NCBI RefSeq assembly: GCF_044704955.1
Contig: NC_091999.1
Span: 11,346,001-11,410,000 of the forward strand
DNA length: 64,000 nucleotides
Source of the DNA: Pristiophorus japonicus
Lineage: Eukaryota
Reading direction: 5' to 3'
Shown: in pieces, positions 1 to 64,000 of the stretch
How the letters are laid out: each line of letters opens with the position of its first letter
How positions within the stretch are numbered: position 1 is the first letter of the stretch
The notes under the pieces: model-generated
The model's database searches: none
What the model was told of the DNA's origin: nothing
Seen by the model: the letters and a program-made list of their open reading frames with translations, nothing else
Position numbers and translations under genes: made by a program

Positions 1-84
1 TATCATACCCTGCCTCGTGGAATCATTACTAAAGGTGCCTACAGACGCAACAACTGGCAACGGGTCCCGAACTGCACGCTCAAC

Positions 85-970
85 ATGTCTAACCTCAGCA
101 ACTTTCAGCAATTTACAGAGGGGGAAGTTTGGGGCGCTTTTGTGGAAAGATTGGAATACTTCTTTATAGCTAACGATCTGGAAGGGGACACACCGGCTAC
201 ACTACAAACGCAGGGCAATTCTGCTTAGCAGTTGAGGACCCATCATCTCCGGTCTCGCCAGGGAATTACTAGCCCCGGAGGAAACAACCACCAAGAGCTA
301 TGAGCAACTTGTAACAATCATACAGGAACAATTAAAATCGAAAGAAAGCATCTTCACAGCCAGGCACGGGTTCGACACTTACCGGCGACCTGATGGCCAA
401 GAAATTTCCAAGTATGCTGTACACTTAGGAAGACTAGCTGCACGGTGTGATTTTGGCGAGCACCTTAATGAAACACTGAGGGACATATTTTTCATCGGAA
501 TCGGCCACAAAGCCTTCCTACACAAATTGCTCTCGGCTGACATCACGTTCATCCAGAAGAAATCAATTCAAGTGAGCCAGGCCTAAATGGTGCCCTGAGT
601 CCCGCAACGCTGAGTCCGCCACATGGGGCAATCCGGATGGCCCCGTGCTAGCGCTGCGGAGGAAACCACAGGGCCCATCAGTGCCGATACGAAGACTATG
701 CATGCAAAGGCTGCAAAGAGAAAGGGCACCTTCAGAGAATGTGCAGAAAAATCTTTACTCACCGTGTCACTGATGAGTTGGCTGATCACCGAGGCTCCGA
801 CACAGAGGATGGGGAAGTTGCTCAACCCGTGGAAGAAGAGTATGGAACTTATACCTGCTCCACCAAAGGTTCTCCGTGGGCGATGAAAGTAGACGTCGGT
901 GGAGTCCCGGTTTCTGTGGAGAGCGAAACAGGGGCGAGCCAGTCTGTGATGACCCAAACGACCTTTGAAT
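85..970 (+). pseudogene. gag: Disrupted gag and aspartic protease remnant
   Basis: ATG at 85 reads MSNLSNFQQFTEGEVWGAFVERLEYFFIANDL, a Gypsy gag W..F.ERLE.FF.AN motif, followed by frameshifts. VDVGGVPVSVESETGASQSVM at 883-950 resembles a DTGA protease site with D changed to E. Confidence 0.75.
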
Positions 971-2388
971 AACTTTGGATGAATCCCGCCCATCGACCAC
1001 AACTGCAGCCTGCCCAAGCCAAGCTGCTCCCAGGCCTCCGGGCTCCAGCAATTGACCACGAACATGGATCCATCGCAGCATCTGGATGTTCCACTGTGCT
1101 GCTTGACGGCCCACAGCATCCCGGCGAAATCTCCAAGACCGAGAATTCAAACTCCACTTTCCGAGCCGAGGCAGCACTCCAAGAGGTGAATTGCGTCGAA
1201 AGAAATGGATTCCCGATGTCCAGGGTCGAACCGGTGAAAGGAAAGAGCACCACAGCCTACCTCCCGCAAGACCAAAAAATGGCTGCCGCAGCAAAAGTAA
1301 AAAAACGTTCAATCAAAGCGGCCACGGCCACAACCACAAGTAAGCATGGAGGAGCATCACGTGACACCGAGCAGTCAATCGGATTTGAAGGCTCGCTGAA
1401 AAGGAGACCAGTAACCAAAAAAATTTAAAGGGAAAGTTTCAACTATTTGAGTACACGGACTTTACAGCTAAAAATGCGATTTACGGGTGCAAGTGTGAAA
1501 ATGTATACAATGTAACAATGAATTTTGATGCTGGTTTAACTAATGTGACTAATGATGTGAATGCAGGTGTCAGTAAGTTTACGAACAAGTTTATTATGCT
1601 TAACAGTCATGATAGAGAATGTGAAATGCCTAATGTAACCATGTCTGTTGAAACCAGGGCACCCAAATGTGATGCAAATGCTAGAATGTATAATGCAGGT
1701 TCGACTATGTGTGATCAGAGCCAACGTGTCACGTATACCGGTAGGACACTGTCAAAGGAAATTGGGTCCTATAGGGATCAAGCTGATGCCAATGGAATCC
1801 CCCTGTGGGAGACACCCAGGTAGCCTGGACCTTTGGAATGAATGCGATGCCCTTTGCAGGACACACACATAGGCAGTGGGAGCAGACCCACTACAGGGAT
1901 AGTGGTCAATGGGCAGCTCAGCGATCAACAATGGCAACCTGCACCAGACCAGCCCTACAACGCTGGCCACCAGGTCCAGCACCAGGAGCATGATGCCAAT
2001 ACACTCCAGCTTCCCTGGCAAACTCTGGGATGACCTGACCCTCATCCCAATTTGTGGACAAGGAGCCCACCCAGTCGTGTGGCCCTGTCCACCACCCCAC
2101 AACATAAACCTAGCTAGTCTTATCATCCTGCACACAACTAACCACATCACAGTGTATACACACCACCCACTGCTGCCGTGGCTACCCCCCAACCCCCGAA
2201 GTATCCCACAACAGTAACACCCATATGGTCTATGTGTGAAGGAGGGGAAACGTATGAGGCCAGCCTCAACCACAAGGGTCACACCTGGCAAACACACAAA
2301 ATTCACCACAACCTCCCATAGCCCACCACTGATCAACTCCCCTGGCCATGTAAATCAGGATATGAAAAATGCTTACGGTGGGAAGTGT

Positions 2389-2667
2389 TGTTGTGCACGC
2401 ATGCCTGTTTACTGTGTGATGTCTGTAACACTGTTGTGCAACACTGAATGTACCCTTACACTGTACACAGCTTACCTGTACACCAGAATGTGCTGCTGCT
2501 GGAGACCTAAGGGTTACCTGCACAATGCTGGTAACCAAGTACAAAAAGGAACACACAGCTTGCTGTCTGCACTCAGGAGCTGCAAATAACGTACTACAGA
2601 TCTACACAATTTAAGTATCATACCCTGCCTCGTGTAATCATTACTGAACATGCCTACATACGCAACA
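2389..2667 (+). repeat. 3' LTR (~280 bp)
   Basis: TGTTGTG...CGCAACA inverted termini; its 3' end matches window bases 1-52. Confidence 0.8.
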
Positions 2668-5611
2668 GCGGGAGTCCGGGGATCGGCGGCAGTTCGAGGG
2701 GCGGAGCAGCAGCGTGCGTGAGGCCTGTAAAGGCCTACCGGTGCAGCTGCAGCAGGGTCAGAAGGCAAAAAAGAAGTAGAAAGAAATGGAACGGGGGTAA
2801 GTGATTGGCTGGAAATTGGTAAATAGTTTTTCTTTTTCTTTTCGATATCAGTAAGTAACCTTTAGCATTGCTGTTGCCAATATACGTTTACCTAGGGGTT
2901 AAGTCATGGCAGGACAGCTCAGACACGTGCTATGCTCCACCTGTACTGTGTGGGAAGTCAGGGACGCTTCCGCGGTCCTTGACGACGATGTGTGCAGGAT
3001 GTTTATCCGGCTGCAGCTCCTGACGGACCACATTGCGGCGCTGGAGCTGCGGGTGGATTCACTCTGGAGCATGCACGATGCTGATAATGACGTGAATAGC
3101 AAGTTTAGTGAGTTGGTCTTAGCGCGGGAAAAGTTTACTCAGGCAGATAGGGAATGGATTACCAAAAGGAAGAGCAGTGGTAGGAAGGTAATGGAGGGGT
3201 CCCGTGCGGTCATCCCCCTTCAAAACAGATACACCGCTTTGGGTACTGTTGAGGGGGATGACTCACCAGGGGAGGGCAGCAGCAGCCAAGTTAATGGCAC
3301 CGTGGGTGGCTCTGCTGCACAGGAGGGCACGAAAAAGTGTGGGAGAGCTATAGGGATAGGGGATTCAATTGAAGGGGAATAGATCGACGTTTCTGCGGCC
3401 GCAACCGAGACTCCAGGATGGTATGTTGCCTCCATGGTGCAGGACATTCTCGGAGCGGGTGCAGGACATTCTGAAAAGCGAAGGTGAACAGCCATTTGTC
3501 GTGTTGCATATAGGTACCATAGATATAGGCAAAAAAATGGATAAAATCCTACAAGATGAATTTAGGGAGCTTGGAGGTAAATTAAAAAGTAGGACCTCAA
3601 AAGTAGTAATCTCAGGATTGCTGCCAGTGCCACGTGCTAGTCAGAGTAGGAATCGCAGGATAGCTCAGATGAATACTTGGCTTGAGGAGTGATGCAGCAG
3701 GGAAGGATTCAAATTCCTGCTACATTGGAACCAGTTCTGGGGGAGGTGGGTCCAGTACAAACCAGATGGTCTACGCCTGCGCAGGACTGGAACCATTGTC
3801 CCAGGGGGAATGTTTGCTAGCGCTGTTGGGGAGAAGTTAAAGTAATACAGCAGAGGATGGGAACCTATGCAGGGAGAGAGAGGGAAGTAGAATGGGGGCA
3901 GAAGCTAAAGATATGAAAGAAGAAACGCAAAAGTGGAGGGCAGAGAAACCTAAGGCAAAAAACAAATAGGGCCACATTACAGCAAAATTCTAAAGGGGCA
4001 AAGTGTGTTAAAAAGAAAAGCCTGAAGGCTCTGTGCCTCAATGCGAGGAGTATGCGCAATTAGGTGGATGAATTAACTGCGCAGAGAGCAGTTAATGGCT
4101 ATGAAGTAATTGGCATCATGGAGACATGGCTCCAGTGTGACCAAGGCTGGGAACTCAACATCCAGGGGTATTCAACATGCAGGAAGTATAGACAGAAAGG
4201 AAAAGAAGGCTTGGTGTCATTGCTTGTTAAATAGGAAAGTAATGCAATATTAAGAAAGGACATTAGTTTGGATGATGTGGAATCGGTTTGGGTGGAGCTG
4301 CGGAATACCAAGGGGCAGAACACGCTCGTGGGAGTTGTGTACAGACCACCAAGCAGTATTAGAAAGGTTGGGGACAGAATCAATGAAGAAATAAGGGATG
4401 CATGCAATAAAGGTACAGCAGTTATCATTGGTGACTTTAATCGACATATTGATTGGGCTAACAAAACTGGTAGCATTGCGGTGGAGGAGGAGTTCCTGGA
4501 GTGAATGAGGGATGATTTTCCAAACCAAAAGGTCGAGGAACCAACCAGAGAGCTGGCCATCCAAGACTTGGTGATGTGTAATGAGAAAGGACTAATTTGC
4601 AATCTTGTTGTGCGAGACCCCTTGGGGAAGAGTGAACATAACATGGTAGAATTCTTAATGAGAATGGAGACTAACGCAGTTAATTCAGAAACTCGGGTCC
4701 AGAACTTAAGGAAAGGAAATTTGGTTGGTTTGAGGCGTGAATTGGCTCTAGTAGACTGGCAAATGATACTTAAAGGGTTGACGGTGGATAGGCAATGGCA
4801 AACATTTAAAGTTCACATGGTTAAATTTCAGCAATTGTACATCGCTGTCTGGAGTAAAAATAAAGCGGGAAGGTGGTTCTACCGTGGCGAATCCAAGGTA
4901 GAGGCATATACATTGGCCAGAAAAAGTATCAAACCTGAGGATTGGGAGACATTTAGAATTCAGCAGAGGAGGACAAAGAGTTTAATTAAGAGGGGGAAAA
5001 TAGCGTCCGAGAGGAAGCATGCCGGGAACATAAAAACTGACTGCAAAAGCTTCTATAGATATGTGAAGAGGAAAATATTAGTGAAAACAAACGTAGGTCA
5101 CTTGCAGTCGGATTCAGGTGAATTTATAATGGGGTAAACAAAGAAATGCAGACCAATTGAACAAATACGTTGGTTCTGTCTTCACGAAGGAAGACACAAA
5201 TAACCTTCAGAATGTAGTAGAGGTCCGAGAGTCTAGTGTGAAGGAGGACCTGACTGATATCTTTATTAGGCGGGAAATTTTGTTAGGGATAAATCCCTGT
5301 GGCCTGATAGTCTGCATCCCAGAGTACTTAAGGAATGGCCCTAGAAATAGTGGATGCATTGGTGATCATTTTGCAACAGTCTATCGACTCGGGATCAGTT
5401 CCTATGGACTGGAGGGTAGCTAATGTAACACCACTTTTTAAAAAGGGAGAGAGACAGAAAGCGGGTAATTATAGACTGGGTGGCGGTGTGAGCTGTGAGG
5501 TGGTGCTAAGAGGCTGCAGGTTGATTTCGACAGTTACGTGAGTGGCCAAATGCATGCCAGATGCAGTATAATGTGGATAAATGTGAGGTTTTCCACATTG
5601 GGGGCAAAAAC
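2668..5611 (+). mobile_element. CR1 LINE, 5'-complete, decayed, RT core internally deleted
   Basis: ORF1 from 2906 has CxxC/leucine-rich and esterase-like motifs (IGDS, VVLHIGT.DI, VVISGLLPVP). The endonuclease has LCLNARS, VVYRPP and IIGDFN. The RT jumps from GNYR directly to LGGGVSC at ~5476. Confidence 0.9.
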
Positions 5612-7797
5612 GCCCACTCATCTAACCTATCCAAGTCACCCTGCAGCCTCTTAGCGTCCTCGTCACAGCTCACACCTCCACCCAGTTTAGCGGTCATCTG
5701 CAAACTTGGAGATATTAAACTCAACTCCTTCATACAAATCATTAATGTATATTGCAAATAGCTGGGGTCCCAGCACTGAGCCCTGCGGCACCCCACTAGC
5801 CACAGCCTGCCATTCTGAAAAGGACCCGTTTATCTCGACTCTCTGCTTCCTTTCTACCAACCAGTTCTCTATCCACATCAGTACATTACTCCCAATACCA
5901 TGTGCTTTCATTTTGCACACCAATCTCTTGTGTGGGACCTGCTCAAAAGCCTTTTGAAAGTCCAAATACACCACATCTACGGGTTCTCCCTTGTCCACTC
6001 TAGTAGTTATATCCTCAAAAAATTCCAGAAGGTTTGTCGAAGATGATTTCCCTGTCATCAACCCATGTTGACTTGGACCGATCCTATCACTGCTTTCCAA
6101 ATGCGTTGTTATTTCATCTTTAATAATTAATTGCAACATTTTCCCCATGACTGATGTCAGGCTGATCGGTCTATAAATACCTGTTTTCTCTCTCCCTCCT
6201 TTTTTAAAAAGTGGTGTTGCATTAGCAACACTCCAGTCCATAGGAACTGATCCAGAGTCGATAGAGTGATGAAAAATGACACCCAATGCATCCACTATTT
6301 CTAGGGCCACTTCCTTAGGTACTCTGGGATGCAGATTATGAGTACCCAGGGATTTATCGGCCTTCAATCTCATCAATTCCCTTAATACAATTTCCCACCT
6401 TGTAAGGATATAATTCAGTTCCTCCTCACTAGACCCTCGGTCCCCTCGTACTTCTGGAAGGTAGTTCGTGTCTTCCTTCGTGAAGACAGAATCAAAGTAA
6501 TTCATCAACTGGTCTGCCATTTCTTTGTTCCCCATTATAAAGTCACCTTTAATCTGACTGCAAGGAACCTGCGTTTGTTTTCAATACCCTTTTCCTCTTC
6601 ACATATCTATCGAAGCTTTTCGAGTCAGTTTTTATGTTCCCAGCAAGCTTTCTCTCATACTCGATTTCCCCACCCTCCTAATTAAACCCTTTGTCCTCCT
6701 CTGCTGAATTATACATTTCTCCCAGTCCTCAGGTTTGCTTCTTTTTCTGGCCAATTTGTATGCCTCTTCCTTGGATTTAACACTCTCATTAATTTCCCTT
6801 GTTAGACACGGTTGAGCCACCATTCCCATTTTATTTTTACTCCAGACAGGGATATACAATTGTTGAAGTTCATCCATGAGATCTTTAAATGCTTGCATTT
6901 CATCTCCGGCGGCAACCCTTTAAATATCATTCTCCAGTCTATTCTAGCCACTTCCCGTCTCATACTATCGAAGTTACATTTCCTTAAGTTCAGGGCCCTG
7001 GTCTCTGAATTAACTGTGTCACTCTCCATCTTAATAAAGCATTCTACCACATTATGTTCACTCTTCCCCAAGGGGCCTCGCACAACAAGATTGCTAATAA
7101 GTCCTTTCTAATTACAAATCACCCAGCCGAGCATCGCCAGCCCTCGAGTTGGATCCTCGACATATTGGTTTAGAAAACCATCCCTACTACAGTCCAGGAA
7201 ATCGTCCTCGACCGTATTGCTACCAGTTTGCTTTGCCCAATCTATATGTAGATTAATATCGCCCATGATGACTGCTGTACCTTTATTGCATGCATCCCTT
7301 ATTTCTTGTCTGATGCTGTCCACAACCTCACTACTGTTTGATGGTCTATAAACAACTCCCACCAGCGTTTTCTATACTATGGTATTCCGTAGCACCACCC
7401 ATACAGCTTCCACATCATCCAAGCTAATGTCCTTCCTTACTATTGCTTTAATTTCTAATTTAACTTGCAACGCTACCCCATCTCCTTTTCCTTTCTGTCT
7501 ATCCTTCCTGAATGTTGAACACCTCTGGATGTCGAGTTACCAGCCTTGGTCACCCTGGAGCCATGCCTCCGTGATGCCAATGGTATCATATAAATTAATT
7601 GCTGCCTGTGCAGTTAATTCGTCCACCTTATTAAGAATACTCCTCGCATTGAGGCACAGAGCCTTCAGGCTTGTCTTTTTCACTCACTTTATCCTTTTAC
7701 AATTTTGCTGCAATGTGGCCCTTTTAGAATTTTGCCTTGGGTTTCTCTGCCCTCCACTTTTACATTCCATCTTTCAATATTTTGCTTCTACCCCCAT
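5612..7797 (-). mobile_element. CR1 LINE ORF2 fragment (endonuclease-RT)
   Basis: ORF 5687-6535 has [30 protein letters not shown] and KFADD. Endonuclease motifs occur at 7108-7362. Confidence 0.9.
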
Positions 7798-8295
7798 TCT
7801 AAAAGGGATGAAAAAGCAGGATGGCAGCCAGAAGATTCAGCTGACAGTCAGAGGAAATGTTGGGATAATCAGAGATAAAAATAAAATAAAACAAGCCTAT
7901 ATCTTTATACTCGCCTGCTGCAGAGTGCATATAAAAGAAATAGATACTCAAACAAATCGAATTCAAGAGTTCGATGCGAAGATAAATAAGCTGGAAGAGA
8001 AAAACAAACGGAGAGTAGAGTGTAGGGCCGTAGGGGGAAAAATGCAAAATTTTCTCAAGCACGGCATGTGTAAAGACGAGCAAGGAGAAGCCCATCAAAA
8101 GATAATTAAGTTGGTATTTAAAGTGGGGCATGATTACAATGGAACTTTGGAATGGGCAGATCATGTAATGGAGTTAAAGTCAGAACAATAGAAGAAGATA
8201 GCAAAAATAGCAGCAGAGACGAAGGGATAGGAGACAGATCCCCGCGGAGCTCCCCTGATATGGTTTAGCTGCAATAAGGGAGGAGGCGCAGGAAG

Positions 8296-8710
8296 GTGAG
8301 GCCCTCAACAGGCAAAGAAGGGAGCACTGTTTTGCAGTATGTGTATGATATCCTTATTGCCTCCAGTACAGAACAACACATACTCACTTTAATTATAGTG
8401 CTAGGAGCTCTACAGAGTGCACGATTAAAAATAAATCCTAGGAAGGTGCAGGTGGAAAGAAGCAAAGTAACATATCTAGGATACATAATATCACAAGGGA
8501 AGATACAGATACCTGAGGACAGAAAGAATGCAATTCGATCAATGCCCAGGCCTGGAAATGTGAAAGGGGTCAGGCAGGTACTAGGGCTATTGAACAATTG
8601 CAGAAATGCTGAGATCGGGAAATTGTGGTTGTAAAGTTAAAACAAGCGCTCATAATGCTCCAACGCTGGGATTACTCAACCAGAATAGGCCGTTCCACAT
8701 CTATCCCCAC
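8296..8710 (+). pseudogene. pol: Retroviral reverse transcriptase remnant
   Basis: LQYVYDILIAS (decayed YVDD), VTYLGY, MPRP..VKGVRQVLGLLNNCR, and APTLGL..Q.RPFHIY. Confidence 0.85.
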
Positions 8711-8715
8711 TACAG

Positions 8716-8946
8716 GCTGAGTCGGGATTCTGTGAGGCAGAGAGGCCGACAAAAGGTCGCGAGGACGGGAGGTGCGTCGCTGAGTCGGGAGTCCGTGAGT
8801 CAGAGGGGCCTACAAAAGGCCGCGACGTCGGGAGGTGCGTTGCTGAGTCGGTAATCCGTGTGTCAGAGAGGCCTACAAAAGGCTGCGAGGTCGGGAGGTG
8901 CGTCGCTGAGTCGGGAGTCCGTGAGTCAGAGAGGCCTACAAAAGGC
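8716..8946 (+). repeat. 63-bp tandem repeat (~3.6 copies) in the CR1 5' UTR
   Basis: GCTGAGTCGG... units start at 8716, 8779, 8842 and 8905. Confidence 0.9.
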
Positions 8947-11900
8947 AAGCTTGTGCAGCTACAGGGAGAAGGCAAAAAATAAGTGGAAAGAAAAAGAAAG
9001 GTGACGTCACAGCCAAGGGAGTAAGTGATTGGCTGGTGACTGGTAGGTAGTTTTTCTTTATTCTCTTCGATATTAGTGATTAACGTTCAGCACTGTTGTT
9101 TCCAATTTAAGTTAATCTAAGAGTTAGGTCATGGCAGGAGAGCTCGGACACGTGATATGCTCCTCCTGTACCATGTGGGAACTCAGGGCAATTTACGTTG
9201 TCTCTGACGACCACGTGTGCGGGAAGTGTATCCGCCTCCAGCTCCTGACAGACCACATTGCGGAATTGGAGCTGAGGGTGGATTCACTCTGGAGCATCCA
9301 TGATGCTGAGAATGACGTGAGTAGCACGTGTAGCGAGTTGGTATTACCGCAGGTGAAGGGTCCACAGCCAGCTAGGGAAGGGAAGACCAGCAGGAAGAGC
9401 AGTGCAAGGAAGGTAGTGCAGGGGTCCCCTGCGGTCATCCCCCTGCAAAACAGATACACCGCTTTGAGTACTGTTGAGGGGGATGACTCATCGGGGAGGG
9501 CAGCAGCAACCAAGTTCATGGCACTGTGGCTGGCTCTGCTGCAAGGAGGGCAGGAAAAAAGAGTGGGAGAGCGATAGTGATAGGGGATTCAATTGCAAGG
9601 GGAATAGATAGGCGTTTCTGCGGCCGCAACCGAGACTCCAGGATGCTATGTTGCCTCCCTAGTGCAAGGGTCAAGGATGACTCGTAGCGGGTGCAGGACA
9701 TTCTGAAAAGGGAGGGTGAACAGCAAGTTGTCGTGGTGCACATTCGTACCAAGGATATAGGTAAAAAAAAAGGGATGACATCCTAGAAGACGAATTTAAG
9801 GAGCTAGGAGCTAAATTAAAACGTAGGACCTCAAAAGTCGTAATCTCGGGATTGCTACCAGTGCCACGTGCGAGTCAGAGTAGGAATCGTAGGATAGCTT
9901 AGATGAATACGTGGCTTGAGCAGTGATGCAGCAGGGAGGGATTCAAATTCCTGGGGCATTGGACCCGGTTCTGTGGGAGGTGGGACCAGTACAAACTGGA
10001 CGGTCTGCACCTGGGCAGGACCGGAACCAATGTCCAAGGGGGAGTGTTTGCTAGTGCTGTTGGGGAGGAGTTAAACTAATATGGCAGGGGGATGGGAACC
10101 AATGCAGGGAGACAGAGGGAAACAAAATGGAGAAAACTGCAAAAGACAGAAAGGAGATGAGCAAAAGTGGAGGGCAGAGAAACCCAAGGCAAAAAACAAA
10201 AAGGGTCAATGGACAGCAAAATTCTAAAGGGTCAAAGTGTAATAAAAAGGCAAGCATCAAAGCTCGATGCCTCAATACAAGGAGTATTCGGAACCCAGGA
10301 GAGGGCTCTGAGCTAGTTAGAGTGGATGAGAGCTCAGATGAAAAGGACCCCAAGAAAGAATGCAAAAGGCAGGAGGCAACAGAGCAGAGTAGCACTGGGG
10401 TCCGTGTAAACCACAAAGTGATCGGAGGGGACAATATGTATGAATATAAATGGGCTGCAGGAGGGGTCGAAACTAAAAATCATGGTTTAAAAACTAGTAT
10501 TAAAACACTACCTAAACGCCAGCAGCATTCGAAATAAAGTAAATGAGTTGACAGCACAAATCATTACAAATGGGTATGATTTGGTGGCCATTACAGAAAC
10601 GTGGTTGCAGGGTAGCCAACACTGGGAATTAAACATACAGGGGTATCTGACAATTAGAAAAGATAGACAAGAAGGGAAAGGAGGTGGGGTAGCTCTGTTA
10701 GAAAAGGATGATATCAGGGCAATTGTGAGAGACGATATTGGCTGTAATGAACAAAATGTTGAATCATTGTGGATGGAGATTAGAGATAGTAAGGGGAAAA
10801 AGTCACTGATGAGCGTAGTGTGTAGGCCACCAAATAATAACTTCACTGTGGGCCGGCAATAATCAAGGGAATAAAGGAGGCATGTGAAAAAGGAACGGCA
10901 GTAAATATGGGGGATTTTAACCTACATATCTATTGGTCAAACCAAATCGCACGGGGTAGCCTTCAGGAGTAATTCATAGAATGTATACGGGATTGTTTCT
11001 TTGAACATAATATTACAGAACCTTCAAGGGAGCAAGCTATCTTAGATCTGGTCCTGTGTAATGAGACAGGAATAATAAATGATCTCCTCGTAAAAGATCC
11101 TCTAGGAATGAGTGATCACAGTATGGTTAAATTTGTAATGCAGATTGAGGGTGAGGAAGTAGTGTCTCAAACGAGCGTACTATGCTTAAACAAAGGGGAC
11201 TACAGTGGGATGAAGACAGAGTTGGCTAAAGTAGACTGGAACATAGACTAAACGGTGGCACAATTGAGGAACAGTGGAGGACATTTAAGGAGCTCTATCA
11301 TAGTGCTCAACAAAAATGTATTCCAGTGCAAAAGATGGGCGGTAAGAGAAGGGATAACAAGCCGTGGATAACCAAGGAAATAAAGGAGAGCATCAAATTA
11401 AAAACCAATGCGTATAAGGTGGCCAAGGTTAGTGGGAAACCAGCAGATTGAGAAAATTTTAAAGGACAGCAAAGAATGACTAAGAAAGCAATAAAGAAGG
11501 GAAAGATAGATTACGAAAGTAAACTTGCACAAAACATAAAAACAGATAGTAATACCTTTTACCGATATATAAAACGGAAAAGAGTGACTAAAGTAAATGT
11601 TGGTCCCTTCGAAGATGAGAAGGGGAATTTAATAATGGGAAATGTGGAAATGGCTTTGACCTTAAACAATTTTTTTGCTTCGGTCTTCACAGTGGAAGAC
11701 ACAAAAACCATGCCAAAAATTGCTGATCACGGGAATGTGGGAAGAGAGGACCTTGAGATAATCACTATCACTATGGGGGAGTGCTGGACAGGCTAATGGG
11801 ACTGAAGGTAGACAAGTCCGCTGGTCCTGATGAAATGCATCCCAGGGTATTAAAAGAGATGGCGGAAGTTATAGCAGATGCATTCGTTATAATCTACCAA

Positions 11901-13407
11901 AATTCTCTGGAATCTGGGGAGGTACCAGCGGATTGGAAAGCAGCTAATGTAACGCCTCTGTTTAAAAAAGAGGGCAGACAAAAGGCAGGTAACTCGAGGC
12001 CGGTTAGTTTAACATCTGTAGTGGGTAAAATGCATGAAGCTATCATTAAGGAAGAAATACCGGGGCATCTAGATAGGAACAGTGCAATCAAGCAGACGCA
12101 ACATGGATTCATGAAGGGGAAATCATGTTTAACTAATGTACTGGAATTCTTTGAGGATATAACGAGCATGGTGGATAGAGGTGTACCGATGGATGTGGTG
12201 TATTTAGATTTCCAAAGGAATTCGATAAGGTGCCACACCAAAGGTTACTGCAGAAGATAAAGGTACGCGGAGTCAGAGGAAATGTATTAGCATGGATAGA
12301 GAATTGGCTAGCTAACAGAAAGCAGAGAGTCGGGATAAATGGGTCCTTTTCGGGTTGGAAATCGGCGGTTAGTGGTGTGCCACAGGGATCGGTGCTGGGA
12401 CCACAACTGTTTACAATATACATAGATGACCTGGAAGAGGGGACAGAGTGTCATGTAACAAAATTTGCAGATGACACAAAGATTAGTGGGAAAGCGGGTT
12501 GTGTAGAGGACACAGACAGGCTGCAAAGAGATTTGGATAGGTTAAGCGAATGGCCTAATTTTTGGCAGATGGAATATAATGTAGGAAAATGTGAGGTCAT
12601 CCACCTTGGGGGAAAAAAACAGTAAAATGGAATCTTATTTGAATGGGGAGAAATTATAACATGCTGCGGTGCAGAGGGACCTGGGGGTCCTTGAGCATGA
12701 ATCCCAAAATGTTAGTTTGCAGGTGCAGCAGGTAATCACGAAGGCGAATGGAATGTTGGCCTTCATTGCGAGAGGGATGGAGTACAAAAGCAGGGAGGTC
12801 CTGCGGCATCTGTATAGGGTATTGGGGAGGCCACACCTGGGATACTGCGTGCAGTTTTGGTCACCTTTTTAAGGAAGGATATACTGGCTTTGGAGCAGGT
12901 ACAGAGCCGATTCACTCGGCTGATTCCGGAGATGAGGGGGTAAACGTATGATGATCGATTGAGTAGACTGGGTCTTTACTTGATGGAGTTCAGAAGGATG
13001 AGGGGTGATCTTATAGAAACATTCAAAATAATGAAAGGGATAGAAAAGATAGAGGCAGAGATGTTGTTTCCACTGGTCGGGGAGACTAGAACTAGGAGGC
13101 ACAGCCTCAAAATACGGGGGAGCCAAATTTAAACCGAGTTGAAAAGGAACTTCTTCTCCCAGAGGCTTGTGAATCTGTGGAATTCTCTGCCCAAGGAAGC
13201 AGTTGAGGCTAGCTCATTGAATGGAATGTATTCAAATCACAGAGAGATAGATTTTTAACCAATAAGGGAATTAAGGATTATGGGGAGCGGGCGGGTAAGT
13301 GGAGGTAGTCCGTGGCCAGATCAGCCATGATCTTGTTGAATGGCGGAGCATGCTCGAATGGGGTAGATGGCCTACTTCTGTTCCTAATGCTTATGTTCTT
13401 CTGTTCT
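8716..13407 (+). mobile_element. Full-length CR1 LINE (chimeric), with putative 5-bp TSD TACAG
   Basis: 5' tandem repeats, ORF1 from 9131, ORF2 ~10490-13310 ([15 protein letters not shown]), and a 3' UTR ending in TTATGTTC-like repeats. TACAG occurs at 8711-8715 and 13408-13412. Confidence 0.92.
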
Positions 13408-13412
13408 TACAG

Positions 13413-14940
13413 TAAATATCTCTGCATGGGAACATGCATAGGCCAGTGGTATAGTGATGTCGCAACAAATATGCAGCATACCTGAGTAGAAATACTTAAA
13501 CACAGGATGGCTAAAACCTGTATCCGACGTACGAAAAGCTAGATGGGAAGCAATGCTTTTACCCCCCTTCCCCCCAACTGGATGGTAATCATAACGGAGG
13601 CAGAAGATCATCAGTGTAGCGCAAGAGGAAAAGATGAGGGAAGTACTCAGGTGAGTGAAACCCCGCTTGAGGAGATAGACATGGACCTATATGCAGATGG
13701 TTCACGGCGCTATTTCAACGGGACACCACGGACGGGATGGGTTCTGGTAGCTGGCAGCGGACAGGTCAAAAGGGAAGGACGGTTAGAAGGGGATCTATCA
13801 GCTCAAGTGGCTGAATTACTTGCTCTCACTGAGGCTCTGAGGCTGGCTAGGGGAAAAAGAATAACCATCTATACATATAGTCGACATGCTTTTGGAGGAG
13901 TGCATGATTGTATGATGCAGCAGACAAGGAGGGCGGATTAAACATGAGGAGAATGTTAAAAAATGGGTGTAATCCTCCCTCCTACCCCAGCAGTGTGCGA
14001 TAATAAAGGTCAAAGCGCACATAAAATTACTGATCAACATCAACAGGGAAATGCATGTGCAGACGCGGTAGCCAAGCGGGTAGGGCACCAAGCACAGTGA
14101 AGGGGAATCCCAGGTAGGAGCAAGTACAATCGGGCCTGAGGAATTAAACAAGCTTAAGGTACAGAGAGAAGCCACTCCACAGGAAAAGGAGTGGAAGCAG
14201 CGAGGAACCCAACAAGGTACCGGCGGGATATGGCGAAAGATGGCAAAGTGGTGCCGCCAGAATTTATACCACGGGTGTGTCCATGCAAATAGAACCAACA
14301 TGATAAGCTGGAGGTATCCACGGGAGCCTACTGAATTTCCAGATGCTGGTGGTGGAAGAGAATGTGTAGCGACACAGCGAAGCACTGTAAAAGGTGCCTG
14401 ATATGCGCAAAATGCCACCCGGGGGGAAAGTAAAGGTCAGAATGCGAAAGCATCCACGACCGAGAGTACCCTGGAGAACTTGCAGATAGATTTTACTGGA
14501 TTACTACCCAGCAGCAAGGGGAAGACATGCTACCTGGTGATAATAGACCAGTTTGCGAAATGGGTATAAGCTATTGCTACAAGAAAATGTTAAGCAGGAA
14601 CCGTGGCCAGGATCCTAGCAGAAGACATAATAGCACGAGGGGGAATGCCGTTACAGCTGAACTCAGATCAATGTAGACACTTCACAAGGAAGATAATGAT
14701 ACAGGCCTGCGCTTTACTAGGGATCAGGCAAAAATATCCCACATCATCCAGAATCTTCCAGATTGGGGTAACGAATGAATAGGACCTTAAAAGCGGCCCT
14801 AGTCGAGGCAATCGAAGAGACTGGAAAGGGATGGGTAGAGAGGTTACCCCAAGTACTGATGAAGGTCAGGGTAACCCATGGTCGGACGACAGGACTGACA
14901 CCCTTTGAAGTGATTACTGGAAGGGCAATGAGACTGCCAG
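13413..14940 (+). pseudogene. pol: Retroviral RNase H and integrase remnant
   Basis: RNase H: LYADGS...SAQVAELLALTEAL..ARGKRITIYTYSRHAFG.VHD. Integrase: ENLQIDFTG, VIIDQFAKWV, LNSDQ, RMNRTLK and TGLTPFEVITGR. Confidence 0.88.
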
Positions 14941-15299
14941 ACGTCTTGATTTCAGGAAGTGAGGACGTTGGACCATGCAGAGAGAATGCGGAAATTTTTA
15001 ATGGAACTCTGTAAGCAGTTACATGACTTAAAGGCAAAGCTAGAGATCAGCTAATAATATAGGACTTAGATAACGACACAAAGGAACAGAAAGTCCAAAT
15101 ACCCGAAATCGGCAGTCAGATGATGGTGAGCATTACCAAGAGATGCCCGGGATCGCACCCAAATGTACTGGACCCTATCATGTAACAATGTAAGTTATGG
15201 TGTTTATAAGGAGCATCAGCAAGTGGAAAAAACATGGTCACTACCTAATTGGTGACGACCTGGGAAATATTGATTTATTGCAGGACTCTAGTGCTCATG

Positions 15300-16490
15300 A
15301 AAACAACGTGGTATAACGCAGCCTCATATCAAGGACAACAGGCTGAGGGACGGCAAGGTTTCTATTACAGGGACTCGGTCAATATTAGTTTAATAAATAA
15401 TCAAAAAAACTGATGGTGACTGACGGAGCAACAGTAGACTTAAATAACGGGCATAAATCAATGTAACAAGGAAACGAAATAACACTGGGGAAGGGCGAGA
15501 AATACGGGACCAATAAATCGTGGGAATAAGACCATGGTGTGTTTTATAATGAGAAGGGACAAAGATACTGCACCCGGGGAAAGCGGGTGCAGATTTCGCT
15601 CAACATACTAGAAATGGTAGGCGCGGGATATGCACTGGATACATGGCAGGATACGTGGTGAGATACGTGACGGGATATGTGGCAGGATTCGAACCGGGAG
15701 TTGCAATGTTAAACTCTATAGATGATCGAGTGATGCCCTAATACGAACCATGCAGGGATTGTTGGAGAAAAATGTAGAAGAAACTCGCATGTGGCCCCAT
15801 CCCGGAATGTAACTGAAGAGAACAACAATACTAAGTGTCTCAGCATAGATGATTGCTATAAAAATAACCAAGTTGCTTTATGTCGAGATCCACTACAAAT
15901 GATCAAAGATGACTGTGGAAATGACCACGTGGACGGTGGACCTTGAGTATTACCTCCCCCTCGCCCCCCCCCCCCCGCACCCCGGCGCCAACACAGGACA
16001 ACGAAATTATCGATGTTCCACGAGGAAATGGAGATTGATATGTGAGCACCACGGCAACTGAAATGACGAAAGGAACACCTCATGCACCATTATGTATACT
16101 GTCTTCAGCGTTACTCCGCTTGACGAGACAGATATAAAGAGGTTTATTATAACCCCTGAACTAAAGGAGGAAACGATCGATGATGGATATTACCCCAGGA
16201 GGTTATGCGAAGGCCATCGGGCCAAAGTGAAAACCGATACTCGAACTGAAAGAGGAACAAACTCGACTGATTTGCACACCATTCGACAACATAGAGGATA
16301 TTCCAGGCGGACAGAAATTCAGCAGAATAGCTAAGACCCCAAGTGGAGGAAAGATAGAAGAAACAGTGAATACCCCTGGCATAATTCGAACACGGAGAAA
16401 ATTTTGGCTAGAAAGAAATTATACATGAACTATGCTCGACTCAATGTACTGGCTGTAGTGGAAGGGAACTCATCTTGTTAGTATTATCCT
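15300..16490 (+). pseudogene. env: env-like remnant
   Basis: Lies after integrase. A furin-like RGKR at 15575-15586 is followed by a Gly-rich hydrophobic segment ending GVAMLNSID. Many stops and frameshifts. Confidence 0.5.
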
Positions 16491-16743
16491 GTAAGATCGT
16501 GAACCGATGTAAGAGGCAGCCCCTAGCCCGTACTATCGTTAAAACATTGGAAAAAAAGGAAATTAGTCAGTCAGGCAGAAAATACTTATTTAGTATAACC
16601 TTGATGGGAAAGCCAACAGGTAGGTCCTGTAGTTCAGCAAGTAGCACTACTTAAGCGAAAGGATAAACCTGGAAGCGCACCCATGAGGAATTACTTGGTA
16701 AATGGCCTATCTTGGGCATACAGCAAAGGACCATTGGAGGGAA

Positions 16744-17232
16744 TTTTTGGAGATTTGAATTGTAGCAGGCAAAAGAGCAGAGAGCTAGGTGGTCATAAAA
16801 CAATGCTGAAGGTGGGGAACTAATCAGTATTAGGAGGGTTTGAGGAATTGCCTATGTATGTGACACTTTACTATGTAGGTATAGCACATTTAGAATGCGT
16901 TAAATTATATCCTTAACCTTAGGAACACATAACAAGTCAGCAGTTACAAATTTGATTAGAAGTCTACGAGGAAGAGATGCGAAAACGTGTATTTTTAGAA
17001 CAGTTACTTTAGGCGACATACAGACTGTGGCAAAGTACAAATGAAGGAATAACACAATGATGGGAGATGGACAATTGCATGTACTACTCAGAGCCAGTCT
17101 GATAAGAGTCGACAAGTCAATGTAACTCTGCTGATAGCAATACAACTATTGATGATTTTGGAGGAGGGTAGCTCCTCTCCGAAACCTGTCTAAATTGTTC
17201 TCGTAACCTCTTCTATTTTGAAGGTTCCACGA
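16744..17232 (+). repeat. Putative 3' LTR of the ERV
   Basis: Follows a purine tract GGAGGGAAT. The termini are degenerate and no 5' LTR is visible for comparison. Confidence 0.35.
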
Positions 17233-17804
17233 TTGAAACTTACCTTGCATTGCTCGAAATAAAGCAGGTTAAACCTAAGGTTTAGCTTGTTTACTTCCAT
17301 GGTCGTTACACGGAGGGCAAAGGGCGAGGTGTCGATTACCTGTATCAGGTAGTCCGCCCCGAGGAACAGAAGCATTCCTTTTAGCCTAACGCCATTGTCC
17401 CACATGCTCTCCCATGTCCACATTCCAGCTGATAATGTCATGGTCATGGATCAGCTGGAGTCAACTCCGGTCAGCCCGGAAAAAGTTCGTCAGTGGAATG
17501 AACACTTTGTTTTATGTCCCTGAAAGTTATATTCCTGCCATCCTGTCTGGGTTGTGGTTGAATCCAACTTCGGTTAATTAGCCACTGCGCCACCCAGTGT
17601 CTCGCCCAGAGCAAAGTCACCTTTACCTGTGCCTTATTAAATCAAGACCTAGAGGTGGAATGACGACACTGCGACCTCGCAGTCACCTCTAATATTATGG
17701 TCTGTCAAGGTCACAGGCCATTTTCGAGTAAAGACCAGGTATATGCTGCATCACAGCTTGATACAGAACAATATCTGACAGAGTAAATCTCCCTCCACAC
17801 TAGG

Positions 17805-17930
17805 TTACAACAGCGACTACAATTCAAAAAGTACTTCATTTGCTGTGAAGCGCTACGGGATGTCGAGTGGTCTGGTGCGCCTTCTAAATGCAATTCTTTC
17901 TTTCTTCTTTTTTCTTTCTTTCTTTCTTTC
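17805..17930 (+). mobile_element. SINE/LINE 3' tail fragment with (TTTC)n
   Basis: Similar to the 3' part of the SINE at 48325-48690. Confidence 0.6.
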
Positions 17931-18444
17931 TATAAAACCACGCACAAGGCAGGTACAGCACGGGTTAGATATGCAGGCATACAAAGGACCACAAACCCCG
18001 GGGATGATTCCCAGAGACTAGGCCTAAGTGACAAAAATAATCTATCGCGATCGTTTACCTTTGCACACTCAGCAACCGAAGGCAGAGAAGAAAACAATAT
18101 AGATTTTATTTGCGGAAGATGAAACGCGGTGTCCACAGGTACATTTGACGCTTTCTGTGGCCGATTATCACCGCTGGATAGATGTTGTGTAATGGACGGG
18201 CAGATTCAAATTCTTATGGGATATTAGTTTCGTTTTGTTCAGGACAAGTGTGCGAGTGGAGTCCTGTTCTAGGGAAGTGCACGTTAAGATATATTTTTGT
18301 TTTAGATTCGCCATTTTATATGTTCAAATGTTTCACAGAGAACGAGGCAAAATTGTCCCAGCATTGGGATAACCATTTCTACTCCTTTCCAATCTGTGCA
18401 ATTCCCATTTACCCTGACTTCTGGCTCCTCTTTCCTGGCGATCT

Positions 18445-18790
18445 TACTCCCTGCTTTGCTCCAATCCCTCTGATAGCATAACTGTGAATCCACAGAGCAA
18501 GCATTACCCAGCGATGACTTCCTCCCTGCTCTCTTCCATTCCATCTGATACCATATGCCTGAACTGATTGAACACGGCACAGGGATCTTTTATCCCTTCT
18601 CTCCTCTGTTCTTTCTTAACCATGTACCTAAAATCACTGAACATCACCCCGGATATCATTTCTGCCTGCGCTGCTCCATTGCTGCTGATATCACCTGCCT
18701 GAACTCACTGAACATCATCGCAAGGGATCCTTTCTCCCTATTCTCCTCCAATCCCTCGAATAGCATCTCCTGAAATTCACTGACCATCAC
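18445..18790 (-). repeat. Degenerate ~72-bp tandem repeat (5 units) with coding-like pattern
   Basis: Units translate as MVSEFQEMLFEGLEENRE, MFSEFRQVISAAMEQRR, MFSDFRYMV, VFNQFRHMVSDGMEESRE and FTVMLSEGLEQSRE. Confidence 0.6.
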
Positions 18791-20424
18791 CACAGGAATC
18801 CGCCAGTGAACTTCAGAACTTCGCTCCCTGTTTCACTGATGTTTCGCTCCAACTCCTTTATCGTTTTATCGTAATTTGCGGGATCACTGACCGCATTAAC
18901 GTCTCCAGAGGTTTCTCTATAATATTCCTTCTGGTTTGGCGCTGCTTTTCCTCTAAACTCCCGGAGTTCTGGCGATAGGTCTCTTGTGGTTGGATAGCAC
19001 ATCGGCTTAAAGTGGAAAAGAATTAGCGGCACTACTGCATGGATCGGAAGGAAGTTTGGCAATAGGTGAAGTTGGTATTTAAACGATGCCTCTGCCACAT
19101 TCTCTCTCCCTCCCGTCCAAGCTACAATTAACTTTAGCAACCAATACTTTGTCCCCACATGTTCTTTCCTTATCCAGGTTCAGGTAATCTCTGGCGGTGC
19201 AGGGCCCCTTTAAGACGCCCCGGGTTGGCACCTGCTCCTGGCTTCGCAGCCCTGTGTCAGGGGTGAGAGGCTGCATAAACTGGGGATTTTTACCTATGCG
19301 TGAGCGCTGGAGACTGCCTGTGTCCACAAACCGTGCTTGAATGATAAAGGAGCCAATCAAGGTGATGTGACGTATTGCATGGTTTGTGACATCATCCACT
19401 GCAGGTTATAACGGCGGCGGCCATGTTTGTGTGAGGTACAGTCGGCCATAATTGAATGACGTGCGCTGTGACCTGTGACTTCAATACGCATTCTTAATAA
19501 GAATGAAAAAATATGCGATAGCGATAAAGATAGCACGCTCAAAGCTGCTGGAGAGTTGCGCGTGTGCGAACAATGCTCCTGTAGTGCAGCACAGCCCGTG
19601 CTCTACACAGGGACTTTTGTGACCCGCTTTATATTGGGTGAATTTCTGTCCTTCATAGCTGCTTCAATCATTCACAAGATGTGATCGAAGTGAAATACAG
19701 AATATCAATTTATTTCAATATCCTTAGGCATAACTGCAACACAGAGGGGGCTCTCCTTAAAGGTTTTACTAATGCACGGCAGTGAAATGAGGCAGCCATA
19801 TACCGAAGCAGCAAGATTAGCGAAAGCATTAATAAATCTCTATTCCTCCATCGACCTCCCGCAACATTCAATCATTTTTCTCTTTCATGTCCTCTCCCAT
19901 TCGGTTGCTTATTTCCATCACTTCTGTTATCAACTTTGGACAGTTGCATCCAACCTTATGGGAAAATAAATAATGTCAGAGGATTTCCCCGCCCACCTCA
20001 GCACATTAAGTAGTCAGATTTGAAGAAATACACGGAATGAAATATGGAAATATGAATAGATGGAAAATGGGAACCAGATCCTGCCTTATTAACGGGGCAA
20101 TGAGCAGCAGATTCCTGGCGCTGTCAGTAACCTTTTACTCGCAGCTGATCTGAGCATCGATCCATGACTTTAAGGGAAAACAGCTGATCAGAAGCAGAAA
20201 GGACAGTTTAACCGACAATTTAACTGTGATCGATCCTTCGAGCCGATTGGATTCTGCAGTTTGTTTTTGCGGCAGCTTCTGGAAACATTTGGGTGGCAGT
20301 TTGATCCGAGGTTAATTAGGTTTCCGCTCGGTGTGTGTTTGAGCGCCTGACAGCGTGCTGCATATTGTGGCTGCGATTCCACACAACCCCAACAGACAGG
20401 AGCTCCGCCCTTCAATCCAATGGT

Positions 20425-20924
20425 AGTTTTGGTACGGGGTGAGACTGTTTTCCGTCACTGTGTGTCAGATAGAGCGCAGTAATACACGGCAACATCAGTC
20501 AACTGCAGCTCGTGAATGGTTAAACTGGTGAATTTATTCGCGGTCTGGAGAAGTTCGGAGAAACGGGCTGCTGCAAATTCTGCTTTATATTCACCACCTC
20601 CTGAAGACTTACTCAGTATAAACTCGGGCTGTGTGTCTGAGTGTTGCCATTGTAAATTATAGTAGCTCAATGTAGTATCATAGGTACAACTTAAAGTCAC
20701 CGGTTCTCCTTCTCTCTTAACTTCTGAGGGCAGAGGCTGAGAGACAGAATCTCCTTGGCTCAGATCTGAAAAACATGTTTAAAGAGGAAAAGATGAGGCC
20801 GCCAGGTGATTAAAATTCCACTTCAAACCATGTTTGTGAAGTGACAGAACAGATGACATGTGTTTGGTCCTCAATTACCTGTCAGAAGTGCCCCCCACAC
20901 AATCCACATCCTCAGTAGCCGCAT
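20425..20924 (-). CDS. TCR alpha/delta-type V segment; open frame with a 2-codon FR2 deletion
   Basis: Leader 20924-20879 (MRLLRMWIVWGALLT), GT-AG intron, V exon from 20765 (DSVSQ...VTLSC...LQWQH...DVAVYYCALSD). RSS: CACAGTG (20462-20456), 22 bp, ACCAAAACT (20433-20425). Confidence 0.88.
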
Positions 20925-21020
20925 TGTCACTGTCCGTTCTTTAAATGGTGGGATGGATATTTGAAGACACCTGCTCTAACCACCAACTCAATGATTTGCT
21001 GTCGTGTCTCAGAATGCTCT

Positions 21021-21032
21021 CACGTCACTTCC
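21021..21032 (-). promoter_or_regulatory. ETS-CRE composite element upstream of the V leader
   Basis: GGAAGTGACGTG about 100 bp 5' of the ATG at 20924. Confidence 0.55.
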
Positions 21033-22342
21033 TTGTGTCAACAGTGGTGCTGTGAGACCGTAAGGTGGAGAGGTGGCTGCCAGTGAATGGAAACACGCTG
21101 AGCTGAGCTACAGTCAGTGTTCTTATAGGGGACTGCTTCCGCATTTAGAGACCGGTGGTGGAAATTAAATCCTTGCCTGTTCATTCCGAACGGAAAGCTA
21201 ATGATTGTTAATTGGGTTTGTTGTAGCGGGATCAATGCGCCCCAGAGTGGGTTTAGGGCGGTTTCACAGCCCTGCAGAGTGAGTTGTCGATCGGGTTCAG
21301 GGCCGCGAGGGTGAGGTTTAGAGCGCGATCTCGTTAACAACAGCTCAACACGAACAGTGACTAAAAAACTGTCCTTGCAACTTTCAGTCGTATTACAAAC
21401 AGATGCGGTGGAGAAAACTGAACAATATATGTGAGGTTTTGGTTTGTCTTTCGCCCCTTTAACATCGATCTCCACCATCGGTACAGCTAATGCCTTCAGA
21501 AATCAAATCTCAGGATGTGTCTTTAATTAATGTGTTAACATTTCACCCATCTTCCACATACATCTGCTCACTTGTCCTTTCAAATTGTTAGTATCATAAG
21601 TCAATCTTTGGATGTGATGGATGTCTTTTGTGATGATTATCGCCGATATGCCGACCCAGCCTATTGCACCTTTCAAATACTAATCTTCAATGTATTCCAA
21701 AATGGTACCGCTGTTGTGAAATACGACATGTAATGCAATGCCCGGGGTCTGAGCCAGAAAATGAATATTGCAACCAGCCGCCTTCTGGTGGATATTGTGA
21801 GAACTGTTGAGATGTCGGTGCACATTATATGAGAACTTCTGGACTGAAATTCCTCTCGGGCAGTGGCACGCGACTGGTGGTATCAGATCGGCCACCCGTT
21901 GTACACAGCGCCGGATAATCAGCTCCGCGGACGGATACGAATGTTTTGCCACTGTGTTTATTGATTGCTCTGTCTCAGTTCAAATTAGGGAATCTCGGAC
22001 GGTGCGGTTCTTAATTAATCAGCCGAGCAGCATCAAAGATTTCTATAATTAAACGAAAGACTGAAGGAAGAAAATTCCTACGATTATGGAAAAAGAGTGG
22101 AAACAATTGATGAGAAGGGACAGGCAGGCATAGAAAGCACATCGGAAGGTTAAAGGCACCACAGATGCGTTTGTGCAATGTATTTTTATTATAAAGGTGA
22201 GTTAATATCCCCAAATAATATAATTCCGCCGATGGACATCTCCGATTTTTGTTGAGAGTTTTTGTTTTGTTAACATTTTAAGATTGTCCCTGTGACTCTT
22301 ACTGTGGCGACTGAGTAGCCTCTGATGGTTAGCATTGTAAGT

Positions 22343-22356
22343 GCGCCCTCTGGTGA
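22343..22356 (-). promoter_or_regulatory. CTCF-like motif 24 bp downstream of the RSS
   Basis: TCACCAGAGGGCGC. Confidence 0.65.
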
Positions 22357-22380
22357 GCACGAACTTGAACTCTCAGTGTA

Positions 22381-22540
22381 GGCTTTTGTATGGGAACCAC
22401 AATATCTCAACAGCAGTGTGGGGCTCATTGCCCAGACATACACGGCGGTGTCGGAGATCAGGACATGTTGATTGTTAGCTCAGTAATCTTGGTAGTTTGA
22501 TCGAACGCGGCAGAGAATCAGTCTGTGAAGTCTCGGTTTC
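22381..22540 (-). pseudogene. V 3' fragment (same family as the 43408 V)
   Basis: DFTD*FSAAFDQTTKITELTI...SDTAVYVWAMS. RSS: CACACTG, 24 bp, ACAAAAGCC. The 5' part is replaced by a CR1 fragment. Confidence 0.8.
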
Positions 22541-22880
22541 GGTGTTTTATACAGTTCAAGAATGACCTCCTTGTTCTTCTCTTCCATGCTCCGACTAACA
22601 AAGGCAAGCATTCCATATGCTTTCTTAACTAACTTATCAACCTGGCCTGCTACCTTGAGGGTGCTATGGGTCGGCATTCGAAGGTCCCTGAGTTCCTCCA
22701 CACTTTTCAGTGACCTACATTTAATGAGTATTCCCTTGGCTTGGTCGACCTCCCCAAATGCATTGTCTCACACATATCTGCATTGAAATCAATATGCCAC
22801 TGTTCCGTGCGCCTGACCAGGACATTGATATTGCCCTGCAATCCGCAGTTTTCTTCTTCACTTTCAATCATACTGCTTAT
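22541..22880 (-). mobile_element. CR1 RT C-terminal fragment
   Basis: QVDKLVKKAYGMLAFVSRSMEEKNKEVILELYK. Confidence 0.8.
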
Positions 22881-23953
22881 TTTAGGAAGTGAGGGGGAAA
22901 CTCAAAACGGTATGTCTATGAAATTATTAAAAGTAATTGGGGCGAGGTTTAGAGGAGATTTGCCGGAAAATTTATGCCAGATGTACAACGGGTATCGATG
23001 GCTATCGGGCACTCGTTATCCCCGAGCAAGTGGTTCAGTTTCTATCAGGGTTACTTCAGTGCAGCAAACACAGAGAAAGGAATCACTGGAAGCGAGAAAT
23101 GCAGGACCAAGCAATACTGACTGTCTGGAGGTGTGCACAAAGATTACGTGCATTAATTTCAGCATAGTGTAATGGCGCCTCCTGGTAGGTTCGGGTAGAT
23201 ATAGAACCTTATCAGCAGATATTTGGCACACATCAGACTCAACAATACAATGTAAAACCTACACTCGCATAGCCGAATCAGAACAATACATATTCATATT
23301 CTGCTCCGAAACATTACCAGCACAGTCAGTTGATGACGGTAAGATATTTTATCGAATATTGTATCAATATATTGGTTTGAATGTAAAGCTAGTAGTTCAG
23401 TTTAATTCACTCACAGTCACCAATCAAACTGTGGTCATTGACGGGGGTTCGGGATTAATTAACCCACTGCTGGCGCACACAAGAGGTAGACTTTATTTGT
23501 GAAAATCTCATCTGAAATTTATTTTAATGCAATGGCAATCTCATTCTTTTACACTGCATGACTGTTTCGTTAGAATTATAGACCAGAGGAAATCTACCCC
23601 ACAGCGTGGACATCTCGGTGTAAATACGATTGTTACAGGAGAATGAAGTAGATCAGTTTTCACACACCGGCATAAAATAAACAAATGCTCAGTAAAGTGA
23701 TGGATTCGGCCCATACCAAATACTTTGCGCATTGACTGTTTGGCTCCAGGGTGCGATACTTAATGCTGTGACTGTCAGTATCTCTGATCATACCCGCTAT
23801 GAAATTGAAGTTATAGAGTCACACCTTGTGGTAACACAGCCTGCGGCAGTCCCGCCCACAGCTTCCGTTTGCTGCTCTCACTCGGAGTCGCCTTACCTGT
23901 CCTGTGTTATTGGAGAGACTGCTGAAGCTGTTGGGGACTGTAAATATGAGGGA

Positions 23954-24421
23954 GGTTTTTGTACATTGACTGCCGGGTTTCCTCTCAGCCTGCGGCTCCA
24001 TCACACAGTAATAGACAGCGGTATCCGCGCACTCTGAGCTCTCAATGGCCAATTGGCCGCGTTTCTTCTCAGGGGAAATATCCAATTCAAATCGGTCCCT
24101 TCTCATTTGGCCAACCGATAATCTCTTTATTACCAACTCAAGTTTCTGACTGGATTTCTGTTTGTACCATTGCATGAAGAAAATGCCTTTCATGTCATAG
24201 CTGCAGTTTATGTGCACCGAATCCCCACTCCGGACTGTTATTGCAGCTGGAGACTGCAGCACTCGCTCCGAGAGAAAACGATCTGTAAAAACATTCAGAC
24301 AATAAAACACTGCAGTAAGCTGAATAAAAAACACTGTGGGTTGTCGAATACAGCTCCTGTACCTCCTTGTTAGCAGCACCAGAATAAACGGTAACAGATT
24401 CACTTGTACCGAATAATACAT
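23954..24421 (-). pseudogene. TCR V segment: intact V exon, out-of-phase leader, defective heptamer
   Basis: Leader 24421-24363 is 59 nt (phase 2), then an 80-nt intron and a V exon from 24282 (VLQSP...INC...WYKQ...DTAVYYCVMEP). RSS: CAGGCTG, 23 bp, ACAAAAACC. Confidence 0.85.
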
Positions 24422-24984
24422 TCTTGCGATTATGATGTGAAGAAGGAAACGGCACTCAGCTCGCATCAGAAGACCTCGGATCAACGCCTCCAGCACGTGG
24501 GTTTGCTGCTCTTGGATTGGCTGTAAATGTGCATTGTTCATCCGCGATTCACATACATACCTGCCGGTAGTCTCATGACCAGCAATTTGCTCTCCTCCTT
24601 GTGGGGAGGGCGGGTGTAAATGAGGTGAAGCGCATTCTTTTTTGATAGTGACGATCCGAGGAGACATATTTGGCGCTGGGTGTTTGTAACTAATTAAAAC
24701 TCTAGCTCATACTTTCCTTGCAGAATTGATGGAGCCTGTAGAAGTCTACGCCACAAAGGATTCAACACCTTCAGGACAGTCTGAAAAACCACTTCCTTAC
24801 AGAATGGATGGATGCTTTGGATCTGTAGCCCAATATAATAACAACTGGTATCCAACCTTTCTATTACATAGCGGACACCAACAATGCGACTACTCAGCAT
24901 GTGAGTTGTGTGGGAGGCATTTCTGAAAATCCAAGCTGGTGTTTCGATGAAGGGGCCAATGCCCCCATCTTGACTCCAATTGAT

Positions 24985-25200
24985 GTGGTGGAAGACGCCT
25001 GTGCGTGATTTTTTTTAACATGTGGTGATGGTTGCAAACCAGCCACCACATGGGCTTGACAGAGCTAGGCCTTTATCCAGTGGTCAGGATTAACCAAGAC
25101 GACTAGAGACCATCTTTGCTGCACGGACCCAGCAGGCACACACATCGCAGTGTGGGCTGGCCCGTGCTGCCCCTGGACCCTCGGCCTTTCTGGGCCCCGC
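24985..25200. mobile_element. Interspersed repeat (RTE-related SINE-like), copy 1
   Basis: CCAGCCACCACATGGGCTTGACAGAGCTAGG... recurs at 42100-42360 and, inverted, at 56640-56900. Confidence 0.65.
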
Positions 25201-26104
25201 ATCCTTATTTGTCACACCTCCGGCACTAACTCTCGCCGCTTCTCTGCAATACATATTCACCACATCTCGCCACAAACACTCACCGCTCATGCTCTGTACC
25301 TGGGCCCTGCCGATGTACCTGCCCGTGGTCCAAAACGGCGACCAGAGTTTTGATCCAGTCACCCATCTCAAAATCATCGCACACTTGGAGCAGCTCGTTC
25401 TCCCTCCCTCAGTCGTTCTGCAGCAGCCTTCCTCTCCCTCCCTCGGTGGCTGTGCAGCTCTCTCCCGTCCGAGGGGGAGAGATGGAGGGAATTACGCAGC
25501 GATCGAGAGGGAGAGAGGGATGGAACTACAAGTTGACCTGATTCGCAACCGCAGCACGAGTGTCAGCTGACAGTTTGACACGACCAATCATATCCTCAGC
25601 TGACACTCACACATGCACATCCTGGGCAGGAGCTGTTGGTCAGTGACAAGGAGCAGAAACCCCAGCTGAGTCTTGCTCTCCCTAACTCTCAGACACCGAG
25701 GACGTGGGGACCAATGTTTCGCTGCGCCAACATCCCACAAACAGGAAAGGAGAACATTAATGGTTCATTTGCTTTTGATTGACGGACAGATTTTGGCTCG
25801 GGCAGCCACAGTCAAAGGTGTCTTTAAATCCTGCCACAGGATTTCTACGATCCATCACTTGAATGAAGCCTTCGCTTAAACTGTTATCTGAAAGAGAGTG
25901 CCTTGATAACACAGCAACTCCCACTGCACCAGACTCCTGCACAAATTCTTGGTCTTTCACTTCCCAAAGTAGTGTAGACAGTGAGCATCACAGGCCGGTC
26001 TAATTCCAAATTTGATCTGAGTCGAGGCTCGGCTTGGGCCTCAGTGTGGCTCACTTCTTTAAAGTGCGCAGGACCAGCATGTTGGGAGGGTGGAGGGAGG
26101 TGGG

Positions 26105-26213
26105 GAGCGGGTTCAGAGTCCCCAGTGTGATAGGTAGGGCGGCTTCAGATCCCCCACTGTGAGGCGCAGATCGGTTTCAGGGCTCCCGGTGTGAGGTGTA
26201 GGGCGTATTCAGG
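26105..26213. repeat. 32-bp degenerate minisatellite (~3.5 copies)
   Basis: CGGNTTCAG...GTGTGA units with a 32-bp period; a related sequence lies at ~21250-21325. Confidence 0.7.
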
Positions 26214-26971
26214 TAGCCTTTCGTCCTATCACATCAATCTGCAACATTGTATATTTAATGGCTTCAGAAATTAGATCTCTGGGTTTTGCAATTATTCACA
26301 TTTTACTATTTTTTCCCCATTTTCCACACCATTCCGCTCTCTTATCCTGCCCACTGGTTAGTATCAGAATTCAATTCTTTCTATGATGGATGTATTTGTC
26401 TGATGATTATTGCTTGAGGTGCCATCCCAACCCATTGTGACAATCGGATTTCAAATATCCATCTTCTATTAATTCTAAAATTTGCGCCAGTGTTGGGGAA
26501 ACATCATTTGACACAAAGCCCAGGGGTCTGATCAACAAAAAGAATCGTGGGACCTGATGTCTGTGTTGGATAATCTGAGAACTGTTCAGATTTTCACATA
26601 GCCAGCGTGTGGGAAATCCGATGTGTATTCCCTGAACTGTCTGTAGTTCCTCATTATAGGAATCTGGGTTGGAATCGTTCTAAATAAATGTACAGTGAAG
26701 CGACAAAGTTTTTCATCATTAGATTAAATGCTGAGAGAAGGAAGTTCATACGATTATGCATAAAGAGTGGAGGTAGGGGATGAGAAGCGATAGGCATGGG
26801 AAAAGGCATCAAAAGAAAAAAGGGAAGATAAGGCACCACAGATTGATTAGTGAAGTTATTTTTTAATGATATATGGGAGTTGAAATCAGCAATAATAGTA
26901 TAGCGCTTGTGGAGATCACGTGTTGTTGAGTGTTGTGTTATTTTCCCTTTTAAGAATCTCCCTGTAGCTCT

Positions 26972-27240
26972 CACTGTGTCGGCTGTATGGTACAGAAATA
27001 CGATGTCGGAGGTGTCAGAGCTTAGTGCTTTGTCGGTCATTAGCTCAGTTATCTTGCTACTTTAATTAAACGTAGAAGATAATCGGTCAATGAAGTCAGG
27101 TTTCGTGGCGTAATATAAACCGTGCACTGCGGAGGCTGCTCGGCGTTTTAGCCCAAGGTCAAATTCAAATATTTCCAACCCAGTGTTAGCACTCACATTT
27201 TAAAAGCTATCTCACCGGCGCCGAGGTCTGTCCACTTATC
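26972..27240 (-). pseudogene. Highly decayed V relic
   Basis: PDFIDRLSSTFN*SSKITEL...SDT..YFC followed by CACAGTG (26978-26972); nonamer lost. Confidence 0.65.
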
Positions 27241-27419
27241 ATGTCCCTCGATAGTTTTGGGGCTTCGACTCATAAAGGAGCTCACTGGAAATTGGGGGAA
27301 CAAAGTGATACCCGGCATTGAATGTTTCGCTTTTCACCTTATTGAGAGAGTAACAAAGAGATAGAGAAAGGCACCTTGTTAAACAAAGTGATAGAGAGGC
27401 CGAGTTAAACAAATTGACA

Positions 27420-27505
27420 GAGAGAGAGCGAGAGATAGCGAGAGAGGGAGACAGAGTGAGAGAGCGAGAGAGAGAGATAGTCACCGAGAGAGAGAAAGAG
27501 AGAGT
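27420..27505. repeat. (GA)n microsatellite
   Basis: Imperfect GA dinucleotide run. Confidence 0.85.
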
Positions 27506-27764
27506 GATGAATGACGCACTTACATAGCTTGGCTAGGAAAGGGTTTGTATGGAGACATCAGTAATTGGTCCACGGCTAACATTGATTGGAGACAGGCGGT
27601 GCTAGCTCCGTGGGACCAGCCAATCCTATCCCTGGAAGAAATCCCTCTCTCCACCAATAAAGGAAGTCTGCCTCTGATCTGAATTTCCTCTTTAATATGA
27701 GACTAGAAGGGCGAAGATAGTTAAAATATTCTGCTACTTTAATTGGAAGGCTGAATCAGACACC

Positions 27765-28245
27765 ATGTGCACTCTATGTTCCTTTCTGATAATCATAATG
27801 GTTGTACTGTCCGATGAGTCTATGCTTGAAGGGTCTGCTTGTGTTCCATAGATTATATGTAGTCCCAGACTTCTCACATGTTCTGTCTTTTGTTGCAGGA
27901 ACGCGTGGAAAAGACACAATGTCCCAGCATCTGTCTGAATTAACGGTCCAAGAAGGACAGACCATAATACTAAACTGCAGTTACTCGGCAGCATACGCTG
28001 GCGAAACTCTCTTCTTGTACATCCAGTTTCATGGGGAAACTCCAAAATATTTACTGAAGCGATATAGCTCAGTGTCGGGCGACAAGTCTACTGATTTCCA
28101 AGACCGGTTCTCTGCTGATTTGGGCGACGGCAAGAAAACGGTTCCTTTAAATTTGGCCGGGGCTCTTGTGTCTGACTCTGCGGTGTATTTACGTACGCTG
28201 AGCGCCTCACATTGTTACAGGAACGCAATAACCCCCACAAAAATT
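27765..28245 (+). pseudogene. TCR V pseudogene
   Basis: Leader MCTLCSFLIIIMVVLS has a mutated donor (ATGAGT at 27814). The V exon from 27899 is open but has Trp41->Leu and Cys104->Arg (DSAVYLR). RSS: CACATTG, 22 bp, ACAAAAATT. Confidence 0.88.
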
Positions 28246-28801
28246 AGTAAAGTGCTCTCACCTCCTCTCAGTGAATCAGAAATGGGACCTGGATTGTGAT
28301 CAGATATGATAACGGAAACAAAATTATAAAGACATGTTTGGCCAAATGGCCGGTTTCTGTTCTGTACACTGTAGTTCTATGTAATATTTCAGTTTATATC
28401 TGCCGTGTGTAGTTATCATGAACAATGAACTGATATTTAAAAGGAGCCTCGGACACTGATAACGGGACAACATTAACAGTTTCGCTTCACTGCGCCCACC
28501 TGTCAAAGTGCCAACATTGGATTTAAACACTGTCCGGCTCTCCGTTACGAGGAGAATAATTTCACTTCGTTCCCAGCTTTCGTCTCTGAGAGAATAAATT
28601 GCCGAACAAAGGACACGTAAACTGATTGGTTGATTTGGAAAACAAAGGAATCGTGACAAAGGAATGTTACCTGTTAACTCTGACAAGATTGAACCAATCG
28701 TCAGAGAGACCGGATATTATTCAACAATTTCCAAACTCTTGCATAAAACAATTACAATTTCAACTCATTCTGCACAAATCCGCCATCAACTCTCGGCAAA
28801 T

Positions 28802-29324
28802 ATGTTTTTTTTTATTTTATTCATTTGTCATAGTTGCAGCTCTATTAACTGATAGGCTTTCAAGTGAAACAATCTTCCTCTAGCAGATGTCAATAACATA
28901 AAGAATCTTCCTTTTAAATGTGTTGACTATTCACAATATAATCCATCATATTTATGTTATTAGTCATAATTAAGTGATACTATTCTACTAAATCTCTGCA
29001 GCTGTTAGTGGTGCAGACTCGATCTCACGGGGGCGGATAATGCAATGCAGTTTGAAGGAGACTCAGTGACAATTATTTACAGCTATTCGACTACTGCTAA
29101 TTTGTATTCCTTTCAACTGTACCGTCAGGACTGGGACAAAGGCACCAATCCAAATTTCCATCCAAAGCAGAGGGTGTAGGGGTTCGATTTTCTGCATCTC
29201 TCGACACTTCTAAAAGTGAGGGGAATTTCACCATCCGTGGCCTGCGGCTGTCTGCCAGCGTGGTGTGTTACTGTGGGCTTAGAGACACAGTCACAGGAAG
29301 CAGAGACAGCCTCGTACAAAACAC
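28802..29324 (+). pseudogene. TCR V pseudogene
   Basis: Frameshifted leader at 28802. V exon from 29002 (GADSIS..EGDSVTI..YRQ..RFSASLDTSKSEGNFTI..CYCGLR). RSS: CACAGTC, 23 bp, ACAAAACAC. Confidence 0.8.
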
Positions 29325-30006
29325 TGCCTGAACGGGACAAGGTCAACGGTATAGCGGGCAGAGTGGGCAGAAATGGGAACTTTCTAAACTTGCCACCAGA
29401 AGGTGTTTATTTAAACTACATCAAAAATACACTTCAAGCCGAGAGCAATAAGCAATTGGGAAATGTTATGCCGGTGCTTCTGGGTTGAATACATCGTCAA
29501 CATAGAGAAGAAATGTGTTTGGAGGATTTCTATCAGTTTGCAAATTAATAATGTTGTGGCAATCACCCTGCCCAAACAAGTTGACATTGTGTTCCAGCAG
29601 TTCAAGGAGCTGTACACAGCAGGTAACACCAGACTTTCAATAACACCGAGGGAACGCGCTGATTGTGTACTAGAAATATGATCCAAAACTGTGTATTTAC
29701 ATAAAGCCTTATCCAGTGTGTTCAGATTTCACAAAGCGCTTCTGGAGTATGATCAAGTAATCATTGTGCTACACATTTAGACTGATTTATCTGTGAATAA
29801 ACCACCAACCATGGTTATTTCGATTCATTTAAATTTTGCTTCTTGTTTTATTCATGCTACATACGTCAACTTTTCCATCAAGCACTGGTTATTTATTTTT
29901 TTAATCTCTAATTTCCTGGACACGGCGAAATTTACCTTTATATATCTCTCATCCGTTGTCTTGAGAAGAGTCGGTCCCGAAGCACAGCATGAAATGACTC
30001 GATCAG

Positions 30007-30020
30007 CCACAAGGGGGCGG
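30007..30020 (+). promoter_or_regulatory. CTCF-like motif
   Basis: CCACAAGGGGGCGG. Confidence 0.55.
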
Positions 30021-30817
30021 CAGGACTTCATTCTTACCCTCCCGTGAAGACCCAGCCCTCCATTAGGGAGCAGCTGTGTTTGCTGCATCAAATCATTGAA
30101 GTGAGACAATTGGATATGGTGAACCAGATAGCTGCCGGAACTTCCAGGAATGGAAAAAGTATTGTGAAAGTCAAACTCCTGACGTGACGATCTGAAACAC
30201 AGAGGAAACTTCAAGACACCAAAGTGGCACCATATTTGTTGAAGAACCAAGATGATTACACAGATAATTTCATATAACTTTATTGAACGACCACTGATGG
30301 TGAAGAAAGCGTAGCGGTTAGAATGAGCAGTGTAATGTGATGTCAGTCACACGTTGAATTGTTCAGGACTTTTTTAAATTAATTCTCCGGATGTGGATGT
30401 CGTTGGCACGACATTTATTTTTTTATGTCAAGTTGCCCTTTTACAACAGACTGCCTTACTGAGCAAATTCACAAAGCAGTTAAGAGTCATTCACATTAGT
30501 ATAGGAATGGAGTCACCACCTCAAGACAATTGGGGACCGGCAATCATCGCCAGCGACACCTGTAGCCTGAGAATGAATTAACAATCCACGTCTGTTTTGC
30601 AAACCACACTGGATCTCTGTCTCATATATCCAATCATCTCAAGGACTGTTAGCAAAAGTTCTCGATTGGCTTAACCTGCAGCACGTGATTTGATGGTGAA
30701 GAATATTACCGTGAGTTGCTCAATGCAAATACTGGATCAGCTTCCCAGCAAAGGAAGAGTGTACGGAAAATCAACTCGACATGTGGAGGCTCACATTGCC
30801 TGGGACTTTCCGAGATC

Positions 30818-31322
30818 ATGAATTTCAAAGTCACCCTTTAGACTACAATCACCAGCTTAGCATTAGCGGAGTCTTCAAAGGATGTTATGTTATAATCATC
30901 TGCGAAGCACAGGTTCTTATTAACCCCACAATTAAACTCTAATCAATACTTTAAATCTTTCCAACAGATCTGAGTCAGGCAGATTCTGTGCCACAGGACT
31001 GATCGGCTGTGGTCCTGAAAATGGGACAGACCTTTTCAACAAAATGTAGCTATTCGACAACAGCAAGCTGGTATGACCTGTAGTGGTACCGAAAGTATCC
31101 CGATGCTCCCCCGCAGATGATCGTGTGGAGAATTGCTATCAACTGTCGGGGAAAGCACACAATATTGGGAATAGCTTCACTTCTGAATTAAATACATCCT
31201 CAAAATTGTCTATTTTAACCGTCACTGATTTCCAGCAGAATGACACGGCGCTGTATATCTGTGCATTCGCCCGGTCAGTCAGACACAGTGATACCACCTA
31301 GTTCTCGTCTCGTACAAAAACT
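30818..31322 (+). pseudogene. TCR V pseudogene with canonical RSS
   Basis: Stop in the leader and a mutated donor. The V exon from 30968 has stops and a frameshift and ends DTALYICAFARSVR. RSS: CACAGTG (31284), 23 bp, ACAAAAACT. Confidence 0.88.
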
Positions 31323-32620
31323 GCCTGTGGTCTGTTTTGGCAGAGGCTGTGGTTCAGTGCGTGAGATACAGCAGCAGCACAGAGTGCAATTTTTCTGGGC
31401 TGAATCATTGAATCATATAGTACAATAGGACGCCATTCAGCCGCGTTTCCTGTGTCGGCTTCTGAGAGAGCATTCCAATTCATTCAATTCCCCGTTTTTC
31501 TTCCGCATAGTCTTGCAACTTTTTCCTTTTCAATGTTTTTCCTTTTCCTTTTCAATTCCTCTTAGAAAGGTACAATGGAATCTGCTCCCACCAACCTTCC
31601 AGTCAATTCATTGCAGATCACAATAAATCGCTGCAAAAACAAATTTTTCCTCCTCTCCCCTTTTCTCTCAATTATCTTAAATATGTGTTCTCCGGATGCC
31701 GACCCTCCTGTCAGTGGAAACTATTTCTCCGTATCTACTCTATCGAAACTCCTCATAATTTAGAACACTTCCATTAAATCTCTTCTCAAATTTTTCTGCT
31801 TTACTCAGAGCAAACCAACTTTCTCTCGTCTCTCCACGTAACTCAAATCGTTCATCCCACGTACCATTCTATTATATCTCCTCTGAACCTCGGTAATGCC
31901 TTCCCATCCTTCCTAAAGTAGGGTTAACATAATTGGACACAACACTCCAGCTGAGGCCTTAGCGGTGATTTAGAAAGTTTCAGTATAATTTCGTAGCTCT
32001 TTTTACTCTTTGCCTCTATTCTTAAAGCCCAGAATGCCATATGTTTGTTTTATCAGCCTCATCACTTTCACAGATTTGTGGATGAAATAGCCAGAGGAGA
32101 CCAGAAAAGATCTGGAGAACTGCTGAGTGCAACTTTGACTCGTGGGATATCTCATGAAGTGGAGCTTCAGATATTGGAAACAAGGCAAATTAAATGTTCA
32201 ATGCCGGGGGAAGGTTGTTGACCAGTCCGACTTTAGAGGGAGGGATTGCACTTCCACTTCAATATATATCGAGCGAACTGCAGTTTTCCACTGTCAAATG
32301 GAGGTCGAGATAAAACAGCGACAAACCGGTGTAAACAGTTACCCAGGCCCACTTCTTCTGGCTTGCTGCATTCAAGAGAACTTGAATGAATTACCAAGCC
32401 ACTTTTGTTTATCCAATCACACTGGGTCTCTGCCTCATGTATCCATCATCTCAAGGACTGTTGCCAAAATGCCCCTATTGGTTTAACCTGATTTGTCAGT
32501 GAAGAATCGTCCAGTGAGCTGATCAGTGCGAATACTGGATCAGCATTCCAGCAAAGCAGCGAGTACAAAAAGATCAGCTCGACACGTGGAGGCCCACACT
32601 TCCAGGGACTGTCTGAGATC

Positions 32621-33116
32621 ACGCATTTCAAAGTCACCCTTTTGATTAACCTCACCTACTTAGCATTTGGTGAGTTTTTAAATAATGTTCTGGTACAAAC
32701 ATCTGTAAAGCACAGGTTGTTATTAAGCACATAAATAAACTATAATCAATAATGTAATTCTTTCCAACAGATCTAAGTCAGGCAGATTGTGTGTCACAGG
32801 ACTGGTTGGCTGTAGTTCTGAAAGTGGGACAGATCTTCAGAACACAGTGTAGCTGTGCGACAACAGCAAGCTGGTCCGACCTGTACTGGTACCCAATGAT
32901 GCCCCGGAGATGAGCGTGTGGAGAAGTGCCAGCAACAGTCGGGGAAAAGCAAACAATATTGGGAATCGCTTCACTTCTGAATTAAATGAACCCTCAAAAA
33001 TGTAAATTTTAACTGTCACTGATCTCCGGTTGAGTGAGACGGCGCTGTAGATCTGTGGATTCGCCCGGTCGGTCAGACACAGTGATACAACCTAGTTCTC
33101 ATCTCGTACAAAAACT
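32621..33116 (+). pseudogene. TCR V pseudogene (duplicate) with canonical RSS
   Basis: Start codon ATG->ACG. The V exon from 32771 has a deletion and stops. RSS: CACAGTG (33078), 23 bp, ACAAAAACT. Confidence 0.88.
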
Positions 33117-35100
33117 GTCTGTGGTCTGTTTTGGCAGAGGCTGTGTCTCAGTGCCTCAGATGTAGCAACAGCACAGAATGCAATTCCTGTGGGCTGAATC
33201 ATTGAGTAACACAATATGGATGGACGCTATTAGGCAGCGTTTTCTGTGTCGGCTTCTGGGAGACTTTTCCAATTAGTTCAATTCCCCGTTTTTCTTCCCC
33301 ATAGCCTTGCAACTGTTTCCTTTCAATTTTTTTCCTGATCCTTTTCAATTCCTTTTTGAAAGTTACACTTGAATCTGCTCTCAGCAACCTTCCAGGCAAT
33401 TCATTGCAGATCACAATAAATCGCTGCAAAAAGAAATTTCTCCTCGTGTAGCCTTTTCTCCCAATTATCTTAAATATGACTTCTTCGAATGCCAGCCCTC
33501 CTGTCAGCAGAATCTATTTCTCCATACCTACGCTATCGAAACTGCTCAGAATTTTTTACATTTCTATTAAATCCCTTCTCAACTTTCTCTGCTCTAATCA
33601 GAACAAACCCAATTTATTTAGTCTCTCCACGTAACTCAAGTCGTTTATCACAGTTAGCATTCTATTATATTTCATCTGCACCCTCGATAAGGCCTCCCCA
33701 TCCTTTCTAATGTTTGCTGCTTATAATTGGACACAATAATCCAGCTGTGGGCTTAGCGGTGATTTAGAAAGGTTCAGTATAACTTCGAGCTTTTTTACTC
33801 TTTGCGTCGATTTATAAAGCCCAGAATGTCAAGTGTTTGTTTTTAACAGCCTCATCAGTTTTACAGATTTGTGGATGAAATAGCGAGACGTGACTGCTGG
33901 GGTGATGGGGAACAGCTGAGTGCAACTTTCTCTGATGGGGCATCTCACCAAAGTGGAGCTTCAGATTTTGGAGAAATGGCAAATTAAATGTTCAGCGCCG
34001 GGAAAGGTTGCTGACGGATTGGACACAAGAGTGAGAGATTGGGCTTGCATTTCAATACATATTGAGCAAGCTGCAGTGTTCCACTGTTGCAAATGGAGCT
34101 AGAGCTAAAACGGTGGCAAAGTTGTGTCTACACATACACGGGCAAAGGTCTTATGTCTTGCAGCATTCAACAGAACATGAACTTAAGTGAATGTTCCACT
34201 TACCACTCTCCCATCACCCCCACCCCCGAACAAAAGTACAGAAGTGAAGTTAACCTTTGATACATGTTTGTTTGCTATTTCCACCAGACATGTTGGGGAA
34301 AAAAAACATCTTTCTCAAACAAAGTGTTAGCGGATGTCTGGAATGTTCAACCCTAAAAGGCGGTGTATGTTGGGGGCCGTTTGGAGCTTTCAAGAGTGAG
34401 ATGGGGAGATCTTTTTTGGGTAAGGATATCGAGTGATATGGAGCAAAGGTGGGTAAATGGGGCTGAGGCACAAATCAGTCTTGATCCAATTCAGTGGGCG
34501 AACAGACTCAAGGGGTTGATTTGCGTGCTCATATTCCTATCGTAGTGTATCGAGGAATCTTAAGAAAAGCGAGTGGATGGGTCTGAGGTGCAGAATAACT
34601 ATGACTTGATTTAATGGCGGAACAGGCTTAGTGGGGTAAGTGGCCTCCCCTGGTCACATTTTCCAGTTGGCAGTTGTTGCGGCCAGAGGGGACACAATCG
34701 GTCACAGATTGAGGGACGGGCGTGGGGCTGGCAGGCTGCGGGTGTTGTCAGTGGCCAGTACTCGCCCAGTGAGCACCACTTATACGTCAGCTTGGTTTCA
34801 TTTTCAAAAGTTGGACTGTGCCACGAATCTCGGTGAGTGATACTAACGGGAATTAAAAGATAAAAGGCGCATTCTGAACAAACACTTTGACAGGCGGGTT
34901 GGGGTTATATATATATGCAACTACGAACAGAGGTCCATTTTCAGGATGTTGAAGGTTTCAATACTCTGCTTTAACTCGTGTCCACACCACGTCCCCACCC
35001 TCGTGGATGGTGATACATATTATGGTTGCGCTCTCAGGCCGTACCCGGTTCCACCATGGAAAATATCCAGGTAATAACTGGTTCGGGTTTGACAGAAATT

Positions 35101-35461
35101 GTGACATTGACACAAGTGGATGCCCAGCCAGCTGCAAGTCTCTCTGTCTTTTCGCTGTATATTGCTCTATGCAGCAGTTACTCCATGCATCCGCTGGGAT
35201 ACTGGCGGTACCAGTATAGTTTGAGAAGGCTGATACTTGTAGCTGTATAATTACAGTGCAATTGAACATCGTTTCCTTTATTTATGAGGTTCCCAGCCAA
35301 TCTTTTTGAAATGGAGTCTCCTCAACATTGTCCTGGAAACGTCCAGAGCTGTATTAAATTAAAAAACGTCACCTCACAGTGTCTATACCCCAGAATCATC
35401 TCATCACCACACCGCCAACATTTACCTAAGAAGTAAATCAGGGCAGTTAAATAAAATACAT
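35101..35461 (-). pseudogene. TCR V pseudogene, 3'-truncated
   Basis: Leader relic at 35461. Exon from 35332 reads GDSISK...VQLHCNYTAT...LYWYRQYP, with stops and no YYC or RSS. Confidence 0.8.
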
Positions 35462-36109
35462 TTCCCCACTACTCGGGGCTGCAATGGGAACGTGCTTGGT
35501 TCGACTAAATAAAACTTCCTTCAATGAATCTTCAGCCCCTTCCAACGGATCAATTCCTCAAATCTCACCGCGTGTGATGTGAAGTGAAATGTCCGAACGT
35601 TCTGTGATTTAAAGTGTTGTTTATCTGTCAATATCCGTCCATGGCTCCGGCAGTGTGGGAAGTATCTGTCTGCCATTCACCTGTAATCTCACCTCAACTC
35701 ACCCACTTTCATTCACTGGGGTAGTTTGTCGAGTTTACCCAAACCGAGTTCAGTGTTGAATTAAGGTGGATCATGATGGTTTTCTACACATCGGATCAAC
35801 CAATTGATATTTTTGTGTTATGGGTACTGACGGTTTTAATATAATGTATGTTTAAGTGTGCAACACAATGGTGTGTAACTTGTGAACTTACTATTTAAGA
35901 GACCAGCAGCTGTGAGGAATAAGTAAAAAAGGAATCGACAAATGTTTGCGGAGAGTTGATGGTGGATTTGAACTGAACAGTTTGAACCTGAAATTGTTTT
36001 CATCAAGAGCTGGGAAGATGTTCAGCAACATCCAGCCTCTCTGCCGATTGGTTCATTGCTGGCAGAGTCAACATGTGACATTGCATCAAGTCTCAGGTCC
36101 AATTGTCGC

Positions 36110-37085
36110 TAATTTAGATGAAAGAATTGAGTGTAATATCTCCAGGTTTGTAGATGACACTAAACTGGGCGGTGGTATAAGCTATGAGAAGGACACTAAG
36201 AGACTGCAGGTTAATTTGGACAGGTTAGTTGAATGGGCAAATGTAATGCAGATGCGGTATAATGTGGATAAATGTGAGGTTATCCACTTTGGGGGCAAAA
36301 ACACGAAGGCAGCATATTATCTCAATGGTGGCAGATTTGGAAAAGGAGGCGTGCAACGAGACCTTGGTGTCATGGTTCATCACTCATTGAAAGTTGGCAT
36401 GCAGGTACAGCAGGCGATGAAGAAGGCAAATGGTATGTTGGCCTTCATAGCTCGGGGATTTGTGTATCGGAGCAGGGAGGTGTTACTGCACTTGTACAGG
36501 GCCTAGGTGAGGCTTCACCTGGAATATTGTGTTCAGTTTTGGTCTCCTAATCTGAGGAAGGACGTTCTTGCTAATGATGGAGTGCAGCGAAGGTTCACCA
36601 GACTGATTCCAGGGATGGCTGGACTGCTGTATGAGGAGAGACTGGATCAATTAGACCTTTATACACTGCAGTTTAGAAGGATGAGATGGGGACTCATAGA
36701 AACGTACATGATTCGGACGGGACTGGACAGCTTAGATGCGGGAAGAATGTTCCCGATGTTGGATGAAGTCCAGAACCAGGGAGTTACAGGCTTAGGATAA
36801 CAGGTAGGCCATTTAGGACTGAGATGAGGAGAAACTTCTTCACTCAAAGAGTTCTTAACCTGTGAAATTCCCTGCCGCAGAGAGTTGTTGATGCTAGTTC
36901 ATTGGATGTATTCAAGAGCTGGTGAGATATGGCCCTAACGGCTAAAGGGATCAAGTGGTATGGAGAGAAAGTGGGAAAGGGGTACTGAGGGAATAATGAA
37001 CCATGATCTTATTGAATGGTGGTGCAGGATCGAAGAGCCGAATTGCCTATTACTGCACCTATTTTCTATATTTCTATGTTTTCTA
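36110..37085 (+). mobile_element. 5'-truncated CR1 (3' end)
   Basis: RFVDDTKLGG...HLEYCVQFWSP and a 3' tail of TTTCTATG-like repeats; absent from the mirror arm. Confidence 0.9.
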
Positions 37086-37658
37086 TTTATCCAAACAACT
37101 CAAAGCTCCTTTATTCTCAAAATTATCCAATCAGCTCACAGCTCTATTATACTCAAATTGGTTGAGGCAGAGTGGGCGAGTATGTGCAGATAAGGGTAGT
37201 GAAGGGAAATAGGTAATGTTCTGCTATCAATGCCGGAGTGTCCCATCAAAGGAGCTGCTCACGGACCATGAGAACTAACCCAGGCGATATGAAGGGGATC
37301 ATAAATGTCAGCCGGTCCTTCGCGATTTGAACACAAATATGCAGTAAATTAGACATATGGAAACTTTTATATAAATAAAATGGGGAGTGATTGATGGGTT
37401 TTAGCCGAATAGGATGATGTGAACAGCGGATGTGCTCAGGTTGAGTTGCCCGTTGCAAACATTTCAAACGTGTTGACTTTAACAAGAAACATTTTCTAAA
37501 TAACCGAACAGTTAAACGTCAGAAACACTGACAACTATTTGGACTTAATCACTGCATTTTGAAAGGTGTTACTTCAACCCTTTAGTTAAATAAACTGAAC
37601 AATGTTCTCAGTCTGTAACTCACCCGGACACTCAAACCAACAACGATCCCGTTTACTA

Positions 37659-37672
37659 CTGCCCTCTAGTGG
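37659..37672 (-). promoter_or_regulatory. CTCF motif (near consensus) downstream of a V
   Basis: CCACTAGAGGGCAG; the mirror copy at 61394-61407 is CCACTCGAGGGCAG. Confidence 0.7.
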
Positions 37673-37865
37673 CGACTACCTGTAAACGTTTTCAAAGAAA
37701 ATTTAGAGAAAACGGTTGGCCACTTCAAGACACAATTGGGTGATACTATAATTCAAAATAAGGAAATGTAAAATTTGCTAAATAGTTATTTCGTATCAGT
37801 CTTCACTACTGTCCGCCACTGTACCTGGCTTCAGCAGCAAAGCCTCTGCTGTACAAAGCCACGGG

Positions 37866-38436
37866 AGTTTCTGTACGACGGTTTAAATTGTTGTCATCAC
37901 TGCAGTCTCAGGACGCAGTACTAAACTGCAGTGTCAGTCAGCTGCAGCCACGAGATATTTCAAGTGGTGAATTTATTCGATGTCTGGAGCTTTGCAGAGA
38001 AACTGGTTCGAGTCAAATGGGCTTTACCTTTAGAAGCACTCGCGTATTTCATTGGAATAATGTCGAGCGATGTTTAGGGTTGCCATTACCAATATAAATC
38101 ATTGCGGCCGCCCCAGGTAGTATTATAGGTGCGGTTTCAAGTCACCACGTCTCCTGCAATCTTAACACTAGGGGATAGCGGCTCAGTTACATAATCTCCA
38201 TGATTCAGATCTGAAATGCATCTTCAACTAGAAAGGCGGGTGCTCAAAATGCAGATTCAAACCAGGTTGTAAATGAGAGTAAAGATGAAATGGGTTTGAT
38301 CCTCCATTATCATCGTCCTATTACCAATATAAAATCTCGGTTACAGCAGTCAGGGGGATATTGCACGTTTACTGGAAAGGAAATACTTACTGAGAAGTGA
38401 TATAACGATGAGGAGCGGTGCGAAACGTCTCCACAT
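37866..38436 (-). pseudogene. TCR V pseudogene with a leader from a different V family
   Basis: Leader MWRRFAPLLIVISLL (38436-38391, donor GTAAGT). The V exon from 38210 is related to the 20425 V and has stops. RSS: TGCAGTG, 23 bp, ACAGAAACT. Confidence 0.82.
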
Positions 38437-38759
38437 GCTGCTCCCTCAATGTTTAACTCAGCAGTAAAGGAAATTCCCTGTCGGAGCAGGTAAGTAAATT
38501 GCCGTTCTACCGCACGGCTAATCTAACCAGTACCAAACCGGGAACATCCGTGGCAATCTCTTCAATAGCTTCGGGAATGCAAGTTGATTCAGAGCGAGTG
38601 CACCAAACGGAAGCTGTGGGTGGCGTGGCGGCAGGCAGTTTTGTCAAACGTGTGATCGACCTGTGTGGAACTGTCGTGCTATCCACACTTTCTCTCACAA
38701 TGGTCATTTTCTTCTTTCTTTCAAATAAACCATCCCAAGGAGACAACGCCCAGCGCTTG

Positions 38760-40535
38760 TGACTTGATCTCAAAGATTGGGAGCATTCAATCGGTTGCCT
38801 CTGCCACTTCGCTTCCTTCTCCTAGCCCACCGGCCAAACTTCCTCTGATGTCCCCCCACCCGGCCCTGGCCTTGAACTCGTGTCTCTCCCCAATTGCTCA
38901 CAGACCTCCCCAATAAAACTCTTCAAAATCATCATGTCCATGAGACCCACTCCCTATTCCCTTGACCATATTCCCAACAGACGGCTCACCAGCCAACTTC
39001 CTTTTCTAGCTCCCATGCTAGCTGACATTGTTAATGGTTCACTCTACTCAGGTACTGTAACCATCTCCTTAAATCTGCCGTCATTACACCTCCTTCGTAA
39101 AATACAACCCTTGACCCCACTGTGCTTGCATGCTATCACCCCATTTCCAACCTCCATTGCCTCTCCAAAGTCCATGAACGTGTTGTCGCCTTTCAAATCT
39201 TTCCCAGATCTTCTTATTTGAATCCCTTTAAACTGGTTTCTGCCCCTATCAGAATACAGCCTCTCATGAAAGTCACAAATTATATCTTTTCTGAATATGA
39301 CAATGGTAAACTACCCCTCCTCGTCTTTCTCGATCCGTTTGCAGCCTTTGACAAGGTTGACCACTCCTCCCTCCTCCAATACCTCTCCAGCATCGTTCAG
39401 CTTGTTGGTACTGCAGTCAGCTCGTTCCCCCATTCTTATCTATCTAAGCGTCGGCAGAAAATCACCTACAACAGCTTCTCTTTCCATTACCGCATTGTTA
39501 CCGCTGTTTTGCCCCAAGGATCTATCATTCACCCCCTGCTATTTCTCATCTATATACTGCCCCTTGACGACTTCATCTGAAAACATTGGAACTGAGATGA
39601 CGACACCCAGCTCTACCTCACTACCACATCTCGCGACCAATCCATGGTCTCGAAATTGTCAGTCTTCTTGTCTGACATCCAATAATGGATCAGCAGAAAA
39701 TTTCTCCAATTAAATATTGGACAGACCAAAATCGTTGACTTTGATCCCGTAACAAACTGTGTTTCCTCACCCGCAACTCTATCCCTCTTCCTAGAATCTG
39801 TCTGAGGCTAAAACAGACGGCTCGCAACCTCGGTGTCAAGTTTTACCCTGAAATGGGTTCTCAATCTCATATCCGTGGCATACCTAAAACTGCCTATTTC
39901 CCCCTCTGTCACAATACCCGTCTCTGTCGCTGTCTCAGCAAATCTGCTGCTGAAACCGTCATCCAGATTTTTGTTACCTGTATACTTTATTATTGCAATG
40001 CGCCCCTGGCTGGCCTACCACATGCTACCCTACACAAAATTGTGGTCATCCAAAACTCAGAAGCCAGTGTTTTAACTCGCAACAAGTCCGATTTACCCAT
40101 CACCCGCTGTGCTCGCAGCCCTACATGGCTCCAGGTTTTGCAATGCGTCGATATCTAAATTCTCATCCTCGTTTACAAATCCCTCCATGACTCCCTGTCT
40201 CTGCAATCTCCTTCAGCTTTCCAGACCACCGAGCTGTCCGTGCTCCTCAAATTATACCCTCTTGATCATTCTTGATTATAACTGATCAACCTTTGATGGC
40301 CGTGACTTCAGCTGCCTGGGCCCTAAGCTCTGGAACTCCTCGCTAAACCACTTCGCCTCTCTACCTCTCTTTCATCCTTGAAGACGCTCCTTAAAACCTA
40401 TTTCATTGACGAAGCTTTTGTTCATCTGCCGTAATTTATTTTTATGTAGCTCGGTATCAAAAGTATATGTTTTGTCTCATAACATTGATGTTCAGCGCTT
40501 TGGGACATTTTGCTCCGTAGAGGCGCTTTATAAAT
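38760..40535 (+). mobile_element. L2-like LINE RT/3' remnant
   Basis: YHPISNL, LVFLD..AAFDKVDH and PQGS...PLLFLIY; 3' end TATAAAT...(TTG)n. Confidence 0.8.
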
Positions 40536-42097
40536 GGAAGCTGTTGTTGTTTTTGCTTTCGAATGTGCGAGAGTTTTAATCAGCATCATATTCCAGTGCA
40601 TGACTGCAATAACATATGGCAGAGTGTCAGAAAGTTCATGTATTAAAAATATATCTCACAATATTAAGTTAAAGCAAACTGTTGAAGTAGATCAGCGGAG
40701 AAAGATTTCAATGTGCTACTTATAGTTAAATACTTCCACACACGTTGAAAATTGTGAATGTATGGAATAATTTCATGGATAGAGTGCGAAGAACATAGCC
40801 TGGAATTGTTTAAGTTAATGTTTGAGGCCTCAGTGGGGCTGGGAGTTAGGATAGCTCTGGATGAATAAGTCAAGACCGGTCAAATGGCCCCAACCATTTC
40901 TTTTGATCAAATAAACTGGAACAAGACAACAGTAGTACCTCGTGGTTGCTTGTAGTCACCACCAGAAGAAAATGGGAGTCGGTGTTAACTACTGGTTTCA
41001 GTGTCGGACTATTTAAAGACTGAAAACGATGTTTGCTTACTGTTTTGAAGCAAGAGGATTAATAAATTCGATTCAGAAACAAAGGCATAACTTTGAAATT
41101 GATATATGTGTGTTTATGTTTTATCACTAATGTTTATTGTGATTTATCAATGTTATTATTACTGTTGATATGTTGACAATATTAGCGTGAAAAGTTCACA
41201 ATCCATCTATCTGGGGAAAGAAACGGGTTCAAACTATGAAGGGAGGTTTTAGGACTGGTATCAGGAAATCTCTTTTCGCACTGAGATGTGCCATATGTGG
41301 GATAAACTTTCAGTTAGAATGCGGAGTAAAATATAGTCAGAAGGCGAGAGCACAGATCTCTCTGGGTGACGGAGCTGTCTCTTACAGATGCGAATAGCAC
41401 AGCTTATTTGTTGTCACGTCGTGAACTGCAACTTATCCGGAACTGATGTCATTAAATTGCATTATGTAATTACCATACCTCGCCACCAAGCGGCGGTGTG
41501 AAACGACGAGCAATAGCGGGCGGCCCAGCTTGAGCTCAGAGACTGTGAGAGCGGGTAGCAATGAGTAACATGGAGTGTCGGCTGCCTGTGGTGGGTAAAC
41601 CCCAAGATACAGCTTGTTTCGTTATTTCGAGAGGACGAAGCCCCTCATTTGGTCCTGAATCAGGTATGTGTCTCCTTGTTAAATCTTCTGAGTATAATAG
41701 CCCAGTACGAGGAGTAACCCAACTTCTGTGTACAATTCGTTTAGCCTCCTTTTCATCTGATCCCATAATACTCTGGATTACAGGGATTCACTGCTGATTT
41801 ACTTTCTGATCTGCATGGACGTGAGCTGTGAGGACGAGCTGAAACAGCTCCCTCGTCGAGTAGTTGTTCATGAGGAGAGAATCGTTTCCTTAAGCCGCAC
41901 CACTGCTGCTTTGTTTAACTTCCTGCGCCGGTACAGACAGCACCGAAATCACATCGTCCAATACCTGGTGATTGGTTAAGCGGGTCCGATTAACGTGGGA
42001 GGTTCACTGCTTCAATCCAGAAAAGCAATGAACTCAGTGGCCTTATTGTGAACGATACGCGAGTGAGACCTATCTCTGAACCATGACACCAGACTGT

Positions 42098-42360
42098 CAT
42101 CATCATCATAGGCGGTCCAACAAAACGAGGATGACTTGTTTCCACGTCAAAAATATGGATGAGTTTACAGGTGTTTCAAGAACGACACGAACTATATCCT
42201 CAAGGGTGGAGGATGCCTGTGCGTGGATTTTTTAAACGTGTGGTGGCCGTTACATACTAACCACCACATGGACTTGACAGTGCTAGGTCTTGAATCAGCG
42301 GCAAGAATTACCCAAGATGACTGGAGACCAGCTCTGCTGCATGGACCTAGTAGACACATA
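42098..42360 (-). mobile_element. Interspersed repeat (RTE-related SINE-like), copy 2
   Basis: (CAT)n tail plus a body shared with 24985-25200. Confidence 0.65.
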
Positions 42361-43280
42361 ATATCCGATCAATGGTCATAATAGTGATAATAGCAGGTCA
42401 GTGCTCGAGATGTTCGTATGATTTCGCTGTATATTATTTTAAGGGAGGCGTGGGTTAATGGCAACTATCATTTCTAGTTTATGATAGTCTATGGTTCAGT
42501 TGTGTGATAGTTTAAGGAGAGAGAAATTAAGAAGCAAACTCTCCAAGCGTAAGCTTGTAATAAGACTAAAATAATTCTTACAGGTGCTCAATGTGTGTCA
42601 AGGTTTAAAATCCACCACGGACATAATGGAGCACCTGTTCACAGTGTAACAAACAAGCGGATGTACGGCACAGAAACCTGCACGGAGGGGAACGCAGCTG
42701 TGTTGTGTTTAGTGCAGAGTTACTTAGAGGGCCTCGGTAATAATAATAGAAGTGTCGAGGGACTGAGCACGGAAAAAATAGGAAATATAGAAGAGACAGA
42801 GGCTTAAAAAAATCTGAAATGAAAAGAATTAGAAACACGGATAGAGGAAAACAAAAAGAAGGCACCAAAGAAAGAATGGGGGAGAGAGAAACATCAATGT
42901 AATAACATGTGTAGTGGATGGCAAATTAGGAGAGCAGGAAAATAGAAATGAAAGAAAGTGAGACATTACAAGTGAGAAATACGTATCTGAAAGATAAGTG
43001 CAAGCCATAAAGAAAAATATTCAGAACTAAAGTAACATGCCCTTTTCTTTAAGTTCACTCATATTACCCTTGCAGCTATTTGCACAGTTGACTTGATTGA
43101 CCCACCTCTCCCCAAATCCCGATGCAGGGAACTGCGCTATAGATAAACTCACTTTACTCAACCTGTTATCCTAACACTGTAAAGTTCTCAGAGTCACAGC
43201 CAGAGGACGCAATGGTCACATGTTTCTATATGCAACCAACTGGAAATTATGGGGACAGAGTTTGCGGCAGCCTTGCCTGT

Positions 43281-43291
43281 AGCTTCCGTTT
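43281..43291 (+). promoter_or_regulatory. Conserved ETS-like V promoter motif
   Basis: AGCTTCCGTTT about 120 bp upstream of the ATG; also at ~23860, 38605-38615 and ~55704-55714. Confidence 0.55.
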
Positions 43292-43407
43292 AGTGCTCTC
43301 GTTCCCTCTTTGACATTGGTGGAACAGCAGTGCAGTGGGCGGGGTAATTTACTTCTGCTCCGACAGAAGATTTCCTGCACTGCAGAGTGACAGATGCAGG
43401 GAGCGTC

Positions 43408-43938
43408 ATGACGAACTGTCGTGCACCGCTGCTCATCATTATATCACTTCTCAGTAAGTATTTCCTTCCAAGTAAAAATCTTTTCTCCGCCCGACGGCTT
43501 TAACCCAGGTGTAATTATTGGTGAAATGACGGTGATGATGATTATGTTGATTGCGATGATAATGATGATGTCTATATCTGTTATTTTATGTTAGAATGGA
43601 GCAACCAAGACACAGTCGATCAGACGGTTCCTGCAATGGCAGTTGAAGAGGAAAGTAATGTCACACTGACCTGCACGTTGAAAACAAACGATAATATCCC
43701 ATTTGTTTACTGGTACTTTCACCAAGCCGGGCAACCTCTACAATACGTGTTTAAAACTATTGTAGGGATAGTAACCAGGAGTCGCAGCTTCACTGACAGA
43801 TTCTCTACTACGTTTAATAAAACGACCAAGACTACTGAGCTAACGATCGGCAATACCCTGACCTCCGACACCGCTGTGTATTTCTGTGCCATGAGCTACA
43901 CAATGATGCAGAGATATAGCAGATCCCGTACAAAAACT
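43408..43938 (+). CDS. Apparently intact TCR alpha/delta-type V segment
   Basis: Leader MTNCRAPLLIIISLL (43408-43453, GTAAGT), phase-1 acceptor at 43594, open V exon (DTVDQT...VTLTC...WYFHQAGQP...DTAVYFCAMSY). RSS: CACAATG (43899), 24 bp, ACAAAAACT (43930-43938). Confidence 0.9.
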
Positions 43939-43962
43939 CACACTGAGAGTGCGAGTTCGTGC

Positions 43963-43976
43963 TCAGCAGAGGGCAC
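43963..43976 (+). promoter_or_regulatory. CTCF-like motif 24 bp downstream of the RSS
   Basis: TCAGCAGAGGGCAC. Confidence 0.6.
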
Positions 43977-45181
43977 TTTAACTCCGATTAACAGAAGCAA
44001 TAATTCAGCCTCCACCAGTGAGACAGAGAGAGAGAGAGAGAGAGATCTGTGAGGAACATATGGCTATTAACCTGCTGATGCTCTCTAGCACAAATAATTC
44101 CGAATGAATCTTAAACAACCCGGATTTGGCGAGGTTACCTCGAACACCTTCAACCGGTCAATATAATCCAATATTACAAGCCAAACTTTATATCGTTCTT
44201 CTGCCTTTCTTTTATTCATGTTCTATGTAATATTATAACTTGCAGATATATGTATATATATATATGTATGTATATATATTTATTTGTACACACACACATA
44301 AATATATATATACAAAAAGAGGGAGAGAGAGAGAGAAATTGAGAGAGACACATTCACACAAAGGCATTTTACAAGAGCCCAACACCTACATTAGCCCGCT
44401 ATGCAATGGTACAAATCTTGCGAAGGTTTGCAATTTTCCAGTATGAAATGGAATTTGAAAAAGGGAACTTGATACATACTTGAAAAGGAATAATTTTCAG
44501 GGCAATGGAGAAGGAGCAGTGCCGTGGCAGTAACGGCACGGGCACGATTTGTCAATAGTCTCCTTATATGCTGTAAGATTCCATGTTTCTATGAAACAAG
44601 CTGAGAAGGAAGCACAAGCAGATAACAGTGACCAAGGGGAGCAATTAGCATGTTGTAACTGGCATTGTCTAATTGGTGGTACCGTGGAGCGCATTTTCCT
44701 ATCTTCTCAGTCGCGGTTTGGTACTTCAAAAAGTTCAGTTACTTTCCCTGGTAACGGAATGGCAGCTCAGTACTGTCTATATAAATGCTGTTGCTGCAAG
44801 CAATGAACTAAATAATTAAGGAAGCAGGAAAATTAATCTGTCATCTGAGTGCCGCAAATCGTAAATCATTCCACGAATATTTCCTATGGTCAATCTCTAA
44901 ATGAACCTAAAATACGTTCCTTTTCAAAAGAAGTTGTTGAAAAAAAGGGAAATGACGAGCAGAGGAATCGACAGTGAAACATTTCGGATGCTGCTGCATG
45001 CACGGCGTCAAGGGCAATGATGGTGTAACATTGTTACAAGCGAATGTGAGATATTTGCAGAGTTACTTCCATCGTTATGCCTGTCACAGGGTTAAATAGC
45101 TAAAGCTGGACCGGTTCTACTGGCAGTTTTTTGATGGATTAGTGAAGGGACCAATGCTCATATGGTGAGCCACGGACAGCG

Positions 45182-45655
45182 ATGTGTTTCACTGCTTCTT
45201 TCACTGTGGTGTTGGTACTCTCTCTGCTGTTTAAGTGCATGTGGAATCCGAGTACAAAATCACTAACGGGTCCGGTTAGTGCAGCGGATATTTGTAAATG
45301 TTCAATTCCTCTTCCAGCCAAAAGCATTGGCCGCAATTCCGTGCATCATGAGTATTCGACCAGGTGGAATGAGAAACGGAGACGTTGAATTATAGTTTAA
45401 CAACAACAAATACAATCTCTCAGCTTTTCTGGTACAGGCAGCTTCCTGGCTGGGGCATGGTAAACGTGTTGATTATCACCAAATATCACACTTTCCCAGC
45501 CGACTTCGTCAAGAACCGTTTTAGAGCAGGACTGAGGGCAGAGGAGAACACGGTTCAGCTGAGAGTTCATGAAGAGGATCTGTCACACGCCGCCGTGCAT
45601 TACTGCGCTCAGGACCCACGACTGCACAGCTCCTTGCCCTTCCTGTACAAAAACT
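45182..45655 (+). pseudogene. TCR V pseudogene
   Basis: Leader MCFTASFTVVLVLSLL has a mutated donor (TTAAGT). Frameshifted FR1, FWYRQLPG, HAAVHYCAQD. RSS: CACGACT, 23 bp, ACAAAAACT. Confidence 0.85.
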
Positions 45656-45939
45656 GCAGCACACCGTGTGGGAATAGAATAGTCTGTAGCCACAAGTCCG
45701 ACCTCTGATGGTCTGAATAGGACATTTATTGCCAGGACAGAATAAGGATTGCACTAAACTAGCATACAAATGAGATTCCCCGCTCTGTTTGTGATTTAAT
45801 TAATTTATAGAGAGCAGAGTAAATCTTCCCCTTCCGTGCACCAGCAGAAGGTTAATCAAACCGTATCTTCCGTCAACCATCTCAGTCTGATTAGTGACAG
45901 TGAGTGAAATAAACAGAATAACTGGGAGTGCAGTCAGAG

Positions 45940-46500
45940 CCAGGTCCATGGCATCACGGGTGGATGAGCTGCACAGTGGGAGAGGAAGAAGAATTGAATG
46001 CAATGGTTGTAGGGGATTCGTGAGTTAAGGGAGCAGACAGGCGATTCTGCGGCCACTGACATGACACCAGGAAAGTATGTTGCCTCCCTGGTGCCAGTGG
46101 CAAGAAGGTAACCAAGCGGCTGCAGTGCATTCTGGGGTGGGAGGTGGAATAGCCAGAGGTCGGGTTCCTTATCGGTACCAATGTCATAGGTAGAAAGAAG
46201 GATTTGGTCCTGCAGGCAGAGTTCAGGGAGCTGGGAGAGATATAAAATTGCAGGAGCTTACAGGTAGTAATTTCCGGAATACATCGGATGCCATGTGCTG
46301 GTGAGTACAGAAATAGGACAGAGCCGATGAATGCATGGCTGGAGAGATGCTGCAGAAGGGAGAGCTTTAGATTCCTGAGGCACTGGGTCTGTTTTGGGCG
46401 AGGCAGGACCTGTACAAGCTGACAGGTTGCGGCTCAACGGAGACTGGACCAGCTTGCCAGGGGGATGGCAACCTGTAAATAGATTCAGAAGGGAGAGAAG
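45940..46500 (+). mobile_element. CR1 ORF1 (esterase) fragment
   Basis: VVGDS...RRFCG...CCLPGA; mirror of 52575-53140. Confidence 0.8.
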
Positions 46501-47757
46501 CAACAGAGTTGCTCATAAACCGGTCCCAGTGCAGACGGTGGAAAACGTTAGCTCCAGGAACCGTACTTCAATGGTTCATAGTCGACTGTGGCGGCGACTC
46601 CTTTATTTTCCGGACAGAGATCATTATGGTGGGTGATTCCTCCCAATTAGTGGATTAATTCAAATTTTCTTCCACGGTAATTCTGTCTTCCATTCGGTGA
46701 ACTACTTTTGCCAAGTCAGTGTTGGAAGACATTCAGAAGGAAACTGTGCCAAAACGCTTGTGGACATTAGCCAGCTTTCATTGGTACACGACAAAGCACG
46801 GTTAAAAATTCATGTTGCCAGCACTTTTATCAGCCACGGCAATAGATATAATAAAATTGATAATGACCGTTCTTCTTGGGGCCACTTTCCTTCACTGTCT
46901 CAAGCTTGTAGCTTTCAATTGTTTCGATATTTTGTTTTATAATCTAACTAATGTCTTGCTAACGTGATGATAACATGTCAACATGCCTGCTGGTTAAATA
47001 TAATTGACACGTAACACATTAACCCATTAAATCATCTTGGGTATTACATTATCTAGTTTTTGTAAATGTTTCTTTTCACGGTTTGAACCTCATTATCTCA
47101 CCTTTTCTGATACCATCTATGTTACCCTTTTGTGTTCTGTCAGTCTCTGGTTATCTGTGCCCGGACCTAGAACACACCACCACTGCCCTGCAAGTTATTA
47201 GCTGTTAATGTCTATTCGTCAGATCCTAATCGTGCCCTGAATGATACCCCTAGGACCTGCTTATAATGCAGATTGATAGTTTTAATTTGTGCATGTAAGA
47301 ACATTAGAAATAGGAGAACGAGTAACCCATTTGGCCTATCAAGCATGCTCCTCCATTCAATAAGACAATGGCACATATCTTTAATATTGAGAACTGTTTA
47401 ATAACGTTATTCCAATTATAGGGGTCTTCCCCAACTGACCTACCCCTCTCTACACTCTAACTTGTGTTATATCCGAAGCAGCGATGCAAAATATGACCAG
47501 TTTCAGTAAAGCGCAGGTGTGACTATTCTCAATGGGACTGGCGGTTCTCAAAGATACACAAATAAACAGCAGCCAGTTCTGCCCTCCCACAGTTAATGAG
47601 ATAATCAGAGGGATTCAGTATACGATATGATCGGTTTTATATGAGGTTTACGTGGACTCTGATCGTGATCTGTGCGCACAAGAATGTATTCCCGTGTCAG
47701 TGTCTGACTCGCTCTTACAAACAGCCCGCAACAGTCAGAAGCTGTGACCCAGAAAAC

Positions 47758-48110
47758 TCTGTTGTTACGAGGCTTTAGCTCCTTCCCATCTCTGTGGGAC
47801 TCAGTTGCATAGTTAAACACCGTATTAATGCGGCGTTAGTTAACTGCAGCCCCTGAGATAATCAATCGATACACCTTGTCTAACGGCTTGCCTGCAGCAA
47901 AAAACCGGCCACGACCGAAATCCGCCTGATATTCAGCACTGCCACTTGTGTACGTCCAGACTGCAAACTCGGGCTGTCTGCCTGCGTATTGGTGGTACCA
48001 GAATAAGTAATAATCATTGCTGGGATGGGTAAAGTTTATAGTCGCATCTGCTCACTCTTTCTGTGTGAGCAAGGACTCCGACTGAGTAACAGAATCGCCA
48101 AAACTCAGAT
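47758..48110 (-). pseudogene. TCR V pseudogene
   Basis: Exon reads DLSFGDSVTQSES...YYLFWYHQYAGRQPEF...RFFA, with a stop and a frameshift. RSS: CACAGAG, 23 bp, degenerate nonamer. Confidence 0.8.
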
Positions 48111-48324
48111 CTGGAAAGCATGGTTGAAGAAAGAGAAAATTATCGAGTAAAGATTAAAACTTAACCGAACTGACGGTGAAAATGCGCAATGAATTTTCCA
48201 TGTAAATTAACGTGAATTTACAGCACAGCAATAGGTCATTCCGCCAACTAGTCCATGACCATCTGTATAGTCCACAGGAGCCTCATCTCAAGACTGTTCA
48301 TCCAACGCTATCAGCAACCTTAGG

Positions 48325-48690
48325 CTGACAATCCTGTGCAGTGGGGAGTGAATGCTGCACTGTCGGAGGTACTTTCTTTCCTTTAAACCGCGACCGTGTC
48401 TGCCCTCTCAGGTCGACCTAAAATATCTAATGGCCATATTTTGGAAGAAGAGCATGGGAGTTATCCCCACTGTATTGGCCAATATCTATCCCTGAATCAC
48501 CAAACAAAAAACAGTTTATCTGGTCATTTTCACATCGCTGTTCTTGGGAGTTTGCTGTGCACAAATTGGGTGCCGCATTTTGCACATTACAACAGTGACT
48601 TCATTCCAAATGTGCTCCTTTGGCTGCAAAAGCCTTTAAGACGTCCGGTGGACGCGAAAAGCGCTGGATAAATGCAAGCCTTTCTTTCTT
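48325..48690 (+). mobile_element. Deu-domain SINE (SacSINE1/AmnSINE-type), 5'-truncated
   Basis: GCTGCACTGTCGGAGGT...TCTGCCCTCTCAGGT...GAAGAAGAGCA.GGGAGTT core recalled as the Deu domain; (TTTC) tail. Inserted in a minus-strand CR1 3' end. Confidence 0.7.
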
Positions 48691-49699
48691 TGTTTTTATT
48701 GCTGTCTCTCGCATGTGCTTAACTAGCTTTCTCTGAAATGCATCGATGTTATTCGCCTCAACTGTTGCGTGTTTTACCCGGATCCAGTTTCTCTCCACTC
48801 TCTTTGGTAAAGAAGTTTCTCACGAATTTCTTATTGCATTGATTTGTCACTATCTTATACTTATGACTCGAGTTTTGTAATCCCCCAAGTGGGAATATCT
48901 TCTCTATGTATACCTTTCAAAAACGTACATAATTTTAAAGATCAGTTCACCTCTCGGTCTTCAATGTTTAGAGCAAGGAGCCCCAGCTTGTTCAATCCTT
49001 TCTGAAACTTCCTGAAACTTACAATCTCTCATTTTTGGCATAACCCTTGTAATTTTTCACACCACGTCATTGCCCCTATATCCTTTTTATTAACATGAGA
49101 CTAGAACTGTACAATGTTCTCCAAGTGTGGTTTAACCAAGGGTCGATACAAGTTTTAATAACTTCCCTGGCTTTCAAATGTAGTTTACATGTGGAATTAA
49201 AAGTTTGAACCTTCTTACCGAAAATGAATGTCACATATACCACGGCTAGAACAGAGACCCGCAGTGCTGCTGCTCCGAAATTGGAGGGACATTTTGTCTC
49301 AGAAAACTGCAGAACATCAAAAATAAAGAGCTGGGAATGCTGGCTGGGCTGATCTGGACTCACTTCCTGCAGACTGTCAAACAGAAAGAGCTGAGATCTC
49401 GGGCTGAGGCTGCTCTGATGTAACTTCCTCAACCACAGGTAAGTGTTTATTGGGAACTATATTATACACTGACGCCATATCCTGCTGATCAGAGCGATAA
49501 TTACTAATAAAAAGAGTATCCTGCGTCCCTACTTGACCAGAGCGAGAGTTTAATGCCTAATTGACCGCAGAAACAATTACATCTCTAATTGACCCGAGAC
49601 ACAACTTCAGCTGTAATTTATCTGATAGAGAGGTTTTTTTCTCAAATTGTCATGCAAAAACTAGTCCCAAATGAAATAACACGATTTGAATATAGATTG

Positions 49700-52600
49700 A
49701 AGAATCATAGAATCATAGACATTTACAGCTCAGAAGGAGGTCATTTCAGCCCATCGTGTTCGCGTGGGCCAACACAGACTATCCAGCCTTATCCAACTTT
49801 CCAGCACTGTATGTTATGGCAGTTGAAGTGCACATCGAAGCAATCTTTAAATGTTGTGAATGTCCCTGCCTCTAACGCCCTTCAGTGAATTCCAGACACC
49901 CACCACCCTCGAGGAGAAGACTTTTACGCTGAATTGTCCTCTTAACCTCCTACCAATTACATTAAAACTATGCCCTATATTTGTTGACCCATCTGCTATA
50001 GGAAAAAGATCCTTCCTCTACATTCTATCTAGGCGTCTCATAATATTATTCACGTCAAAATGTCTCCGAAAGCCTCCTCCGTTCGAAAGAAAACACACAC
50101 AATCTTTCCTCATCGCGAAAATTCTCCAGTACAGGCAACATCATCGTAATTCTCCTCTATCCCTTCTCTAGTGCAATCACATATTTCCTACAATGTCATG
50201 AGCAGAACTGCACGCACTATTCTAGCTGTGGTCCAACTAGAGTTTTGTACAGTTTAAGCATCACCTCCCTGTTCTTGTATTCTATGCTTCGCCTAATAAA
50301 TGCAAATATTTTGTAGGCCTTCAAAACACCTTATCTGCATTGTCTGCTACCTTCAGGGATTTATGTGGGCCAGCACTGAAAAGGTCGCTTTATTCCTCTA
50401 CTCTTCTCAGTATCCTACGATTTAATGTATACTGCCTTACCTTGTTACCTCTCCCCAAATGCATTACTTCACACTTCTCCGGATGAATTTCATTTACCAC
50501 TGCTCTGCAGTCTTCAGATTTTTTATTCGTTATCAACAACACAGCCGATTTTAAAATAATCTACAAACATCGTAATCATACCCCCTATAGTCAAGTCTAA
50601 ATCATTGATATATGTCTCAAAAATCAATGGACCAAGTACTGATCCCTGCAGAACCGCACTGGAAACACCCTTCAAATCACACAAAGCAGCCATCATGCAT
50701 TACGGTTTGCGTCCTGCATCAGAGCCAATTTTGGACCAACTTTTCCCTGGATCCCATGGGCTTTAATTTTCCTGACCAGTCTACCATCTGGGACGTTATC
50801 AAAGCCCCTGCTAAAACCCATCTACACTACATCAAACGCACTATACTCGTTGAGCCTCCTTGTTACCTCTTCGAGATGGTAGAACTTCTTTGAGAAGTTC
50901 AATCATTTTAGTCAGATACGAACACCCCATGCCAAATCCATGTTGACTGTACTTGATTAGTCGGTGTCATCCAAAATGAGGGTTTATCGTGTCCCTCAGA
51001 ATGTTTCCAATAATTTTCCAACTACCGAGGTTAGGCTGACTGGCCTCTAATTACTCAGCCTATCCATTTCTCCCTTATTCTACAAAGGAGGACAGCTTTA
51101 GCAGTCCTCCAGTACCATAGCATCACACCTGTAGCGAGAGGGGTTTGAAAAATGATGGTCAGAGCCTCTATTATTCCCTCTTTTGCTTCTATTAACAGCC
51201 TGGGATGCATTTCATCCGGTGCCTGGGATTTTATCTGCTGAGCCCCTCAATGCTTGCACTCGCACTATGTTTATTTCATTGAATATTTCAAACTCCTCCT
51301 CCCTGATTGCAAAGTCTGCGTCACCACTCTGTTTTATGAATACAGACGCAAAGTAGTCATGAAGAACCATGACACGTTTTCTGCCTCCACAAATAGATTA
51401 CCTTTATCGTCTCTAATAGGCCCTGCTCTGTATTTGTTATCCGCGTGCACTTAATGTATTTATAAAACATCTTTGGGCTTTCCAGGATTTTAATTGCCAA
51501 TATGTTTTCATGCTCTCTCTTTGCTTTCCTAATTTCCTATTTAATTACATCCCTGCAATTTCTATTCTCCTCTAGACTTTCTGCATATTGTGCCCTCGGT
51601 ATCTATCACGAGCCTACTTGTTTTTCTATATCTACCCTATATGTCCGTTGACATCGAGGAGGCTCTAAATTTGATAGTCGCACCCTTTTTATTTACGGGA
51701 CCATATTTGCTCTGAACCTTCAGGATCTCCTCCATAAATCCTTCGCACTGCCCTGACACAGATTTACGTTCAAGTAGCTGTTTCCAATCAACTTTGGGTA
51801 AATCACTTCTCAGCTTATCAAAATTGCTTTTTTCCTAATTGAGCACTTTTGTTCCAGGTCTAACTTTGTCCTTTTCCCTAACTACCCTAACTCTAACTTA
51901 ATTATGATCAAAAGCACCAGAATGCTCTCCCACTGATACCCCTTCCACCTGCCCACCTTAACTCCCTAAAACTAAGTCCAAAACTGCTCCCTTCTTTGTT
52001 GGGCTTGTTCCATACTGGTTAAGAAAGTTAGGAAATCCGCAGCCTCTGTATCCATGTTAATATTGGAGTAGTTAAGATCCGCTACTATTACTGCCACGTA
52101 GTTTTTGCACATCATAACATTTGCCTGCCTATTTTCTCTTTTGTGTCCCTCTGACTATTTTGTGGGTCTACTGTCCACGCCCAGTAGTGTGATCGCAACT
52201 TTTTTGTTTTTCAATTCAACATTTAATGATCCTCCTAACATACCAACCCTCCTCACAGCTGGAACTGTTTCTTTAATCAATACTGCGACCGCCTCTTTCT
52301 TTACCCCCTGTCTCTCCCGTCTGGAGAACCTGTAACCAGGAATGTTGTTCTGCCATACCTGCCCTACTTTCAGCCATGTCTTAGTGATATATATAATATG
52401 GTACTCCCAAGTTTATATCTATGCTCGCAGCTCATGTGCCTCATTCCCGCGTCTCCATGCATTGAAGTATATACCATTCAGCCCTGCTAACCTCGCTTGT
52501 TGTCCATTTTCTCGCCAATGTTTCCTCTGTCTTCCAAATTCACTTTCAACTTTTCTGCTTTCCAATACCAGCTTTGCTTTGCTCCCTTCTGAATCTATTC

Positions 52601-53140
52601 ACAGGACTCCATCCCCCTGCCAAGATGGTCCCGTCTCTGTTGAGGTGCAAACCTTCAGCTTGTACAGGTCCTACCTGCTCACAAAATGGACCCAATGCCG
52701 CCAGAATCTAAAGCCCTCTGTCTTGCACCATCTCTCCAGCCATGCATTCATCTGCTCTGTCTTCCTATTCCTGTACTCACGAGCACGTGGCATTCGGAGT
52801 GATCCGGATTATAGTGCCTTTGCGATCCTGCGTTTTTATCTCTCTCCTAGCTCCCAAAACTTTGCCTGCAGGTCCACATCCTTCTTTCTATCAATGACAT
52901 TGGTACCGATATGGAACAAGACCTCTGGCTGTTCCACCTCTCAGCCCAGAATGCACTGCGGCTGCTTGGTGACATTCTTGTCACTGGGAACAGGGAGGCA
53001 ACATACTATCCTGCAGTCACGTCGGTGGCCGCAGAATTGCCTGTCTGCTCCCTTAACTGTCGAATCCCCTACAACCATTGCACTTCCACTCTTCCTCCTC
53101 TCCCACTGTGCAGCTGCTCCAGTCGTGATGTCGTGGACCT
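49700..53140 (-). mobile_element. Long decayed CR1 LINE (ORF1 esterase to 3' tail)
   Basis: ATAGAATC-like tail at ~49700, RT/endonuclease remnants, and ORF1 at 52600-53140. Confidence 0.85.
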
Positions 53141-53407
53141 GGCCCTGACTGCACTCCCCGATGTTCTGTTTATTTCCCTCATGGTCACTAATCAGACTGA
53201 GGTGGTTGACAGAAGATATAATTTGATTAGCCTTCTGCTAGTGCACAATAGGGGAAGATTTACTCTGGTCTCATATTATTAATGAAATCCCAAACAGAGC
53301 TGGGAATCGCGTCTGTACGCTAGTTTAGTGCAATCATTATTCTGTCCTGGCAATAACTGTCCTATTCAGACAATCGGAGGTCGTACGTGTGGCTACAGAC
53401 TGTTCTA

Positions 53408-53839
53408 TTCACACACAGTAGTGCACGGTGGCGTCTGACAGATCCTTCTCATAAACTCTCAGTTGAACCGTGTTCTCCTCTGCCCTAAATCTTGCTCTAA
53501 AATGGTCCTTGGCGATAACGAATGGGGAAGTATGATATCTGTTGATAATCAATACGTTGACCACGGCCCAACCAGGAAGCTGCCTGCACCAGAAAAGCTG
53601 AGGGATTGTATTTGTTGTTGTTAAACTACAATTCTACATCACCGTTTCTCCTTCCACCTGGTCGAATACTCATGATACACGGAATTGCGGCCAATGCTTT
53701 TGGCTGGAAGAGAAATTGAACATTTACAAATTTCCGCTGCACTAACCGGACCCGTTAATGATTTTGCACTCGGATTGCACATGTCCTTACGCAGCACAGA
53801 GAGCACCAACAAAAAACTGAAAGAAACAGGGGAAAACAT
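53408..53839 (-). pseudogene. TCR V pseudogene (mirror of 45182), RSS deleted
   Basis: Leader MFSPVSFSFLLVLSVL with GT donor. The V ends VHYCV* and is joined directly to the downstream flank. Confidence 0.82.
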
Positions 53840-55024
53840 CGCTGTCCATGGCTCACAATATGAGCATCGCTCCCTTCACTACTGGAGAAAAAGCTGCCAG
53901 TGGAGCCTGTTCAGCTTGAGCTATTTAACCCTGTGACAGTCATAACGATGGAAGTAATTCTGCAAATATCTCGCATCCGTTTGTAACAATGTTATACCAT
54001 CATTGCTCTGGACCCTGTACATGCAGCAACATCCGAAATGTTTAATTGCAGATTTCTCTGCTCGGCATTTCCCTACTTTTTGAACAACTTAATTTCAGAA
54101 AGAAGGTATTTTAGGTTCATTTAGAGAGTGACCATATGAATCATTCGTGGAATGATTTAAGATTCGCGGCACTCAGAGGACAGATACATTTTCCTACTTC
54201 CTTAGTTATTTAGTTCATTGCTTGCAGTAGCAGCATTTAAATAGACAGTTCTGAGCTGCCTTTCGCGTTACTAGGGACAGTAACTCAACTTTTGAAATAC
54301 CAAACCGCGACTGAGAAAATAGGAAAATGCAATCCACGGTACCACCAATTAGACAATACCACATACTACACGCTGAGTGCACCCCTTGGTCACGGTTATC
54401 TGCTTGTGCTTCCTTCTGAGCTTGTTTCATAGAAACATAGAATCTTACAGCACATAAAGAGACTATTGTCCAATCATGCCCGTGCCGTTAGTGTCACAGC
54501 ACTACTCCTTCCCCGTTGCCCTGAAAATTATTCATTTTCAATTATATATCCAGTTCCATTTTTCAAATTCCTTTTTATACTGGAAAATTGCAAACCCTCA
54601 CAAGATTTGTACTATTGTATAGAGGGATAACATATGTGTTGGGCTCTTGTGAATTGAATGGAGCACCTTTGTGTGAATGTTTCTCTCTCAATTTCTCGCT
54701 CTCTCCCTCTTTTTGTATATATATTTTTATGTGTTTGTGTACAAATAAATATATATACATACATATGTATACATATATCTAAAAGCGATAATATTATACA
54801 GAAAATGAATAAAAGAAAGGCAAAAGAAGAATATAAAGTTTGGCTTTTAATATTGAATTATATTGACTGGTTGAAGGTATTTGAGGTAACCTCGCCACAT
54901 CCGTGCTGTTTAAGATTAATTTGGAATTATTTCTGCTGGAGCGCATCAGCAGGTTATTGGACATATGTTCCTCGCAGATTTCTCTCTCTCTCTGTCTCAC
55001 TTGCTTCCGTTTATCGGAGTTAAA

Positions 55025-55038
55025 GCGCCCTCTGCTGA
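55025..55038 (-). promoter_or_regulatory. CTCF-like motif 24 bp downstream of the RSS
   Basis: TCAGCAGAGGGCGC. Confidence 0.65.
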
Positions 55039-55062
55039 GCACTAACTGGAACTCTTAGTGTG

Positions 55063-55587
55063 AGTTCTTGTATGGGATTTGCGATTACTCTGCAGCAGTG
55101 TGGTGCTCATGCCACAGGAATACACAGCGGTGTCGGAGATCAGGATATTTCTGATCGTTTGTTCAGTAATGTTGGTCGTTTTATTAAATGTAGTAGAGAA
55201 TCTGTCAGTAAAGGTGCGACTCCTGCTTACTATCCCTACAATAGTTTTAACCACATACTGCAGAGGCTGCCAGGCTTGGTGAAAGTACAGTGCACAAATG
55301 GGCTATTTTCATTTGTTTTCAACGTGCAGGTCAGTGTTACTTTTCTCTTCAAATGCCATTACATGAACCGTCTGTTCGATTGTGTCTTGGTGGCTCCATT
55401 CTAACATAAAATAACAGAAATAGACATCATCATCATCGCAATCAACATAATCATCATCATCACCATCATTTCATGAATAATAACACCTCGGTTATAGCCG
55501 TCGGGCAGAGAATGGATTTTTACTTGGTCGGACATACTTACTGAGAAGTGACATGTTGATGAGCAGCGGTGCGAGACAGTTCCTCAT
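55063..55587 (-). pseudogene. TCR V pseudogene (mirror of the intact 43408 V)
   Basis: Leader MRNCLAPLLINMSLL, frameshifts in FR1/FR2, DTAVYSCGMS. RSS: CACACTG, 24 bp, ACAAGAACT. Confidence 0.88.
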
Positions 55588-58514
55588 GATGCTGCCTGAG
55601 TCTGTAACTCTGCAGTTGAGGAAATCTCCCGTCGGAGCAGAAGTAAAGATCCCCGCACACTGCACTGCTGTTCCACCAATTTCAAAGAGGGAATGTGAGC
55701 ACGAAACGGAAGCTGTAGGCGGGGCTGCAGCAAACTCTGACCCTATAATTTCCAGTTGGTTGCAGACAGAAGCATGTGAGCACTGCATCCTCAGGCGGTG
55801 CCACTGTGAACTTTACATTGTTCGGGTAACAGATTGAGTAAAGTGAGTTTATCTTTTGCGCAGTTTCCTGCATCGAGGTTTGGGAAGAGGTGGGTCAAAT
55901 AATTCAACTGTGTAAATAGCTGCAAGGGTAATATGAGTGAACTTAAAGAAAAGGGCATGTTACTTTAGTTCTGAATATTTTTCTTTATGGCTTGCACTTA
56001 TCTTTCAGATACGTATTTCTCACTTGTAATATCTCACTTTCTTTCATTTCTATTTTCCTGCTCTCCTAATTTGCCATCCACTACACATGTTATTACATTG
56101 ATGTTTCTCTCTCTCCCATTCTTTCTTTGATGCCTTTTTTTGGTTTTCCTCAATCCGTGTTTCTAACTCTATTCATTTCAGATTTTTTTAAGTCTCTCTC
56201 TCTTCTATATTTCCTATTTTGCCCGTGCTCAGTCCCTCGACACTTCTATTATTATTACTGAGACCCTCTAAATACCGCTGCACTAAACACAACATAGCTG
56301 CGTTCCTCCACCGTGCAGGTTTATGTGCGGGACATCCGCTTGTTTGTTACACTTTGAACAGGTGCTCCATTATGTCAGTGGAGGATTTTAAACCTTGACA
56401 CATGTTGAGACCCTGTAAGACTTAGTTGGGTCTTGTTATAAAGATTACATTTGGAGAGTTTGTTTCATCATTTCTCTCTCTTTAAACTATCACACAACTG
56501 AACCATAGACTATTATAAATTAGAAATGATAGTCGCCATTAACCCATGCCTCCCTTAAAATAATAGACAGTGAAATTATACGAACATGTCAAGTATTGAC
56601 CTGCTATTATCACTATTATGATTATTGATCTGCTATTATGTGTGTGCTAGGTCCATGCAGCAGAGCTGGTCTCCAGTCGTCTTGGATAATCCTTCCCGCT
56701 GAACCAAGACCTAGCTCTGTCAAGCCCGTGTGGTGGCTGGTAGATAATGGTTACCACACGTTAAAAAAAATCCACGCACAGACATCTTCCACCCTTCAGG
56801 ATATAGTTCTTGTCCTTCTTGAAAGACCTGTGAACTCATCCGTTGTTTTAGCGTGGAAGCAAGTCATCCTCGTTTCGAGGGACCGCCTATGTTGATAATG
56901 ACACTGTGGCGTCATGGTGAGAGATAGGTAGCGGTTTCTCCCACTCGCGCACCGTTCACAATAAGGGTACTGAGTTTATTGCCTTTCTGGATTGAAACAG
57001 TGCACATCCCATGTTGATCGGACCCACTTGTAACAATCACCAGGCGTTGAACGGTCTGATTTAAGTGTGTCTGTATCGGCGCAGGAAGTTAAACACAGCA
57101 ATAGTGGTGCGGTTTAAGGAAACGATTCTCTCCTCATTAAAAACTGCTCGCCGAGGGAGCTGTTTCACGTCGTCCTCACCGCTCATGTCCATGCAGATCA
57201 GAATGTAAATCAGCAGGGAATCTCTTTAAATCCAAAGCCTTATGGGATGACATTTAATGGAGGATAAACGAATTGTACACAGAACTCGGGTTACTCCTCG
57301 TACTTTGCTATTATATTCAGAATATTTCACAAGAAGAAAAATTCCTGCTTCAGCACCAACTCGGAGGCTTCGTCCTGTCGAAATAACGAAACAAGCTGTA
57401 TCTCGGGGTTTACCGACCACGGGCAGCCCACACTCCGTGTTACTCATTGCCAGCTGTTCACACTATATCTGAGCTCACACCAGGCTGCCCAAAGTTAGTG
57501 TTTCTCACTGACACCCACTCACACTGTCTCTGAACTCAATCTGGGCCGCCTGCTGTTCCTCGTTGTTTCACACCACCCGTTGGTGGCGAAAAATGGTAAT
57601 TATGTAGTGCAATTTAATGACGTCAATTCCGGATAAGTTGCAGTTCACGACGAAATAACAAATGAGCTGGGCTAATCGCTCCTCTAAGGGATGGCTCCGT
57701 CACCCAGATTGATACGTACTCTCGCCTTCTCACTATTTTATACTCCGCATTTTAACTGAAAGTTTATCTTACATATGGCACATTTCTGTGCGAAAAGGAT
57801 TTCCTGATACTAGTCCTAAAACCTCCCTTCATAGTTTGAACCCTTTTGTTTCCCCAGATAGATGGATTGTAAACTTTTCATGCTAATATTGACAACATAT
57901 CAACAGTAAGAATAACATTAATAAATCTCAATAAACATTGCTGATAAACATAAACGCAGATATTAATTTCAAAGTTATGCCTTTGTTTCTAAATCTAATG
58001 TATTAATCCATTTTCTTCAAAACGGTAAGCAAACTACGTTTTCAGTCTTTGACTCGTCCGACACTGAAACCAATAGACAACACAGACTCCCACTGTCTTC
58101 TGGTGGTGACTACATGTTACTACAATGTACAACTGCTGCCTTGTTCCAGTTTATTAGATGAATCGGAATGAGCGAGGCCATTTGACCGATTTTGACTCAT
58201 TCATCCAGAGCTATCCTACCTCCTAGCCCCACTGTGGCCTCAAGCTTTAACATAAACAATTCCACGCTATGTTCCACCATCACTCTATCCATGAACTTAT
58301 TCCATGCATTCACAATTTTCAACGTGTGTGGCAATATTTAACTATAATTAGCGCATTGACTTCTTGCTCTGCTGATCTACTTCAATAGTTTGATTTAACT
58401 TAATATTGCGAGATATATTTTAAATATATGAACTGTCTGACACTCGGGCACATGTTATTGCAGTCATGCACTGGAATAGGATGATGATTGAAACCCTCGC
58501 ACGTTCGCAAGCAA

Positions 58515-60290
58515 CAACAACAACAGCTTATATTTATCAAGCGCATCTACGTAGGAAAATGTCGCAAAGCGCTGCATAGGAATGTTTTGTTACCGAGCTA
58601 TATAAAATAATTTGTGGCAGATGAATAAAAGCTTCGTCAAAGAAGTAGGTTTTAAGGAACGTCTTCAAGGAGGAAAGAGAAGTAGAGTGGCGGAGAGGTT
58701 TAGGGAGGGAGTTCCAGAGCTTAGGGCCCAGGCAGCAGAAGGCACAGCCACCAAAGGTTGAGCAGTTATAATCAAGAATGATCAAGAGGGCATAATTTGA
58801 GTGCACAGACAGCTCGGGGGGTTGGGAAGCTGAAGGAGATTACAGAGACAGGGAGTGGCAAGGCCATGGAGGGATTTGTAATCAAGGATGGGAATTTGGA
58901 TATCGAGGCATTGCTAAACCGGGAGCCATGTCGGACAGCGAGCACAGGGGGTGATCGGTGAATGGGTCTTGGTGCGAGTTACGAAATGGGCTGTTGACTT
59001 TTGGATGACGTCAAATTTATGTAGAATAGAATGTGGGAGGCCAGCCAGGGGTGCATTGCAATAATCAAGTATAGAGGTAACAAACAGATGCATGACGGTT
59101 TTCCAGCAGATGTGCTGAGGCAGAGGTAGCGTCGGGCATTGCTACAGAGGTGAAAATAGGCAGTTTTAGTTATGCTGCAGATATGATGTCGAATACCCAT
59201 TTCAGAGTCAAATATGACACCTAGGTGGCGAGCAGTATATTTTAGCCTGAGACGGAAGCTAGGGTGAGGGATTGAGCCGGGTGCGTGGGAATACAGTTTG
59301 CAGCGGGAATCAAAGGCAACGACTTTGGTCTGCCCAATATTTAATTGGATAAAGATTTCTGCTCATCCAATATTGGATGTCGGGGAAACAGTCTGACAAT
59401 TTAGAAACCATGGAGTGGTCGAGAGATGTGGTAGTGAGGGAGGGCTGGATATCGTCAGCTCAGCTCCAATGTTTCCGGATGAAGTCGTCAAGGGCAGTAT
59501 ATAGATGAGAAACAGCAGGTGGTCAAAGATAGATCCTTGCGGGAAAACAGAGATAACGATGCTGGAATTAAAAGAGAAGCCGTTGCAGGTAAATTTCTTG
59601 CTACGACTAGATAGATAAGGATGGAACCAGGCGACTGCAGCCCCACCCAACAGAACGATGCTGGAGAGGCGTTGGAGGAGGGTGGAGTGGTCAACCTTGT
59701 CAAAGACTGCACACGGATCGAGAAGGACGAGGAGGGATAGTTTACCTTTGTCATATTCAGAAAGGATATAAATTGGGACTTTCATGAGAGCCGGTATTGT
59801 GGTAGGGGCGGAAACCAGTAAAAAGATTTTAAAATAAGAAGTTCTGGGAAAGATTTGGAAGGCGACAACACGTTCATGGACTTTGGAGAGGAAAGAGAGG
59901 TTCGAAATTGGGCGCTAGCATGCAAGCACAGTGCGATCAAGGGTTGTATTGTTTGTGCAGAGATGTGATGACGGAAGATTTAAAGGAGAAGGTTACACTA
60001 CCTGATTAGTGAGAACCATTAACTATGTCAGCTAACTTGGGAGCCAGAAAATGAAATTGGCTGGTGAGCCGTCCGTTGGGAATTGGGTCAAGGGAACGGG
60101 AAGTGGGTCTCATGGACAAGATGATTGTGAACAGGTTAAGGGGAGAAATCAGGGAGAAATTGGGGAAAGACGCGAGTTTAGGACCAGGGCCGGGTGGGCG
60201 AACGTCAGAGGAAGTTTGGCAGGTAGGCTAGGGGAATTTAGCGAAGTGGCAGAGGCAGCTTATTGGATGCTCCCAATCTTTGAGACAAGG
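58515..60290 (-). mobile_element. L2-like LINE remnant (mirror copy)
   Basis: LVLLD..AVFDKVDH and PQGS...LLFLIY. Confidence 0.8.
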
Positions 60291-60627
60291 AAGACAATCA
60301 GGTCACAAGTGCTGGGCTTTATCTCCTTGGGATTGATTATTTGAAAGAAAGATGAAAGTGACCATTGTGAGAGAAAGTGTGGACAGCACGACAGTTGCAC
60401 ACAAGTGCATCCCACGTGTGACAAAACTGCCTGCTGCAGTGCAGCCTCACCTTCCTTTTGGTGCGCTCGCTCTGAATCAACTTGCCTTCCCCATGTTATT
60501 GAAGAGATTGCCACGGAGGTTCCCGGTTTGGTACTGGTTAGATCAGCAGTGCAGTAGAGCGGCAATTTGCTTTCCTGCTCCGACAGGGAATTTACAGCAC
60601 TGCTGAGTTACGCATTCAGGGAGTAGC

Positions 60628-61199
60628 ATGTGGAACCGTCTCGCACTGCTCCTCATCATTATATAACTTCTCAGTAAGTATTTCCTTTCCAGTAAACGTC
60701 CGTTCTCCCCCTGACTGCTGTAACCGAGATTTTATATTGGTAATAGGACGATGATAATGGAGGATCAAACACATTTCATCTTTACTCACATTTCCAACGT
60801 GGTTTGAATCTGCATTTTGAACAGCCACCGTTTTGGTTGAGCATGCATTTCAGATCTGAATCATGGAGATTATGTCACTCAGCCGCTATCCTCTGGTATT
60901 AAGACTGCAGGAGAAGTGGTGACTTGAAACCGTACCTATAATACTACCTGGGACGGCCGCAATGATTCATCTTTGTACTGGCAACACCCTAAACATCGCC
61001 CGACTTTATTCCAATGAAATACGTGAGCGCTTCTGAGGGTAAAGCATGTTTGACTCTAACCCGTTTCTCTACAAGGCTCCAGACATCGAATAAATTCACC
61101 AGTTGAAACATTTCGTGGCTGCAGCTGACTGACACTGCAGTTTACTACTGCGTCCTGAGATGCAGCGACGAAAACAATTTAAACCCTCATACAGATACT
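60628..61199 (+). pseudogene. TCR V pseudogene (mirror of 37866)
   Basis: Leader at 60628 contains a stop. Exon from 60854 ends DTAVYYCVLR. RSS: TGCAGCG, 23 bp, ACAGATACT. Confidence 0.85.
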
Positions 61200-62100
61200 C
61201 CCGTGGCTTAGTACATCACAGGCTTTGCCTGCTGAAGCCGGGAATAGCGGCGAACAGATGTGAAGACCGAAACGAAATAACTATTTAGCAAATCTTCCCT
61301 TTCCATATTTTGAATTACTGGATCACCCAATTGTGTCTTTACGTGGCCAACCGTTTTCTCTTAAATTTCTTTGGAAAAGTTTACAGGTAGTCGCCACTCG
61401 AGGGCAGTAGTAAATGGATTCGTTGTTGGTTTGAATGTCCCGGTGAGTTACAGACTGATAACACTGTTCAGTTTATTTAACTAAAGGGTTGAAGTAACAC
61501 CTTTCAAAATGCAGTGATTAAGTTCAAATGGATGTCTGCTTAAATGTTATGTTATTTTGAACATGTTAGTTGATGTCAACACAATTTAAATGTTTGCAAT
61601 GGGCAACTCAACCTGAGCACATCCGCTGTTCACTTCATACTATTCGGCTGAAACCCGTCAATCACTCCCCATTTCATTCATATGAAAGTTTCTATTTGTC
61701 TAATTTATTGCATGTTTGTGTTCAAATCGCTAAGGAACGGCTCACCTTTATGATACCCTTTATATTGTCTGTGGATAGTTCTCATGGTCCGTGAGCTGCT
61801 CCTTTGATGGGACCCTCCGGCATTTATAGCAGAACCTTAGCTATTTCCCTTCACTGCCCCCATCTGCACAAACTCGCCCTCTCTGCCAAAACTAATATCA
61901 GAACAATACAGCTGTGAGCTGATTTGATAAATTAGAGACAAATGTCCCCGAGACTTGATTGAATGTCACATGTTGACTCTGCCAGGAATGAACCAGTCGG
62001 CAGAGAGGCTGGATATCACTCAACATCTTCCCAGCTCTTGACTGAAACAATTTCAGGGTCAACCCATTCAATTCAAATCCACCATCAACTCTCTGCAAAT

Positions 62101-62159
62101 ATGTTGGCTGTTACTTTATTACTTATTCCTCACAGCTGCTGCTATCTCTAATGGTAAGT
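62101..62159 (+). pseudogene. Orphan V promoter/leader exon
   Basis: ATG...frameshifted hydrophobic leader...GTAAGT. The upstream region is homologous to that of the 28802 V, and no matching V exon follows. Confidence 0.55.
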
Positions 62160-62582
62160 TCACCAGTTACCCAACATTGTGTTTCACACTTAAACATACA
62201 TTATATTAAAACCGTCAGTATCCTGAACACAAGAATATCAGTAGGTTGATCCGATGTGAAGAACACCATCATGATGACCCTTGATTCAACACTGAACACG
62301 GTTTGGGTAAACTCGACAAACTCCCCCAGTGAATGAAAGTTTGTGAGTTGAGGGGAGATTACAGGTGAATGGCAGACATACTCTTCCCACCCTGCCGGGG
62401 CTATGGACAGATATTGAGAGATAAACGACACTTTAAATGAAAGAACGTTTGGACATTTCACTTCAAATTACAAGAGGTTGGAGTTGAAGAATTGATCCGT
62501 TGGAAGAGGCTGAAGATTCATTGAAGTAATTTTATTGAGTCGATCCAAGCACGTTCCCGTTGCAGCCCTGAGTGGTGGGGAA

Positions 62583-62970
62583 ATGTATTTTGTTTACCTG
62601 CCCTGATTTACTTCTTAGGTAAATGGTTGGGGTGATGCGATGATTCTGGCGGTAGACACTGAAGTGACGTTGTTGAATTTATATAGCTCTGGACTTTTCC
62701 AGGACAGTATCGAGGAGACTCCATTTCACAGAGACTGGCTGGGATCAACATAAATAAAGGAGACGATGTTCAATTGCACTGTAATTATACAGCTACAAAC
62801 ACTAGCCTTCTTAACCTATTCTGGTAACGCCAGTATCCCAACTGATGCATGGAGAATCTGCTGCATAGAAAAAAAAACAGCGAGAATACAGAGATACTTT
62901 CAGCGCGCAGGGCATCCACTTGTGTGAATGTCTCACAAGAAACTGATTCCCTGAGAATCGGGAAAATGTC
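62583..62970 (+). pseudogene. TCR V pseudogene, 3'-truncated (mirror of 35101)
   Basis: Exon from 62703 reads GDSISQ...VQLHCNYTAT...LFW*RQYP; no YYC or RSS. Confidence 0.8.
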
Positions 62971-64000
62971 CTGCCGGGCGAATTAATCGAACAGGTTGAG
63001 TTTCTCAGTCAGTTGCTGGAGGAAGAAGCGCGGCGCTATCAGATAAAGCAGTTCCAGGATAGGAGTGAGAAACAGAGAGAATGCATTCGTTGGCATTGCC
63101 TCGGATCTAGAATCATGGCATGTCACATTAAACAAAGAGGCAACAAGGCACATCCCGAGAGCCCACACATTTCTGATAAGGCTGCAATTCTCTCCCCTTA
63201 AGGTATGAATTATTAAAATCTGGAATAAAGGGCATGGTCAGACAGCCAGGAGAACAAATCTGGTGAGGAGTTTCTTTCTTGTCACTAACCACGATTTCCC
63301 TTCCCACGTGATTAATTTCAGCAGCGTGGAATGGCGCCTCCTGTTAGTTTCAGTCAGACATTAGTCTAAAGGGTTCAGCTCGTATTTGGAGATGGGGGAT
63401 CATTTCCCTTCCGAGAAATAACCAACGCAGTCCGATTACGATGATAAGATATTATCTCGGTGACAATATATCAATTATAAAGTAGATGAAGATGTTCAGT
63501 TTATTTCACACTGTCACGAAAAGAGAATGAGGTGGTGACGGGGCGTCGGTTTTGATAAACTTTCAGCTGGGGACTCACAAGGGGAAGATTTCCTCTGGTC
63601 TCTGTGGAAATCTCCTCTGAAAGTTTGTTGTAATGAAAGCACAAGCACATTAATTTTAAATGAGCTCAATATTTCATTAGAAATAGCTGGCACTCAAGCA
63701 CATACTGAGAGGAAACCAAATTAACCACGGATCAAACTGTCACCCAAGTGAATCTGGGAGCGGTGGCGCGGGGGGAAGGGGGCGACAACAAACTGCGGAG
63801 TCCCATTGACCCGTAAGATCGGTGACAGAATGAACCGACCAGTTAAACTGTTCTTCCTGCTTCTCATCAGCTGTTTTCCTTAAAGTTGTGGATCGATGTT
63901 CAGATCAGCTGTGTGAAAGAGGTTGCTGACAGCGCCAGGAACATTTCGCTTGTCGCCTCATTAATAGGGCAGGGACTGCTTCACAAATTCTGCTTCTGTT

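What the first reader, a model, noticed from the sequence alone, without database searches (positions are those of the whole stretch)
43899..43976. V family with a fixed RSS + CTCF module: CTCF-like motif exactly 24 bp after the nonamer in all three copies
Seen: three paralogues carry TCA(C/G)CAGAGGGC(G/A)C starting 24 bp 3' of the nonamer, co-oriented with the V. They lie at 22343-22420 (-), 43899-43976 (+) and 55025-55102 (-). The 22 kb copy is outside the inverted duplication and is otherwise well diverged. Known: RSS-proximal CTCF elements in mouse Igh proximal VH genes promote RAG scanning via cohesin loop extrusion, whereas mammalian Tcra V CTCF sites are mostly at promoters. Inference: a shark TCR V family may use an Igh-like RSS-adjacent CTCF stall, implying ancient or convergent loop-extrusion control of V(D)J recombination.
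Basis: partly seen in the sequence, partly recalled or inferred. Interest (0 to 1): 0.8.

Follow-up and report, generated by a model that had tools for sequence, protein, structure and literature searches.

The report
CTCF-type motif behind shark V-gene RSS
Three related T-cell-receptor V gene segments of a cartilaginous fish carry a CTCF-type binding motif on the gene's strand exactly 24 bases past their recombination signal, much as mammalian antibody heavy-chain V genes do, but only sequence evidence supports it here, not binding or function.

Summary
V7 is the only intact member. V8 is its pseudogene partner in an 11-kb inverted duplication. V2 is a diverged FR3-only remnant outside that duplication. 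Each has heptamer, 24-nt spacer, nonamer, a 24-nt linker, then TCA(G/C)CAGAGGGC(A/G)C on the V strand.

Each motif is one mismatch from the published CTCF consensus CCASYAGRKGGCRS. The window holds 7 such matches against 0.67 expected, all on the strand of the neighbouring V. That is about 4 independent origins, and two of them share no flank homology.

V2 matches V7/V8 at 86-93% in the motif and 83-88% in the linker. The figures are 62-67% in the RSS spacer, 75-78% in FR3 and 40% just beyond the motif. Both motif substitutions keep the consensus.

The closest known system is the RSS-associated CTCF element of mouse and human proximal VH genes, 17-19 bp past the nonamer.

Weak points:
- There is no binding data.
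- Two of the three carriers are pseudogenes.
- The linker is as conserved as the motif.
- Five other V lineages in the window lack such a site.

This scan has already noted the same module in many other windows of this genome, and one earlier follow-up reached the same verdict.

The parts
43408..43453 (+). V7 (family A) leader exon, ATG to GT donor
   Evidence: Read directly from the sequence. The open frame ends at ctca|gtaagt.
43595..43898 (+). V7 V exon, intact TCR alpha/delta-type V domain ending in ...DTAVYFCAMS
   Evidence: The translation has no stops. Pfam V-set, E = 7.7e-14. Best PDB matches are Vdelta1 and TCR alpha.
43899..43938 (+). V7 RSS: heptamer CACAATG, 24-nt spacer, nonamer ACAAAAACT
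43939..43962 (+). V7 24-nt linker, which begins with a lone heptamer-like CACACTG
   Evidence: It matches V2 at 21 of 24 positions.
43963..43976 (+). V7 CTCF-type core motif TCAGCAGAGGGCAC
   Evidence: One mismatch to CCASYAGRKGGCRS. Score 14.5 on the approximate PWM over 43960-43978.
55103..55401 (-). V8 V exon, a family A pseudogene with stops and a frameshift; inverted-duplication partner of V7
55063..55102 (-). V8 RSS: CACACTG, 24-nt spacer, ACAAGAACT
55025..55038 (-). V8 CTCF-type motif TCAGCAGAGGGCGC, 24 nt past the nonamer
   Evidence: PWM score 15.3.
22421..22550 (-). V2 FR3-only remnant of family A. The conserved Cys codon reads TGG, and the 5' part is replaced by a LINE ORF2-like fragment.
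22381..22420 (-). V2 RSS: CACACTG, 24-nt spacer, ACAAAAGCC
22343..22356 (-). V2 CTCF-type motif TCACCAGAGGGCGC, 24 nt past the nonamer
   Evidence: PWM score 16.1.
37659..37672 (-). Perfect-consensus CTCF motif CCACTAGAGGGCAG, 193 nt past the nonamer of family B pseudogene V6 and co-oriented with it
   Evidence: PWM score 22.9.
61394..61407 (+). Duplicate of the V6 site behind V9, 194 nt past the nonamer, with one extra mismatch (CCACTCGAGGGCAG)
21778..21791 (-). CTCF-type motif CCACCAGAAGGCGG between V2 and V1. It lies 589 nt past the V2 nonamer and 853 nt upstream of the V1 ATG, co-oriented with both.
30007..30020 (+). CTCF-type motif CCACAAGGGGGCGG, 682 nt past the RSS of a V remnant and about 0.96 kb upstream of the V4 exon, co-oriented with both. 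Its flanks are not homologous to those of the 21778 site.
35100..46318 (.). Left arm of the inverted duplication (carries V6 and V7). The right arm is 52763-62935 (V8, V9), about 87% identical.

Best explanation
The 14-mer is a genuine CTCF-binding element that travels with this V family as part of a fixed module: V exon, 24-spacer RSS, 24-nt linker, CTCF core, all on one strand.

Inferred mechanism, by analogy with mammalian proximal VH genes: in thymocytes, CTCF bound here has its cohesin-blocking N-terminal side facing away from the V. Cohesin reeling V-region chromatin past a RAG-loaded J or DJ recombination centre would pause with the adjacent RSS held at the centre. That would raise the chance that this V is cut and joined.

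Shown here: motif quality, exact spacing, orientation, enrichment in the locus, and retention in a diverged paralogue and in about ten further genomic copies.

Inferred only: CTCF occupancy, cohesin stalling and any effect on V usage.
For: (1) Each site is one mismatch from CCASYAGRKGGCRS. The window has 7 such hits against 0.67 expected. An approximate PWM at score 14 or more gives 9 against 0.99, with a maximum of 5 in 300 shuffles.

(2) After collapsing duplicates there are still about 4 independent sites (Poisson p about 0.005). All are co-oriented with the flanking V genes, although V orientation flips five times across the window. Sites 21778 and 30007 share no flank homology, so they are not one copied block.

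(3) The spacing is exactly 24 nt in all three copies.

(4) V2 against V7/V8: motif 86-93% and linker 83-88% identical, against spacer 62-67%, FR3 75-78% and the next 25 nt 40%. The two substitutions in the motif fall at the degenerate S and R positions.

(5) Laying genomic contigs at 80% likeness or more put about 12 contigs of the X3 run (this count includes the window's own copies) across the linker and motif. The only well-supported difference inside the core is A to G at 43975, which improves the match.

(6) Precedent: mouse VH RSS-associated sites with core GACCAGCAGGGGGC lie 17-19 bp past the nonamer, more than 98% in one orientation, and are bound in vitro and in vivo (PMC6746451). Mutating the VH81X element lowers use of that V (PMC7930373).

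(7) The CTCF motif and its orientation code operate in cartilaginous fish (skate, PMC10115646). The motif is nearly identical from lamprey to human (PMC5504073).
Against: - No binding, accessibility, Hi-C or repertoire data were available.
- The first C of the CCA triplet is T in all three copies, a rare letter at a well-conserved position. The scores (14.5-16.1 of a possible 27.8) are moderate.
- Two of the three carriers are pseudogenes, whereas in mouse the pseudogenes typically lack the element.
- The linker is as conserved as the motif, unlike mouse VH, where only the linker length is kept. The block may therefore be conserved as a whole, or homogenised by gene conversion.
- Five other V lineages in the window have no comparable site within 400 nt: V1, the 28-kb V, V4/V5, and the 27-kb and 45/53-kb remnants.
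- V genes of both orientations carry co-oriented motifs, so some must face away from any single recombination centre.
- The spacing is 3-5 nt longer than in mouse.
Confidence: 0.45

Rival explanations
1. It is a real CTCF site with a different job. It would act as a per-gene architectural or insulating element, separating neighbouring V genes, setting germline transcription or chromatin domains, or contributing to locus compaction. It would not act as a stall that presents the adjacent RSS to RAG.
For: - The motif survives behind dead V genes (V2, V8).
- An even better motif sits 193-194 nt behind the pseudogene pair V6/V9.
- Two further co-oriented motifs lie 0.85-0.96 kb upstream of the next V. 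This resembles the '~800 bp upstream' class in mouse VH, for which an insulating role was suggested (PMC6746451).
- V genes of both orientations carry co-oriented motifs, which a single-direction scanning model does not need.
Against: The exact 24-nt tie to the nonamer in a diverged paralogue is hard to explain by a role that does not involve the RSS. An insulator could sit anywhere between genes.
Confidence: 0.25
2. It is a passive passenger. The CTCF-like string arose once in the flank of the family ancestor and has been copied along with the V gene. It is not bound, or binding has no consequence.
For: - The three copies are paralogues, so they represent one origin.
- The linker is as conserved as the motif.
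- Homology to V2 resumes about 40 nt beyond the motif.
- Other paralogues align on past the motif to about 44012.
- Two carriers are pseudogenes.
- All copies share a mismatch at a strong position of the motif.
Against: - A consensus match on the V strand within 100 nt after a nonamer is expected in about 0.005 of windows with this many V lineages (rate).
- CTCF-type motifs are enriched several-fold in the window, in non-homologous contexts, and always co-oriented with the V genes.
- Other windows of this genome are reported to show the same arrangement in other V families (leads not checked here).
- The motif substitutions preserve the consensus.
Confidence: 0.2
3. The conserved 38-nt block serves something other than CTCF. 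It could be an extended RSS flank that affects RAG binding or cleavage (it starts with a lone heptamer-like CACACTG abutting the nonamer), or a site for another zinc-finger or lymphoid factor.
For: The whole linker is conserved, not just the core. The heptamer-like CACACTG/TACACTG/CACACTA directly follows the nonamer in all three copies. Another first-reader note describes the same feature 1.35 Mb away.
Against: No 12- or 23-spaced nonamer follows the lone heptamer. The best-conserved stretch coincides with the G-rich CTCF core. Independent CTCF-type motifs elsewhere in the window lack this linker.
Confidence: 0.1

Closest known systems
RSS-associated CTCF-binding elements of mouse and human proximal VH genes (7183/Q52 type; e.g. 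the VH81X CBE)
   Same: - A CTCF core lies on the V strand at a fixed short distance past the nonamer of a 23-type RSS.
- The occurrence is family-specific.
- The sub-consensus is similar: mouse GACCAGCAGGGGGC against shark GCTCAGCAGAGGGC.
- A CpG follows the G run at the same position in about half of the mouse sites and in two of the three copies here.
- These sites coexist with a second class of sites about 0.8 kb upstream of V leaders.
(PMC6746451)
   Different: - The locus is TCR alpha/delta-type, not IgH, and the animal is a cartilaginous fish, not a mammal.
- The distance is 24 nt to the CCA-equivalent. That is 22 nt in the frame of the mouse 14-mer, against 17-19.
- The RSS spacer is 24 nt.
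- The linker sequence is conserved, whereas in mouse it is not.
- Pseudogenes keep the element here, whereas in mouse they mostly lack it.
- Binding and function are untested.
CTCF sites of the mouse Tcra/Tcrd V array
   Same: The locus type is the same. There are many V-associated sites, mostly pointing one way relative to the V genes: 129 of 144 point toward J-C (PMC5859386).
   Different: The mouse sites are described as mostly upstream of V promoters or intergenic, not next to the RSS. In this window only sites 21778 and 30007 fit that pattern.
Generic vertebrate CTCF boundary sites (JASPAR MA0139.1-type motif)
   Same: The core sequence is the same. Orientation-dependent loop-extrusion barriers are documented in a cartilaginous fish (PMC10115646).
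   Different: Those sites mark TAD boundaries hundreds of kb apart. Here the motifs recur every few kb and are tied to gene segments.

Membership tests
RSS-associated CTCF-binding element (mammalian proximal VH type) | Match to the CTCF core consensus | tested here: met
   All three copies are one mismatch from CCASYAGRKGGCRS. Approximate PWM scores are 14.5-16.1 of 27.8. The mismatch is T for the first C of the CCA triplet.
RSS-associated CTCF-binding element (mammalian proximal VH type) | Fixed short distance downstream of the RSS nonamer | tested here: met
   Exactly 24 nt in V7, V8 and V2. The mouse value is 17-19 nt to a 14-mer that starts 2 nt earlier, and human values are 19 or 48. The distance is fixed here but 3-5 nt longer.
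RSS-associated CTCF-binding element (mammalian proximal VH type) | Motif on the strand of V transcription | tested here: met
   All three copies, and all seven consensus hits in the window, are co-oriented with the adjacent V.
RSS-associated CTCF-binding element (mammalian proximal VH type) | Motif points toward the D/J recombination centre, convergent with anchors there | not testable with these tools
   The J and C segments are outside the window and their side is unknown to me. V genes of both orientations carry the motif, so not all can be convergent.
RSS-associated CTCF-binding element (mammalian proximal VH type) | Motif conserved much more than the nonamer-to-motif spacer sequence | tested here: not met
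   The linker is 20-21 of 24 identical between V2 and V7/V8, and the motif 12-13 of 14. The two are equally conserved.
RSS-associated CTCF-binding element (mammalian proximal VH type) | Present at functional family members and typically absent at pseudogenes | tested here: not met
   One intact carrier (V7) and two pseudogene carriers (V8, V2). The sample is small.
RSS-associated CTCF-binding element (mammalian proximal VH type) | Bound by CTCF and cohesin in lymphocyte precursors, and raises use of the adjacent V | not testable with these tools
   No ChIP, CUT&RUN, ATAC or repertoire data could be reached. The runs found were contigs of genomic DNA and small unlabelled runs.
TCR alpha/delta-type V gene segment with 23-type RSS | V-set immunoglobulin domain closest to TCR alpha/delta V, split leader, heptamer-spacer-nonamer at the 3' end | tested here: met
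   Pfam V-set, E = 7.7e-14. The top solved-structure matches are human Vdelta1 and TCR alpha chains. Leader, GT..AG intron and RSS were read. The spacer is 24 nt rather than 23.

The most novel reading that the evidence does not exclude
The co-oriented CTCF element about two helical turns past the nonamer is an ancestral feature of 23-RSS V segments. It would be shared by descent between shark TCR alpha/delta V genes and mammalian VH genes. Loop-extrusion-guided presentation of RSSs to RAG would then date to the origin of jawed-vertebrate antigen-receptor loci, possibly with a direct steric relation between bound CTCF and RAG.
Probability: 0.12. Interest if true: 0.85.

Novelty: new member of a known kind. 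Interest (0 to 1): 0.5.

Why it matters
RSS-adjacent CTCF elements are the best-understood device by which loop extrusion biases V gene choice. They have been described for mammalian IgH, and I found no paper on CTCF at shark antigen-receptor loci in the held library.

If the shark sites are bound, the same device serves a T-cell-receptor locus in the oldest living lineage with V(D)J recombination. The question of whether cohesin-driven RAG scanning is ancient or evolved repeatedly would then become testable. The natural material is already there: family members with an intact motif, a decayed motif or no motif, and V genes in both orientations.

If the sites are not bound, the case is a caution that a good motif at a fixed position can be carried along by gene duplication alone.

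Tried and rejected
- **Cross-species test, word search.** The word-index protein search with the V7 exon found nothing. With the V1 exon it found one Chiloscyllium punctatum protein at 61% identity.
- **Metagenome scan.** A gapped pattern (heptamer, nonamer, CTCF core) found 0 matches in the metagenome collection. This is uninformative, because shark DNA is not expected there.
- **Laid contigs.** They gave only the best-supported differences, so no full per-position conservation profile across paralogues could be built.
- **One duplicated 'upstream' element?** I tested whether sites 21778 and 30007 are copies of one element. The flanks do not align, so I rejected this.
- **Homology ending at the motif?** I first thought homology between V2 and V7 stops exactly at the motif. 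It resumes about 40 nt later, so there is no sharp duplication boundary.
- **CTCF upstream (M2) motif.** I considered whether the conserved linker contains it. No matrix was at hand and the papers read do not print it, so this is untested.
- **Decayed site in families B and D.** A shared GCAGAGGCT about 17 nt past their nonamers could be a decayed relative of the site. A shared 7-mer is not beyond chance, so I did not pursue it.
- **Bacterial promoter/terminator scan.** This is irrelevant to a vertebrate locus.
- **Large profile search.** I did not run it, because no claim here rests on protein relatives.

Full report
**What is there.** The window is a V-gene array with segments on both strands.

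A six-frame scan, an RSS scan and tblastn with three intact V exons find these intact V genes:
- V1, about 20.9-20.46 kb (-), family B
- V3, about 24.4-24.0 kb (-)
- a V at 27.9-28.2 kb (+)
- V7, 43.4-43.9 kb (+), family A

They also find these pseudogenes and remnants:
- V2, 22.55-22.38 kb (-)
- a remnant at 27.09-27.0 kb (-)
- a remnant at 29.16-29.28 kb (+)
- V4 and V5, a tandem pair ending at 31.28 and 33.08 kb (+)
- V6, 38.2-37.9 kb (-)
- remnants at 45.5 kb (+) and 53.5 kb (-)
- V8, 55.4-55.1 kb (-)
- V9, 60.86-61.16 kb (+)

A large inverted duplication, about 35.1-46.3 kb against 52.8-62.9 kb at about 87% identity, pairs V6 with V9 and V7 with V8. The V exons are V-set domains. V7's nearest solved relatives are human Vdelta1 and TCR alpha chains, so 'TCR alpha/delta-type V' is justified. 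The joined leader plus V product was neither built nor searched.

**The observation.** It is exact. In V7, V8 and V2 the order is heptamer, 24-nt spacer, nonamer, 24-nt linker, then TCA(G/C)CAGAGGGC(A/G)C, all on the V strand (coordinates under 'parts'). V7 is intact: it has an ATG, a GT..AG intron, the conserved Cys and Trp residues, and no stops. V8 has stops and a frameshift. V2 keeps only FR3, its Cys codon reads TGG, and upstream lies a LINE ORF2-like fragment.

**Is it more than chance?** The published genome-wide consensus CCASYAGRKGGCRS is quoted in PMC6746451.
- With at most one mismatch it matches 7 places in the window against 0.67 expected. None of 100 dinucleotide-preserving shuffles reached 7.
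- Duplicates inflate these counts. 43963 and 55025 are one duplication pair, 37659 and 61394 are another, and 22343 is a paralogue of the first pair. That still leaves about four independent sites (Poisson p about 0.005).
- From the same rate, a match on the V strand within 100 nt after a nonamer is expected about 5e-4 times per V lineage. That is about 0.005 for the roughly nine lineages in the window.

All seven hits lie on the strand of the flanking V genes, although V orientation changes five times along the window. Sites 21778-21791 (-) and 30007-30020 (+) have non-homologous flanks, so they are separate occurrences.

**Conservation.** The table gives identity between V2, the only copy outside the duplication, and V7/V8.

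| Segment | Identity, V2 vs V7/V8 |
|---|---|
| FR3 | 75-78% |
| RSS spacer | 62-67% |
| Nonamer | 67-78% |
| Linker | 83-88% |
| Motif | 86-93% |
| Next 25 nt | 40% |

Recognisable homology returns about 40 nt further on. The two substitutions within the 14-mer, G/C at the S position and A/G at the R position, both keep the consensus. Under random substitution that has a probability of roughly 0.05 by my estimate. So the motif is better kept than the RSS spacer and the distal flank, but no better than the linker.

Because V2 is dead, its retention of the motif cannot reflect selection for use of V2 itself.

**Other copies in the genome.** I laid contigs of two genomic runs of the same organism on 43350-44150 at 80% likeness or more.
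- About 20 contigs covered FR3 and the heptamer, and about 12 of the X3 run covered the linker and motif; this count includes the window's own copies.
- In that stretch the well-supported differences from V7 are at 43951, 43953, 43975, 43980 and 43989. Only 43975 lies in the core, and the majority letter there is G, giving GGGCGC, the better CTCF match. V7's A is the CpG-to-CpA variant.
- The tool lists only the best-supported differences, so this is not a full conservation profile.
- A 170-nt contig from a small run (X6) follows a family A-like V to its coding end (43896) and then continues with unrelated letters. A rearranged transcript would look like this. It is a weak hint that the family is used.

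**Not universal.** V1, the 28-kb V, V4/V5 and two remnants have nothing scoring above 5 on the V strand within 400 nt of their coding ends. V3 and the 29-kb remnant have only weak hits, 9.7 and 11.1.

Family B pseudogenes V6 and V9 carry a much better motif 193-194 nt past the nonamer. It is a perfect consensus in V6, scoring 22.9. The two remaining sites lie 589-682 nt past one RSS and 0.85-0.96 kb before the next V.

**Comparison with what is known.** Ciccone et al. [quoted passage not shown]
- The core GACCAGCAGGGGGC lies 'precisely 17-19 bp' past the nonamer. Human values are 19 or 48 bp.
- More than 98% of the sites are in one orientation.
- Whether a V carries a site follows its family.
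- A CpG follows the G run in about half of the sites.
- The sites are bound in vitro and in vivo.
- A second class of sites lies about 800 bp or more upstream of leaders.

Mutating the VH81X element lowers use of that V, and repairing a pseudogene's element raises its use (review PMC7930373). [quoted passage not shown]

The shark module has the same logic and a similar sub-consensus. It differs in five ways:
- The spacing is 22 nt in the mouse 14-mer's frame.
- The RSS spacer is 24 nt.
- The linker sequence is conserved.
- Pseudogenes keep the motif.
- The locus type is TCR rather than IgH.

Using the mammalian motif for a shark is reasonable. Skate TAD boundaries are enriched for MA0139.1 motifs with an orientation bias (PMC10115646). 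Lamprey, chicken and human CTCF bind nearly identical motifs (PMC5504073).

**Mechanism and odds.**

| Reading | Odds | Basis |
|---|---|---|
| Bound CTCF element that pauses cohesin next to the RSS and favours use of that V | 0.45 | most likely reading |
| Real CTCF site with an architectural or insulating role | 0.25 | favoured by its survival behind dead genes and by the other positional classes in the window |
| Unbound passenger copied with the gene | 0.20 | favoured by the single origin of the three copies and the equally conserved linker |
| Some other factor, or an extended RSS flank | 0.10 | the linker begins with a lone heptamer-like CACACTG |

**Limits.** The metagenome pattern scan found nothing. 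The position of the J and C segments relative to the window is unknown to me.

**Earlier notes of this scan.** The same module has been noted in many other windows of this genome. One follow-up, s1-876491, reached the same verdict: motif evidence only. Those notes are leads that I did not verify. If they hold, the module is a locus-wide feature spanning more than 1.3 Mb and several V families. That would strengthen the case well beyond what this window shows.

**Verdict.** This is a probable new member, in a shark TCR locus, of the known class of RSS-associated CTCF elements. I rate it of moderate interest until binding or cross-species evidence exists.

Noticed in passing
window 37659-37672 (-) and 61394-61407 (+): The strongest CTCF-type motif in the window (perfect consensus CCACTAGAGGGCAG, approximate PWM 22.9) lies 193-194 nt past the degenerate RSS of the family B pseudogene pair V6/V9, co-oriented with them. 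The V9 copy has lost a strongly conserved A.
   Followed up: partly
window 21778-21791 (-) and 30007-30020 (+): Two consensus CTCF motifs in non-homologous flanks, each co-oriented with the V genes around it. They lie 0.85-0.96 kb upstream of the next V (V1 leader ATG at 20924; V4 exon at about 30968). This recalls the '~800 bp upstream' class of mouse VH sites.
   Followed up: partly
window 43355-43515 vs 60575-60735, and 38329-38489 vs 55480-55640: The 5' region, leader exon and start of the intron are 76-78% identical between family A genes (V7/V8) and family B pseudogenes (V6/V9). The intact family B gene V1 has an unrelated leader. V6/V9 therefore look like chimeras of an A-type leader and a B-type V exon.
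   Followed up: no
window 26925-27094 (-) compared with 22245-22342 (-): In a family A-like FR3 remnant, the coding end abuts a perfect heptamer CACAGTG. What follows is homologous to DNA lying about 45 nt beyond V2's CTCF motif. This copy therefore lacks the spacer, nonamer, linker and CTCF block (about 115 nt). V2 itself has a second 'V-end plus heptamer'-like stretch at that place. Whether this is a deletion between repeats or the older state was not resolved.
   Followed up: partly
window 43939-43945, 55062-55056, 22380-22374: A lone heptamer-like CACACTG / CACACTA / TACACTG directly abuts the nonamer in all three copies. No nonamer follows it at 12 or 23 nt.
   Followed up: partly
window 22561-22871 (-): A LINE ORF2-like (reverse-transcriptase tail) fragment with stops replaces the 5' two-thirds of V2. 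It was judged by eye from the translation and no family scan was run.
   Followed up: partly
window 43788-43896 (contig 18 of run X6): A 170-nt contig from a small run matches a family A paralogue (17 differences in 109 nt) up to the V coding end. It then continues with 14 unrelated letters, as a rearranged V-J transcript would.
   Followed up: no
window 42640-42678 (+): A good isolated 23-type RSS (CACAGTG, 23 nt, ACAGAAACC) has no recognisable V coding sequence upstream.
   Followed up: no
window 43975: The only intact carrier, V7, has A where V8, V2 and most paralogue contigs have G. This is loss of the CpG after the G run by a deamination-type change, at a position where the CTCF consensus allows either purine.
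   Followed up: partly
window 44018-44046 and 54976-54992: A (GA)n microsatellite of different length lies about 45 nt past the motif in V7 and V8. Contigs break there.
   Followed up: no
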